Shown here: positions 1-64,000 of the stretch, one piece after another
Position numbering within the stretch: the first letter of the stretch is position 1
Layout: each line of letters begins with the position of its first letter
Assembly: GCF_032191835.1 (NCBI RefSeq)
Contig: NC_083237.1
Location: 39,990,001 to 40,054,000 of the forward strand
Direction of reading: 5' to 3'
DNA length: 64,000 bases
From: Heteronotia binoei
Taxonomy: Eukaryota
Translations under genes and position numbers: made by a program
The notes under the pieces: generated by a model
Databases searched by the model: none
Told to the model about the DNA's origin: nothing
Seen by the model: only the letters and a program-made list of their open reading frames with translations

Positions 1-2
1 TC

Positions 3-2768
3 CATCCAGTTTGTCTGTTGGTAGTTGACATAGCACCGGAGGTATTGTTCTAGAAGCCCGTTCACCCTCTCCGTCTGGCCGTCTGTTTGTGGGTGATAGG
101 CGGAACTGAGCCCCTGCTCTATCCCTGCCAGCTTGCAGAACTCCCGCCAGAAGTTGGCAAAGAACTGTGGCCCGCGGTCACCAATTACCTTATCTGCGAA
201 GGAGTGGAGGCGGACCACGTGGGTGAAGAATAGATAGGCCAGTTTCTTGGCCGTGGGTAATTGCTTGCACGGGATGAAGTGGGCCTGTTTCGAGAACGTG
301 TCCACCACTACCAGGATTACTGTCTTCCCCTGGGAGGGGGGCAGTTCTACTATGAAGTCCATAGACACCACTGCCCATGGTCTGGTTGCCGTTGGCAGTG
401 GGATTAGATGGCCAGGTGGCTTCCCCCCCCCCCTCCTCTTGGTCATGATGCATGTCGGACAGGAGCTCACAAATTCCGACACATCCTTTTTCAGGTGGGG
501 CCACAAAAATTGCCGGGTGACCAGGTTGAGCGTTTTTACATAGCCGAAGTGCCCTGCCAGGCAGCTGGAATGGCATTGCGTTAGGACCTCGCCACGTAGG
601 GTTTTTGGCACATAGATTTTCCTGTTGTAACACCAGAGCCCTCCTTCTCCCTTTTCCACGCCTTCAGGCCGTTCCCCTCCCTCCGCCTCTGTTTCAGCCA
701 TGAAGTGCTCCCTTTCCTTGAGCTCTGGGTTTCCTGTCTTTTTCCCCGACCGGGTGGTGACCCCACCTGCCACTTGGGTGGGGGGAATGAGGGAATCTAT
801 CACTTCCTCCCTCTGGCTGTCATGTTGGGGCATGCGCGAGAGCGCATCGGCCAAGAAGTTCTTTGTCCCAGGGATGCGCTTCAGCACAAAGTCGAATTTG
901 GCAAAAAACCCCGCCCACCGTATTTGTTCGGCGGTCAGTTTACGGCGGCCGGTTAGCGCCTCGAGGTTTTTGTGATCTGTCCAAATCTCAAAGGGGACCC
1001 GGGCTCCTTCCAGCCACGACTGCCAGGTTTTTAGGGTGAACATGACTGCGAAGGCTTCTTTGTCCCATACTGACCAATTCCGCTGTCCATTTGAGAATTT
1101 ATGGGAGATATAGGCGCAGGGTCTAAGTCCCCCCTCGTCGTCCCGCTGCATCAATATTGCCCCCACAGCAACGTCGGAAATGTCGCATTGGACCACGAAT
1201 GGTTTTAGCTCGTTTGGGTGGGCTAACACTGGCTCACTCGTAAACAGTCGTTTCAGCTCATCAAACGCGCTCTGGCACTCTGGTGACCAAGCGAGGCATG
1301 CCCCTCGCTTTTTCGCTTCCTCCCCCTCCCCCTTGGTCTTGAGGAGCTCAGTGAAAGGTAACATGACACGGGCGAACCCTTTGATGAACCCGCGGTAGAA
1401 CTTTGCGAATCCGAGGAAAGATTGTAGCTGCCGTCGGGTTCGGGGCGGTTCCCAATCTAGCACTGCCTGGATTTTCGCGGGGTCCATCGCTAGCCCTTCC
1501 CCCGACACTCTGAAACCCAGGTAGTCTAGCTCCGTCTTGTGGAATTCACACTTGGTCAATTTGGCATACAGTTTGTTTTGATATAAGGTGGTTAACACTC
1601 TCCTGACTAGTGGCACATGTGAGTCAAGGTCCTTAGAGTAAATAATGATGTCATCCAGGTACACCACCACCCCCTTATATAAATATTCTCTTAGCACATC
1701 ATTGATAAAGTTCATGAACACTCCCGGTGCCCCCTGCAACCCGAACGGCATCACCAAATATTCAAACTGTCCCATCGGCGTGTTGAACGCCGTTTTGCAC
1801 TTGTCCCCCTCCTTGATCCGCACCCTAAAGTACGCATCGCGGAGGTCAAGTTTGGTAAATATTTTGCCCTCCGCCACCGTGCTTAGCAAGTCCTTTATCA
1901 GCGGGATCGGGTAAGCATTAGACATGGAAATCCCGTTTATCCCGCGAAAATCTGTGCAAAGTCTCAAACTGCCGTCCTTGCGAAACAGGACGGGGGCGGC
2001 ATGGGGAGCGGTGGCAGGGCGGATGAATCCCCTCTTCAGGTTTTTGTCTATAAACTTTTTCAACTCCGCTTTCTCCGCCCAGCCCATCGAGTAGAGCTTA
2101 GCTTTTGGTAGCTCTTGCCCCGGTATTAGCTCGATGGTGCAGTCAGTTGGGCGATGGGGGGGTAGTTCGTCCGCCTCTTATTCGCTAAATGCCCTTTTCA
2201 AGTCCTGGTATTCCTTGGGGATCGATTTCACCTCCTCTATGGTCAGGCATAGCCGCTCGTTCTGCGGCGGCGCTTTGGGCCCCCATTCCTTCCGCCAATG
2301 GTGATGCTCACACCGCCAGTCTGGGAAACACACGATCTGTGCTTCCAATCGTATGTCTGGCTGGTGTCTCGCTAGCCAGCCCGCCCCCACCATCGCATAG
2401 AACGAGGACGAGGGGGCTATTACAAACGTCTCGATCCCCCAGTGGTCCTCGGTCCCTACTGGTACTGCTTGAGTCTCTTCCGTGCAGGGCTCCCCTCTCA
2501 TTACTGACCCGTCCATTTGCTCAAACTGGATGGGGTGGGGTAGAGGGGACCGGGTTAGCCCAAGCGCCTCTACCAGGTGGGGGGTGATGATGTCTCTAGT
2601 GCACCCTGAGTCTATTAGGGCCCGGGCGTGCATGAAGCGTTTTAAATTGGGGTTCAATAAAGTCACGGCCATAAATAACAGATCCCCGGTTACTCTCACC
2701 GTCATTGGTGCCGGCGCTTCCCGGACCTGCTTTGCGGCACCGATTAAAGCAGGTCGCTGTCGTTTCCC
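3..2768 (-). pseudogene. pol: Gypsy pol (PR-RT-RH-IN), a single frame with one premature stop at 2178-2180
   Basis: FSE*EADELPPHRP; the same frame still reads GLLEQYLRC at 59-33, and the ORF track lists no closed ORF in this frame below 2178, so it stays open to the window edge. Confidence 0.9.
2724..2768 (-). promoter_or_regulatory. -1 programmed ribosomal frameshift signal (gag-pol)
   Basis: Slippery heptamer G GGA AAC (2768-2762), 6-nt spacer, perfect 10-bp stem GACCTGCTTT/AAAGCAGGTC; gag reads GGA AAC, pol reads GGG AAA. Confidence 0.8.
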
Positions 2769-3884
2769 GTTGACTCTGGGTCCCACGATTCCTCGCTCGA
2801 TTCTGCGATAGTTATAATTTCCTCGTCAATCACCATAGATGTGGCGACGGCACCCCAACTGGGCTCCTTGGCTCACCCCCCCTTTCTTCGGGGTGCCCGC
2901 AGGGGGCTTCGGTGGTGGGGAAGTGAGCGACGGCTTCTCGGGGCAGTTGGCGGCCAGGTGCCCCGGGTCTCCACATCGGAAGCATCTTCTGCCGGCCCCC
3001 ACCGGGGTGGACGTTGAGGGGGGTTTCTTTCCCTCCGGCTTGGGCGCTGGGGTGCTCAGCCTTCCTCCCCTTTTCCCCAGTTGTTGCTGACGGCGCATCC
3101 CCACATGTTGCAGGTTCGTCTCCACTTCCCCTGCGAGTTGGATCCAGCCCACTAGGGTGTCAGGCCTTCCCTGGTGGTAGCATCTGTCGAGGATGTTCGC
3201 GTTCAGGCCATTCTTGAACGCGGTGTACTTCATCATCTCGCTCGAGCCTCGCACCGCCGCACAGTGGGTCATGAACTCGGTGGCGTACTCTCGGGTGGTG
3301 CGGTTCCACTGTTCGATTATCTGGAGGACTTCGATGGCTTTCTCCTCCCTCAGGGGGTCCCTGTACTGCTGCAGCATAGCCTGGAGGAATTTGGCTACCG
3401 TCGCTAGCTCCGGCTTCTGTCCGGTGTACAGCCCCACGTACCATTTTCTCGCGGCCCCTTTGAGCTTAGATGCGATGTGGTCTACTCGGCTGGCCTCCGT
3501 CGGGTAGCTCACGCCCCAGTGGGTGAAGAAATTGTTGGACTGGATGGTGAAGTACTCCACTTCGTCTCCATCCCTATCGAACGAGATCTGCAGTTCGAGG
3601 ACCCTTCCTCCGACGCCCGCCCCTGGGGCGGCCGGTGCCGCGGGCGGCGGCAGTCCGGCCGGAGGAGAAAGGGCCGGGGCCGCGGGGCCCGGCACTGGCA
3701 GCGGAGCCAGCGGGGCGGCGGGTATCGGCGGCGGGACCGGCGGAGCGGCGGGACCGGGCATCTGCGGCCAGACTGGGCCCCCCCATCAGCGGGAGGGCCC
3801 GCAGGCTGGCCCGGCGCCCCGTCAACTGGTGCGGGCGGTAGCACGGGTCCTCTCCCCGGGGGACCTCTCGTCCACTGCGTCCAT
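2744..3884 (-). pseudogene. gag: Gypsy gag with frameshifts (near the 5' end and at the G7 run 2876-2882)
   Basis: ORF 2826-3761 has a retrotransposon-gag core and zinc knuckle; the native acidic tail IDEEIITIAESSEESWDPESTGNDSDLL* is in the +1 frame, stop at 2744-2746; likely start ATG 3884. Confidence 0.8.
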
Positions 3885-4002
3885 GAGTGTGGTGGACTTC
3901 CGCGGGCTCCAGCTCCGCGTCGGGAAAACAGCCGTAGAAAAGTGAGCCGGGTCTTTGACTTTTCGTCTCACGGCAGTCACCCCGGGCCCTAATGTGTTAT
4001 AA

Positions 4003-4431
4003 TGTCAGAACTGGAAGAACTTCAATCGAGGCCCAAGACTTCGTTACAAAAGTATAGGCATTTATTGAGAACTACAATGCTGAAGGTACAGAATAACACT
4101 GATAACGAAGCTAGAATTGGTTACATTTTATGCAGTTGTAGCAGCAACAATAAAATGATCTTTCACACGGTCAGAGACAACTGTCTGTTTCTCAGGGTCT
4201 GTTATCAGCAAGGGAAGATGGAGCCCTGCTGAGCTGTCCTGGCCGGCTGGTTTCAAAGGCCACCTGCAGATGTTGACCAGAGGCTATCTGCCACCCTTCA
4301 GTGATCACAGGCTGTTTGGAATGCATGCTATTTTGGTTAGTGGCCTGGCATAAAGCACATTGGGTTAGTATCTGGTTACAATATGGAGTCAGTTAGGTTA
4401 ACAGCATACAGGAAAGTTACAAGTTCTGACA
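4003..4431 (-). repeat. 5' LTR of the Gypsy element (429 bp)
   Basis: Perfect 9-bp terminal inverted repeat TGTCAGAAC...GTTCTGACA; on the minus strand a TATA-like CATAAAA (4132-4126), Inr TCAGT (4102-4098) and AATAAA (4066-4061). Confidence 0.9.
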
Positions 4432-4699
4432 ATGTTGGGGAGCGATCTGATAGCGGCCATCTGGTTCAAAACACATCAGCAACAACTTTTACTGGTGCCC
4501 GCGCAGCTGCAGGGCAGTTGGTTCAACCACGGCTGCTTTGCTGGGAGTTCACCTCCCAAGGCTCGTGCGCCAGGAAGGCCTGTAAGTATAAGCACGAGTG
4601 CCCGATTTGTGGAGGCCCTCACTCCTTCACGGCCTGTACCAGATCCAAACAAAGGTGGCCTAATAAGCGGACAGGCGGCGGGCCTGGGCAGCACCCTGC

Positions 4700-6272
4700 A
4701 AAAGGGTCCCAGCCCCATTCGGCTGAGGGTTCTTAGGCAGCTGTTAGATGTTTACCCTCATTTGGATGAAGTGCGCTACCTGTTCGAGGGGTTCTCATTT
4801 GGATTCAGAATCCCGTATCAAGGCCCCCAGACCCCGTTCTTTTCCGCTAATTTGCGTTCAGTTAAGGGTTTAGAACCCATTGTGAGGGAGAAGATCAGAA
4901 AAGAGTGTGTTGAAGGTAGAGTGTTAGGCCCGTTTAAGTCCCCCCCTCTACCGAACTTGCGGGTGTCCCCTTTGGGAGTGGTGCCTAAGAAGGCAGCAGG
5001 TGAATATCGGTTAATTCACCATCTTTCTTATCCCATGGGTCGATATGTAAATGATGCAATCCTCTCTGAGCTTTGTTCGGTAAAATATACTTCTTTCGAC
5101 CCAGCAGTTCAGATCGGCGGTGTGGGTTGGGTGCCAAGTTGGCAAAGTGCGATATAAAATCGGCTTTTTGCCTTCTGCCAGTTCACCCTGGGGACTTAGA
5201 ATTGTTAGGTTTTGCGTTCGAAGGGAGTTACTATGTTGATAGGGCACTGCCTATGGGGTGTTCAGTTTCCTGCGCTGCGTTCGAGCGTTTTAGTACTTTC
5301 CTGGAATGGGCATTACGTTTTAGAACGGGGATACAGGACACAGCTCATTATTTAGATGTTTTCCTTTTTGTGGGCCCCGTGGGTTCCGGGCAGTGCCTTT
5401 CGTTGTTAACAGCTTTCGTGGATTTAACCAAGGAATTGGGAGTACCGTTGGCTGCTGAAAAAACTGAGGGCCCAGCTACGGTTCTTACCTTTTTGGGCAT
5501 CAAACTTGATACGGTGTGTCAGTTTTCAAGGCTGCCCGAAGACAAGCGAGTGAGCCTTTTAGCCCAGGTCCGATCGGTGTTGGTTAAGCGTAAGGTCACC
5601 TTATTGGAGCTGCAGCAGCTTGTGGTTCATTTGAACTTCGCTTGTAAGGTCGTGGCTCCGGGCAGGGCCTTCTTGAGGCAATTCTGTGACGGAATGGTCA
5701 ACCTGCGTTTGCCGCATCATTTTACCCGGGTTACAAGGGAGATGCAAGTGGACCTTACGGTCTGGGAAACATTCTTGAAGGACTTCCATGGCATTTCTTT
5801 TTGGCGTGGGGATATGCAGCTCGAAGCCGAGTTACAGATAGTTTCTGATGCCACTGGTTCCATCAGTTTCAGGGTTTATTTTCGAGAGCACTGGTGTGCT
5901 GAGTAATGGCCACGGGATTGGTTGGGTTCCGAGTTGTGCCAGAACTTGATGTTCCTGGAATTTTTTCCGATTGTTGTTGCTGTTTTTCTTTGGGGCAAGG
6001 CCCTGGCCAATTGCACAGTGCACTTCTGGTGCGACAACATGGCTGTTGTTCATGTTGTTAACAGTCTGACATCTAAGTCCCCCACAGTCATGCGGCTCGT
6101 CAGGGCGTTTACTTTACGCTGTTTGAAATTGAACATCTTGTTTTTGGCTAAGCACGTTCCTGGCATTTGTAACGGGGTGGCGGACGCTCTGTCTCGCCAA
6201 CAGATGGACCGTTTCCATCAATTAGCCCCGGGGGCCGACCTGTTGCCCGAGTGCATCCCAGTGGAATTATAA
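4700..6272 (+). pseudogene. Ngaro-1 RT/RNase H, disrupted
   Basis: KGPSPIRL, LRVSPLGVVPKK, ALPMGCS, YLDV (YLDD mutated), WCDNMAVV, NGVADALSR; frameshift near 5110 and stop at 5904-5906. Confidence 0.9.
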
Positions 6273-7195
6273 CAGATTGGAGGGAAGAAGTGAGCTGGGC
6301 GATCCATCTTGCCATAGCGTCCAGCACTAAAAGGTTGTATGACCGGGCGGCTAGCCAGTTTTTGGTTTTCAGAGAGGGGGCAGGATTACCTGATGTGTGG
6401 CCCATCCCTGTCGAGCAGTTGTTGCAATTTTGTGTGCATCAGAAGCAGCGGGGTCTTTCAGTTAAATCTATTAGAGGCCAGATGGTGGCACTGGCTTTTA
6501 TGAGTAAGGCCAGGGGGCATGGCGATGCGACTAAGGATTTTCGCATACAAAAAATGCTGGAAGGTTGGTCCCGTGAATCGGGACCCCGGGTTGATGGTAG
6601 GCAGCCTATCTCACCATCTATTCTCAGGGGGCTTCCTGCCTCTTGGGCCCTTGTTTGCGGGTCTGCTTATGAGGAGGCACTCTTCCATGGTGCCGCATTG
6701 ACGGCCTTTTTTAGGGCCTTTAGAGTATCCGAGCTGGTATCGCTCTCCCACAACGATGTTTCTGCAAGGGCCCTGCAGTTTAGGGATGTTAGTTTATCCA
6801 GCAACCAGGTGGCGTTCAGAGTCCGCCATTCAAAGATGGACCAGAAGCAGCATGGCTGCACTGTGACGATTGGAACTTGCGCTGAGCGGAAGTTATGCCC
6901 AGTGGCTGCAATCAGGCATTACATTGAATGGCGTGGCATATCTGATGGCCCCTTTTTCCACCATGTCGACGAGGCCCCTTTGACGAAGTACCAATTTTGG
7001 ACTGTCACGAGTCGAGCCTTGCAACATTTGGGCCTCGGGGGTCGAAAATTTGGTACCCATTCCTTCAGAATCGGTGCAGCTTCCACAGCCGCATCGCTGG
7101 GCTATGGAGGAGAGGACATTCGTCGAGTGGGGCGTTGGAAGTCGGGGGCTTATTCAGCCATTGCGGTCTTAAGGATGGTCGTCTTACCCCTATAA
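6251..7195 (+). pseudogene. Ngaro-1 tyrosine recombinase
   Basis: AFRVSEL, HSKMDQ, THSFRIG, GRWKS motifs; the C-terminal catalytic Tyr region is degenerate. Confidence 0.85.
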
Positions 7196-7265
7196 CCCCG
7201 GGGAACGTTTGCTGCGGGTTATGTTATATTACTAGTTCAACAGTTCTAATAGTTTTTTCTTCTAG

Positions 7266-7842
7266 GTGCTGTGGCTGGTGGTGAGAGGAAAAGGATCCTT
7301 ATATGCGGCCACAGCATTGTTTTTTGGGCGGCACACCAGGCCCAACGGATGCCGATCGGTTCCCAGCTGGGCCTGAGCGACAGAGCTGTAATTACATGGC
7401 ATGGCCGCCGTGGTATGAGGTGGCCCGGGCTTCTGCCTCTGTTGTTTAGGGACCTGGGTGGCCCTCCTCCGCAGATTCTGGTAATACATCTGGGAGAGAA
7501 CGACTTGGGTCTGATGAAGGGGAAGGCCCTTTCGATTCAGGCCGAGTCGGATCTGGCTTTGATCGGCAAAAGGTGGCCAGGCGCCTTATCTTGTGGTCGG
7601 CCATGTTGCCATGCTATGTTTGGCGGACAGCTTGGGACCTAGCTGGTTTGGAGCACGCCAGAATAAAGGCCAACAGGGCCTTGCGCAAAGCCCTCTATGG
7701 CGGACTCGAGGGTTATGTGCCCCATCCTTTTATTCAATCTAGTATGCCGGAATTGTACAGAGAAGACGGGGTCCATCTGACAGAGAAGGGCAACGAGCTA
7801 TTCTTAGCCGACTTGCGGCAAGGGCTGGTTCGGGTTTTATAG
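7266..7842 (+). pseudogene. Ngaro-1 SGNH/GDSL hydrolase ORF (frameshift near 7590)
   Basis: Blocks CGHS, GRRG, HLGEND, DGVH; no ATG; preceded by an acceptor-like ctaat..ttttttcttctAG (7264-7265). Confidence 0.85.
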
Positions 7843-7883
7843 TTTGGGGTACAGCGGCCTAAGCAGAGGCTTGACGCTGTCTG

Positions 7884-9044
7884 TGGCAGTTTGTGGTTGG
7901 AATTATGTTTTGGGGATTGGTGAGCTCCCGTAGCATTGTGCCATTTTGGTGCATGGCTTCCCTGGGGGACCGTTAAGCTGTACGGCCCAAGGTTGGCTCC
8001 AGGGAGTCTGTGGGATCCCGGCACGCGGAGAGTGTCCGCATCCCAGGCTGCACAGCTGTGGGGATGGCGGAGCTCAGGTGAGCGGTGATCATGTTGCCAG
8101 GCTGGCCGGGTCTGAGCCGTTGGGTCGGCTCATATTCGGGGCTCTGGGGATCGCCCAGTTTCAGGTCAAGGAGGTGGTTGACCCCTGGCTTGATCTGTCC
8201 CCATGTTTTGCCCTTGCCGTTAAGTTAATAAAGTGGCCCTTTAATCCAATCTGGTGTCTGTCACGTTATTCCGCCTGGGGGGGCAATTCGGCCCCCTTCC
8301 CAGCTGAGCAGTCCATCGACCGCTGATGGTGGTTGCCGTCCATTGCCTCCCCGCGTGGATTCGAGGCAATGGTTGTTCCCAAGGGGGAGGGGGTGAGGTG
8401 CGGCTTTAAGAGGCTGCCCCGCCCCCTGACACGCAGTTGAATTTAGCTCTCGTCCCACCCACCTGACCATCAAGCAGTACAGGCAGAGGCTGGTCGCCTG
8501 TTTCTAGGGGCCGGGTAGGAATTTTTCACCCCTGGACTGATTGGCCTTGTTCGGGGGTGTTTTTGCCTACCCTGTACTGCTGATGTTTGGTGCTAGCAAT
8601 TTGAATGGTGGTGCCGTTATATTGGTTGGTCACTGGCAGTTCATGGTTGGGATTATGTTTTGGGGATTGGTGAGCTCCCGTAGCATCGCGCCATTTTGTT
8701 GCATGGCTTCCCTGGGGGACCGTTAAGCTGTACGGCCCAAGGTTGGCTCCAGGGAGTCTGTGGGATCCTGGCACACGGAGAGTGTCTGCATCCCAGGCTG
8801 CACGGCTGTGGGGATGGTGGAGCTCAGGTGAGCGGTGATCATGTTGCCGGGCCGGACGGGTCTGAGCCGTTGGGTCGGCTCATACTCGGGGCTCTGGGGG
8901 CTTGCCCAGTTTCAGGTCAAGGAGGTGGTCGGTTGACCCCTGGCTTGATCTGTCCCCGTGTTTTGCCCTTGCCGTTAAGTTAATAAAGTGGCCCTTTAAT
9001 CCAATCCGGTGTCTGTCTCGTTATTCTGCCTGGGGGGGGGCAAT
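7884..9044 (+). repeat. Ngaro-1 terminal repeats: B1 7884-8284, A2 from 8285, B2 8634-9041
   Basis: B1 and B2 are ~400-bp direct repeats (about 20 or more differences by eye), each with AATAAA; A2 has TTTAAG and ACGCAGT. Confidence 0.9.
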
Positions 9045-10461
9045 GAATAGAGCATTAATAGAATGGATATTCAACAGTAAAAATTGCAGATTCCATAAGC
9101 AAAGAATATATAATCATAAATCAGAATTTGGATGGGGAATTCCGGACCTAAATATTTCAACTAAAACCATTTAGTTGAAGCCTTTCAACTAAAACCATTA
9201 TTAGAAATATGTGAGGAAAAGACTCAGAAGTGGGTCAACTTTGAGAATGAAATAAATAATAATATAGGTAGATCAGGCATTTTTTCTAAAGTTACGAATA
9301 AAGACTTACTATTAACAATAGGCCCTAGAAGAGCTTCATTAGAGGTTGGGAAGAAATGGCAGCCGCATTGGTTAGGAAGAGTTTCTAGATGGGCACCCCT
9401 GGAAACTGTTAGTGAGGAAGTGAAAGAAACTAATTGGTGGGAAAGGTTAAACCTCAAAGGTTATTGCAGAGTAGAAGACATGTTTCAAAGTGGAAATCTT
9501 AAACCCATACAGGAAATAACAGAAGAAATAGAAAAACAATATTGGTTAAAAGTAGCTGGGCTTTACAAGACAACAAAAAAAGATTAGTGAAAATGAAGTT
9601 TTTTGGGTAGACACGCCAATGGAAGTATTATACAAAGAAATGGCAAAGCAGAAAAGGGGCTTAGTAGGGAATATATATAGAATGATGATAGTAAATAAGG
9701 AAAAAATAGTAGAGTATTTACAGAGGAGATGGAGCCAGGAGGGCTGGTTATCAGAGAGGACGGTGGAAAAAAATTAAGAAAGGAATAGAAGAATTAAAAG
9801 TAACTAAATTTAAAGAACTTGAATATAAATTTCTTACAAAATGGTATAAGACTCCAGCACAATTAGCTAATATGATTCCAGGATTGAGTCCGCTATGCTG
9901 GCATTGTAAACTTTCTAAAGGGTGGTATGCTGATATGTGGTGGGAATGCCCGGAAGTAAAGACCTTTTGGAACAAAATTATCAAAATAATCAGAAAAGTA
10001 TGCAATATAACATTAACTATAGAGTTTAATCTTATGTTGGTAAGTACAATAGGTAGCCCGATAATAGACAGGAGTATGCAAAATTTAGTCAAGGCTATGG
10101 TATTGGCAGGTAAGGCAGTTGTTGCTTGGGGTTGGAAGGACAAAAGTAAATGGACAGTAGAAATCTGGCACAATTATTTGTTTGAATTTATACAGTAGAC
10201 ATCGTGGCGGTACTTAACAAGGTGACAACATGGGATGTGAAAACCAAGGAAATTACGACCAGATGGAAGACCAACCTAGAATGGACAGCGATAGAAGGAA
10301 GGATGGACATTCAGTGGAAGACTAAGACTTTGTGCCCACGGCTGGGGGGAAGAGACTAGGAGTTAAGGGTGGGTGGGGAGAGGGAGGAAGGGCGTATTGG
10401 AAATATAAATATTTCTTGTAATGGACTAAATAGAATAACAAATAAAGACTATTAAAAAAAA
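9045..10461 (+). mobile_element. L1-clade LINE, degenerate 3' part of ORF2 plus 3' UTR
   Basis: FGWGIPDL and the zf-RVT-like CWHC..MWWEC; G-rich 3' UTR, AATAAA 10441-10446, short poly(A) 10454-10461. Confidence 0.8.
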
Positions 10462-13020
10462 TAGCTGAACATGATACAGAGCAGCCCATTGGCAATGCTC
10501 TGTCCATGTAAAATTGGCCCTCAAAAGAAAAACCCAAAAGTTCAAAATCCACAGGATGCACTGGCAGAAGGCGAAATGCAGATTTAATATTGCACTTAAC
10601 CAACTCAGCACCCTCTCCGCAGCGTCTCACCACGGCTACGGCCTGGTCAAAACTAGTATACCTAATCGAGCATAAATGCTCAGAAATCCCATCATTAACG
10701 GACTTCCCTTTGGTGAAGGAAAGATGGTGAATCAAACACAATTCCCCAGGTGCCTTTTTAGGCACCACGCCCAAGGGGGAAACCCTAAGGTTATGCACAG
10801 GGGGATGGGGGAAAGGGCCCAAAATCCTGTCCTCAGCAAACTCCTTGGCAATCTTATATCCAACAACCTGCTCTGAACCCTTAACAGAACTAAGATTCCC
10901 AGACATAAAAGGGGCCCACGGCCCCTGAAAATGGATCCTAAAACCAAATAAAAAACCTTTTAGCAAGTAAACGCTGTCAGCCCTTTGTGGGTACCTAGAC
11001 AGCCAATACGCAAGCGGACCCACCTTTATCAGACTGGGCCCCTTTTCCAGCCTGATAGGTTCCTTCCCCCTTTCCTGGCTTCTTTTGATTTTTGCATCCC
11101 CGGGCTTTAGGGCAGTTATTGAAAGAGTGAGGCCCACCACACATGGGGCGTTCATGCTTTAACTGGCAAGCCTTTCTGCTACATACTCCCTGAGAACCAA
11201 ACTCCCAACAAATCAGGCGGGGTTGAACCGCCTGTCCCACAGAACTGTGGAAAGAGGCAGATGACGATGAGGAGTTCACACCTGACCTGGTCACCAAATG
11301 ACTGCTATCAGAGCAGTCACCTAAATTTGGCCGAGCCGGGGACATGACCTGCAGCCACAGCTGCTGATGAATGTGTTCCCATTGAAGGGGAGGATACAAG
11401 GCCACTCTCATCCTAAACTCCTCATCATTCTGCATCCAGGCAGGCCCGCTAAATGCCTTGTACCCTTTGTAAATTATGTCCATGTATGGGATAAGGGCAG
11501 CAGCCCTCCAAGGCTGAGCCTGAGCAATCACCCCAGAGTAGATAAAAAACCCAGGCAGCCAATTAGCCCAAGTCCACTCCACTTTGCGCTTCTTTCACTT
11601 TTCTTTTTCATCTAACTCCTCTTTGTCTTTTTTCTCCAACTCCTGAAAAAGGAGGGAGAAAATATCCATGTACTCACCCTTTAAGACTTTTTTCCCTAGC
11701 TGCAGGTAACAAATGGTCCCCCAAAGGCAACACTACATCCCCAAAGGGTAATGCAGTAAAAGGAACCATCCCATAAGGAAAAGGGGCACCCCAATTCCCC
11801 ATAAAAGAGCCTGCAACACCCTGCTGCCCAGCACCCAGCCAAGCTCCACTAGGGCCGCATTGACCAGTCAGCCAAGCCCAATTAGATAACGAGCCCGTAC
11901 CTAAAGGGGAAGCAAACCCTGTACTCACAGCAGGGATGCCCTGCCCGGCAGGCGCAGCAGAACCCCGAGGCCCCCACGGCCAAGCCAGCCCAGCATTCAC
12001 CTGTAAAATGTCCCCAGCCTTACCCACATATCCAGCAGGCACCAGCGTTGACCCAACTCCAGTAGCTCCTGATGATTACCCCGATGCTGTATCTGGACCT
12101 CCGAGACCCATGTCACTGCCCGCGATGCAAGCACCAGATCTGCCCTCAAGGATAGGCAACTTGGTTAACACATTCGCTTGGAGCCCCCTTTTAGAAGCCT
12201 TTACCCTCCCCCCCCCCTCAGAAGGAGAAATACCAGATACCCGCCTCTGCATAATGTTAACACTAACTGCCTCATCACCTTCATCATCAAATGATGACAA
12301 CGGGGGTGGAGGCCTCTTCGCAGGTGCCTTAGGGGCCTTTGGTGCCGGCTTTTTTCCTTTTGAGCTACCAGACCCTTTTCCACCTGACATCCTTATAAGC
12401 TAAAGACGACCCTCAAAATGGCCACCAAAAAAGAGCCTTCTAAAATGGCTGCCCACCCCTAAAGAAGAAAGGGATCTCAAAATGGCTGACAACCCACTCC
12501 AATAAGAGGGAAGCAAAATGGTTGACTCAGTCACCACTCTCCCCTAACTTCCACCGAGACACTGAGCCCAAAGCAAAAAACCCCTTCCCTGCCCAAGGAC
12601 GGAGAGGGTGAGCCACCCAGCCGAAGACAATAAATAATACTACCACCTTAATTGAAGTTCTCCAAAGGGAGAGGGCAAGCCACCCCATCAAAGTCAATAA
12701 AACAATACCGCCATCTTAAATGAAGTTCTCCAGAACAGTCACCGCAGACCCAACAACCATCGACGAGCCAAGGAGCCCCCAGCAACCACATGACAGGACC
12801 TTCAACTGCCAATGCGGCCCCCACCTTGCTGAAAGACATGCGGCTCGTGTCTCCCGTGGCCACGCCGACGCAGATGGAGAACGGGCCTCCTTCCTCACTT
12901 GAAACACACGCTCCCTGCCTGAGCCGAAAGCACGCTCCCTGCCCGAGCCAATCTTCCCGAGGACTGCAGCAGGGAGTGGAGGTCTGGCCATTACAATGGC
13001 CTGGCCCTGCCCCCTAAATT
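10462..13020 (-). mobile_element. Ngaro-type element, copy 2 (5' end, gag, RT N-half), interrupted by the L1
   Basis: gag ATG 12390 (MSGGKGSGSSKGKK), WPWG, VEWTWANWLPGF, CCCH/CCHC fingers, RT up to ALPMGCSVSCSA; begins with AAT at 13020-13018. Confidence 0.9.
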
Positions 13021-13339
13021 GTGCGCCCAAATGGGCTGTATCTCCTCCCCTTCCTCAGAGGGAGGCAAAGTCTGCTTCTGCAGCCTAGCAGCTTTGCTGC
13101 AGGCTGCAAGCATCTAATTCTGTCTACTCTGTCCCACCAGTTGTTACAATTTTTAGAGACTCTTCCCCATAGCCACAAGAAGCCACAAGGAGCTGTCTGT
13201 TTAAAAATAAAGGAGAGTCTGATTGAACTTACTTGGTGGAAGGAAGGGCTCTCATTTTCCCTCTGTGTTGTATTCCCAACCAGAACTGTCCTAGGGTGCT
13301 CTATTTGCATAGAATAATCTCCTGGGGATAAAACACACA

Positions 13340-13600
13340 GGCCAATTTCGCACTCACCTTACGCCGCTCTCACATCCGTCTTTTCAGTGCAGTGTCCTTC
13401 CAATTTCCCCTATTTGTGTCGGGGCTGCAGTAAACATCGCAGTTTTCATGCAGCAGATGGAAACTGGTTTTTAGCAGTTTCCATTTGCTGCACGAAACCC
13501 AGATGTTTGCTGCAGCTCCAGAACAAATAGTGGGAAATCGGGAGGACGCAGCATTGAGAAGATGGACGTGAGAGCAGTGTAAGGGTGAGTGCTAAATCAG
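13340..13600. mobile_element. Palindromic MITE (Harbinger-like termini)
   Basis: ttcgcactcaccttacgccgctctcacatccgtctt is inverted as aagatggacgtgagagcagtgtaagggtgagtgctaa; the interior is also inverted. Confidence 0.6.
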
Positions 13601-14313
13601 TCACTTTTTAAATAGAAAACTAGTTATTAATTCTCAAAGTAATACATGAACATAGAAACAAATTCTTATTTAATGGCAGAGGAAGATAATTTTCCCTGTT
13701 TTTTCTGTTTGTTAAAAGTATTTATAGGTTTGCAAGCTTTTTTGCTGATCACATAAGCAAAATGTTTGCAATAAAGTCAAGCTGAGGTTTCCCCCCTTTT
13801 TGAGTAGATAGTACTTTATTTGCTATCCCAGTTAACATTCTATGCATCTTATTGGTCTTGTGTTTGCTGTTTCCAAACCAGTAATAAATACTTCTCTAAA
13901 TATTAAAAAAAGATTGAGTCTAAAATACAACATATTCCTACTACTATCATCATGTTGAAAGATTCGGGAAGAAACTTTTGTTGTTGTTGTTCCTACTCCA
14001 TTCCATTATACTTCTCACACTAAAACTAAAAACTCAAGTATATAAATGAAATATAAACTATTGTAAGAGCCTATAAGAAATTGTTCCACCCTATAGATTT
14101 TATTCTGACACAAAAAAGTAGAATATCATAGTTATCACATGAATTAAAAACAAGTTAAAACAAGAATGATAAGAACCAGTGTAGGACAGTAACTTGGTAA
14201 TGTTGCTATGATGTACTTTTCTGAGTGGTGTCAATTATATTAGCCACTGGCCACAAGGCCATTGCTACTGATAGGGGAGGACAAAAGATGAATTACTCTC
14301 CATCTCCAATAAT

Positions 14314-15261
14314 TCACTTGGAAATCCCAAACTTGTTCACAGCTCTCATTAAAGCTTTTTTTACTTCTTTGTTTCTTAAACTATAAACAAGGGGATTAAT
14401 TAGAGGGGTTAAGACTGTGTAGAAGACAGAGAAGATCTTGTCCACTTCTCTCAGAGCTTCCTTTTGTGGTAGCACATATACAAATAACAATGAACCATAA
14501 AATACAGAAACTACTATGAGGTGGGAAGAGCAGGTGGAAAAGGCCTTTTTTCTCCCATCTGAAGTTGGGATTTTTATGATGGCAGCAATTATACAAATGT
14601 AAGACAGCAGGGTCAAAAGAAAAGAAGGAACAATATCTATGAAAGATACTGTGAGGCTCACCAGCGTCACCAGAGTTTGGTCACTGCATGATAGATTAAT
14701 CACCGGTATCAAGTCACAAAAAAAATGATCAATTTCATGGGGGCCACAGTATTTTAGCTGTGACATCAAACTCAATAGTAAAGTCATGACCGTTATCCCA
14801 CCAAGCCAAGATACAGCTGACAAGAGAAAGCAGAGACTTCTGCTCATAAGAGTTGCATATTGGAGGGGCTTGCATATTGCCAAATAACGATCATAGGACA
14901 TTGATGCCAGTAGGTAGCATTCAGCAATGGCAGATATACCAAAACAGTAAAGTTGAATATAGCAGCCCTCAACAGAAATGGTTCTGTCCCCTGTCAGGAA
15001 ACTGGCCAACATCCTGGGGAGAAGGGTTGAAGTGTAGAAAGTCTCCAAACAGGACAAGTTTCCAAGGAAGAAGTACATGGGGATGTGAAGCTGATGATCT
15101 CTAATCACTAACACAATGATGATGATGTTTCCAGCCATCGTCACACTGTAGGTTATTAGGAAAACCAGGAAGAGAGGAATCTGAAGTTCAGGATCATTCC
15201 CAAATCCCAGAAGAATAAATGTAGTTATTGCTGTCTTGTTATCTGTCTCCATATGCTCCAT
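14314..15261 (-). CDS. Olfactory receptor, class II, OR11A1-like (OR1 of the array), 315 aa
   Basis: LHIPMYFFLGNLS, MSYDRYLAICKPLQY, HFFCD, KAFSTCSSHL, PLINPLVYSLRN; N-glycan site NKT; splice acceptor at 15274-15273. Confidence 0.96.
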   Translation of the reverse strand: MEHMETDNKTAITTFILLGFGNDPELQIPLFLVFLITYSVTMAGNIIIIVLVIRDHQLHIPMYFFLGNLSCLETFYTSTLLPRMLASFLTGDRTISVEGCYIQLYCFGISAIAECYLLASMSYDRYLAICKPLQYATLMSRSLCFLLSAVSWLGGITVMTLLLSLMSQLKYCGPHEIDHFFCDLIPVINLSCSDQTLVTLVSLTVSFIDIVPSFLLTLLSYICIIAAIIKIPTSDGRKKAFSTCSSHLIVVSVFYGSLLFVYVLPQKEALREVDKIFSVFYTVLTPLINPLVYSLRNKEVKKALMRAVNKFGISK

Positions 15262-16561
15262 ATTTTGAATCACTGAGAATGAAATTAGAAAATCATAAGG
15301 CCTCCAAGACCCAAAGCCTAGACATTATTTTACCCTTTCTCGCACAGCTAATGCTGGGAAGTGAAAACCACCCCAAAAGACCTCTTCTGATATAAAGTTA
15401 ATTATGTAGGTATTACCTCAAGTAATAGAGCATCTCATTGTTACTTGATGACAATCTGATGATGTTGTCTCCCTGATGACGACATCAACTTAGGATATTG
15501 TAATTCATTGTTAATGCTGGACTGTAAAATAGCTAACAGGCACCACTCTGTCATTCGTTCATTTATTTTATTTCATTTATACTGTGCTTTCCCCACCCAC
15601 CCCCGATGGGGACTGAGAATGTCTTACATAATTTTCTTATCCTCCATTTTATCCCAACAATGGACCTAAAATGTAATCTCCCCTCAAAGTATGCTGTAAT
15701 GTCCTCTTCAAAATAAACCTGTTCTTCTGTCTTGTATGAGTAGGTGCTAGACAAGAACTGGTTCCAAAAACAAAACAAACAACTATGCAACCATAATAAT
15801 AGAAATTCCCCACTCCAGTTTCATAAATGTGTTAAATTAATATTATTAATCAGGATCTACTTTTGTGTGAATCTGGGTTGAATTTTAAAGTTGGCCATAT
15901 TCACACAGACATAGATCTTCTTGACTACAATCAGCTTGTATTGTCATATTGATTTCTATTTTGCAAATGAGGCTTTGTCTTAGAGGAAGCCCCCATCCTC
16001 CTTGTATAGAACAATTCATTTGATGGAATATTTTGGACAGCATCTGCCCATAAATGAAGCTATTTTCCCAGAAGCAGAGTCTGAGAATTGTGCTATCTTT
16101 AAATACGACCTATGCAGTGTCATTGGAATGAGACACACACACACACACACACACTTCTATATATACTTATATCTTTAACAATCACCTGGCATCAATGAAG
16201 AATGGTTGAGAAGTAGGTCCTTATAGCTGTTGCACATTTGTCTAGCTATCATAAGAAATGACTAAATTTCCTGAAGGAAACAATAATCTACCTTCATCTG
16301 TACAGTACACAAAAGAGGCTTTATACAAGGGAACGGCAGACTGTCTACAAAGAGCAACCTCTTGGTACTTTAAAGAAATACTTTCAGAACAATTAGCAAA
16401 TCCCCCTTGTAAAACATATGATGCAGTACTTATTAAAGCGTCAAAATACTCCAGTCCTTTATTTTGTACCCTTGTTTCAAAATATATATGACATCTCTCC
16501 AGAGACCTCCTTAAGTGAGTTCTTGTAAGTGAAGTGTCTTAATCACAGGGAGATTCTTATT

Positions 16562-16587
16562 TCCCCAGTGATAATGAACAAATAGTC
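16562..16587. promoter_or_regulatory. Candidate OR promoter composite: O/E (EBF)-like site abutting a homeodomain site
   Basis: TCCCCAGTGA-TAATGA-ACAAATAGTC, identical at 62801-62826; TATA-like tract about 75 nt toward the gene. Confidence 0.45.
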
Positions 16588-17657
16588 TTAGCCCTGCTGG
16601 TGAACCTCCTGACGGCACCTGGGTTTTAGCCACTGTGTGACACAGGGTGTTCGACTGTTGACCTGCATCATTAAATATAAATGGAAAATATCAATTGCAT
16701 ATATGTATGCCACCCAAAATAATTAAAATCCAAAATAAAATTAATATTACAGAGATTTTTAGAGGTATAAATCCAAAACCATTTAGAGGCATGGTTCAGG
16801 ACCTTCATGTCTGTTACACAGTTTCACTCACTGGGTCATAGCTCTCTATACTGCTGCCATTTTTATGTATTTTGGCTTTCTCTGCTGCTATGTGTATGTG
16901 TAGAGAACAAGAGACCTGTGATTCCTGCCTTTTTTGTTTATACACCGGAGAGGACAGTGAGTCAAAGACACTCAGTGGTGGAGAGGATTCCTCCATGCTG
17001 CAGACTTATGCTTCTTCCCCCTACAGAAAGCCTCCTCATGTCCAGCTTGCTTCCTGTCCCATGTCTCATGATTCTAGCATGGAATCTGTCTTGCCCTCTT
17101 CCTGACCCCTGACTTATTGTCGTGTGCTGTTCATGTACCTTTTAGTTCACTTAAGGCTGCCTTATAAAGAGTGAGACCATTGGTCAATGAAGTTCCATAT
17201 CTAAATAAAACTGTGAGGGGAAATGGCTCTCCATCGTCTCAGGCATAGATCTTTCACATCATCTACTACCTGAGTCTGTTAACTGGGGATGGTGGGAACT
17301 GAATTATTTTCTGTCCTAGGGAAGGATTATCCAACCTCCTGGATCCACATTCCTCCCTACTCTAAGATTACATTAAGTGTGTGTGTGTTTAAAGGAAACA
17401 AACAAAAAGAACCCTTCTGTCTATAAGATGAGTTTTGTTTTGTTTACCTAATTTGAGTTTTGTTTACCTAATTTGTTTGATATCATCCTTTCTAGACACT
17501 GAGTGCAATTATAGCAGCAGAATAGTTTCCCCTCCTGTTCTATTTTGCCATACCCAGAAGGGCAACACTCAGAGTGTAGAGAATAAGGCAGTGTTTGAAC
17601 AGAAAAAGAAGAATAAAATGTGGTATCAGCTTCATGGCCCTACAGATCAGAGCTTGC

Positions 17658-17855
17658 CAGGGCTTTTCTGGTAGAAAAAGCCCAGCAGGAACTAGTTTGC
17701 ATATTAGGCCACACCCCCTGATGTCACCATTGCTTCACATAGGACATTTTGTAGGAAAAGTCCAGCAGGAATTAATTTGCATATTAGGCCACACCCCCTG
17801 ACACCAAGCCATCTGGAACTGTGTTCTTGTGCATTCCTGATCAAAAAAAGGCCTG
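17658..17855. mobile_element. hAT-type MITE
   Basis: TIR cagggctttt/aaaaggcctg; 8-bp TSD gagcttgc/gagtttgc. Confidence 0.75.
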
Positions 17856-17869
17856 GAGTTTGCTACTAT

Positions 17870-18380
17870 AAGTGAAAGGTTAAAGGAGTTAGGGATCTTT
17901 AGCTTGCAGAAATGATAACTGAGAGGTGACAGGACAGAGGTTTACAAAATTATGCACAGGATAGAGAAGGCAGAGAAAGAAGTATTTTTCTCCCTTCCAC
18001 AGAATATAAAAACTTGTGGGCACTTAATGAAATTAATGATCAGTAGGCTTAGAAAAAATAAAAGGATGCACTTCACCCATAGAGACATTAACATGGAAAT
18101 TCACTGCCATAGGAAGTGGTGGCAGCTGCAAGTATACACAGCTTCAAGCGGAATTGACTGAAAATATGGAGAAATTCTTCATCAGTGGCTATTAGACATT
18201 TGGGACAGTGATGCTCTGTATTCTATGTTCTTGGGAGGAACCGTGGGAGGGCTTCTAGAGTTCTGGCCCTTCTGGTAGACATTCTGATTACGCTTAGGTT
18301 TGGCCACTGTGTGATACAGAGTGTTGTACTGGATGGGCCATTGGCCCGATCCAATATGGCTTCTCTTATATTCTTATGTT
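17870..18380 (+). mobile_element. CR1 LINE 3' fragment
   Basis: Matches the ORF2 end and 3' UTR of the CR1 at 55700-56212. Confidence 0.8.
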
Positions 18381-18960
18381 TCAGGATATCCTGCAAAATG
18401 TCAGTATCTAAAATTCACAGATGATCTGACTACTCCCACATATCCATTCTATTCTTATAGAAGATTGCTGTGGAGGTTGGGATGGATACACTTCAGTTGT
18501 TTGGATACACTTCATTTCATTTTTTTAAACCAGATGATGGAACTGACTGATGACTGATGATCTTCACTAGAAAAGGTCAAAGGAGTACATCTTGTTGACA
18601 CTTCATTCTTCTTCACAGTTTCCAGTACAGTACTATTATTATTTTTTTTAAGTGCAGCTAGATGTAGTAGGATACCGTGTTCTGGTTTTTCTATTCTAAT
18701 TTGGTTAGTCAGAAAATGGTGCTGTTGGAAGACCTGTTTGGATCCCCAGAATTTTAATACCCATAGCTATATGATTCTGTCTTTTTCCTCAAGGTTTTTT
18801 GACATCTCGGACTAGGAAAAAATCCAGAGATTTTAAATATGTCATCAGTATGTTGCTTTCATTTAATTATGCATAAATGCAACTGTTTTTGAATTTTTTA
18901 GATGCTTTGGGCTTCTGGCTATTTGGGACATTCTGACATTTACAGTGTGGTGTTGTTTAG

Positions 18961-19285
18961 AGCCAGTTTGGTGTTGTTTAGAGCCAGTTTGGTGTAGTGG
19001 AGAGCCAGTTTGGTATAGTGTTTAAGTGTGCGGACTCTTATCTGGGAGAACCAGGTTTGATTCCCCACTCCTCCACTTACAGCTGCTGGAATGGCCTTGG
19101 GTCAACCATGGCTCTCGCAGGAGTTGTCCTTGAAAGGGCAGCTGCTGTGAGAGCCCTCTCCAGCCCCACCCACCTCACAGGGTGTCTGTTGTGGCGGAGG
19201 AAGGTAAAGGAGATTGCGAGCCGCTCTGAGACTCTTCGGAGTGGAGGGCGGGATATAAATCCAATATCTTCTTCAATATCTTCTT
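18961..19285 (+). mobile_element. tRNA-derived CORE (MIR/Ther1-like, Squam3-like) SINE with a reiterated 5' head
   Basis: A box, B box ggtttgattcc, core cacctcacagggtgtctgttgtgg, L2-like tail, (tct)n end. Confidence 0.8.
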
Positions 19286-19806
19286 TAATTGTCAGGGAGA
19301 TGCAGGTTTGAAGCTCTGCTATGCCACTGGAGTTCACAATGTGACATTTGGCCAGGTGTGATGTTTTTAGCCTAACTACCACATAGGGTTGTTACTTTGA
19401 ATATAAATATGGAGGGAAAACACAAGTCACTTCCTACTCAATTAGGCAGAAGATGTTTTCATCAAGTGCAGAGCTATTTCTGCCTGCTTTATCCCCCTAT
19501 CTAACCAGACATTGCAATGATCTATAGAGTCTTCCCCCATAGCCACAAGCAGCTGTAGGAATTGTCTGTTAAAAAATAAAGGAGAGCTTGATTGAGCAGA
19601 AGAACTTTGACTTAGTGGGAGGAAGGGCTTTTGCCTTCTCTCCACACTGTCTTCTCAACCCTAACCCAACCAGAAACTTTCCAAGGGTGAGAATGATTTC
19701 CCCTGTTTTGGCTGCTCTGTGTGCACATAATAATTTATTGGGGATAAGAATATAAGAGAAGCCATGTTGGATCAGCCCTATGGCCCATTCAGTCCAACAC
19801 TCTGTG

Positions 19807-19956
19807 NNNNNNNNNNNNNNNNNNNNNNNNNNNNNNNNNNNNNNNNNNNNNNNNNNNNNNNNNNNNNNNNNNNNNNNNNNNNNNNNNNNNNNNNNNNNNN
19901 NNNNNNNNNNNNNNNNNNNNNNNNNNNNNNNNNNNNNNNNNNNNNNNNNNNNNNNN
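19807..19956. other. Assembly gap (150 N) inside a CR1 3' tail
   Basis: Run of N. Confidence 1.
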
Positions 19957-20296
19957 ATCCAATCTCCTCTTAAAGCTGGCTATGCTTGTAGCCGCCACCA
20001 CCTCCTGTGGCAGTGGATTCCATATGTTAATCACCCTTTGGGTGAAGAAGTACTTCCTATCATCCATTTTTGCTCAGCAATTTCATTGAATGCCCATAAG
20101 TTCTTGTATTGTGAGAAAGAGAGAAAGGTACATAATCTTGTAAACCTCTATCATATCACCCCGCAGTCGATGTTTCTCCAAGCTAAAGAGCCCCAAGCGT
20201 TTTAACCTTTCTTCATAGGAAAAGTGTTTCAAACCTTTTATCATTCTAGGTGCCCTATTCTGGACTTTTTCCAATGTTATAATATCCTTTTTGAGG

Positions 20297-23200
20297 TCTC
20301 TCGGCTTGACTTCGCGAACGAAGATTTAAGAAGGGTGCAGTAGTCCACGTCTGCTGCAGGCTCACTGGTGGCTGACAAGACCATTGCGGGACAGGCAGAT
20401 CCGGCCACAGTGGCTGCGGGGAAAAGTCTGATTTGGGGTTGGTAATGTAGCAGTGTGATTCTTCCTCAATCTCCTTTTGTCCTCAAGACCAGCTATGCGT
20501 GTGTTCTCAAAGGAAGAGACAGCCTTGTGGATGGTGTGCCTCCTTGCTTTGCGATCTGAGGCTAGGTCAGACCACTGGTGATGGTTGATGCGACAGGTGC
20601 CAAGGGATTTCTTCAAGGAGTCCTTGTACCTCTTCTTTGGTGCCCCTCTATTTCGATGGCCGGTGGAAAGTTTGCCATACAGAGGAATCTTGGGAAGGCG
20701 GTGGTTTTCCATCCTAGAAATATGCCCTGCCCAGCGCAGCTGCGACTTCAACAGCAGTGCCTCGATGCTTGTAACCTCCGACCTCTTGAGGACTTCAGTG
20801 TTGGTCACAAAGTCACTCCAGTGGATGTTGAGGATGGTGCGAAGGCAGCGCTGATGAAAGCGCTCAAGGAGTCGCAGGTGATGACAGTATAAAACCCACG
20901 ATTCGGAGCCGTAGATGAGGGTTGTCATCACAACCGCTTTGTAAACATTGATCTTTGTGCCTTTTTTCAGATGCTTGTTGCTCCACACTCTTTTGTGCAG
21001 TCGACCAAATGCACGGTTTGCCTTTGCCAGCCTGTTGTCAATCTCCTTGTCGATCTTGGCATCTGAGGAGATGATGCAACCCAGGTAGCTGAACTGCTGG
21101 ACTGTCTTCAGAACTGACTCACCCACAGTGATGCAGGGAGGGTGATAATCTTCCTGGGGTGCAGGCTGGTGGAGAACTTCTGTCTTCTTCAGACTAACTT
21201 CTAGGCCGAATAGCTTGGCAGCCTCTGCAAAGCAGGACGTCATATGCTGCAGAGCTGATACCGAGTGGGAGACGAGTGCAGCATCATCAGCAAACAGTAG
21301 CTCTCGGATAAGTTTTTCCATTGTCTTGGAGTGAGCCTTTAGTCGCCTCAGGTTGAACAGGATGCCATCGGTGCAATAGCGGATCTAGACACCATCGTCA
21401 TCATCTAGATCTACTGCGGCTCTTTGAAGCATCATGCTAAAGAAGATCGTAAAGAGAGTTGGCGCAAGAACGCAGCCTTGCTTTACACCTGTGCCTATTG
21501 GGAAGGTCTCCGAGAGGTCGTTGCAGTGTCTGACTTGGCCTCTCTGGTCTTCATGTAGCTGGATGATCATGCTGAGGAACCTTGGGGGACATCCTAAACG
21601 TTCCAAGATTTGCCACAGGCCTTTCCTGTTAACGGTATCGAAAGCTTTGGTAAGGTCGACAAAAGTCACATATAGACCCTTGTTCTGTCCCCTGCATTTC
21701 TCTTGGAGCTGCCTGAGAACAAATACCATGTCGGTGGTGCTCCTGTTAGCTCTGAAGCCGCACTGGCTCTCTGGGAGGAGTTCTTCTGCAATGGTGGGCA
21801 CCAGTATGTTCAGGAGTATTCTGGCAAGGATTTTGCCTGCGATGGAGAGCAGCGTTATCCCCCGGTAGTTGGAGCAGTCTGACTTTTCCCCTTTGTTCTT
21901 GTGTAGAGTGATGTTGATTGCATCGCAAAAGTCCTGTGGTAGTTTGCCTTGTTCCCAGCAGGTGACAAGTACTTTGTGAAGTGCGCTATGTAGTACTGTG
22001 CCCCCATGCTTCCAGATCTCTGGTGGGATTCCATCAACTCCCGCTGCCTTGCCACTTTTCAGTTGCTTGATGGCTTTAACAGTCTCTTCTAGGGTGGGGA
22101 TCTCATTCAACTCTGTTTTCACTGGTTGAAGTGGGGTGAGGTGAATTCCTGAATCTTGAACTACGCGGTTGGCACTGAAGAGAACCTGAAAATACTCTGA
22201 CCACCGGTTCAGTATGGATGCCTTGTCTGTGAGGAGCACTTGGCCGTCTGCACTACGCAAGGGACTCTGAGCCTGATACGATGGGCCATATACTGCCTTC
22301 AGGGCTTCGTAGAACCCTCTTAAATCACCAGTGTCTGCACACAGTTGGGTTTTCTCTGCAAACTTGGTCCACCACTCATTCTGAATGTCTCGAAGCTTGC
22401 GCTGGAGGTTGCTACATGCAGCACGAAAGATTGCTTTTTTCCCGGGACAGGAGGGCTGAGCAAGATGTGCTTGGTAGGCAGATCTCTTTTTCGCTAGTAA
22501 TTCTTGGATCTCTTGATTGTTCTCGTCAAACCAGTCCTTGTTCTTCCTTGTGGAGAACCCGAGGACTTCTTCAGAGATCAACAGGACGGTAGTTTTTAGG
22601 TGTTCCCAGCGTGCTTCTGGAGAAGGGTCTGTGGGGCAACTGGAGTCCTCAATTCTTGACTGGAGTTTTGCCTGGAAGGCAGCTTTAACTTCGGCTGACT
22701 GAAGGCTGCCAACCTGAAGCTTTCTCCGAGGGATACCTCCTCTCCTGGGTGTGGGTTTAAAGCGAAGACGGAGATTGCAGCGTACAAGACGATGATCCGT
22801 ATGACATTCCGCACTGGGCATTACTCAGGTGCGTAAGACATCTCGAAGGTCTCTCTGGCGCACCAGAATGTAGTCGATAAGGTGCCAGTGCTTGGACCGT
22901 GGGTGCATCCAGGTTGTCTCCAGGCTGTTCTTCTGCTGAAAGATAGTGTTAGTGATGGTGAGCTGGTGCTCCGTGCAGAATTCTAGTAGGAGGCTCCCGT
23001 TATCATTGCAGTTGCCAATGCCGTGTTTGCCAAGTACTCCTTTCCAGGCTTCTGAGTCTTTACCTACTCTGGCATTGAAGTCGCCATGGATGATCACCTT
23101 GTCCTCTGTAGGGGTCTTCCGTACGAGGTTGCGTAGATCAGCATAGAACTTGTTCTTTTCTGCAGGATCTGCTTGAAGGGTTGGGGCCTACACACTGAAG

Positions 23201-24116
23201 CGTGTTGCATGCTGCTTGTTTTGAAGTGGGAGGCGCATGGACATGATGTGATCTGAGTGACCTGTTGGCAGGTTTTCAAGTTTGGAGGCAATGGAGTTCC
23301 TGACCATGAAGCCAACACCAGAAAGGCAGCTCTCAGCCTTTGACTTACCCGACCAGTAGAGGGTATAGCCAGCACCGTGTTCTTGAAGACTACCTTCCTC
23401 AGGGAAACGGACCTCACTGAGAGCTGCTATGTCAATATTCAACCTGAGAAGTTCGTGGGCAACTAGAGCAGAGCGTCGTTCAGGGTGACCACTGTCTACT
23501 GTGTCAAGCATGGTTCTGATGTTCGAACACGCAAGCTTTAGTGTTTGCACACTTTGTGAGGCAGGTGCATGCCTTTTCTTTGTTGTTATTTTTTGACCGC
23601 AAGGAAGGATACCCGTTGACCGCGGCTAGCCAACTGGGGTGGGGGAGACGAGCTTTGTTTAGGCCACCTTTTCTAGGCCCCTCTCCATGTGGAGCAAGCA
23701 GTGCTGTCCCTAGATAAGGCTCCTTGGTCGTTCAGGGTGCTGCCGAAAAATGCTTTCGTCTCCGTGTCAGCATCAGGTGACCAATACCCTGAACCGCCTA
23801 CATGCAGGATCGGGACTGCGGCTTCCAGTGGCATCTTCCACCTGCCGTTTCGCCCCTTGCCCATCGCTGCAGGACTTGGTGTGTTGTGGGTTGTGGATGT
23901 GGATATGCCCTTCAGGCCTGCGCAGAGGAATTTTTAGGTGAAGCACAGTGTGCGCGGTACTGGCTCCACCCTTTCACCTTGGGGTCATCTGCCGTGACCC
24001 AGTAAGTGGGGACGCCGGCAGCAAGTCCTCCAGGTGGTAGGTGTTACATTAACGAGCTCTATCTGCCCAGGTTTTATGTTAGAGTTTTCCTTCTCTTGGC
24101 TGGCGAGGTTGGTGAG
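20297..24116 (-). mobile_element. RTE-clade LINE (BovB-like), apparently full length, ORF broken
   Basis: APE (NIRTMLD, IAALSEVR, GDFNA, HWHLIDY), RT (PESQCGFR, GVKQGC, LFADD), C-terminal C2H2-like end; TSD-like cctttttg at 20286-20293 and 24117-24124. Confidence 0.92.
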
Positions 24117-24217
24117 CCTTTTTGTGATGCAGTGACCATAATTGTACACAGTTTTCCAAATGAGGCCGCACCATCGATTTATAGGATGCTGGTACCGCAT
24201 TTCAGTTTGGTGAAACT

Positions 24218-24498
24218 GGAGAGCCAGTTTGGTGTAGTGGTTAAGTGTGCAGACTCTTATCTGGGAGAACCAGGTTTGATTCCCCACTCCTCCACTTGCA
24301 CCTGCTAGCATGGCCTTGGGTCAGCCATAGCTCTGGCAGAGGTTGTCCTTGAAAGGGCAGCTGCTGTGAGAGCCTTCTCCAGCCCCACCCACCTCACAGG
24401 GTGTCTGTTGTGGGGGAGGAAGGTAAAGGAGATTGTGAGCCACTCTGAGACTCTTCGGAGTGGAGGGCGGGATATAAATCCAATATCATCTTCTTCTT
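24218..24498 (+). mobile_element. CORE-type SINE, same family as 18961-19285
   Basis: Near-identical to the copy at 19003-19285. Confidence 0.85.
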
Positions 24499-26605
24499 AT
24501 ACAGGAGCATCATGATACTGGCTGATTTATTTTCAATTCCCTTCCTAATAATTCCCAGCATGGTGTTGGCCTTTTTTATTGCAATCACACACTGTCTTGA
24601 CATTTTCAGTGAGTTATCTAGCATGACCCCAAGATCTCTCTCTTGGTCAGTCTCTGCCAGTTCACACCCCATCAACTTGTATTTGTAGCTGGGATTCTTG
24701 GCCCTAATGTGCATTACTTTACACATGGCCACAATGAACATCATCTGCCACATTGATGCCCACTCACCCAGCCTCAACAGATCCCTTTGGAGTGCCTCAC
24801 AATCCTCTCTGGTTCTCACCACCCTGAACAATTTAGTGTCATCTGCAAACTTGGCCACTTCACTGCTTACTCCCAAGTCCAGATCATTAATGAACAAGTT
24901 AAAGAGCATGGGACCCAGTACTGAGCCCTGCGGCACCCCACTGCTTACCTTCACTGTGATAAAAAAAAATACAATTTTTACATTAAAGTAATTAATGCCG
25001 GAAATAAAACATTCTTTGATGGCCCAGGTAGAGAATGTTCAATATTGACTGCCATTGTTTATGATCAATACTTAGGGATTTGCAATAGGAATGGGAACAA
25101 ACTGAAAAATGAACCATGAATTGGGCCAATTCATGGTTCCTTTTGAACTGGTTTGGTGGTTCATTTGGTTCATTTTTGCGGTTCATTTTTTCAGACAGCC
25201 TGGCACTGATTCAATCAATTCCTAAGGAATGCAGGGGGGTAGACTTCAGGAAGCCCTAGAAATACCCATAGCAGTTGACCATAGTTTGACTAGCAGCTCT
25301 GGGAGCCAATCATGGAGCTCCCATTCTGCTCTGTGGAAGCTGACACCCTGACTCAGCTACTTTCACTTTGCAGCAGCAATAGAGAAGAGTTAGTTGCTGT
25401 GAGAGCTGAAGCCAAGCTTTCCTGGGGGCTACTGGGGGCGGGGGGCTAAATTGCCGACATTCCAAACCCAAACTTTGCCATACTTGGAGGGTGGATGGAG
25501 GAGAATCTGCTGAAGATTCCTGGAAAAATTTCGTATCTCTAACTCACCAAACTACACCTCCTGAACCAAACAAACCATGAATCAGTTTGGACAATCAAAC
25601 AAACCATGAACCAACACAAAACACCATTTTTCCTGACTCGCCCATCTCTAATTTGCAACCTTTTTCGTGTTCACAAATCACAATTTTTGCAGTAAAATCA
25701 AGCATCAGCTATTTTCATTTTGACTAGAGAGTAACATATTTGCTATCCCTAAAACCATTTTATGAATCTTCTTTATTTGTCTGATGTTTTAACACCAGTA
25801 ATAAATATGTTCCTTTCCTTTAATCTTATTAAAATTCCTTGACTAAAAGTCTTGAGCAATCAAAAAACCATCTGTTAAGTAGCATTATCTGGACACAACA
25901 CTATAGACGTGGAAAAAAAATTGTAACATGAAGGGTAAGGCTATGGAATCTGCCAGCTAAAAGCAGCAAAACTAGTTTAGGGTGAGACAGATAAAAAAAA
26001 AACCCTAGCTACTGTGTGGGGGAAAAACCCTATTTCTAAGTCTAATATAAGAGGACACTCCATTAAAATAAAGTACCAATTTTTGCTTGAGAATAATCAC
26101 AAAGCTGGCCTGAATAAGGAAACTTTCTTAACCTTGTCTTCATAACAGGAGTGGCCTGTGCAATCAACATACGTAGTGAGAAAGTTTTAAAATAATTTGG
26201 GTTAGTTAGATAAAAAGCAAAGGAAGGCAGAGATTTTGGTGCAGGAATATAAAAAAATAAAGAACAAACCTTATGGGCATGAGACCATGTGCTCCAGTAA
26301 TCAAAGACAAATATTTATCTCAAAATTATTAAAAAAAATGGTGGGGGGAGAGTATCTCAAATGCTCACCACATAGTCCTACTACTATCATTGTGTTGACA
26401 GTTAATTCACGGATGAATCAAGATCGGCATAAAAAGAATTTGGGAAGAAATAGGATTTTTTTTTTTTTTTTTTGGCTTTTACTGCATTCCATTATGACTT
26501 CGCTACTAAAGCTGAAAACTCAAATATATAAATAGAATAGAAAATATTACAGGAGCCTAAAATTGGTCCATGCTGTAGATTTCATTCTACACCAGTTTGA
26601 TCTAA

Positions 26606-27574
26606 TTATTCTCCATCTCTAACAAACCACTTAGAAATCTCAAACTTATTTATAGACCTCCCTAAAGCTTTTTTTACTTCTTTATTTCTTAGAGTATAGA
26701 CAAGTGGATTAATCAGGGGGGTTAAGACTGTGTAGAAGACTGAGAAGATCTTGTCGAGTTCTCTCAGAGCTTCTTTTTTTGGTAGTGCATACACAAATAT
26801 CAATGACCCATAAAATATGGAAACTACAATGAGGTGGGAAGAACAAGTAGAAAAGGCTCTTTTTCTTCCATCTGAAGAAGGGATTCGTATGATGGCAGCA
26901 ATTATACAAATATAAGACAGCAGGGTCATGAGACAAGAAGGAACAGTATCTATGAAAGATACTGTGAGTATCATTAGTGTCACCACAGTTGTTTTACTGC
27001 ATGATAAATTAATCACTGGTGTTGAATCACAAAATAAATGATCAATTTCACGAGGGCCACAGAATTTCAGCTGTGACATCAAACTCATTATTATAGTCAT
27101 AATTGTTATCCCACAAAGCCAAGAAACAGCTGACAACAGAAGGCAGATTCTTCTGTTCATGAGAGTTGCATATTGGAGGGGCTTGCATATTGCCAAATAA
27201 CGATCATATGACATTGATGCCAGTAGGTAGCATTCAGCAATCACAAGTGTACCAAACCAGTAAAGCTGGATATAGCAGCCCTCAACAGAAATGGTTCTGT
27301 CCCCTGTCAGGAAACTTGTCAAAAGCCTGGGAAGAAGGGTTGAAGTGTAGAAGGTCTCCAAACAGGACAAATTTCCAAGGAAGAAGTACATGGGGATGTG
27401 AAGGTGATGATCTGTGATTACTAACACAATGATGATAATATTTCCAGCCACGGTCATACTGTAAATTATTAGGAAAACCAGGAAGAGAGGAATCTGAAGT
27501 GCAGGGGCATTCTCAAATCCCAGAAGAATAAATGTAGTTATTACTGTCTTGTTATCTGTCTCCATATGCTCCAT
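26606..27574 (-). CDS. Olfactory receptor, class II (OR2), 322 aa with a 7-aa read-through tail
   Basis: Same motifs as OR1; the paralogous TGA is TGG here, adding WFVRDGE. Confidence 0.95.
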   Translation of the reverse strand: MEHMETDNKTVITTFILLGFENAPALQIPLFLVFLIIYSMTVAGNIIIIVLVITDHHLHIPMYFFLGNLSCLETFYTSTLLPRLLTSFLTGDRTISVEGCYIQLYWFGTLVIAECYLLASMSYDRYLAICKPLQYATLMNRRICLLLSAVSWLCGITIMTIIMSLMSQLKFCGPREIDHLFCDSTPVINLSCSKTTVVTLMILTVSFIDTVPSCLMTLLSYICIIAAIIRIPSSDGRKRAFSTCSSHLIVVSIFYGSLIFVYALPKKEALRELDKIFSVFYTVLTPLINPLVYTLRNKEVKKALGRSINKFEISKWFVRDGE

Positions 27575-27831
27575 ATTTTGAATCACTGAAAATGAAATTA
27601 GAAAATCATAAGGCCTCCAAGACCCAAAGCCTAGACATTTTTTACCATTTCTTCCACAGTTAATGCTGAGACTTATAAAGTATTTTCATGTGTTTTATCT
27701 GGACATGTGGAAACCATCCCAAATTACTTTTTTTTCTGATACAAAATTAATTGTGCAGATATAACCTCATGTAGTAGACCAACCCATTGATACTTGATGA
27801 CATCATCAGGTCTCCAAGTAAAAGACTCAAA

Positions 27832-29198
27832 GGTCGTTTTCGCACTTAGCGTTTGCTCCCCTTATTCCGCGGCGCAATTATGTCCGGATCATTTTTCTCG
27901 TTTTCGCACTAGTGACTCTTTGCGGAGTCGCCTTCCCTGAAGCCCCGGCTCAAATCGTTTTCCCACTGGCATCAACTTGAGTTCGATGCCCTGTCAATCA
28001 TTTTTTTTTTAAGCGCAAGTCTGGTTGCGTAAGGACGTACTAACGTACTAACGTAACATCGAGCAGGCACAGCTATTCCCTCCCCTTCTTTTCGTGGACA
28101 AACCGCATCATGTGTGCTGCTGCTGCTTATGGATTGGCTGCAGCTGTAGAATCCTCCACAGCCCTTTATGTATTAACAGAAGCATTCACAGTGGAGAATC
28201 CTAGCACTAGATTCCCCCCCCCCCCAAAATTCTGAAGTTGCGAAATATCGCAATAACGAAGAGAGAGAAATCGAGGGGTTTGTGTGTGTGTGTGTGTGTG
28301 TGGCAGCTTCTTCCTTTCCCAGCCTTGCTCCCTCCCGGGTGGCGAAGCTGGGATTTCCTCCGCTCTCTTTCCCCTCCCCGGCTGGCGCTTGCAACGGGGA
28401 CCTGACTGATTCCTGCTGCCAGAGCTCCCCCCCCCACCCCATTCTCTCCTTCCCCTTCTGTGGCGCGTGTGAAGAGCGAGCTCGCGTCTATTTTCTAACC
28501 GAGCGGAATGTAGCCAGGGAGAAGAATGCAGGACTCCAACTTCCCATTTTATACATGGCGATTTTGTGCAGGTCCAGAAATCCTGGTGGCACAGCTGAGG
28601 GAGGCATTCCCTTTTTAAAACACACACACATGAACGCTTTGGCCCGCACCGGCACTAGATTCCCCCCCCCCCAACAATGGTCGTTTTCGCATTATCGAGA
28701 TAACGCAACAGCGAAATAACGCAACTAAAGTCAATAATAATAATAAAAAATTCTAACGAAACCAATTGAAGTGGCAATTGAGGCTATTCCAGGAGGGGTT
28801 TTTTTTTTCTATTTGTTAATTTCGAAATATCGCTATTACGCAAAACTGTGAAGTTTAAAAAAAATGGCCGTGCCGGCACTTTGGGGAAGCGCCGCAAAAG
28901 GCTGATGATTGGCCAAGGGGGTGGATGGGGTGGGAGGACGGAAAGGGAGAGGGTGACGCCCACAAAGCAGTCAATCCGGCGTGGATGGATTTCCCACAGC
29001 AAACTCCGAGGAGTGGATCTGGTGTGGATCCGGAGGTTTTCAAAAACTCCGGAAGGAGGTGGATCTAGATACTCCGGCGTGAAACCCCTGCAGCGCTGGA
29101 GCAAACCGCAGCGCCGGAGCAACAGGTGGGAAAACCAGGAAGAGATCCGGAGGTAAATGGGGTGCTACGCCGGAGTAAACGCTAGTGCGAAAACGGCC
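27832..29198. mobile_element. Non-autonomous PIF/Harbinger-like DNA transposon
   Basis: TIR ggtcgttttcgcact..agcgttt / aaacgctagtgcgaaaacggcc; 3-bp TSD aaa. Confidence 0.75.
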
Positions 29199-29441
29199 AA
29201 AGCCTAGAAATTATTACAGCCTCTCTCCCACAATTTATGTTGAGATTTATAAAATGTTCTTGTGTGTTTTATCTGAACATGAGGAAACCACACCAAAAAA
29301 CTTTTTTTTTGTTACAAATTTAAATATGAAGCTATTACTTCTAATGATAAGCTATCTCATTGTTTAATGACAACGCCAAATAATGATATTGTAATCCATT
29401 GTTATTTCTGGACCATAAAATGGCTAGCAGGTAACATTTAT

Positions 29442-30120
29442 TCCAATCCAATCCAATCACACCTTTATTGGCATAACGAAAAGAGATATACAGAGACTTG
29501 CCAACCAAACAACAATCAGATATGTCTGCTCAAAGCATAAAACGCTAAACTAAGATTAAGATCACAATAAAACCTGCTTAGAATAATTTTTAACAATTTC
29601 AGCCAAGAATTTGGCAACAGCTTTTGTGATATCGATTATGTTGTCATTTAATAGGAAACGGCAATCAATCCTATTTTCTTGAATGTAGGATGGTAAGGAA
29701 AGACTATCTAACAAAACCTTCCGGAGATTAGTATACAGTTGGCAGTTCAATAAAATATGCTGGATGGAATCCGGCGAGCTTGATCCGCATAGGCAATGTC
29801 TCTCACTAAAGGGGACTTGAAGAAATCTCCCATAGAGAACATTGGAGGGAAATGCATTCATCCTAGCCAGCATAAAAGCTCTCCGATGTTGCGGATTATC
29901 TAGTTCAGGTAAATATTTGGCCATTTTCCTGGCCGTCTGATCAAGTCCAAGTGAGGCAGGACAGCAGGCATAAAATTGGACAGGACACAGTTTATGATAT
30001 TCTAGATCTAAGATTCTCTGTTTGATAAATCTAAAATTATAAGATTCATCAGATAAAAATAGATTGTCAATTGCAATTCCCATGTGTTTGAGCTTTGACA
30101 TGATTCCATCTTGCCCAGCA
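29442..30120 (-). mobile_element. LINE 3' end (RTE-X-like, clade uncertain)
   Basis: FMLARMNAFPS..GRF..ERHCLC..HILLNC..Y C-terminal domain, AATAAA, (GATTG)n tail. Confidence 0.7.
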
Positions 30121-30330
30121 GGGAGGGACGGTGGCTCAGTGGTAGAGCATCTGCTTGGGAAGCAGAAGGTCCCAGGTTCAATCCCTGGCATCTCAAAAAA
30201 AGGGTCCAGGCAAATAGGTGTGAAAAACCTCAGCTTGAGACCCTGGAGAGCCGCTGCCAGTCTGAGAAGACAATACTGACTTTGATGGACCAAAGGTCTG
30301 ATTCAGTATAAGGCAGCTTCATATGTTCAT
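30121..30330 (+). mobile_element. tRNA-headed SINE
   Basis: A box tggctcagtgg, B box ggttcaatcc, non-tRNA body and LINE-like tail. Confidence 0.8.
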
Positions 30331-33313
30331 TATAAGGGTCTCTTTTTTAGGTAGTTGAGCAAGCTGGATTCAATGATGAGAATACTGAATAATCTGGGTG
30401 TGGAGAAAAATAATTTAATGTCTTTATTGAAGAGGTTAGTTTGACTCCATAAGTTACCAGAAGCAAATAAATAAATGGTAACTTGCTCAACTACCATTTA
30501 TTTCTGGTAACTTATGGAGCCAAACTAACTTCTTCAGTAAGGACATTAAATTATTTGTCTCCATGCCCAGATTATTCAGTATTTCCATAATTGAATCCAG
30601 CCATATATGTTTTCCCAGTAGCTTCTGAGACTCATGCAATCTTTAAATAAGACATGTGCTGTATCATTAAAATAATATTTATATAAAATACCTTTAATGT
30701 TAACTTTCACCTATCATCAATGAAGAATAACTGAGATGCAGGTCCATACAGCTGTTGCACATTTGTCTAGCTATCTTGAGAGATATCCTGAAGAAAAAAA
30801 TAAAATCTTGCCTCTTCACCAGTACAGTACACAAAAGAGACTTTATATAAGGGAACAACAGATCATCTACAGAGAGCAACCTCTTGATATCTTAAAGAAG
30901 ATTTTTCAGAACAATTAGCAAATCCCCTTCTAAAACGTATGATGCAATGCTCATTAAGGCTTCAAAATACTCCAGTCTTTTATTTGGAAGAAACCTTGTT
31001 TCATAAATGTATATGCTGCCTCTCCAGAGACCTGCTTGAGTGAATTCTTGCAAGTGTCTTGATCACAGGGAGATTCATATTTCTCTAATGACAGTTAACA
31101 AATAGTTCTTTCTTCTTTTTCATACCTAATGACAATTAGCAAATAGTCCTTCCTTCTTTTTTATATCTCTCTGATTTAAAAAAAACCTGTTCCCAAAATA
31201 GACATATAACAACACAAAAAATATAACAAAATGTAACAGTATGTTTATGATTATGTGAGTTTTGACCCTTAAAAGCCCATTGCCCTAAAATCTTGTTGGT
31301 TTCTTGAGTACTAATAGGCTCAAATCTTGCTCTTCTCATGAAGACCAATGCATTCACCCTCATGACAGTATGTTAATGAGCAAGAAGTTCCATTGTTCAA
31401 AGATTTATATAAGAACCATCTCTTGTTTAACATATGGACATAATATTAGTGTAATCAATCACACTTATCTGGGTTGTTGTTGTTCAGGAATTCTCTTTTC
31501 ACCTTTGCCTAAACTACATCTATTTAGTTATTTCATTTGTAGCCTGCCTTTCTTGCTGAGGCTGAAGGCAGATTTCAAGAAATAAAATGGTGCAATCAGA
31601 CAGCATAAGGCTGACTTCACTCTTGCTGCTGGCTCCTGGGGACTGCACAGAGGAGTTATCTAGATCCTTCTAGGAAGCTAGACTCTGTGACCTGAGTGGC
31701 CCAGGCTAGCTTGATCTATCAGATTTCAAAAGCTAAGCAGGGTCAGCCCTGGTAAGTACTTGAATGGTAGATCACCAAGGAAATCCATGGTCCAGATGCA
31801 AGCAACAGCAAACCATTTCTGTTCATCTCTTGACTTGGGGTCACCACAATACAGCTGCATCTTGATGGCATTTTCCACCACCACCGCTGCTGCTGCTGCC
31901 ATCACAGAGGAGCTAATTGTTATACATGACAATCACAACTGCTTTACAATGTTTTTCTTTTATTCCAGATATCATGGTATCTATGAATACAATCCCATAT
32001 GAATGCTTTTTAATATACCTATGGAACTTTCATATGAATACTTCTAGACCTTGAACTCAACAATCCTACCCCCTTAGGCATGCCATTCCCCAGGTCCCAG
32101 TGGGGGATTCCTGGGTTTTGCAGGCTACTCTCTGCTGCCAGCTAGCTGACCAGTGGAGGGAAGCCCCACACCAACAGCCACCAAATGCCTTTTCACCTCT
32201 GAAGGCTAGAAGAAGCTTGGGAACTGCTTGCTTTTTGGAATATGTGTTTGCCTTTAAATTTCTATAGGAGTCAGCCTGAATGGGGGTGGGGCCAGCCAGC
32301 AAAAACAACAGGGCTTTTCCAAGTGAGCTGTGAAGCTATGAGAAAATAAAATAAATCAGCACAATCCCTCAGTTTGTTTTACATTCCTTTCAGAAGTCAT
32401 TTGCACAATAAAATAGAGAGTAAAGAGCAAACTAGAACCTTGTGTTAGTCTGAAGAACTTGGTTGAATACAGCAGATGATTACATTCAACGATGTGAGTA
32501 ATTTTCCCAAATGAGATCAAAGAAGTTTGAGCTAGCAACCTGCTTATTTTGGCTGCTTTGCATGTGTGTGTGTGTTCACTTTTATTTAGTGGACATGCAG
32601 CTGCTGGAGAATGAAAAAATGAAGACTGTATTCAGGAGAACTGCACTACTTTATTTTTATGTATTAATTTATTTTAAGGAATGAGTAAATCTCCTGGCTC
32701 CACCCCCGAAGTTCCCAGATATTTTTTAAGTTAGACCTGGCAACCTTATACCCCATACTGTCTTGCAGGAGTTTATATTAGGGTTGTCCTCTAGTCTGAG
32801 CTTGCCCCTTCTTTGCTAAACACACATCATTGAGCCTGTCTATGTGTGTGTATTGTAGGTTAAACAACTGTCTTCTGGTTTTAAGAAGATAAACCTGTTT
32901 ACAATTCCAGACCCTACAACCACGTAAATTAGGCTAAACCAAAACTTTGTTTCATCACTGTGAAAGGAGTCAACATGTCTTGCTTCAATCCTTGGCATCC
33001 AATGCAATGCTAGGGTTGTAAGTAATGAGAAATACCTCTTCCAGAGACTCTGAGAAACCATTTCCAATCAGAGTAGACAATACTAGAGAGTCAGTTTGGT
33101 GTAGAGAGCTAGTTTGGTGCAGTGGTTAAGTGTGCAGATTCTTATCTGGGAAAACTGAGTTTGATTCCCCACTCCTCCACTTCCCCTGACACCCTAATGA
33201 AGGCGGAACTGGGCCTGCCCTCAATCAGAGCTCATGTTCATCTAGCTTTGCTTAAATTCTGGAATAAAGATAACAGCACAAACATATTTAGCAAACAATG
33301 TCATCAGTTAATG

Positions 33314-33420
33314 CAGGGGTGGGGAACCTGTTTTCTGCCAAGGGCCATATGGATATTTATAACATCATTTGTGGGCCATAAAAAATTATCAACTTAAAAA
33401 ACAGTGCTCTGCCAAGGGAG
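33314..33420 (+). mobile_element. hAT-like MITE that hosts Ngaro-3 (continues at about 38928-39000)
   Basis: Starts caggggtggggaacct; the halves rejoin as gccaagggag-aatg-attcaggcc. Confidence 0.55.
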
Positions 33421-36400
33421 AATGTCCGGCCCCTCCCAGCCAAGCCGGCTTGCCGGCGCTCAGGCTGGGGGCCGCCTTTGCCGCCCCGGAAGGAGGGAGG
33501 GGCAGCATCACCCCACATACGGGTGTTCGTTGCAGGCGCGGAGCCGGGGCTATATAAGCCCCGGCCCCCGCACCCTCCGCACGCAGTTCCTTTGGCTCTC
33601 TGGTGGAGAGCCGCGTGCTGGTCGGGCCGGTGTTCAGGCCTGCCGGGGAAAGGACTGTGTGGGCGCGTGTGGCTCCATAGCGCAAGCGGCGGCGAGATCG
33701 CGAGCAGCGGCTTTCCTGCGCCGGCGAGGCTGAGAAGACGCAATTCAAGTGGTTTGCACTTCGGGACAGCGAGCGGCCGGGAGGCTTGGGCGTAGCGCGC
33801 GCGCGGCTAGTGATATTTGGGCCCCGGGGGAAGCTACTGGGATCACCCTCGCAGGGGCGGGCAGAAGGCTGAGGACCCACGCGGCCGGCTGGTCGCGGGG
33901 GTGGGCGAGTTAAGGCTGCAGCTCATTGCCACCTGTGGGGCTTTTGTAGGGGCCTGAAACAGCGAAACGGGTACGTGGGATTTGTGGGAGGCGTGCTTTG
34001 GAGTGGCGACTTGGAGGGACCTTAGTTGGAGCAATAAGTCTCCCCCCCCTCCACCCCCCCCTCCTCCAGGCAGGCCGTCCTAGCCATCTTTAGGGCCCTA
34101 CCTTATCTGGGTAGCTGGTTGGGGATAGTGCTGAGGCTGGTTCTAGGCAGTCAGCCTCTCTCTTCCCCTGCACTTTTGGGCAAAGTGAGCTGGTGCTTCT
34201 TGGTTGACCCCCCCCCCCTCCTGCTTTTGCCCAGGCTACAGGGCTGGGACTGCGCGTTCTTAGGAGCGCTTCATTGGTGCACCCCATCCCCTCTCGGGTA
34301 GAAACATACACCCCAGGTTGGTGGGTGGTTCAGAAGGTTCCTCAGTGCCTGGTTTTATTATTCATTGCTGTCTGGTGACTTGTGCAGGATGGCTCCAAGC
34401 AAAGGCCAGGGCAAGTCGAAGGGTAAACAGCCCGCCCACCCCGTGGGCGTGGTCAGCAAGGTACTCCAGCTGAGGTGCCTGGCCAACGAGAGAGGGTGAG
34501 GCTCGCTATCATGAGCCAGTTGGATGCTTTAGAACAAGATAGAGTGTCTAGGGGCGCTCCCATTTGGGAGGGGCGTCGCCGTGCCTCCGTCCGGTCGGCG
34601 CGCCCGACTTTTGAGGCAGAAGTGCTTGCACGTCTATCTGCTTTGCAGGGTGGGCCACCTGAGCCTGATCCACCGGAGGTACCGGACCAGGAGGAAGATC
34701 CAGAGGAGGGCCCATCAGGTACGGCGTTCAGCAGTGGCGCAGCCGGAGGTAGCGGGCAGCAGCCCTCTGGTGGCGCTGACGTTTTTCCCGGTGATGGTGG
34801 TAAGCCCCCTCTTCTGCCAATTCAAGGGTGGCCATGGGGTCCCTTTCAACTTCCTCCCCCCCCGGCGGCCCCGAGTGGGGCGGCTTTGGGTATGGGGCAA
34901 CTGGGCGTGGTGGAGCAGCCGGGTCTTGGCCAGCCTTGGGCTTGGGGTTTTCATGTAACTAACCCACTCCCCTGCCCAGTCTTGTCCACTAGTGGCCAGT
35001 TGGCAGGTGCTGCGGCACCGCCCGCGGCCCCTTCAGCCCCGCCCGTATCGGGCATTTTGCCGTGGGGGGGTCAGCAGCTGGGGCATCAGAGTAGCGGGTG
35101 GTTTTACCCCCCCAACCCATATGCTAACATCCCCTTTCATATCCTCCCATACGGCGATACCTCTCTGCCGTTGGGAGATCATTTAACAGCGGCCACGCGC
35201 GAGAAAATCCTCCGTGGCGAGTACGTGGACGTTTTCGGTCTCCTGTTCAGAGAGCTCGAAAAGAAAAGTAAAGATGAGCTCGATGACAAGGAGAAGGAAA
35301 AGCTGAAACGTCGTAAGGTGGATAGGTCCTGAGCGAACTGGTTCCCTGGATTTTTGATTTACGCCGGAGTAATCGCGAGAGCGCAGCCGGCTCGGGCGGC
35401 GGCCCTTTTTCAGTATATAGATGTTGTTTATAGGGCGTATACGGACTTCGTGGGCGCAGCTTGGCTGCAGTACGACGAGGCTTTCCGTATGAGGGCCGCC
35501 GTCAATCCAGGGATGCCGTGGGATCAAATAAATCAGCAGCTGTGGCTACAGCTGATGTCCCCGGCAAAACCAAACGCCGGAGACAGGTCTGACAGTGGCC
35601 ATCTGGTGCAGGGGTTGCAGCAACAACAGTGCTCTACATGGGCCTGCGATACCTCGGGCCAGTCAGTCCAGTCCCGGCCGTTATGTTGGGAATTCGCATC
35701 TAAGGGTGCGTGCCCCAGGAAACCTTGTAAGTTCCGGCATGAGTGCCCGCTCTGCAGTGGGGCCCACGCACTTTCGGCCTGTAGCAGATCTACATCCAGA
35801 CCGGGCGGTAAGACCCCCGGGGGCAGCGGGGGCGGGCAGCAGCCACCTGGTAAAGGGGCCTACCCCCATCCGCCCGATGGCACTCCGCCATCTGGCACAT
35901 GAGCAGGTGGCGGTCTGCGGCCGGCCGAACTTATATGACCTCCAGCGGCATCTGGATCGAGGCGGCGTGGCGGTGCTGATGTTGTTAGATCTGTCGGCCG
36001 CGTTCGATACGGTCGACCATCAGCTACTGGCCCGCCGGCTCGCCGACACAGGGATAAGGGGGTTAGCTTTACAGTGGCTTTCCTCCTTCCTTGATGGACG
36101 GGGACAAAGGGTGGCAATTGGGGGGGAGCTGTCCCGGAGGCACCCCCTAGTGTGTGGGGTGCCACAAGGGGCAGTTCTCTCTCCGATGTTATTTAACATC
36201 TACATGCGCCCCCTTGCCCAGATTGCCCGGAGGTTTGGGCTTGGGTGCCATCAATATGCAGATGACACCCAGCTCTATCTATTAATGGACGGCCGACCTG
36301 ACTCCGTCCCAGAAAGCCTGGACCTAGCATTGCAAGCCGTGGCAGGTTGGCTCAGACTGAGCGGGCTGAAGTTGAATCCAACGAAGACAGAGGTCCTTTG

Positions 36401-37324
36401 CTTGGGTCGCGGTGCCCTGGGAAGGGAAATCCCCTTGCCGATTTTTGACGGTGTGCTGCTGAAAGCGGCACATAGGGTCAAGAGCTTGGGGGTTCTTCTG
36501 GAGCCTTCACTATCAATGGAGGCACAGATAGCGGCCGCTGCCAAGTCTGCGTTCTTTCATCTCCGACGGGCGAAGCAGTTGGCCCCCTTCCTAGAGCGCC
36601 GTGACCTAGCAACGGTGATCCATGCTACGGTCACCTCGAGACTGGATTACTGCAATGCTCTCTACATGGGGCTGCCCCTGTGCCGAACTCGGCGGCTGCA
36701 GCTGGTGCAGAACGCGGCGGCTAGGCTGTTGTTGGGACTCCCAAGATGGGAGCACATACAGCCGGGGCTGCGCGAACTGCACTGGCTGCCAGTGGGATAC
36801 CGAGTTCGTTACAAGGTGCTGGTTATCACCTTTAAAGCCCTATATGGCCGAGGACCTGCCTACCTGAAGGACCATCTCTCCCCATATGAGCCCCAAAGAG
36901 CATTGCGGTCGGCTGGAAAAAACCAGCTGACCGTCCCTGGGCCAAGGGAGGCCAGATTGAAGGCCACCCGAGATAGGGCCTTCTCTATTGCTGCTCCACT
37001 GCAGTGGAATCAACTCCCGGTAGAGGTGCGGGCCCTGCGGAGTTTGGAACAGTTCCGCAGGGCCTGTAAGACCCACCTCTATAAACTAGCCTTCAACCAA
37101 TGATAAACTAGGAAATGCCTCTAAAAAATTGCTCTTGGTTACTGAATTTTATGGAATTATTGAAGATCGAATGTTTTAGCACCATTGTAATTTGTAAATT
37201 TTAACTTGTAATTTGTCTTAACTTGGATTTTATTTGCAATTTATGTAATCTGATGTATAATGTATTTTATGTTGTAAGCCGCCCTGAGCCTGCTTTGGCG
37301 GGGAGGGCGGGATAGAAATTAAAA

Positions 37325-37403
<79 letters not shown>

Positions 37404-38927
37404 TGCCCTCTGGTTACCTACTGGCGGGTAGGGGGCTTTTTTGGGGTTGTATTGTTGTTTATGCTGACTGCTGTTTGTCTTTTCAGATGCTGGGCTCGTG
37501 GTGAGTGACGCGGTTCTCATCTGCGGGCACAGCTCGGTTTCCAGTTTTCCCATTTTGCCACACGGTCTCCGGGGGGCACCCAGCCTGGCCTCAGTGCGGG
37601 GCTACCGCTGGCCTGGGATCCCGCCCCTGCTGTTCTAGTAGGCTGACTGGTGTCGGCCAGATGGTGTTTCCGAGTTGGGCAACCGGGCCTTTTAGTGGCT
37701 AGGGCAGGGGGTTTCGGTTGGCTCTGGGCCACCCGGTGGGGCGCTAATGCCTAAGCAGAGGCTTGGCATTGGCGGTGGCTGGAGGAGGTTTGGCCACAGG
37801 GTTTTCCAGGGGAGCACCTATGGCCTAGCACCATTGGTGCGGTGGTCTGCAGGAACCGTAGATGGGCTACACGGCTCAGTGCGGGGAATGCAGATCACAG
37901 GGAGCCTCACCTGGTTGGATCTTTCCATGGGGATCGATGCCAGCCCAGATGGTGATGGCTGTAGGCCTGGCCGCTCAGCTACAACCCGAATACGGCGGGC
38001 TTGTGCTGGGGGCAGGGTGGCTCGCCCTTTGGACAAGGCGGGGTCCAGGTGTTGACCCCAGGGCTTGTCTGGTTCAGGTTTCACCCCCTGCCAGTTACAG
38101 TGTTATGTGTTTAATAAAGCAGCCCGGTTTTAAACCCAATACCTGTGTCTGCCTCTTCATTCCGACTGGGGGGGCAATGTCTGGCCCCTCCCAGCCAAGC
38201 CGGCTTGCCGGCGCTCAGGCTGGGGGCCGCCTTTGCCGCCCCGGAAGGAGGGAGGGGCAGCATCACCCCACATACGGGTGTTCGTTGCAGGCGCGGAGCC
38301 GGGGCTATATAAGCCCCGGCCCCCGCACCCTCCGCACGCAGTTCCTTTGGCTCTCTGCCCGCCCACCCGTCCCTTTCGGTAGTACAGGCGTATGCCGGTC
38401 GCCTTATTGGGGGCCAGGTAGGAATTTTTTCATCTCCACACAATTGGCCATTGTGGGGGTGTTTTTTGCCTACCTTGTACTGCCGGTTAGTTTAGTTTTG
38501 TTATTGGTAATGGTTAAGGTCGCAGGCTGGAGGAGGTTTGGCCACAGGGTTTTCCAGGGGAGCACCTATGGCCTAGCACCATTGGTGCGGTGGTCTGCAG
38601 GAACCGTAGATGGGCTACACGGCTCAGTGCGGGGAATGCAGATCACAGGGAGCCTCACCTGGTTGGATCTTTCCATGGGGATCGATGCCAGCCCAGATGG
38701 TGATGGCTGTAGGCCTGGCCGCTCAGCTACAACCTGAATACGGCGGGCTTGTGCTGGGGGCAGGGTGGCTCGCCCTTTGGACAAGGCGGGGTCCAGGTGT
38801 TGACCCCAGGGCTTGTCTGGTTCAGGTTTCACCCCCTGCCAGTTACAGTGTTATGTGTTTAATAAAGCGGCCCGGTTTTAAACCCAATACCTGTTTCTGC
38901 CTCTTCATTCCGACTGGGGGGGCAATG
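33421..38927 (+). mobile_element. Ngaro-type element, copy 3: both termini complete, internally deleted, non-autonomous
   Basis: A1 33421-33601 = A2 38176-38356 (1 difference seen); B1 37777-38175 = B2 38525-38923 (3 differences seen); gag 34389-35902; RT/RH/YR deleted except GRWRSAAGRTY (35903-35934); SGNH remnant 37487-37700. Confidence 0.93.
35937..37397 (+). mobile_element. 5'-truncated L2-clade LINE inserted in the YR remnant of Ngaro-3
   Basis: LLDLSAAFD, VPQGAVLSP, YADDTQLY, LNPTKTE; open to stop 37103; (TTA)n tail from 37326; TSD-like ttatat. Confidence 0.92.
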
Positions 38928-39571
38928 ATTCAGGCCAGCAAAATTAATGCAAATAATTGTTTTTCTATTTGAAGTCATATGGGGAGAGACTAACCTGGCA
39001 CACACACGCACACACACATGGCCCAGGGCTTTTTTGTAGAAAAGGGCCAGCAGGAACTCAGTAGCATATTAGACCACATCCCCTAATATTAGCATATTAG
39101 GTCACACACTCATTAGCATATTAGGCCACACCATCAGGGATAATCAACTGCAAATGTTTACAATAAAAATCAAACAGCTAGTTTTCTTTTTGACTCTGTA
39201 GTAACATATTTGCTATCCCAATTACCAATTTAGGAATCTTCTTTATTGGCCATGTGTTTGATGTTTTCATAACAGTAATACATATTTATCAGATAAGTAT
39301 AAAATATTATTTTTTAAAAAAAGCTAAAATGCAATGTATTCCTATGACTATCATTATGTCCAGTTCACAGATGAATCAACAGCAGTATAAAGAGGATTTG
39401 GGAAACAACTTTTTTTTTTTGCTCTTACTCCATTCTATTATAGCTAAAAACTAAAGCTGAAAACTCAAGTATATAAATAAAACTGAAACTAATAAAGGAG
39501 CCTGCAATTGGTCTACCCTCTAGATTTTATTCCAGATGAGACTGATTTAATTACTCTCCATCTCCAACAAG

Positions 39572-40519
39572 TCACTTGAAAATCCCATACTTGTTTACAG
39601 CTCTCCTTAAAGCTTTTTTTATCTCTTTGTTTCTCAAACTATAGATAAGGGGATTAATTAGAGGAGTTAAGACTGTGTAGAAGACTGAGAAGATCTTGTC
39701 CACTTCTCTCATAGCTTCTTTCTGTGGTAACACATATACAAATATCAATGAACCATAGAATATGGAAACTACAATGAGGTGGGAAGAACAGGTGGAAAAG
39801 GCCTTTTTCCTCCCAGCTGAAGATGGGATTCGTATGATGGCGGCAATTATACAAATGTAAGACAGCAGGGTCAGAAGACAAGAAGGAACAGTATTTAAGA
39901 AAGATAATGTGAGGCCCACCAGTGTCACCAGAGTTGTGTCACTGCATGATAAATTAATCACTGGCGAGAAATCACAAAAGAAATGATTAATTTCAGGGGG
40001 GCCACAGTATTTCAGCTGTGATAGCAAACTTATCACTAAAGTCATAACTGTTATCCCCCAAAGCCAAGATACAGCTGACAACAGAAAGCAGAGTCTTTTG
40101 TTCATGAGAGCTGCATATTGGAGGGGCTTGCATATTGCCAAATAACGATCATAGGACATTGATGCTAGTAGGTAACATTCAGCAATCCCAAGTATGCCAA
40201 AAAAGTAAAACTGGGATAAACAGCCCCCAACAGAAATGGTTCTGTCTCCTGTCAGGAAACTGGTCAACATTCTAGGGAGAAGGGTTGAAGTGTAGAAGGT
40301 CTCCAAACAGGACAAGTTTCCAAGAAAGAAGTACATGGGGATGTGAAGGTGATGATCCGTGATTACTAACATGGTGATGATGATGTTTCCAGCCATGGTC
40401 ACACTGTAGATTATTAGGAAAATTAGGAAGAAAAGAATCTGAAATCCAGGAGCATTGCCAAATCCCAGAAGGATAAATGTAACTATTGCTGTTTTATTGT
40501 GTGTCTCCATATGCTCCAT
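39572..40519 (-). CDS. Olfactory receptor, class II (OR3), 315 aa
   Basis: Same OR motifs, intact. Confidence 0.96.
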   Translation of the reverse strand: MEHMETHNKTAIVTFILLGFGNAPGFQILFFLIFLIIYSVTMAGNIIITMLVITDHHLHIPMYFFLGNLSCLETFYTSTLLPRMLTSFLTGDRTISVGGCLSQFYFFGILGIAECYLLASMSYDRYLAICKPLQYAALMNKRLCFLLSAVSWLWGITVMTLVISLLSQLKYCGPPEINHFFCDFSPVINLSCSDTTLVTLVGLTLSFLNTVPSCLLTLLSYICIIAAIIRIPSSAGRKKAFSTCSSHLIVVSIFYGSLIFVYVLPQKEAMREVDKIFSVFYTVLTPLINPLIYSLRNKEIKKALRRAVNKYGIFK

Positions 40520-41088
40520 GGTTTGAATCACTGAAAATAAAATTTAAAAATCACAAGGTCTGCAAGTCCCAAAGCCTAGTGATTGTTATACCTAGTCTCC
40601 CAAGGTTAATGCTGAGATTTATAAAAAATGTTTCCCGTGTTTTATTTAGACATGTGAAAACTACCCAAAAACCATTTTTCTGTTATGAAGTTAATTCTGC
40701 AGATATTACCTCATGTAGTAGACCATCTCATTTTCTCCAATGGGGACAAAAAAAAATACTTAGATTTTTTCCCCTTTAACAACAGTCCCATGAGGTAGGT
40801 CAGGTTGTCAGTAGCCAACTGATTTTGTCCAAGCAAAGTCCAAGTCTGTAAGGGTTTGTGAGAGGAGTAGTATTTAAGCCTAGGAAGGCCACTTATCTAC
40901 AGCCATACAATCTATTTTACACAAAATAGCTATGTCCCATATTCTGGAAACAGCAGAACATGAGTTACTCAAATAGGCAGTCTCCTGATTTATTGGGCAA
41001 AATTAACTTTTAAGAAACAGAGGTGGGTAACTAGGATCCCAACCAATGTATACAAGGATTTTCTCTTAAAAAACTCTCAAAATAAAAC

Positions 41089-41734
41089 TGTCAGATGTTC
41101 AACTGGAAGTTGGGTTTATTGAAACATAATAAAAAGGAAAGGAACACACAAGCAGAACACACGAACTCATAACCTAGTCAAGAGGAAACTAAAGGGAGGA
41201 ATGGGGGAGATACAGTTTTGAGAGACAATATTTACCTGTCTAGACAAACAAGTCTGTGGAAGGAAGCTGCAAATATGCCAGCATTTCAAGAAGCGATGAG
41301 AGGAGACCCACACGCAAGTGGGGGTGTGAGGTTTGACATCGAGGACACACAGAGAGAGACTGCTAGTTTGGTGTTCTTGATATAGGAAAATTGTTCCTTA
41401 AAGCCATGCTAATGCAATGACTCCCAAAACAATACCTTGATGGATTTGTTTAGAGATAGAAAAAAAAAATGGTAGAAACTTGTTGAGATTTTCCGAGGTG
41501 GATGGAAACTCTAAATGTTTCTGGATGACTATATCTGGAGTGCTAATGGCTGCTTCACGACTGCGCTGGATGGTAAACTACCAGGTTTTTATGAATGGTG
41601 TTAAATGGTTGCAAATTAGGGTAAAAGGGTTAGGAGGAAGGTTAGTTTAGAGTTTTCCTGGGAGCCCAATTGTTCCTTAATCAAGCATCTCCTTAGGGGT
41701 GGGAAGAGGTTGTTGGTCAATCAAACACCTGACC
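41089..41734 (-). mobile_element. Probable solo LTR
   Basis: tgtcagatg...cacctgacc imperfect TIR, minus-strand AATAAA near the left end; no clean TSD. Confidence 0.4.
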
Positions 41735-43121
41735 TCAACTTCTAAAAAAAAAAAAAAAAAAGAAATGTTTTCCTAGGCCTGTCTCTGGTTTGACTTTTGC
41801 TGGCATCCATTTTGTGTAACATTTCAAGTCAAGCAATGTATTATAATTACGATTTCTGAAGGTGATATTCATATGAAGGGCATTCTCCTTTCTCTCTGAT
41901 GCTAACTACCCTGATGCGGGAGGAAGAGTCTAACTGCTAACACATGATACTCACTCCAAGTGTTCATAGAATTATTCTGAATAAAAAATAACGGAATAAT
42001 CACTTACATATTAAGCTAAATCACATGCAAGAGTACACCTTCCCCTTGCACACACCATTCATGCCATACCTTAGGGTACCTTGTCCTCCAGGAGCAGCAT
42101 TTCATGGAGATTAGTGGCCTGCATTGGGAGAGGGAGGCAAGAAAGTTTTATTCTTTTTTTTCAAAAATGTAGTCTAGATGCATACCAACATAACTTATTG
42201 AGTTGGATGCATCTAAGTTTTTATTCTACATCAGCCAAATTGCCCTTATCATTACAGTTCCCATGTACATGTGTCAAACTGGGCTTGAATTGGAATGTTG
42301 GCCATATTCACAGAGGCATAGATTCTCAACTACAAGCAATTTATATTGTAACAATAACATCATCTGTTCATCCACTGAATAAAGGACACTTCAGATGATG
42401 GAATGTTTTCCAGCCATATATATTTTCCCAGAATTAGTTTCTGAGAATTATACCATCTTTAAATAAGTCCTATGCTTAACAACAACAACAAAACCTTTTA
42501 CCATTAACCATCAACTGGCAGCAAAGAAGACTGGTTAAGAGATAAATCCATACAATTGTTGCACATTTGTCTAGCTGCCATGAAAAATGATTAACATTTC
42601 CTGAAAGAAACAATCATATCTTGCCACTTCAACAGTACAGTACACAGAAGAGGCTTTATATAAAAGAACAAAAGGGCGACTATAGAGACCATCCTCTTGA
42701 TACGTTAAAGAAGAACTTTCAGAACAATTAGCCAATTCCCTTTCTAAAGCATATGATGCAATACTCATTAAGGCTTCGAAATACTATAGTCTTTAATTTT
42801 GAAGAACTCTTGTTTAAAGAAATATATATGCTACCTCTCCAGAGACCTGCTCCAGTGAGTTCTCACAAGTGAAATGTCTTGATCAAAAGGAGATTCTTAT
42901 TTTTCCAGTTAATAAATATTCCTTCCTTCTTTTTCTTCTAATAAAAAACCCTAAATATCCAATGGCAACATATAATAACAGAAAAACAAATTCATTAACA
43001 AACTGAAAGAAATGTTTGGCAGTACATTAATGATGAAGAGAGTTTTGCCTCTTGAAAGCTCATAGCCCCTAAATATTGTTGTCCTCTAAGGTGCTAGAGG
43101 ACACAAATTGAGGTGCTAGAG

Positions 43122-43256
43122 CAAGGGTGGCCAACGGTAGCTCTCCAGATGTTTTTTGCCTACAACTCCTATCAGCCCCATCCATTGGCCATACTGGCTG
43201 GGGCTGATGAGAGTTGTAGGCAAAAACATCTGGAGAGCTACCGTTGGCCACCCCTG
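43122..43256. mobile_element. Palindromic hAT MITE
   Basis: Whole-length inverted repeat; 8-bp TSD tgctagag/tgctggag. Confidence 0.85.
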
Positions 43257-45825
43257 TGCTGGAGGACTGTAATACAGCCACCGTCCTGAAAGAATGTTAA
43301 TGAGTGGGAGGTTCCACTTTCAAAGATTTATACAAGAACAATCCCTTGTTTAACATATTTACATAATAACTCTTGATAACACTTCTGTGGTGAATGCATT
43401 TTTTTTTTGCATGCTCTTTTCCCCCTTGGCTCTGTCTCCATATACAGTATATATATGGGAGAGAATCCGGCCCCGCCCAGGCCGTGCCGCAAAGCCGGCT
43501 GCGGCCACGGGGCCGCGCTTTGCAGCCTCGAAGGAGGAAAGGCTGCTTCCCGGGCATCCGGGACCTTGGCGTGGGTGGAGGGCTGAGGCTATAAGTAGCC
43601 TCGGCCCCGCCTCTCCCCACGCAGTCCCAGGAGTTCAAACAGGAGTGATCAGAGGCACGTCTGCTGCCTCGATCGCTTTGGGACTGCGTCATCTCGGGCC
43701 TTCGGCGGCTTGGAGCTCCGTGTGCTGCCGGGGGGCTGTCTGTTGGCCCCAGGTGCCTGCCACCCTCGGCGGAAGAGCGGAGGCGGCGGCGGCGGTGTTC
43801 TTGGGCTGCTGGTCATCAGCGCGATCCAGGAGTGATCGCGTGGGAGGCTCTTCCTCGGCGTGCTGGCGAGGGTCCGTCCAGCGGGCTCCAGCGGTTGTTG
43901 CTGGGTTTGTTGAGGGTGAAGCAGGGCGCTAGGCGCTGCCGTCCACCCCCTCCCCTTGTTGTGGGTATTTGTTCCTTTTGCCCCTGGTGGTGCCTAAGGG
44001 CCTGGAGGCCCATTAAATCGGTAGTGCTGTGCCTGGGTGGTCTCGTTGGTAGGGCATTTTGTTGGGCTGGGGCTGGGGAGGAAGGGCAGGTGGAGTTTGG
44101 CTTGGGGGTGAGGGCCTATTAGGGGTGTGCTACAGCATACGCTGGGGCAACCCCCCTTTTTTCACCTTGTGCCAATTCATCCCCCCCATCCTCTTTTGGA
44201 GGCCTTAGTGACACTCCCACCCCCTCCCTGCTCAACTTCCGTTGGGCAATTGTTGGTTTTCCCGGGAGTGTGGATTTTTTGGCATGGCCCCCAAGAAAGG
44301 ACAGGGCCCTTCAAAGGGCAAACAGCCAGCTAAGGCTGTGCCCAAAAGAAGGAATCAGGACCCCCCAGGGGATGAACTGGATAGTACGGTGGTAAGACAG
44401 GCGATTCTGGATAGGATTGGGGTAATGGAAAGAGCGCAGGGGGCATCGGGGTCACAGGCGGTGTGGCAGGTGGCGCCACAGTGCTACTGGGCGATTGGGG
44501 ACAATTACTTTCGAAAGGGAGTTGCTGTCCAGGCTTTCTGTGCTGCAGGAAAACATGGCATCTACGTCAAGGGAGGACCGTGGTCAGGTGGTTGGTGCGG
44601 CCAAGGAAGCAGTGTAGCGTGAAGGGGACAGCGACCAGGATGATGTTGAAGAACTGCACCAGGCGGCGCAACCAGTGGCAGTGGCAGTGACGCCCTCATC
44701 GGATGAAGGTAGGGCAGCATTTACCCCCCCCCCCCAACAGGCAAACTGGCCATGGGGGGTGTGGGGCCCAGGGGCAACACAGCTGCCCAGGGATTCTGGC
44801 CAGGTGTCCACACCAGTGGAGACTGGGCAGTGGCCGCCCCCAGCCCAACCAGGACCATCTTGGGCATCGAGTGGGCTACCTCCAGGCCGGCCTCAATGTG
44901 TGCAGGTGGGGTGGGGTCAAGTGCCCCCATCCATGGGGGGCGATTGCTGCCCATGGGCCCCCTGAGATAGCCGGAACAGCTGGAGTTCTCCCATGGGGAA
45001 GCCAAATGCCATTGGCCCAACCATTCGGGTGGCCTGCTGTGAGTTGTTATCCGTGGGGTTATACGCCTAACCCCTATGGGTCTGTTCCCTTGTTATCCAT
45101 CCCGTTTGGAGACCCAACCATGCCTTTGGGGGACCACCTCACTCCTGCGACAAGGGAAAAGATCCTGAGGGGGGAATATGTGGATGTATTTAGTCTCCTC
45201 TACAGAGAGCTGGAGAAGAAAAGTAAAGATGAATTGGACAAAAAGGAAAAGCTTAGGCGCCGGAAGGTGGATAGGACCTGGGCTAACTGGCTTCCAGGTT
45301 TCCTTATATACACGGGGGTCATAGCTAGGGCGCAGCCTAATAGGGCTGCCCCCTTGTTTCAATACTGTGACATAATCTATAGGGTGTATACCGATTTCCC
45401 TGGTGTGGCCTGGTTACAGTATGATGAGACCTTCCGCATGAGGGCGGCGATTAACCCTTTGCTTCCATGGGACCAAATCAACCAACAGTTGTGGTTACAG
45501 CTAATGGCCCCAGCTAAGCCTAACCTGGGTGACAGGGCAGATAGTGGGCATTTGGTCCACAGGCAAACAGGTTTCTCAACAGCCCGCTCCACGGCGGGTC
45601 AGGGAATATGTTCCAGGAAATCATGCAAATTCAGACATGAATGCCCATTATGCGGTGGTCCCCACGCATTTTTGGCATGTAGTAAATCAAAGCTGAAGGG
45701 CAGACCCAAGCGCCCTGGAGGGGGCGGCAATTCACAGCCTTTGGGTAAAGGGTCCCACCCCCATTCGGCTGAGGGTTCTTGAGCGCTTCCTGGAGAATTA
45801 CCCTAGGGTAGCTGATAAAGTTTAT

Positions 45826-47022
45826 TTGTTAGAGGGATTTTCATTAGGTTTTCGGATTCCATATATGGGGCCAAGGGCTCCATCTATGGCATCCAATTTA
45901 CGTTCCACTGTTGGCATGGAGGAGGTTGTTAGGTCCAAAATCGCAAAGGAATGCGCGGAGGGGAGAATGTTAAGTCCTTTTAAGGCTCCGCCAGTGCCTT
46001 GTTTGAAAGTCTCCCCTTTAGGTGTTGTACCCAAGAAAGCCGTTGGTGAATTTAGGCTTATTCACCACCTGTCATATCCCTCCAGTGGTTCAGTGAATGA
46101 TGGCATTCCCAACCACCTTTGTTCCGTTCGTTATACATCGTTTGACCAGGCAGTCAAGGTTACGAGGAGGGCTTACGATCGCGCAGCCACACAGTTCCAG
46201 GTATTCCGTGACTCCGCGGGGCTGGGTGAGGTATGGCCCATCCCGGTGGCCCCTTTAATGCAATTTTGTGTGCTGCAGAAATCTAAGGGTTTGTCAGTTA
46301 AATACATTCGTGGCCAGTTGGCTGCGTTGGCGTTCATTAGTTGGGCACAAGGTTTTCCCGCCTCTGGGGAGGACTTCCAGGTTAAAAAGATGCTTGAGGG
46401 TTGGTCCAGAGAGCGCGCGTTGATGGCGGACCCAAGACAGCTTATTTCCCCTTCTATCCTTCATGGACTGGGCGGAGTTTGGCCCGCCATTTGTAGTTCT
46501 GATTATGAGGCCATTCTATTTCACGCAGCGGCACTCACGGCCTTTTTCGGTGCCCTGTGGGTCAGCGAGCTGGTCCAGTCGTCGCGTAATGACCCGGGTG
46601 ACAACGCATTGCAGAAAGGCGATGTGTCATTCAAAGGGAAAGAGGTCTTGCTTCTGGTACGCCGGTCTAAAACGGACCAACTAAGTAAGGGCACTACAAT
46701 TAGGCTGGGCCCTTGTGCTGAGCAAGGGCTATGCCCAGTGCAAGCCTTATCTGATTCTGTCAAGGTCCAGGGGGACACGCAAGGACCTTTTTTCCGGCAT
46801 GAGGGTGGTTCCCCCCTCACAAAATACCAGTTTTGGACAGTGACATCTCGAGCACTTGACAAGTTGGGTTTGGGCCAATTCAAATTCGGGACTCATTCCT
46901 TCAGGATTGGGGCTGCAGCGGCGGCAGCGGCCATGGGTTATCCTGGACCGGCCATCCAACGCATTGGACGATGGAGGTCTGTGGCTTATCGGACTTATGT
47001 GCGTCCGCTTTTGTTTCCCTAA
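45826..47022 (+). pseudogene. In-frame fusion of the RT N-terminus to the tyrosine recombinase
   Basis: ...YTSFDQAVKV|TRRAYDRAA... junction near 46161; YR has SKTDQ, THSFRIG, GRWRS, YRTY, but catalytic Arg is Trp (ALWVSEL). Confidence 0.85.
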
Positions 47023-47072
47023 GGGGGGGGGGTTCTTGTTGTTCGGAGTTTAACTGTGTTTTCTTGTTTCAG

Positions 47073-47673
47073 GTGCTGTGGCTCATCATGGGAGGCTGAG
47101 GATCCTCGTATGCGGGCACAGCATGATTTTTTGGGTGGCCCACTTTGCCAGAAGATCATCGGTTGGGTCTCAACTGGGGCTGAGCGAGTGGGCCGAGGTC
47201 GAATGGTTGGGGCAACGAGGGCTCAGGTGGCCTGGGCTGTTGCCATTGTTGTTTGGGAGGAGGGCCTGTCCCATGCCCGATATACTGGTCATTCACCTGG
47301 GTGGGAATGACCTGGGCCTGTTGAAGGGGAAGGCCCTCTCCTTGCAGGCAATCACGGACCTGAGGGTCATCGTGAGAAGGTGGCCCGGGGTCAGGATCAT
47401 TTGGTCCGCTATTTTGCCAAGGAGAGTCTGGCGGGCCGCTTGTAATCCGGCTGGGATTGAGCGGGCCAGAAGGAAGGCAAACCGGGCCCTGTGGTTGGCC
47501 CTGGAGGGGGGCTGGGTACCTTCCTCCCCCACCCTTGTATTAGGGTGGATAAGTTAGAGCTTTACCAGCCAGATGGAGTCCATCTGTCCGACATGGGAAA
47601 TCGGGCCTTTTTGTTTGACTTGCGGCAAGGTCTTCGGGAGGCTCTGGGCCTCCCGGGGGTCGCGAATGCCTAA
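47073..47673 (+). pseudogene. Ngaro-4 SGNH hydrolase ORF (frameshift near 47530)
   Basis: CGHS, GQRG, HLGGND, DGVH; acceptor-like ttaac..ttttcttgtttcAG (47071-47072). Confidence 0.88.
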
Positions 47674-49548
47674 GCAGAGGCTTGGCATTTGCGGTGGCAG
47701 AAGGAGCAAGGGGTTTAGACCTTGCCAGTGAGCACCCAGGCCTAAGCACCTGCGTTGGGCAGGCGATCCGTAGGAAGGCAGATGGGCTTCACGGCTCAAT
47801 GTCATGAATATGGATCGGGTTTTCATGCCTCCCCTTGGCCGCCCCCTTCTGGTGATCGAGGTTGGGTTAAGGGGAGGGCATGTGTGGTCTGCTGGCCCGG
47901 TTCTAGCCACTTCTGTATGGCTTGGACCTGGGGTTGGGTGGCTCGCCCTTTCGTGGGACTTGGCGAGGTCAGGCGTTGACCTCAGGGCTCGTCCCACTTT
48001 AGTTTACCTTGCCATGTTGTGTTATGTTAATAAAAGTGGCCCGTTTTTCCAAACTTTGTGTGTGCCTTTTTATTCCGTACTGAGGTTGCAAACCCTGTGG
48101 TTTAAAGAAGATTCAGCCTGTTTACAAATTCAAATCCTACCACAGAAATAAGGTTAAGCCAGGCCTTGGATTCAGTGGGAGCTCACAGGAGCACAGCTTC
48201 TGAACCTTTCTGACAGTTCCACCTCCTCCTCCCACCTTGTCCATTGAATAGTAAGTGCAGCTGCATAACAATCCCTGGATGAGCTCCACCACCTTTTTTC
48301 CCCTACAAAACAACCCCTGGGTTAAGCCAAAACGTCACTTCCTCTCTATGAAAGGAGCCAACATGTTTAATTTCAATCTTTGGCATCCAATATAATGCTA
48401 GGGTCATAAGTCATGTGAAATACCTCTTCCAGATATTCTGAGAAGCCATTTCCAGCCAGTGTAGACAATTCTAATTTTGTGAGATCAACAGTCTGACTCA
48501 GTAAAAGGCAGCTTAATGTGTAGGTATCCGAGTTCCTTGATGCATCAAAGGGTAAAGAGAGGCTGTCCCAGGAGAAGCTGTTTATTGGCTATTCTTCTAG
48601 GGATCTGAGGTGAAGACTCTAGCAATGAAGCCCTATCAGTCAGCACCTTATTTATTCTATGGCACATTAGAAAAGAAAATAATGCTTGGCACAACTCCTC
48701 AAAACTGACTGGCATACAGGTGTGAGTCACAGTGTAGTTACTAGCAATGCTGAAAGTCCGTATGGCTGCTCATTGGGTTGTAACAAAAAGTTATGGAAAC
48801 ATTTGGTTTATACTTTTTAAAATGTAGTTTAAGTTATAATCAAACATGATTCAGTTACATCGGTATGTTCAAACTAACTCCAACAGTGTGAATAGATCTA
48901 GGGACAGCAGCACATATTGATTTATATTACAGTAGCGCATAAAGATAAGATACAACATGAAAAACAATACTGTTTTCCAGATCTTTGGTGCTATAGGGTC
49001 ATTTAGTTGTAGAATGAAGCTTTACTTTTATCAGATCTGTAGAAGTGGGAAATTTGATTGCTTCTTCATCCAAAGAGGAATTAGCACATAGAATTCCCTG
49101 CTGCAGAAAATAGTGGCAACTAGAAGCACAGACAGCTTCAAGAAGGGATTGGATAAACATGGAGCAGATGTCCATCAGTGGCTATTAGCCACAGTGTGTG
49201 TGTGTGTGTGTGTGTATAAATATAAATTTTTGGCCACTGTGTGATACAGAGTATTGGACTGGATGGGCCGTTGGCCTGATCCAGCATGGCTTCTCTTATG
49301 TTCTTATGTTACATGAGTGGCTATTAACCACAAAGTATAGATGGAACATTTTGTCTGGGGCAGTGATGCTTTGTATTATTAGCCCTTGGTGGGGGGGCAA
49401 CAGGGGCAGAGCTTCTGGAGTTCTGGCCTCACTGGTGGACCTTCTAATATTATTTGGGTTTTGGCCACTATATGACAGAGTATAGTACTAGATGTACCAT
49501 TCTTATATTTTTTATGTTGATGCCTCTTCATGCAACTGTAAGAAAAGC

Positions 49549-52112
49549 GGTTCTAGGAAAAAAGCATAAAGACAAAACCTCACAGACATAAATGCTCAAA
49601 GGAAAAAAGCCCCCATGAAAAAACTCATACTGAAAGAAGTCCACATGGAAAAAAAGCCCACATGGAAAAATATGTAAAGCACCATAAATGTTTATAATTG
49701 TGGATTAGGTTTGCCATGGAATAGGGAATAGGGTTGCCAAGTCCAATTCAAAAAATATCTGGGAACTTTGGGGGTGGAGCCAGAAGCAAGGTTGTGACAA
49801 GTACAAGTGAACTCCAAAAGGAGTTCTGCCCATCACATCTAAAGGGACCACACTCCTTAATGCCTTCCCTCCTGTGATGGAATCGAAGGGTTAATGTAGT
49901 AGCTGAGGACTCAAAGAGCACTGAGTCATGTGACCCGAGCGTGAGGGCCAGGTGTGCTCAGAACTCTCAGGTCTTGAGTGACAGTTAACGGCTGAGGGGT
50001 TAACTGTCAGAAAACAGCGAGAAACAGTTGGAGACAGAGTGATGTGAAGGAGACTTCTTGGGGAGTGAAGCTCTCGGTGCACTCTGTGAAATCAGCCAGG
50101 TGGCTGTGTGGGGCATATCTATTGGTCACGGGTGCCCTTTAAGAAAGAGGAGGGTGACAAGAGAGTGTCAAGGTGGAAGACATTAGTGGTCACAGACATA
50201 TTTTACACTGCTCCTAAGAACTTATAAGGTGGCTGAGGCAGAGCTGCGGGTCTGTGGGAGTTGGGAGAGCTGGGGGCTGTCATACCAGTTGACTTGAGGG
50301 ACCAGGCACTTAAAGCCCAAGAGGCCAGCCTGAGTAAAGGTTTGGAGAGGGGAATAATAAAAGGACTGTGAATCCCGAAAAGCATCAGTGCCCTACTGAA
50401 AGTGTCAAGCCTACAGTCTGTATATAAACTGTTATTCATAGAAGACACAAACTATCCTCTGTATAAACATCGCTTCCCCCACTTCAAGCCTATCTGTAAA
50501 TAAAGTACGGTGGTTTATTGTTACGATCTCCGGTGCCTGAGTCTTTGGGAAAGACATTTAATCAGCAGTGATCCCCTCCTTAGCCATCAACAAGACCCCC
50601 GAAGTGACTAATATCATTATACGTCCTTGCTCAGTCACAGAAAAAGGCTGGCAACAGGCAGCCATTGCTATAATAGGTTATATCTCCATAGGAAATAATG
50701 AAGGATAGGGGCACCTTCTTTTGGGGCTCATAGAATTGGACACCCTGGTCCAGTCCTTTTTAACCTTGGAGGGTATTTTGGGGAGAGGCACTGGATGCTA
50801 TGCTGCAAATGCGGTGCATCTACCTCAAAAAACAGCCCCCCCCCCCGAGCCCAAGATACCAGTGGATTAATTCTCCACTATACCATTTTTTTTTAATTAA
50901 TTCCAACTATGTTTATTGATTTCTTCCTTCCAGATACTTGCCAGAGTCAGTCCTGCTTTGCTTCTTAGATCTATGTGACCTTAACTACTTCTACAATTTA
51001 AAAAAGGGAAGCCATCACAGAGCAGGCAGTAATTTGCCTAATCCAAAAACCATACATTTTGACATTCTTGAAAAGTATTGGGAACTGATACTTCACAATT
51101 CTGGTGTGGAAAAATCCAGACAGAATTCTGGTTTTCGGTGATAGAGATCTTATGTTTGAGTTAAACAAAGATACCATCTATGGAGATAGCACCTTTGATA
51201 AAGTGCCAAATATGTTTTACCAACTGTACACATGGCATGCCAATGTCAGTAATTCATATCTACCACGTATTTACATTTTACTTCAGAAAAAGAACACGAA
51301 CACCTATAACAGAGTGTTTGAAATAATGAAGCTATTGATTCCAGATAAACTGTTGTGGGGACACAATGCTCTTAATTCCTTGATGCATTTCAGTCATCCC
51401 AGTGTGTGGTCTCTATTTGATGGACTGCAGAGGAACCTGGCTTGTCACAAACTAACATTGGCTAATGCACAGGCAGGTCGCCTAGAGGTAGAAAAGAGGA
51501 AATATGAGGCACTAATTTACATGGTTGCCACTTCTGTGCAACAATATGAGCAGGTGGAAGAAAGTTGTTTAAAGAGATTGGCTAATTTTCAATGAAGAAT
51601 TATATCTGAGTTATTATTGTTGCTGTTAAATAATTGTTGCTTTTACTATTAGAGTTAGATAGTCTTTTGTTGTGGTCACTGGGTGTACCACAATGTATTA
51701 ACATTAAAAAGTTTGACAAATTGTAAATTAATAAAGTTAAAGTATTTAATTTTATTTAAATATATATTTCTATGTAGAGTTTAATTTCTGTTATTATTGC
51801 TTTTCCTTCTTAATAAAGTTCATTGATAACAAAATGGTCACTTCTTGTTGCATTTGAATATGACATGTTTTAATCCTAAAATAACAACAAAATATTATTA
51901 ATGGTTATCCACAAGTATAAAAATCTACGGTGCTTTACATATTTTTCCATGGGAGCTTTTTTCTATGTGGGCTTCTTTCAGTATGGACTTTTTTCTGTGT
52001 AGGCATGTTTCCATGGGAACTTTTTTCCTGTGGGCATTTATGTCTGTGGGGTTTTTTCTTTGGGCTTTTTTTCCTTTGGGATTTTTTTCCTTTGTGCTTT
52101 TTTCCGGTTACC
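49549..52112 (+). mobile_element. Degenerate Mutator (MULE)-like DNA transposon
   Basis: Long imperfect TIRs (about 49549-49700 and 51920-52112) built of ggaaaaaag subrepeats; transposase fragment 51104-51595 (YGDSTFDKVPNMFYQLYTWH..LP.IYILLQKK..TY); no TSD recognised. Confidence 0.7.
49873..50683 (+). mobile_element. Solo LTR (811 bp) inside a MITE inside the MULE
   Basis: TG start, TATATAAA near 50422, AATAAA near 50498, 4-bp TSD ctcc; the MITE halves rejoin as ccctcc-ataggaaat. Confidence 0.7.
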
Positions 52113-52999
52113 CTTAAAACATCAATTCAGTTCTAATATCCTCAGTGATGGCTGTCATTTCAGTTAAATGCTATCTGGAATAGCATAGTTTTGCAGGCCT
52201 TGCGGAACTGGTCAAGGTCCTGTAAGGCTCTGACATCCGCTGGGAGTTGGTTCCACCAGTAAGGGGCGGCAATTCAGAAGGCTCTTTCTCATGTTGTTTT
52301 GAGTCTTGTCTCCCTTGGCCCAGGGATCACAAGCAAATTTTGGGTTGCTGATCTAAGTACCCTCTGAGGAATATGTGGGGTGAGATGGCCTTTAAGGCAG
52401 CTAGGCCCTCAGCCATATAGGGCTTTAAAGGTAATGACCATCACCTTCTAGCAAATCCATTTTGCCATTGGATTTAGCTAAAGTTGCTAAAATATCCTCT
52501 TATGTAGAAGTATTCAAGAACATAGAAGTCCAGTTTTGCTTTCTCTCTGTTCAGTTATGGAGCCAGACTAACCAGAGAGAAACCTGCCCTCTTCAGGAGG
52601 AGAAATAGAAATGGCCAGCCTCATTAAAGGTAAAGATAGTCCCCTGTACAAACACCCTTTGAAAGTCACTGACCCATGGGGTGATGTTACATCAGGGCAT
52701 TTTCTTGGCAGACTTTTATGGAGTGCCTTCCCCAGTTATCTTCACTTTATTGGGTACTGATTTTACTGGCCTTGGAGGGATGGAAGGCTGAGTCAACCTT
52801 GAGTGGGCTACCTGAACCCAGCTTCCACTATGATCAAACTCAGTGTGTGAGCAGAGCTTGGACTACAGAACTGCGGCTCAGCACGCTGGGCCATGGGGTT
52901 CCTCATTAAGAAACCTTAAAGTAAGTAAGGCTCCTGGCCCTGACTTTATGGTTAACAAAGTCTTTAAGAGAAATGTCCCCGGTTCTTCTCAAATATCTG

Positions 53000-53612
53000 T
53001 AATTCTGGCTCCATAGAACAGTCTTGGCTCAATTTGATAATTATTCCAATTCATTTAAAAATGTGATTACTCTGTTCCGGACAGCTATAGTTTGCTTTCT
53101 GTATATGTAAACTATTTAGTTCTTTCCTATTGACAAATTACAGATTTGGCTGTCAGATAATCTAATTATTATGCCTTCTCAGAGTGATTTTAAAATACAA
53201 GCCTCTCCTTCAGATCATTGTGCAGTCCTTGCCCATTTGGTTGAAAACGATATTAAACTTTATGTGGTCCTTATGGATTTATAAAGGGCCTTTGATTATA
53301 TCCCCCATAATAAATTGTGGCAAAAATTAGCAATGATCTCTATGGTCCATTGGCTTCTTTGGCTAATCCACAAATTATATCAAAATAATACTGCGCAGCT
53401 GAGATAAGGTAATAGTTGTCAATTGACCAGAGAAATCAAAATAAATAGAGGTATTCAACAAGGCCACCTTTGGATTCCTTTTCTTTTTAACTTCTATGTA
53501 AATGTCATCTATAGTCACTTTTCTGGTGAATTTTTCCATTCACCTCACCTGTTCCATGCACTGTTTTATGCCAAAGATGACATTTTGTTATCTCAGTCTT
53601 GTGTCGTCTTAA
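53000..53612 (+). mobile_element. Old LINE RT fragment (RTE-X-like), continues at about 56213-56275
   Basis: INRGIQQG..PFLFNFYVN..LFYAKDD; interrupted by the CR1. Confidence 0.55.
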
Positions 53613-53614
53613 GA

Positions 53615-56083
53615 TAATTACTGGATTATAATATGATGGAAGGATTAAAGATAGCGGCTAAACGTAAAAACTGTGTCGTAATAGGTGATTTTAACTACCA
53701 GCAGATTGATTGGGTCAATATGTGTTCTGGTCGAGAGAAAGAGACTGAGTTTCTTGATGCTCTCAATGACTGTGCTATGGAGCAGATGGTCTCAGAACCT
53801 ACCAGGGGTGTGGCGATCCTGGATTTGGTCCTAAGTAATGCCCAAGACTTGGTGAGAGATGTAAAAGTGATCGCACCGCTTGGGAGCAGTGACCATAACG
53901 TTATTGTTTTCACCATTTGTATAAATAGGGAGTTGCCCCAAAAGACCGGCACAACCACGTTTAACTTTAAAAGGGGTAAATTCTCTGAGATGAAGAGGCA
54001 TGTGAAGAGGAAACTGAAAGGAAAGGTAAATACGGTCAAAACCCTCGGGGAAGCTTGAAGGCTATTTAAAACTACAATCCTAGAAGCTCAGATAAAATAT
54101 ATACCACAAGTTAGGAAAGGCACAAACAGGTATAAGAAAAGGCCCACATGGTTAACAAACAAAGTAATAGAAGCTGCAAAAGGTAAAAGGACTCCTTTAA
54201 GTGGTGGAAAACCAGTCCAAGTGAGCTTAATAAATGGGAACACAGACTGTGGCAAATCAAGTGCAAGACTGTGATCAGGCAGGCAAAAAGGGACTATGAG
54301 GAGCATATTGCAAAAAACATAAAGACCAACAATAAAAATTTATTCAAATATATTAGAAGCAGGAAACCAGCCAGGGAGGCAGTGGGGCCCTTGGATGACC
54401 AGGGGGTCAAAGGATTACTGAAGAAGGATAGGAAAATGGCTGAGAAGCTGAATGCATTTTTTGCCTCCGCCTTCACTGTGGAAGAGGAGAAGTATTTGCC
54501 CGCTCCAGAACCACTTATTTTGGAAGGGGTGTTGAAAGACCTGAGTCAGATTGAGGTGACAAAAGAGGAGGTCCTACAACTGATAGACGAATTAAAAACT
54601 AATAAGTCACCAGGTCCGGATGGCATACATCCTAGAGTTCTAAAAGAACTCAAAGTTGAACTTGTGGATCTTCTGACAAAAATCTGTAATCTTCATTGAA
54701 ATTTTCCTCCGTTCCTGAGGACTAGAAGGTAGCAAATGTCACCCCCATCTTTAAAAAGGGTTCCAGAGGAGATCTGGGAAATTACAGGCTAGTCAGTCTG
54801 ACTTCAATACCGGGAAAGTTGGTAGAAACCATTATCAAGGACAGAATGAGTAGGCACATTGATAAACACAGGTTATTGAGGAAGACTCAGCATGGGTTCT
54901 GTAAGGGAAGATCTTGCCTCACTAACCTGTTACATTTCTTTGAGGGGGTGAACAAACATGTGGACAAAGGAGACCCAATAGATGTTGTTTACCTTGACTT
55001 CCAGAAAGCTATTGATAAAGTTCCTCATCAAAGGCTCCTTAGAAAGCTTGAGAGTCATGGAGTAAAAGGACAGGTCCTCTTGTGGATCAAAAACTGCCTG
55101 AGTAATAGGAAGCAGAGAGTGAGTATAAATGGGCAGTCTTTGCAGTAGAGGACGGTAAGCAGTGGGGTGCTGCACGGCTCAGTACTGGGTCCCATGCTCT
55201 TTAACTTGTTCATAAATGATTTGGAGTTGGGAGTGAGCAGTGAAGTGGCCAAATTTGCAGATGACACTAAATTGTTCAGGGTGGTGAGAACCAGAGAGGA
55301 TTGTGAGGCACTCCAAAGGGATCTGTTGAGGCTGGGTGAGTGGGCGTCAATGTGGCAGATGAGGTTCAATGTGGCCAAGTGCAAAGTAATACACATTGGG
55401 GCCAAGAATCCCAGCTACAAATACAAGTTGATGGGGTGTGAACTGGCAGAGACTGACCAAGAGAGAGATCTTGGGGTTGTGGTAGATAACTCACTGAAAA
55501 TGTCAAGACAGTGTGCGATTGCAATAAAAAAGGCCAACACCATGCTGGGAATTATTAGGAAGGGAATTGAAAATAAATCAGCCAGTATCATAATGCCCCT
55601 GTATAAATCGATGGTGTGGACTCATTTGGAGTACTGTGTGCAGTTCTGGTCGCCGCACCTCAAAAAGGATATTATAGCATTGGAGAAAGTCCAGAAAAGG
55701 GCAACTAGAATGATTAAAGGGCTGGAACACTTTCCCTATGAAGAAAGGTTGAAACGCTTGGGACTCTTTAGCTTGGAGAAATGTTGACTGCGGGGTGACA
55801 TGATAGAGGTTTACAAGATAATGCATGGGATGGAAAAAGTAAAGAAAGAAGTACTTTTCTCCCTTTCTCACAATACAAGAACTCGTGGGCATTCGATGAA
55901 ATTGCTGAGCAGACAAGTTAAAACAGATAAAAGGAAGTACTTCTTCACCCAAAGGGTGATTAACATGTGGAATTCACTGCCACAGGAGATGCTGGCGGCC
56001 ACAAGCATAGCCACCTTCAAGAGAAGTTTAGATAAAAATATGGAGCAGAGGTCCATCAGTGGTTATTAGCCACAGTGTGTGTA

Positions 56084-56139
<56 letters not shown>

Positions 56140-56212
56140 CCACTGTGTGACACAGAATGTTAGAGTGGATGGGCCATTGGCCTGATCCAACATGGCTTCT
56201 CTTATCTTCTTA
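53615..56212 (+). mobile_element. CR1 LINE, 5'-truncated within the endonuclease, with stops and frameshifts
   Basis: VIGDFN, SDHN, PGPDG, YLDFQKA, KFADDTKL; 3' UTR with (GT)n(AT)n and the CR1 terminal motif. Confidence 0.92.
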
Positions 56213-56688
56213 TTATGCTTTTATATGTTATTGCTCCCAGGATAGTTAAATATTAACTATCAAACTATACGCCCAAGACAGCCACAGCTGCTGGTGGTCC
56301 TCAGCCTGAGAGACATCCAGGTGTTCTCAACTAGGGCCAGGACCTGTTCTGCCCTGCCCCCCAACTGGTGGAACTCTCCGCCAAATTCCATCCAGGCCTT
56401 GCAGGACCTACTACCTCCAACCACTGCCATAGTCAATCCACAGCCTGTAAAGCAGAGATATTCTACCAGGCATCTGGCTAAGGGCAGCTATGATTGCATC
56501 TTGGCACTTTCACTTTCATCCCCTCCCCCCTCCTATAATGACATAGCAGCAGCAGCAGAATTCTAAGGCCATTGTTTTTCAAAACATAATATCTTATAAT
56601 TTAATTTATTCTAAGGGTTTTGTTTTTATTAGAGTTTGTAGAATCTTTCGGGCTCAAGTGCCGTGTTCTACTGGAGAAAGTTTTCCTT

Positions 56689-56729
56689 CCAGACGTTTCG
56701 TTCTCAGCTGCGGAGAACATCCTCAGTGG
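56689..56729 (-). ncRNA. Minimal hammerhead ribozyme in the pLTR
   Basis: CCA-CUGAGGA-U-GUUCUC(7)GAGAAC-GAAA-CGUC/UGG. Confidence 0.8.
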
Positions 56730-57705
56730 CGTTGCAGCCGGAGCAGGCGCTCAGACCTCCTTGGCTGCTGTGCATTGAGTGGGGCCAGGGCTGCTGGAAA
56801 GCTGCTATTTGTAGGCTGGAGGGGGTGTGATGAAAGGGCAATTGGTTTGTGGATGTGCCCATTGTTTGGTGGGGCTTTCTGGAAGGGTAGTGATAAGGAA
56901 ACTGGCTGTTGAATGTGACCATTGTTCTGTGTTAATTGCTGGGAAGGTTGGAAGGGGTTTGAAGATAAAGAAGATGGTTGTTGACTGTGCTAATTGTTCT
57001 GTGGAATTTGCTGGTTGTTCTGAGACTTTCTGCAATTTATAGTCTGTAGGGTGTTTTGCAGAGCTGGGTACCAAGATTGGTGGATGAAAATGCCTTCTTC
57101 CTTTCTGTTAAAATTGTCCTGGTGTTTGTAAATCTCAATAGCTTCTCTGTTCAGGCGGGTATGATAATGTGAGACCGTAGAAAGGACTTCAGTTCTTTCA
57201 AAGTGGATGACGTGGTCTCCTTCTTGAAGTGCATGTTCAACTACAGCTGATTTTTTCTGGCTGAAACAAGTGACAGTGTCTCTTGTGTTCGGTGAGACGG
57301 GTGTTGATACTGCGTTGGGTAGTACCAATGTAGACTGCACCACAGGAGCAGGGTATTTTATAGACTCCAGGGGTTGAAAGTGGATCTCTCATATCTTTGG
57401 CCGAGCGCAGCATGTGGCGGATCTGTTGTGTGGGCTTGAAGACTGTGTCAACATTACGGTGTTTGAGAATTTTGCCAATGTGGTCGGTGACAGATTTTAT
57501 GTAGGGCAGGAAGGCTGTACCCACATTTGTGTGTGGCTCGGAATTTGGTGTGGATGGTCTCCTGGGATGGAGGGCTCTTCTAATTTCTTGTTGGGAGTAT
57601 CCATTGGCCTGCAGTGACTGCTACAAATAGCAGCTCTCCAGCAGCCCTGGCCCCACTCAATGCACAGCAGCCAAGAAGGTCTGAGCGCCTGCTCCGGCTG
57701 CAACG

Positions 57706-57746
57706 CCACTGAGGATGTTCTCCGCAGCTGAGAACGAAACGTCTGG
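57706..57746 (+). ncRNA. Minimal hammerhead ribozyme in the inverted pLTR
   Basis: Identical motif; predicted cleavage after C57743. Confidence 0.8.
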
Positions 57747-58497
57747 AAGGAAAACTTTCTCCAGTAGAACACGGCACTTGATCCCGAAAGATTCTACAAA
57801 CCCTAATGATGTTACCAGCCGTGAAAACTTGAAATCTTTGGGGGTTTTTTAAAAAATTATAATTATATTTTTAATTAATCAAGATGAGTGCAGCTATCAG
57901 GAATGGAGGTCAAAATTCCAGTTAAATAAATAAACAATAAATACTTCTGTGTTTCCACATGTTTGTTCATATATCTATTTGGCTTATGATTGTTGGTCTA
58001 TGAGCACAAATAAAATAATCAAAATGTTCCCTGTTGACTGCCATTGTTTATAATGATATTTAGAGACTTGCAAACTTCTTTGCTCTTCACAAAAGTACAA
58101 TGTTTAGAATAAAGTCAAGAATCAGCTGTGTTTTGTTTTTTTACTACATAGTAACTTATTTGCTATCCCAATTACCATTGTGTAAATGTCATGTGTTAGA
58201 CGTTTTCACACCAGAAATGAATACTTATCTGATAACTATCTTTTTTTTTTTTTTTAGGGGGGAATAGTTAAAATATACCGTATTCCTAATACTACCAATA
58301 TGTTGACAGTAAAATCAATAGCAGCATAAAAAGGATTTGGGAAGTTTATTTTTTCCTTTGTTTGTATTTCATTCGACTAAAACTGAAAACTCAAGTATAT
58401 AAATAGAATTGAAACTAATAAAGAAGCCTGCAATTGGTCCACCTTCCAGATTTTATTCCAGATGAGACTGATTTAATTACTCTCTATCTCCAACAAA

Positions 58498-59445
58498 TCA
58501 CTTGAAAACCCCAAACTTGTTTACAGCTCTCCTTAAAGCTTTTTTTACCTCTTTGTTTCTTAGACTATAGATAAGGGGATTAATTAGAGGTGTTAAGACT
58601 GTGTAGAAGACTGAGAAGATCTTGTCCAGTTTTCTCAGAGCTTCTTTTTGTGGTAACACATATACAAATATCAGTGAACCATAAAATATGGAAACTACAA
58701 TGAGGTGGGAAGAACAAGTGGAAAAGGCCTTTTTTCTCCCATCAGAAGATGGGATTTGTATGATGGCGGCAATTATACAAATGTAAGACAACAGGGTCAG
58801 CAGAAAAGAAGGAACACTATCTATGACAGATACTGTGAGGCCCACCAGTGTCACCAGAGTTGTGTCACTGCACGATAGATCAATAACTGGTGCCAGATCA
58901 CAAAAGAAACGATCAATTTCATGGGGGCCACAGTAATTCAGCTGTGACAGCAAACTCATTAGTAAAGTCATAACTGTTATCCCACAAATCCAAGATGCAG
59001 CTGACAACAGAAAGCAGAGTCTTCTGTTCATGAGAGTTGAATATTGGAGGGGCTTGCATATTGCCAAAAACCGATCATAGGACATTGATGCCAGTAAGTA
59101 GCATTCAGCAATGGTAGGTATACCAAAGCAATAAAGCTGGATATAGCAGCCTCCAACAGAAATGGTTCTGTCCCCCGTTAGGAAACTTGTCAAAAGCCTG
59201 GGAAGAAGGGTTGAAGTGTAGAAGGATTCCAAGAAGGACAAGTTTCCAAGGAAGAAGTACATGGGGATGTGAAGGTGATGATCTGTGATTACTAACACAA
59301 TGATGATGATGTTTCCAACCATGGTCACACTGTAGATTAATAGGAAAACCAGGAAGAGAGGAATCTGGAGTTCAGAGTCATTCCCAAACCCCAGAAGAAT
59401 AAATGTAGTTACTGCTGTTTTGTTGTCTGTCTCCATAGGCTCCAT
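58498..59445 (-). CDS. Olfactory receptor, class II (OR4), 315 aa
   Basis: OR motifs intact except DRY to DRF and HFFCD to RFFCD; acceptor near 59459. Confidence 0.93.
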   Translation of the reverse strand: MEPMETDNKTAVTTFILLGFGNDSELQIPLFLVFLLIYSVTMVGNIIIIVLVITDHHLHIPMYFFLGNLSFLESFYTSTLLPRLLTSFLTGDRTISVGGCYIQLYCFGIPTIAECYLLASMSYDRFLAICKPLQYSTLMNRRLCFLLSAASWICGITVMTLLMSLLSQLNYCGPHEIDRFFCDLAPVIDLSCSDTTLVTLVGLTVSVIDSVPSFLLTLLSYICIIAAIIQIPSSDGRKKAFSTCSSHLIVVSIFYGSLIFVYVLPQKEALRKLDKIFSVFYTVLTPLINPLIYSLRNKEVKKALRRAVNKFGVFK

Positions 59446-59921
59446 AATTTGAATCTCTGAAAATAAAATTAGAATATCATAAGTCTCCAAGACCCAAGGC
59501 CTAGACATTATTTTACCTTTCTCCCACAATTAATGCTGAGACTTATAAAGTGTTCCCATGTGTTTTATCTGGACATGGGGAAACCACCCCCCAAAATATT
59601 TTTCTCTCATTAAGTTAATTGTGCAGCTATTACCTCAAGTGAGAGATCATCTCATTGTTACTTGATGAGAACATTAAATAAGGATATTGCAATCCATTGT
59701 TAATGCCGGATGTTAATACAACTAGTAGCAGGCATCATTCATTCATTCATTCATGTTACTTCATTTATACTGTGCATTTTTCTCCAGTGGGGACTGGAAA
59801 TGGCTTAGATCATGTTCTGATCCTCCATTTATCTTAACAATAGTCCTGTGAAGTAGGTCAAGCTGATAGCAGGTGTCTGATTTCCTCCAAGCAAAGACCT
59901 AGTCTGTAAGGAGTTGAATCC

Positions 59922-61152
59922 TGTAAGCCAAAATGCCCTCAAAAGATGTTGGGGAATTAACAGGTGGGTACTTTTGGCTCAAAAGGACCTAGAATCTATG
60001 TATACAGTATTCCATTTCCAGAAATTATTGCCAAATTTACCAAGGACACTAATTAAGTTAAACAATAATGATTTTATTACAGAAAAATATAGAACACACA
60101 CACACAAGACAATAAATTCATATAACATACATACAGACGTAATAAAAATAGAGAGAAATGCATAGAGGTAACATAAGGATGGACAAACAGGGTGATAATT
60201 ACCGATCGTAATCTTCAAGGAAGGCTCCAATGGCGACAAATGAGGACTATGGGGGAGGGGACCCTCTACTGGCCAAGAATCAGGGATGTATCTAAACAGC
60301 AGGAATGGGGTACTGCTAGATGCACACCTGTGGGGAGTTGGGACCGTGGTTATAAGGACTACCTTGAGCCCTTAGGGGGTAGGAGGTACAGGGACGGATG
60401 ACAGGTGGACAGCTGGTACCTCAGAAAAAGGGGAGGCTCCGCAGTGACCAAAAGGGCTGGACTTATGCGGTAGCCAATGGTCAGTTTATTGGGAGCACCT
60501 GATTGGATGCCCATACCTGGCAATGAGCAGGCTTGGACCTGGTTACCTGATTGGACTTCCAGGAAACAATGGGCCAGAGGGGGAGGCTCCGGGATGACCA
60601 TTAAGGGGAAAAAATGGGTGAAATTATTGGGGTGGAGAAAATTAACATGCTATCAAACTTATCTAAAAGGTGACAATAGATGGTCAAGTTGCTACCTAAG
60701 GTGACACCTGATCTATACAAAGAAACTTGGCTCTAGGTGAAGATGTTCTTCCTCTTCTTCGTCTCCATACTGGCACCATCTTTTGTCTTGGGTTCTGTTG
60801 GACAAAAGCTTAGGCAGTCTGACAGGATTCACGCCTAAGATAAGCTTGATTGCCTTATGCATAGGTGACATCTTTTGAGTACGTGAGCCTCCCTCTTCGC
60901 TATATTGAAGTCTGGCACTGTAGGAAGATAGTTGCTGGTGATGTTAGCCTTCCCATATGGATTCTATGGTCAAGGCTGGAATCCGCTTGCCCGGACAGTT
61001 CCTGGCGGCACAACTTTTTCCGCTGCAACGGCCGAGATGGTGAGCGCATGGAGTGACTGGAAACCCATCTTTCCTCCTGGTTAGCACTCTTCCAGAGAAA
61101 CCGAGTGCTGCTGCAATGTTATGGCTGTTAGGACTCACATAAGTCCCTTACA
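59922..61152. mobile_element. Possible solo LTR
   Basis: tgtaag...cttaca termini; absent from the homologous position of the OR3 unit; no TSD found. Confidence 0.3.
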
Positions 61153-62800
61153 TTCTGGTAGACAAAACCCACTTTTCCCAGTAGATGTGTGTGAGTTCAA
61201 TCTCCAGGTACCTTGGCAACCAAACGGGTGACTACAATGTTCTGAAATTAGGGGCCTTTTTCTCACAATCCATGTCCAGGATATCCTCTGATCTGCAGCC
61301 TTACCATTTGTTTTACACAAAACAATTGTTCCCCATGCTTTGGAATCAGCAGTGCACAATTCTCACCCCAATTGGTCAGGAAGTATTCTGTATAGAAAAT
61401 AACAGAATACTAATTTACATATAAAGGTTCAAGCTAAATGACATGCAAGAATACAAACACTAGGTTGGATCCAGATGACAGTGGCAATCATAACCAATTT
61501 CATCTTTCCCTTGCACACATCCGTCATGCCATTCCTTAGGGTACCTTATCTTCCAGGAGCACATTTCATGGAGATTAATGGGCTGCATTGGGAGTGAGTG
61601 GCAAAAAAGTTCTATTCTGTTGTTCAAAAAATATAGTCTGGATCCAACCCAACACAGCTTCTTGAGGTGTATGTATCCAGTATTTCACTCAACAACATCT
61701 GCCAAATTGTTCTACTTATGACAGTGCTCATGAAACAAAAATGCTGTCTATATGCAGTCCCTATTATGCAGTCCAGTGTAATTTGCTGATAAAAAGAAAC
61801 CTTTTTACCCCCTATTTCCACCAGCAAAAAGTGGTTGGATCCAACCCCAAATGGAAAATATCAGGTCCCTTTGCAGGATAACTATACATGCCGGGGTTGT
61901 TGTTTTTTTGTTAGTTTACAAACTTGGGATGTTTGAAAGTTCACTAAAATGTAACCTGCCCCCAAAGTACAAAACAAACCTGGTTTTGCATCTTACATGA
62001 GCAGGTGCAAGACAGGAGTTGGTTCTAAAAACAAAGAAACAACAACAACACAACCATTATAATAGGATCCCCATCAGGTTTATTTAATCTTATTTACTTC
62101 TGCATGGATTTGGGACTGAACTAGGAAGTTGGCCATATTCGCATGGACATTGATCTTGACTTCAAGCAACTTACATGTTCATAATCTTTTGTTTAAATGA
62201 GTCTTTCTCTTAGAGGAAGCCCCCATATGCCTTACATAGAACAGTTTCTTTGACAAAATATTTTTACAGTGTCTGTCCAGAATTGAATTCAACCTTATAT
62301 ATTTCCCCAGAAGTAACTTCTGAGAATCATGCAACCTTTAAATAAGTCCTATGCAGTGTCATTAGAATAATAATAAGTATATATATAAAAAAACCTTTTA
62401 CCATTAACCATCACCAGGCATCAATGAAGAATGGTTGAGAGGTAGGTCCCTGCAGCTATTAAACATTCATCTAGCTATCATGAGAAATGATGAACATTTC
62501 CTGAATGAAATAATCATATCTTTTTTCTTCACCTATACAATATACAAAAGAGGATTTATATAAGGGAGCAACAGACCATCTACTAAAAGCAACCTATTTA
62601 TACCTTAACAAAGGACTTTCAGAACAAATTAGCAAATTCTCCTTCAAAAACATATGATGCAATACTCATTATGGCTTCAGAACAGCCCAGTCTTTTTTAT
62701 TTAGCATGCTTGTTACAAAAATGTATAGTCTGCCTCTCTTGAGACCTCTTCGAGTGAGCTCTTGCAAGTGAAGTTTCTTGATCACAGGGATGTTCATATT

Positions 62801-62826
62801 TCCCCAGTGATAATGAACAAATAGTC
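62801..62826. promoter_or_regulatory. Candidate OR4 promoter O/E + homeodomain composite
   Basis: Identical to 16562-16587. Confidence 0.45.
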
Positions 62827-62881
62827 CTTCCTTCTGTTACCCAAAGGAAAAATAAAACAACACAAAAAGTGTGTGTGTGTG

Positions 62882-62960
<79 letters not shown>
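62882..62960. repeat. (GATA)n microsatellite
   Basis: Direct reading. Confidence 0.99.
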
Positions 62961-63659
62961 GGATGAAGATGAGTTTTGACTTTTTAAAGCTTGAATCCAT
63001 CTTGTCTTATGAAGACCAATACAGTAGGGCTGCCAGCCTCCAGGCAGGGCATAGAGCTCTCCCACTTTTCCAACTGATCTCCAGCTGGCAGAGATCAGCT
63101 CTCCTGAAGAAAATGGCTGCTTTGAAATCTATGACATTGTACCATGCTGAGGCGCCTCCTCTCTCCAAACCCCACCCTCTTGCAGATCCACCCCCAAAGT
63201 CTCCACGCATTTTCCTACACAGACCTGGCAAATCTACAATACAGCCACCTGCCTGAAAGTATGTTAATGAGTGAGAGGTTCCATTTTTCAAATGATTTAT
63301 ATGAGAAAGTTCCCTTGTTTGACATAATGACATAATATTACTACAATGAATAACATTTTTTAAAGGAATTATCTTTTCTTACCCTGGCTCTGTTTCCTTA
63401 TAGATATTAAAGATAAACTGCATCTATTTCTTTAGTTCATTTATAGCCCACCTTTTTTGCTGAGTCTGAAAGTAGATTACAAGCTATAAACAATGCAACC
63501 AGACATCATACAGCATTGCATTGGTATATCCATTACTCACCACTCTTGTTGCTTGCAATTAGGCCTGCTCCCAAGGTCTATTTTTATGTTAATAAGCTGA
63601 GGAATAAAAAAATAGTCTCTACCTTAATATTTATAAGAGATAACTTATAAGAGGGAATT

Positions 63660-63972
63660 TGGACCTGGCATTGCAGGCCATGGCAACTTGGCTAAGGCTG
63701 AGTGGGTTGAAGCTGAATCCGACGAAGACAGAGGTCCTTTGCGTGGGTCGGGGCCCTCTCCCAGTTTTTGACGGGGTGCCGCTGAAAGCGGCGCACTGGG
63801 TCAGGAGCTTGGGAGTTCTACTGGAGACTTCATTATCTATGGAGGCCCAGATAGCAGTCACTGCCAAGTCGGCATTCTTTCATCTAAAGCGGGCAAGGCA
63901 GTTTATTTATTTATTTATTACTTCCCATTTATATCCCGCCCTCTCCGCAAGCGGACTCAGGGCGGCTTACAA
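63660..63972. mobile_element. L2 fragments: internal piece (+, 63660-63900) and an inverted 3' end (-, 63901-63972)
   Basis: Homologous to 36320-36580 and to the L2 tail 37270-37330. Confidence 0.75.
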
Positions 63973-64000
63973 CATTATAAAAACAATCAATCCAATAAAA

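Follow-up and report, generated by a model that had tools for sequence, protein, structure and literature searches.

The window, the whole 64,000-nucleotide stretch of DNA that we analyzed, contains four decayed copies of a tyrosine recombinase (YR) retrotransposon with a Ngaro-type layout, including split direct repeats (A1...B1-A2-B2) that in copy 3 are 99.5% (A) and 99.3% (B) identical (Table 1). Split direct repeats are also present, as in copy 3, at the related loci L084, L090, and L092. The parts of the element are ordered A1-gag-RT/RH-YR-SGNH-B1-A2-B2, and ORF maps of full copies place gag, reverse transcriptase (RT)/RNase H, and YR in overlapping frames, without a DDE integrase. Pfam searches matched RVT_1 and Phage_integrase, with scores below the cut-off in the decayed window copies. 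A methyltransferase domain is absent, as the RT/RH frame stops shortly past the RNase H motif and the SGNH hydrolase frame then follows YR. Judged by its repeat layout, domain order, and missing methyltransferase, the element is a Ngaro element (order DIRS); PAT elements also have split repeats, but a methylase is present in them according to the pertinent passages of PMC7192593. The named database proteins nearest to those of the window are gecko proteins. The family is very large, with 9,710 first-look candidates found in genome G000 by a copy-4 hydrolase query, and many of the 150 of these matches that were scored have an open frame of about 206 codons.

Copy 3 (33419-38927) belongs to a young nonautonomous family (L103-L109) that has a 509-codon gag, both splice sites described below, and the hydrolase, lacks RT and YR, and has an intron of 1.3 to 1.8 kb; copy 3 carries a LINE-like insertion in addition. 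Also in the window, a Ty3/gypsy-type element (3-3785, minus strand), whose frames encode protease, RT, RNase H, and integrase, abuts copy 1, and four open frames that by eye are olfactory-receptor-like, about 83 to 85% identical, lie on the minus strand at 14317-15324, 26609-27685, 39575-40543, and 58501-59529.

Table 1. Parts of the four Ngaro copies in the 64,000-nt window, with predicted splice sites
Copy	Feature	Position	Strand	Remarks
1	gag 3' part and RT/RNase H	4365..6290	+	5' end including donor lost
1	Candidate second acceptor (CAG|AT) for YR, inside RNase H 3' end	6185..6203	+	
1	YR frame, downstream of candidate second acceptor	6204..7192	+	
1	Branch motif, pyrimidine tract, hydrolase 3' splice site	7246..7265	+	ctaat 7246-7250, AG 7264-7265
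1	SGNH hydrolase exon	7266..7842	+	First 2 nt = split codon; frameshift near 7585
1	Repeats	7884..9038	+	B1 7884-8283, A2 ~8290-8580, B2 8634-9038
2	gag and part of RT, without YR or SGNH	10421..12400	-	
2	Donor G|gtaagg	First intron base 12023	-	
3	A1 repeat	33419..33618	+	TATA-like GGCTATATAAG at 33548
3	gag N-terminal coding exon	34389..34799	+	ATG 34389; frameshift near exon start
3	5' splice site GTG|gtaagc	34797..34805	+	First intron base 34800; phase 1 in gag frame
3	Insertion with non-Ngaro, LINE-like reverse transcriptase, inside intron	35890..37405	+	
3	Branch motif, tract, 3' splice site	37464..37486	+	ctgac ~37464-37468, AG 37485-37486
3	SGNH exon, decayed, internally deleted	37487..37776	+	
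3	Repeats	37777..38927	+	B1 37777-38179, A2 38176-38357, B2 38525-38927
4	gag N-terminal coding exon, frameshifted	44284..44708	+	
4	5' splice site AAG|gtaggg	44706..44714	+	First intron base 44709; phase 1 in local gag frame
4	RT 5' part fused to YR 3' part	45505..47019	+	Internal deletion near 46165; YR acceptor lost
4	Branch motif, tract, 3' splice site	47050..47072	+	ttaac 47050-47054, AG 47071-47072
4	SGNH hydrolase exon	47073..47673	+	Frameshift near 47515

The expression of downstream, ATG-less overlapping ORFs in YR retrotransposons is not addressed in the literature that we examined. A sequence-only reading of the window had proposed that the hydrolase ORF sits behind a conserved, phase-locked 3' splice site and is expressed from a spliced, env-like mRNA. 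We found the 3' splice sites of copies 1, 3, and 4 where that reading had placed them (7265, 37486, and 47072), each with 2 nt between the AG and the CGHS frame and with no ATG between the acceptor and the catalytic Ser. Two of its claims need qualification. The S, G, N, and DxxH catalytic blocks are all present in copies 1 and 4, but in both they are split over two frames by frameshifts (Table 1), and although the phase does match in all three copies, copy 3 keeps it only via compensating small deletions. In that copy, the AG lies 38 nt from the block-I Gly codon where its relatives have 41, and there are two gaps in its alignment, one of 1 nt and one of 2 nt, so that the phase is preserved by accident.

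We then compared this acceptor among many copies. Of 122 records, 112 yielded a total of 113 block-I matches (the other 10 were unparsed), and after 4 intronless copies were set aside, 109 intron-bearing copies remained, consisting of window copies 1 and 4 and loci of G000 with duplicates removed. All 109 have a YAG exactly 41 or 47 nt 5' of the block-I Gly codon, which chance does not explain, and 92 have a YTRAY branch motif. When the best pyrimidine tract was picked unguided, the same acceptor phase was recovered in 104 of 113 cases, and the nine exceptions were the 4 intronless copies and 5 copies in which an AG upstream of the branch point had been chosen. The 109 cases are not independent, however: a few queries supplied the copies as their top matches, and at 70% gag identity these group into about six families (lowest pair, 46%), which are the effective sample. 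Synonymous sites are saturated in 21 of 36 family pairs, and we therefore consider the conservation of the acceptor across these families to be old. The spacer from the YR stop to the acceptor varies from 42 to 96 nt, with one outlier.

Distant homologues from metagenomes extend this comparison. Among 29 loci, block I was located in 20 and 9 were unparsed; leaving L158 and L169 apart, a qualifying YAG (the nearest with at least 8 of 14 pyrimidines, a rule set after viewing these data) was found in 17 of 18 copies, in the same phase in 17 of 17. YR lies upstream on the contig in 11 of the 17 phase-matching copies, which include two pairs of near-duplicates, and L150 and L151 resemble fish-type proteins. 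In L158 and L169, a basic N-terminal frame runs directly into the hydrolase, and the match to the relatives L163-L165 starts at the ttcag of those relatives. Thus, the phase, which could have proved random in other families, was found to be fixed across families and in distant hosts.

The phase of the hydrolase acceptor calls for a phase-1 donor. We found exactly one phase-1 G|GTA[AG]G within gag nt 340 to 460 in 52 of 52 intact gag frames (104 records), at gag codon ~122 to 141, and just 15 other occurrences of the motif in 67,302 nt. This site encodes Gly-Lys or Gly-Arg (G|GTAAG or G|GTAGG) inside an otherwise variable gag linker, and in 42 of 42 full gags it falls in a single alignment column or the adjacent one. 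The donor codon is GGT in 52 of 52 frames versus 27% elsewhere, and the other invariant Gly columns of gag all use 2 to 4 codons (19 of 19). As the GGT count follows from the motif, the independent points are the presence, uniqueness, position, and phase of the donor, which is conserved with matching phase in all six families. Read from the sequence, the predicted intron would be of the U2 type, with GT..AG ends, a branch motif, a pyrimidine tract, and a frame that is kept across the join.

Four loci of G000 from three families (L084, L083, L064, and L116) lack exactly the GT..AG segment, that is, the 3' part of gag, RT/RNase H, and YR. Their junctions are base-exact relative to intron-bearing relatives, with exon 1 stopping at gtaagc or gtaagt and exon 2 starting after ttcag or tttag, and the open frames of L084 and L083 are 339 and 340 codons long. 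L084 is collinear with its parent L104 (99.0% and 99.5% identity on the two sides of the junction), and its repeats are 99.5% (A) and 100% (B) identical; this collinearity and the near-identity of the repeats are what a copy made recently by the element's own replication should show. L064 and L116 are each nearer to intron-bearing copies than to one another, and so they likely arose in separate events. At L083, a poly(A) tail would have pointed to copying by LINEs, but we found none, the copy stopping at the end of the B repeat. L083 has A1 and a single B repeat, as if B1-A2-B2 had collapsed by recombination. The intronless copies prove that spliced RNA existed, although not that the protein is made or needed. 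They would be spliced RNAs that the element's own reverse transcription returned to DNA.

Taken with the donor, these exact intronless copies support the proposal that a coding exon farther upstream is spliced to the hydrolase, and we can now identify that exon as the first ~122 to 141 codons of gag. We consider it very probable that a single transcript is spliced from one gag 5' splice site to the phase-matched hydrolase 3' splice site.

Three other explanations have to be weighed. The hydrolase might instead be translated from unspliced RNA, by read-through or frameshifting from YR or by reinitiation at an ATG of its own. Overlapping ORFs throughout the element, as the available text of the Xenopus Ngaro paper (10.1101/2021.08.05.455354) describes them, would suit such a route, and an upstream in-frame ATG is present in 39 of 109 copies; however, these ATGs are sporadic, lying at 18 different distances, and the other 70 copies have none. 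Read-through fares no better, since the stretch from the YR end motif to the acceptor is free of stops in just 2 of 84 copies, the YR and SGNH frames stand in random relation to each other (32/30/22 of 84), and a stop lies within 20 codons of the block-I Gly in 41 of 109 copies. L091 does have a 560-aa frame from YR into SGNH, but its YR tail is itself shifted out of frame. The other long open frames that we considered as YR-SGNH fusions were rejected as well, with L092-L094 having a stop between the frames and L123 and L124 being open on the 3' side or insertion-bearing. Translation from unspliced RNA also leaves the donor and the precise intronless copies unexplained. This explanation, which the sequence-only reading had itself listed among the outcomes fatal to its proposal, is already largely refuted, and we regard it as very improbable.

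Equally improbable, in our judgment, is that the acceptor is real but mainly captures host transcripts or a noncoding 5' leader, with Gag-N fusions as a by-product. Gene models in which the hydrolase exon is spliced into the host genes DUSP12 (P0052) and TSG101 (P0070) speak for this explanation, and copy 3 has an acceptor-like tgtgcAG directly before its gag ATG (within ctgac..ttgtgcAG, 34370-34391, absent from the other family checked). Yet with a noncoding leader the catalytic Ser would have no ATG upstream of it, all six families keep the donor in matching phase, and the gag donor was used by all four intronless copies in G000. Least probable of all is that the intronless copies are DNA deletions or RT template switches at microhomology with accidental splice-like motifs since, despite a 3-nt overlap (G|GT) at the L084 junction and the internal deletions common in the family (L103-L109 and window copy 4), the overlap is only 1 nt in L064 and L116, other deletions end at unrelated places, and the same GT and AG recur in four events of three families and in two of a distant host.

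Proteins already in databases also speak for splicing from gag to the hydrolase. Two segments of L063 together encode the RefSeq model P0030 with 100% identity, residues 1 to 126 at 1625-2002 and residues 127 to 277 from 5525 onward; the 3522 nt between them form a GT..AG intron containing the gag 3' part, RT/RNase H, and YR. The C terminus of the model is aberrant. The Gag start motif and SGNH occur together in 26 of the first 76 database proteins, and by source name the Gag-N/SGNH fusions, which are automated gene models, come from Eublepharis, Rhineura, Elgaria, two Anolis, Pogona, Hemicordylus, and Gekko. The Anolis fusion P0027 diverges from the full Anolis Gag P0166 exactly at Gly-Lys. 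A Gag-N profile search of representatives yielded 102 matches, with SGNH in 6, YR similarity in 4, a full Gag in 3, and RT in none; a "longer" protein search with this profile, itself crowded out, yielded 2. Through splicing from gag, dozens of "uncharacterized" reptile gene models are explained as transposon products. In one poorly suited RNA run (metatranscriptome contigs; 5% of words, mostly <90% identical), the alignment to L041 covers the intron, and no link from donor to acceptor was seen among the 15 joints listed of 25.

The joined product would be a protein of ~335 residues, with a basic, helical Gag N terminus followed by an SGNH esterase domain. We modeled the fusion P0003 with AlphaFold from an alignment of 12 sequences (mean pLDDT, 70). 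The model shows a basic disordered start, helices at residues 37 to 54 and 73 to 92 with moderate confidence (pLDDT about 60 to 70), a disordered linker, and a confident SGNH domain. Its top Foldseek matches are PAF-acetylhydrolase and GDSL esterases (E about 1e-6), and most open Ngaro copies share the S, G, N, and D-x-x-H blocks of GDSL/SGNH hydrolases of the PAF-acetylhydrolase Ib type, to which the putative Ngaro hydrolase is 13 to 20% identical. Across 93 open SGNH frames, found with a search pattern that includes the Ser of block I, the Gly is present in 83, the Asn in 87, and DxxH in 88. For exon 2, dS was measurable in 15 of 36 family pairs, and in these dN/dS is 0.07 to 0.24; by this measure of sequence divergence the SGNH exon is under purifying selection.

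Among solved structures, the fusion profile matches the esterase of ZfL2-1 ORF1p best (PDB 4C1B; E 1.4e-4). In ORF1p of ZfL2-type LINEs, a basic motif, a coiled coil, and a variable linker precede an esterase that binds liposomes, as related in the pertinent sections of PMC3905857. The parts of the Ngaro fusion (basic motif, helices, variable linker, and SGNH domain) thus follow one another as in ZfL2-1 ORF1p, but the LINE protein is encoded by one contiguous ORF1 while the Ngaro fusion would be spliced together from Gag, and a coiled coil is described for the LINE protein whereas the model of the fusion shows two predicted helices. We see in the Ngaro fusion a convergence on the basic-helix-linker-esterase design of LINE ORF1p.

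The likening of the hydrolase to retroviral env thus holds for the route of expression and fails for the protein, a basic Gag N terminus with two helices, a linker, and an SGNH fold. By inspection, no signal peptide or membrane anchor is evident in the fusion protein, and the surface and transmembrane subunits of a retroviral env are not found in the fusion model. The env gene of retroviruses and errantiviruses and the pol gene of foamy viruses are expressed from spliced subgenomic RNA, with the unspliced RNA serving as the genome. The Ngaro plan is alike in that a 3' gene would be expressed from a spliced subgenomic RNA and the unspliced RNA would be the genome, here serving probably also as the message for Gag (and RT). 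Avian retrovirus env retains a few gag codons; unlike it, the Ngaro fusion keeps ~130, and its product is not an envelope glycoprotein. A further difference from retroviral env is that the Ngaro donor probably serves the integrating enzyme too.

The gene models P0075, P0076, and P0114 (cluster of 3) fuse the Gag-N exon to the recombinase. P0114 and the model P0014 have residues 1 to 138 in common and then continue into YR and SGNH, respectively, and P0045 uses both the YR and the SGNH acceptors. In G000, the point at which Gag-N meets YR is a CAG|AT within the RNase H motif LSR-x-Q-M, and a YAG is present there in 75 of 75 parsed copies with the phase kept in 73 (77 anchors, 101 records). Among 177 degenerate invariant columns of RT/RNase H, the only one restricted to a single codon is a Ser TCT (35 of 35 intact frames), and this column lies in the pyrimidine tract of the YR acceptor. 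In one family, a stop in frame precedes this site by two codons. The weak points of this site are its poor tract and its position within conserved RNase H codons; moreover, 54 of 77 copies have some in-frame ATG a short way upstream of the YR core, at different places, and no intronless Gag-N/YR copy was found among the 90 scored of 17,703 candidates. On balance, we think it probable that the gag donor is also joined to this weaker acceptor in the RNase H end, giving a Gag-N/recombinase of ~470 residues.

We also considered a third acceptor, for RT, and rejected it, as the in-phase YAGs differ between families and no phase-compatible site is conserved. In the overlap of gag with the RT frame (+1), ~70 codons ahead of the RT core, several gag codons at 435 to 440 and 490 to 506 (L041 numbering) do not vary at their synonymous positions. 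This pattern suggests that translation of the RT frame may start at the fixed gag codons, by a route other than the shared donor.

We conclude that the Ngaro element likely makes a Gag-esterase fusion protein by RNA splicing. Through the N-terminal helices that they share, the esterase and the recombinase might both be tethered to the particle formed by Gag, with the esterase acting on or binding lipids as in ZfL2-type LINE ORF1p; we put this forward tentatively, at slightly less than an even chance. We give even chances to a broader scheme, in which animal Ngaro elements would follow a plan like that of complex retroviruses, with one gag donor, two acceptors, and a Gag-N tag that loads YR and a lipid esterase into the particle. 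Under this scheme, the phase-1 esterase exon would be portable and, being found in lizards and in hosts of fish and invertebrate type, ancient, and squamates would have domesticated it one or more times, in the ESCRT-I gene TSG101, as an alternative last exon.

Ngaro elements with an SGNH ORF were already known, and it is the spliced expression plan that appears new within the literature searched. The Xenopus elements DIRS-53_XT and DIRS-54_XT share the A1-gag-RT/RH-YR-SGNH-B1-A2-B2 layout with the lizard element, and in the available text of 10.1101/2021.08.05.455354 their hydrolase, located after YR, has "no proven function" and is described as a fourth overlapping ORF, whereas here it is exon 2 of a Gag-N fusion. 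That text makes no mention of splicing or introns, and natural splicing of Ngaro ORFs is likewise absent from the available parts of PMC6681497, PMC8547959, PMC3783388, and PMC7192593. The gag-SGNH splice is thus undescribed in the literature searched. With the true protein products and exact junctions now given, Ngaro ORF expression and the function of the hydrolase become testable.

The thousands of Ngaro copies are potential exon traps in reptile genomes, and one is seemingly now part of TSG101. Locus L174 (G000:C21:152569810-152570391, minus strand) is a single Ngaro-type SGNH exon within that gene; the TSG101 exon 2.4 kb upstream of it ends in G|gtaag, and the exon that normally comes next lies downstream. 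It is 87 to 88% identical to its snake counterpart, and the next-best copies are 37 to 38% identical. Either of its tandem acceptors, TAG-CAG, keeps the phase, and the two correspond to snake isoforms that differ by the presence of one Ala. TSG101-SGNH proteins (P0070, P0071, and P0078-P0091) are modeled in boa, colubrids, elapids, and vipers, and the catalytic His of the exon is changed to Leu. No RT or YR relic was found in 59 kb, and no description of a TSG101-SGNH exon was found in the literature searched. From these comparisons, L174 is likely a domesticated alternative last exon of TSG101 that would give a UEV/pseudo-esterase protein, and a Ngaro-related exon seems to have become fixed in squamate TSG101. 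Two other host gene models contain Ngaro segments: the Gekko DUSP12 model (P0052) has a terminal YR-tail/SGNH piece, possibly through exon trapping by an intronic copy, and a gecko TRIM42 model (P0077) contains a Gag N-terminal segment (90% identity over half of the query).

What the first reader, a model, noticed from the sequence alone, without database searches (positions are those of the whole stretch)
8474..8580. Conserved multi-stem RNA in the A2-B2 spacer: possible second, small transcript
Seen: the spacer, absent after A1, is conserved between copy 1 (8474-8580) and copy 3 (38377-38485) and folds the same way. Outer stem GCAGTACAG/CTGTACTGC versus CGGTAGTACAG/TTGTACTGCCG; side hairpin AGGC..GGTC-GCCT; GGTAGG/CCTACC; inner stem CACCCC/GGGGTG versus CATCTCCACA/TGTGGGGGTG. 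It begins about 40 nt after the A2 initiator and is followed by B2 with AATAAA. Inference: A2 could drive a ~600-nt structured non-coding RNA (primer, template-switch guide or packaging element), making Ngaro a two-RNA system. Alternatively the fold acts within the genomic RNA.
Basis: partly seen in the sequence, partly recalled or inferred. Interest (0 to 1): 0.75.

Follow-up and report, generated by a model that had tools for sequence, protein, structure and literature searches.

The report
Conserved folded RNA in Ngaro spacer
A lizard "Ngaro" jumping gene carries, in the one non-repeated stretch near its 3' end, a folded RNA element kept by selection across geckos, other lizards and a snake; its long arm looks like the known "ENE" clamp that protects an RNA by gripping its own poly(A) tail, but neither that nor a separate small RNA made from this stretch is shown.

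Summary
Both window copies (8474-8580, 38377-38485) fold into the same three-way junction on the + strand (-54 and -53 kcal/mol, z -4.6 and -6.6).

A covariance model built from three copies finds the fold once per element. It always lies 16-22 nt after A2, in five complete young Ngaro elements from Heteronotia, Eublepharis, Pogona, Elgaria and a snake. Covariation is strong: 95% of cells pair, 21 of 35 pairs show double changes, and slid controls pair at 37-47%.

The stems covary. Two facing U5-7 runs in the long arm's internal loop and a GGUCGCC/GGGGCC hairpin are nearly invariant. The long arm therefore has the architecture of an ENE-type poly(A) clamp, 358-472 nt upstream of the B2 AATAAA. 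Poly(A) binding is untested.

The "second small transcript" idea is neither shown nor excluded. In RNA-seq, spacer depth (21-46) exceeds that of the A2 promoter part (5-22), but no pile-up of read starts was seen. New copies must be copied from a read-through RNA that spans B1-A2 and so contains the spacer. The fold therefore lies inside the genomic RNA in any case.

Two earlier notes of this scan (s1-333626, s1-321109) reached the same ENE-like reading on other DNA of this genome. No ribozyme or other Rfam family matches.

The parts
8271..8449 (+). Copy 1, repeat A2. It carries a promoter copy: TATA-like TTTAAG at 8405 and initiator CAGTT about 8435.
   Evidence: A1 of this copy is not in the window.
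8450..8470 (+). Copy 1, C-rich linker (CCCACCCACC) between A2 and the fold.
   Evidence: A (CCCN)3-4 tract lies at this place in all 7 elements.
8474..8580 (+). Copy 1, three-way-junction RNA fold. P1 8474-8481/8573-8580; P2 8482-8484/8489-8491; P3 8492-8500/8505-8512; P4 8513-8519/8566-8572; P5 8527-8537/8549-8559; apical loop 8538-8548.
   Evidence: MFE -54, z -4.63; 121.6 bits; covariation.
8520..8526 (+). [quoted passage not shown]
8560..8565 (+). [quoted passage not shown]
8581..8633 (+). Copy 1, G/U-rich tail of the spacer up to B2.
8634..9025 (+). Copy 1, repeat B2, with AATAAA at 8982-8987. B1 is 7884-8270, with AATAAA at 8227-8232.
   Evidence: B1/B2 93.6% identical.
33421..33602 (+). 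Copy 3, repeat A1. It is followed by an unrelated leader, and there is no fold here.
38176..38357 (+). Copy 3, repeat A2 (99.5% identical to A1). TATATA at 38306 and initiator CAGTT about 38341.
38358..38375 (+). Copy 3, C-rich linker (CCCGCCCACCCGTCCC).
38377..38485 (+). Copy 3, three-way-junction RNA fold. P1 38377-38386/38476-38485; P2 38387-38389/38394-38396; P3 38397-38403/38409-38415; P4 38416-38422/38469-38475; P5 38431-38440/38452-38461; apical loop 38441-38451.
   Evidence: MFE -52.8, z -6.57; 123.5 bits.
38423..38430 (+). [quoted passage not shown]
38462..38468 (+). [quoted passage not shown]
38486..38524 (+). Copy 3, G/U-rich tail of the spacer.
38525..38918 (+). Copy 3, repeat B2, with AATAAA at 38861-38866. 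B1 is 37777-38170, with AATAAA at 38113-38118.
   Evidence: RNA depth falls sharply after both AATAAA sites.

Best explanation
The A2-B2 spacer of squamate Ngaro retrotransposons is one structured, cis-acting RNA domain.

Its parts, 5' to 3', are:
- a C-rich linker;
- a three-way junction;
- a G/U-rich tail.

It is the only non-repeated non-coding piece at the 3' end. It is therefore present in every RNA that ends at the B2 poly(A) site, including the read-through genomic RNA that must carry B1-A2. It is absent from RNAs that end at B1.

The long arm has the architecture of an ENE. It has a G-C-topped lower stem, an internal loop with a run of 5-7 U on each strand, and a variable upper stem-loop. 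I propose that the two U runs clamp the RNA's own poly(A) tail in a U-A-U triple helix. That would slow deadenylation and decay, and so raise the level of the replication-competent RNA.

Shown: the fold, its strand, its conservation and covariation, its position, and that it is transcribed.

Inferred: poly(A) binding and stabilisation. The role of the invariant GGUCGCC/GGGGCC hairpin is unexplained; it may be a protein-binding site.
For: Fold and strand:
- Both window copies are far more stable than shuffles, and the + strand is preferred.
- 97% of cells pair on the + strand, against 88.5% if the complement folded. There are 21 G-U cells and 1 A-C cell.

Conservation:
- Model R1 finds one match per element, always 16-22 nt after A2. 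The elements are complete, with repeats 98-100% identical, in Heteronotia, Eublepharis, Pogona, Elgaria and Erythrolamprus.

Covariation:
- 95.4% of cells pair and 21 of 35 pairs have double changes. No shuffle in 500 matches this, and slid controls pair at 37-47%.
- An independent MAFFT plus RNAalifold run recovers P1, P3, P4 and P5, with 16 of 26 pairs compensated.

ENE-like pattern:
- P5 varies at every pair, while the U runs on both loop strands and the two G-C pairs on top of P4 are kept in all 8 sequences.
- A strict descriptor (T5+ on both sides, closed by 6-bp stems) hits only spacers. It gives 3 hits there and none in about 2.1 Mb of other sequence, counting both strands.

Position:
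- AATAAA lies 358-472 nt downstream.
- RNA-seq covers the spacer, and depth drops right after AATAAA.

Cis requirement:
- Copy 3 has no recombinase ORF, yet it has 99% identical repeats and a perfect fold.

Precedent:
- ENEs are defined as a stem-loop with a U-rich internal loop next to G-C pairs. They are known in transposon RNAs (PMC7583470).
- The Evade retrotransposon carries one in an unusually long spacer between its ORF and 3' LTR. It protects the RNA from deadenylation and promotes mobility (PMC12501189).
Against: - No binding or stability data exist.
- The U runs do not directly abut the lower-stem G-C pairs. AA on the 5' side and G or CG on the 3' side intervene.
- In Elgaria the 3' run is interrupted (UGUUU).
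- The upper closing pair is C-G in the four gecko-type copies but G-U or a G-A mismatch in the others.
- No Rfam family matched, even at E up to 10 on 123 bases.
- The clamp would sit about 400 nt from the tail. From my own recollection, not checked here, that is further than in KSHV PAN RNA.
- An ENE does not explain the three-way junction, the invariant P3 hairpin, the C-rich linker, or the AUUGG motif kept in most apical loops.
- The comparative set is only 8 sequences, all from squamates, and the model-fitted alignment leans towards the structure.
Confidence: 0.45

Rival explanations
1. The fold is a recognition signal in the genomic RNA for the element's own proteins. It could act in packaging by the Gag-like protein, or in recruiting reverse transcriptase to start cDNA synthesis near the 3' end. 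Placed after A2, it would mark only those RNAs that contain the B1-A2 junction needed to rebuild the termini.
For: - P3 (GGUCGCC/GGGGCC, with an invariant U-G pair) and the loop strands are conserved in sequence. That pattern is typical of protein-binding sites.
- A non-autonomous copy keeps the fold.
- How reverse transcription starts is unknown for the whole DIRS order (PMC7192593).
- The fold is absent from RNAs ending at B1.
Against: - There is no direct evidence.
- An A2-started short RNA would carry the same signal and compete.
- No complementarity to a primer was found.
- The stems covary, so they are not a primer-binding site.
- This reading is not exclusive of the ENE reading.
Confidence: 0.25
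2. A2, spacer and B2 form a transcription unit of their own. Its product, a polyadenylated structured non-coding RNA of about 0.6 kb, is the functional entity and acts in trans.
For: - A2 is 98-100% identical to the A1 promoter, and a TATA-like box was found in 5 of 7 A2 copies.
- The spacer starts about 35-50 nt after the predicted start site, and B2 supplies AATAAA.
- RNA-seq depth rises from 5-22 in the A2 promoter part to 21-46 in the spacer.
- An ENE-like arm would suit a stable PAN-like non-coding RNA.
Against: - No pile-up of read starts was reported at the A2 start site. However, only about 6% of each run was read, and the libraries are unstranded.
- The rise in depth can come from diverged copies that match only the conserved core. 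40-60% of the laid reads fit only in part.
- A short RNA cannot carry the promoter part of A or the end of B, so it cannot replace the read-through genomic RNA.
- No trans role is suggested by the sequence.
Confidence: 0.12
3. The stretch works as DNA. It could be a promoter-proximal or enhancer element (inverted CCAAT/Y-box ATTGG in the apical loop, CACCC boxes in the linker), or an accessory site for the tyrosine recombinase. It could also be a structure in single-stranded cDNA, where the linker's complement is a G3N1 x4 quadruplex motif.
For: - ATTGG is present in the apical loop of 6 of 7 elements.
- CTGATTGG boxes also occur in the snake element's promoter.
- A (CCCN)3-4 linker is present in all elements.
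Against: - Compensatory changes in 21 of 35 pairs, and 21 G-U against 1 A-C cells, show selection on a folded + strand. They do not fit selection on duplex DNA or on the minus-strand cDNA.
- The ATTGG motif is missing in the snake.
Confidence: 0.05

Closest known systems
ENE (element for nuclear expression): poly(A)-clamping triple-helix elements of KSHV PAN RNA and of plant and fungal transposon RNAs. Examples are the Arabidopsis Evade/Copia93 ENE and the rice TWIFB1 double ENE.
   Same: - It is a stem-loop with a U-rich internal loop carrying U runs on both strands.
- G-C pairs sit at the top of the lower stem.
- The upper stem-loop is variable.
- It lies in a unique spacer just before the terminal repeat that holds the poly(A) signal of a polyadenylated retrotransposon RNA, as in Evade (PMC12501189, PMC7583470).
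   Different: - It has a single domain embedded in a three-way junction, with an extra invariant hairpin and a basal helix.
- Two or so non-U bases lie between the U runs and the lower stem.
- It sits about 400 nt from the poly(A) site.
- The host element is a tyrosine-recombinase (DIRS-order) retrotransposon of an amniote.
- There is no Rfam match, and triple-helix formation is untested.
Ngaro retrotransposons (Goodwin and Poulter 2004): split direct repeats A1-[ORFs]-B1-A2-B2.
   Same: The elements here have A1/A2 and B1/B2 repeats, RT, tyrosine recombinase and an SGNH hydrolase ORF, as described for vertebrate Ngaro (PMC9210276, PMC8547959).
   Different: The descriptions I could read draw B1A2B2 as adjoining repeats and mention no structured spacer between A2 and B2. 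Here a 158-189 nt unique spacer is constant.
Retroviral and retrotransposon cis-acting RNA signals, such as packaging and dimerisation stem-loops or the DIRS-1 3' hairpin proposed as a primer.
   Same: It is a conserved, covarying stem-loop domain in a non-coding part of the genomic RNA, and non-autonomous derivatives keep it.
   Different: It lies near the 3' end rather than in the 5' leader. No palindromic loop is shared by all copies. No primer complementarity was found. The DIRS-1 hairpin idea itself is untested (PMC7192593).

Membership tests
ENE-type poly(A)-binding triple-helix element | A stem-loop whose internal loop carries a run of U on both strands. | tested here: met
   The 5' strand is A(A/U)U5-7. 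The 3' strand is U5-6(C)G in 7 of 8 sequences and UGUUUCG in Elgaria. A strict descriptor is unique to the spacers in about 2.1 Mb, counting both strands.
ENE-type poly(A)-binding triple-helix element | G-C base pairs immediately next to the U-rich loop, for A-minor contacts. | tested here: inconclusive
   The top two pairs of the lower stem are G-C and G-C: the topmost is invariant and the next is G-C in 7 of 8, unpaired only in the decayed Pogona copy. They are separated from the U runs by AA on the 5' side and (C)G on the 3' side. The upper closing pair is C-G in 4 of 7 and G-U or G-A in the rest.
ENE-type poly(A)-binding triple-helix element | It lies upstream of the 3' end of a polyadenylated RNA, or of an A-rich tract. 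| tested here: met
   AATAAA lies 358-472 nt downstream in all 7 elements. RNA-seq covers the spacer, and depth drops after AATAAA. Poly(A) tails themselves were not seen.
ENE-type poly(A)-binding triple-helix element | It forms U-A-U triples with oligo(A) and stabilises the RNA. | not testable with these tools
   This needs melting, crystallography or chemical probing, and reporter decay assays.
ENE-type poly(A)-binding triple-helix element | Similarity to curated RNA family models. | tested here: not met
   cmscan at E up to 10 gave only chance miRNA, intron and HIV-SD look-alikes far below their thresholds.
Ngaro retrotransposon (host element) | Split direct repeats A1-[ORFs]-B1-A2-B2, with RT and tyrosine recombinase. 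| tested here: met
   Repeats are mapped in copy 3 and in five other species. RVT_1, Phage_integrase and GDSL-like lipase hits come.
Self-cleaving ribozymes (hammerhead, HDV-like, twister and others) | A conserved catalytic core in the junction or loops, and a match to the family model. | tested here: not met
   There are no Rfam matches. The junction has almost no unpaired bases.
Independent small RNA gene | Its own promoter, a discrete 5' end and its own terminator. | tested here: inconclusive
   A2 is a copy of the A1 promoter, and B2 has AATAAA. Depth rises downstream of the predicted start, but no start pile-up was reported.
Primer-binding site for a tRNA | An invariant stretch of about 12-18 nt complementary to a tRNA 3' end, starting TGG. 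| tested here: not met
   No conserved TGG-led tract is present. The candidate stretch is the outer stem, which covaries (for example AGUACAG/CUGUACU against AGUGUG/CACACU). tRNA complementarity itself was judged by eye against sequences recalled from memory.

The most novel reading that the evidence does not exclude
A2-spacer-B2 is an autonomous, PAN-like transcription unit. It would make an ENE-stabilised, abundant poly(A)+ non-coding RNA of about 0.6 kb. This RNA shares both ends with the coding RNA and acts in trans in the Ngaro life cycle, for example by titrating host decay or silencing factors, or as a co-packaged partner for strand transfers. Ngaro would then be a retroelement with a dedicated non-coding RNA gene.
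Probability: 0.1. Interest if true: 0.8.

Novelty: new variant of a known kind. Interest (0 to 1): 0.6.

Why it matters
Tyrosine-recombinase retrotransposons (DIRS, Ngaro, PAT) are the least understood retroelements. Their genomic RNA, their primer and their cis signals are largely unknown (PMC7192593).

This work defines a cis element of Ngaro that is supported by covariation. I found none described in the papers I could search. It shows that the standard 'B1A2B2' drawing omits a constant, structured spacer.

If the long arm is an ENE, poly(A)-clamping stability elements would extend to retrotransposons of amniotes; they are known from viruses, from plant, fungal and slime-mould transposons, and from stickleback fish retroviruses (PMC7583470). 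It would also explain why the element sits where it does: only RNAs that read through B1 and end at B2, the ones able to rebuild a full copy, would be protected.

It also supplies a compact natural RNA, about 110 nt, for simple tests by melting with oligo(A) and by reporter stabilisation.

Tried and rejected
1. **Known RNA family.** Rfam scans of 7800-9100 and of 38370-38492 at E up to 10 gave only chance hits. ARAGORN found no tRNA-like gene there.

2. **Ribozyme.** No family matches, and the junction has no conserved unpaired core.

3. **tRNA primer-binding site.** The only iMet-like stretch (GGTAGTACAGG) is the covarying outer stem.

4. **Kissing-loop dimerisation through the GGCC/UGGCCA palindrome in the apical loop.** The loop differs in Elgaria and in the snake, and 4-nt palindromes are common by chance.

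5. **Pairing of the apical loop with the region just after AAUAAA.** Own-element duplexes are no better than cross-element or shuffled ones.

6. **Snap-back self-priming by the poly(A) tail on the 3' U run.** The geometry would allow it. The product would lack the 3' half of the spacer and B2, which integrated copies have, so I dropped it (inference).

7. **More distant relatives.**
   - The frog locus L010 is cut off by a satellite array.
   - Two look-ups found no record.
   - Four squamate loci hold recombinase genes without intact repeats and have no fold.

8. **Motif scans of public collections.** Scans of metagenome, viral and bacterial collections found nothing real.

9. **Tycowski 2012 and 2016 ENE papers.** They are not held in the library. 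The ENE definition was therefore taken from PMC7583470 and PMC12501189.

Full report
**What is in the window**

The window holds three copies of a tyrosine-recombinase retrotransposon of the Ngaro type. Reverse transcriptase, phage-integrase-type recombinase and GDSL/SGNH-like hydrolase domains are recognisable.

- Copy 3 has the full split-repeat layout:
  - A1 33421-33602
  - B1 37777-38170
  - A2 38176-38357
  - a unique spacer 38358-38524
  - B2 38525-38918
- In copy 3, A1/A2 are 99.5% identical and B1/B2 are 99.2% identical.
- Copy 1 shows B1 7884-8270, A2 8271-8449, spacer 8450-8633 and B2 8634-9025. Its A1 is not in the window.
- Copy 2 ends after a single B at about 48085 and has no A2, spacer or B2.

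The opposite strand is clearly weaker.
- The shape is a three-way junction:
  - an outer stem P1;
  - a small optional hairpin P2;
  - a hairpin P3 (GGUCGCC..GGGGCC);
  - a long arm made of a lower stem P4 (GGUAGG/CCUACC), a large internal loop, an upper stem P5 and an apical loop.

**Relatives**

- A protein search with the copy 2 recombinase found hundreds of squamate and amphibian relatives.
- I fetched the DNA around ten of them (two further look-ups found no record).
- Five are complete elements whose repeats are 98-100% identical:
  - Heteronotia binoei (L001)
  - Eublepharis macularius (L007)
  - Pogona vitticeps (L005)
  - Elgaria multicarinata (L008)
  - the snake Erythrolamprus reginae (L009)
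- Each has a unique A2-B2 spacer of 158-189 nt.
- A covariance model built from the two window copies and L001 finds exactly one strong match in each element. The scores are 54-108 bits, and the match always begins 16-22 nt after A2 ends. There is one more match in a decayed second Pogona copy.
- Between the two window copies and for the second Pogona copy, ordinary nucleotide search matched only the spacer, not A or B; between species I searched with spacer queries only. The core is the best conserved non-coding piece: mean pairwise match is 70%, against 54% for A and 61% for B.
- The four squamate loci without intact repeats have no match, even with filters off on two of them.
- Decoy metagenome contigs sharing a 19-nt motif gave no match in 0.52 Mb.

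**Covariation and strand**

- On the model-based alignment of 8 sequences, 95.4% of cells form standard pairs, and 21 of 35 pairs show changes on both sides. None of 500 shuffles reaches these values. Sliding the partners by 1-3 columns drops pairing to 37-47%.
- Such an alignment leans towards its model, so I also ran a plain MAFFT alignment through RNAalifold. It recovers P1, P3, P4 and P5, with 16 of 26 pairs compensated.
- In the seven good copies there are 21 G-U cells and one A-C cell. The folded strand is therefore the + strand, the sense of the element's RNA, and not the minus-strand cDNA.

**What is conserved, and what that suggests**

- P1 and P5 vary freely with compensation. P5 varies at all ten pairs (nine with compensating double changes), and the apical loop changes.
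- By contrast, several features are kept in sequence:
  - P3, including a U-G pair;
  - the top of P4;
  - both strands of the internal loop, A(A/U)U5-7 on the 5' side and U5-6(C)G on the 3' side.
- A stem-loop with a U-rich internal loop next to G-C pairs is the published definition of an ENE. ENEs clamp a poly(A) tail in a U-A-U triple helix and protect the RNA from deadenylation. They are known in herpesvirus PAN RNA and in many transposon RNAs (PMC7583470).
- The Ngaro spacer occupies the equivalent place. It is the unique stretch just before the terminal repeat that carries AATAAA, which lies 358-472 nt downstream.
- A strict descriptor (T5 or more on both sides, each side closed by a 6-bp stem) hits three spacers and nothing else in about 2.1 Mb, counting both strands.
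- I wrote this idea down. At I found that two earlier notes of this scan (s1-333626, s1-321109) had reached the same reading on other pieces of the same genome. They agree with me but are not independent evidence.

**Weak points of the ENE reading**

- Two non-U bases separate the U runs from the lower stem.
- Elgaria has an interrupted 3' run.
- Nothing in Rfam matches.
- The tail would be about 400 nt away.
- The ENE idea explains neither the junction, nor P3, nor the C-rich linker.
- Poly(A) binding is wholly untested.

**The small-transcript question**

- A2 is a faithful copy of the A1 promoter. A TATA-like box was found in 5 of the 7 A2 copies, 63-82 nt before the fold.
- I laid two raw RNA-seq runs (same species label as the contig runs that hold the stretch) and two metatranscriptome contig sets on 37000-38960. 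Summed over both read orientations in X5 and X6, the depths are:

| Region | X5 | X6 |
|---|---|---|
| Copy-specific internal part | 0.4-7 | 2-16 |
| A2 upstream of the start site | 5-11 | 8-22 |
| Spacer | 21-30 | 42-46 |
| B | 25-150 | 55-235 |

- Depth falls sharply just after AATAAA in both B1 and B2.
- The spacer is therefore in RNA, and RNAs that read from B1 into A2 exist above background.
- The 2-4-fold rise after the predicted start fits some initiation at A2. However, no pile-up of starts was reported, the libraries are unstranded, and only about 6% of each run was read. Also, 40-60% of the laid reads fit only in part, so diverged copies that match just the conserved core could make the step.
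- This is not decisive either way.

**A point of logic (inference)**

- The part of A upstream of the start site and the part of B beyond the poly(A) site are inherited by new copies.
- Neither an A1-to-B1 RNA nor an A2-to-B2 RNA contains them. Only a read-through RNA spanning B1-A2 does.
- That RNA necessarily carries the spacer near its 3' end. The fold is therefore part of the genomic RNA, whatever else is made.
- It also follows that the spacer distinguishes RNAs ending at B2 from those ending at B1. This fits a stability element, and equally a packaging or RT-recruitment signal.
- Copy 3, which has no recombinase ORF but has young repeats and a perfect fold, argues that the fold is needed in cis.

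**Whole-spacer folds**

- In the minimum-free-energy folds of all seven spacers, the junction is kept. In most of them the C-rich linker, (CCCN)3-4, pairs with G runs in the tail and extends P1.
- This rests on energy prediction only.

**Verdict**

- The most likely function is a cis-acting 3' RNA domain with an ENE-like poly(A) clamp (confidence 0.45).
- A protein-recognition signal is the main rival (0.25).
- A functional small RNA made from A2 is possible but unshown (0.12).

Noticed in passing
window 38358-38375 and 8450-8470; L001 10113-10128; L005 10126-10144; L007 13234-13249; L008 13209-13225; L009 13117-13136: The linker between A2 and the fold is a (CCCN)3-4 tract in all seven elements. 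Its complement is a G3N1 x4 quadruplex-type motif on the minus (cDNA) strand. In energy folds it pairs with G runs in the spacer tail.
   Followed up: partly
window 33406-33424 and 38919-38935: RNA reads from uninterrupted copies of the host repeat give the empty site ...GGGAG AATG ATTCAGG.... Copy 3 is flanked by AATG on both sides, and the B1|A2 junction carries a single AATG.
   Followed up: partly
window 43300-48085: Copy 2 has recombinase and SGNH ORFs but ends after one B repeat. It lacks A2, spacer and B2, as expected from B1 x B2 recombination or truncation.
   Followed up: partly
window 33421-38918: Copy 3 is only 5.5 kb and has no recombinase ORF. Its repeats are 99% identical and its spacer fold is perfect, so it is a young non-autonomous derivative.
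   Followed up: partly
window 7852-7879 and about 37750-37775; also L001, L007 and L008 just 5' of B1: A conserved hairpin GCCTAAGCAGAGGCTTGGC lies directly upstream of B1 in the gecko-type elements and Elgaria. It is absent in Pogona and the snake.
   Followed up: no
window 8541-8547, 38444-38450; L009 7110-7150 and 12970-13010: The apical loop carries ATTGG (an inverted CCAAT/Y-box, CTGATTGG in some copies) in 6 of 7 elements. The same box occurs twice in the snake element's A promoter.
   Followed up: partly
B repeats, e.g. window 8982-8996 and 38861-38875: AATAAA is followed by a conserved G(T/C)GGCCC in nearly all elements. A G run ends the gecko-type B repeats beyond the likely cleavage site.
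   Followed up: no
L010 1-4110 and 9814-12674: The frog (Leptodactylus) Ngaro-like recombinase/hydrolase gene lies between long tandem satellite arrays, with periods of roughly 31, 62 and 93 nt. The arrays cut off its 3' end.
   Followed up: no
window 2826-3761 (-), 18998-19274 and 24217-24493, 30124-30196: Three other features were seen. A Ty3/gypsy-type gag ORF lies on the minus strand next to copy 1. A 277-nt direct repeat pair lies 5.2 kb apart, possibly the LTRs of another element. A tRNA-Pro(GGG)-like sequence is also present.
   Followed up: no
window 14192-16600, 26505-31120, 39450-42940, 58376-62840: Four diverged copies (61-93% identical) of a host segment of several kb repeat at spacings of 12-19 kb. 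This suggests a tandemly duplicated locus into which the Ngaro copies inserted.
   Followed up: no
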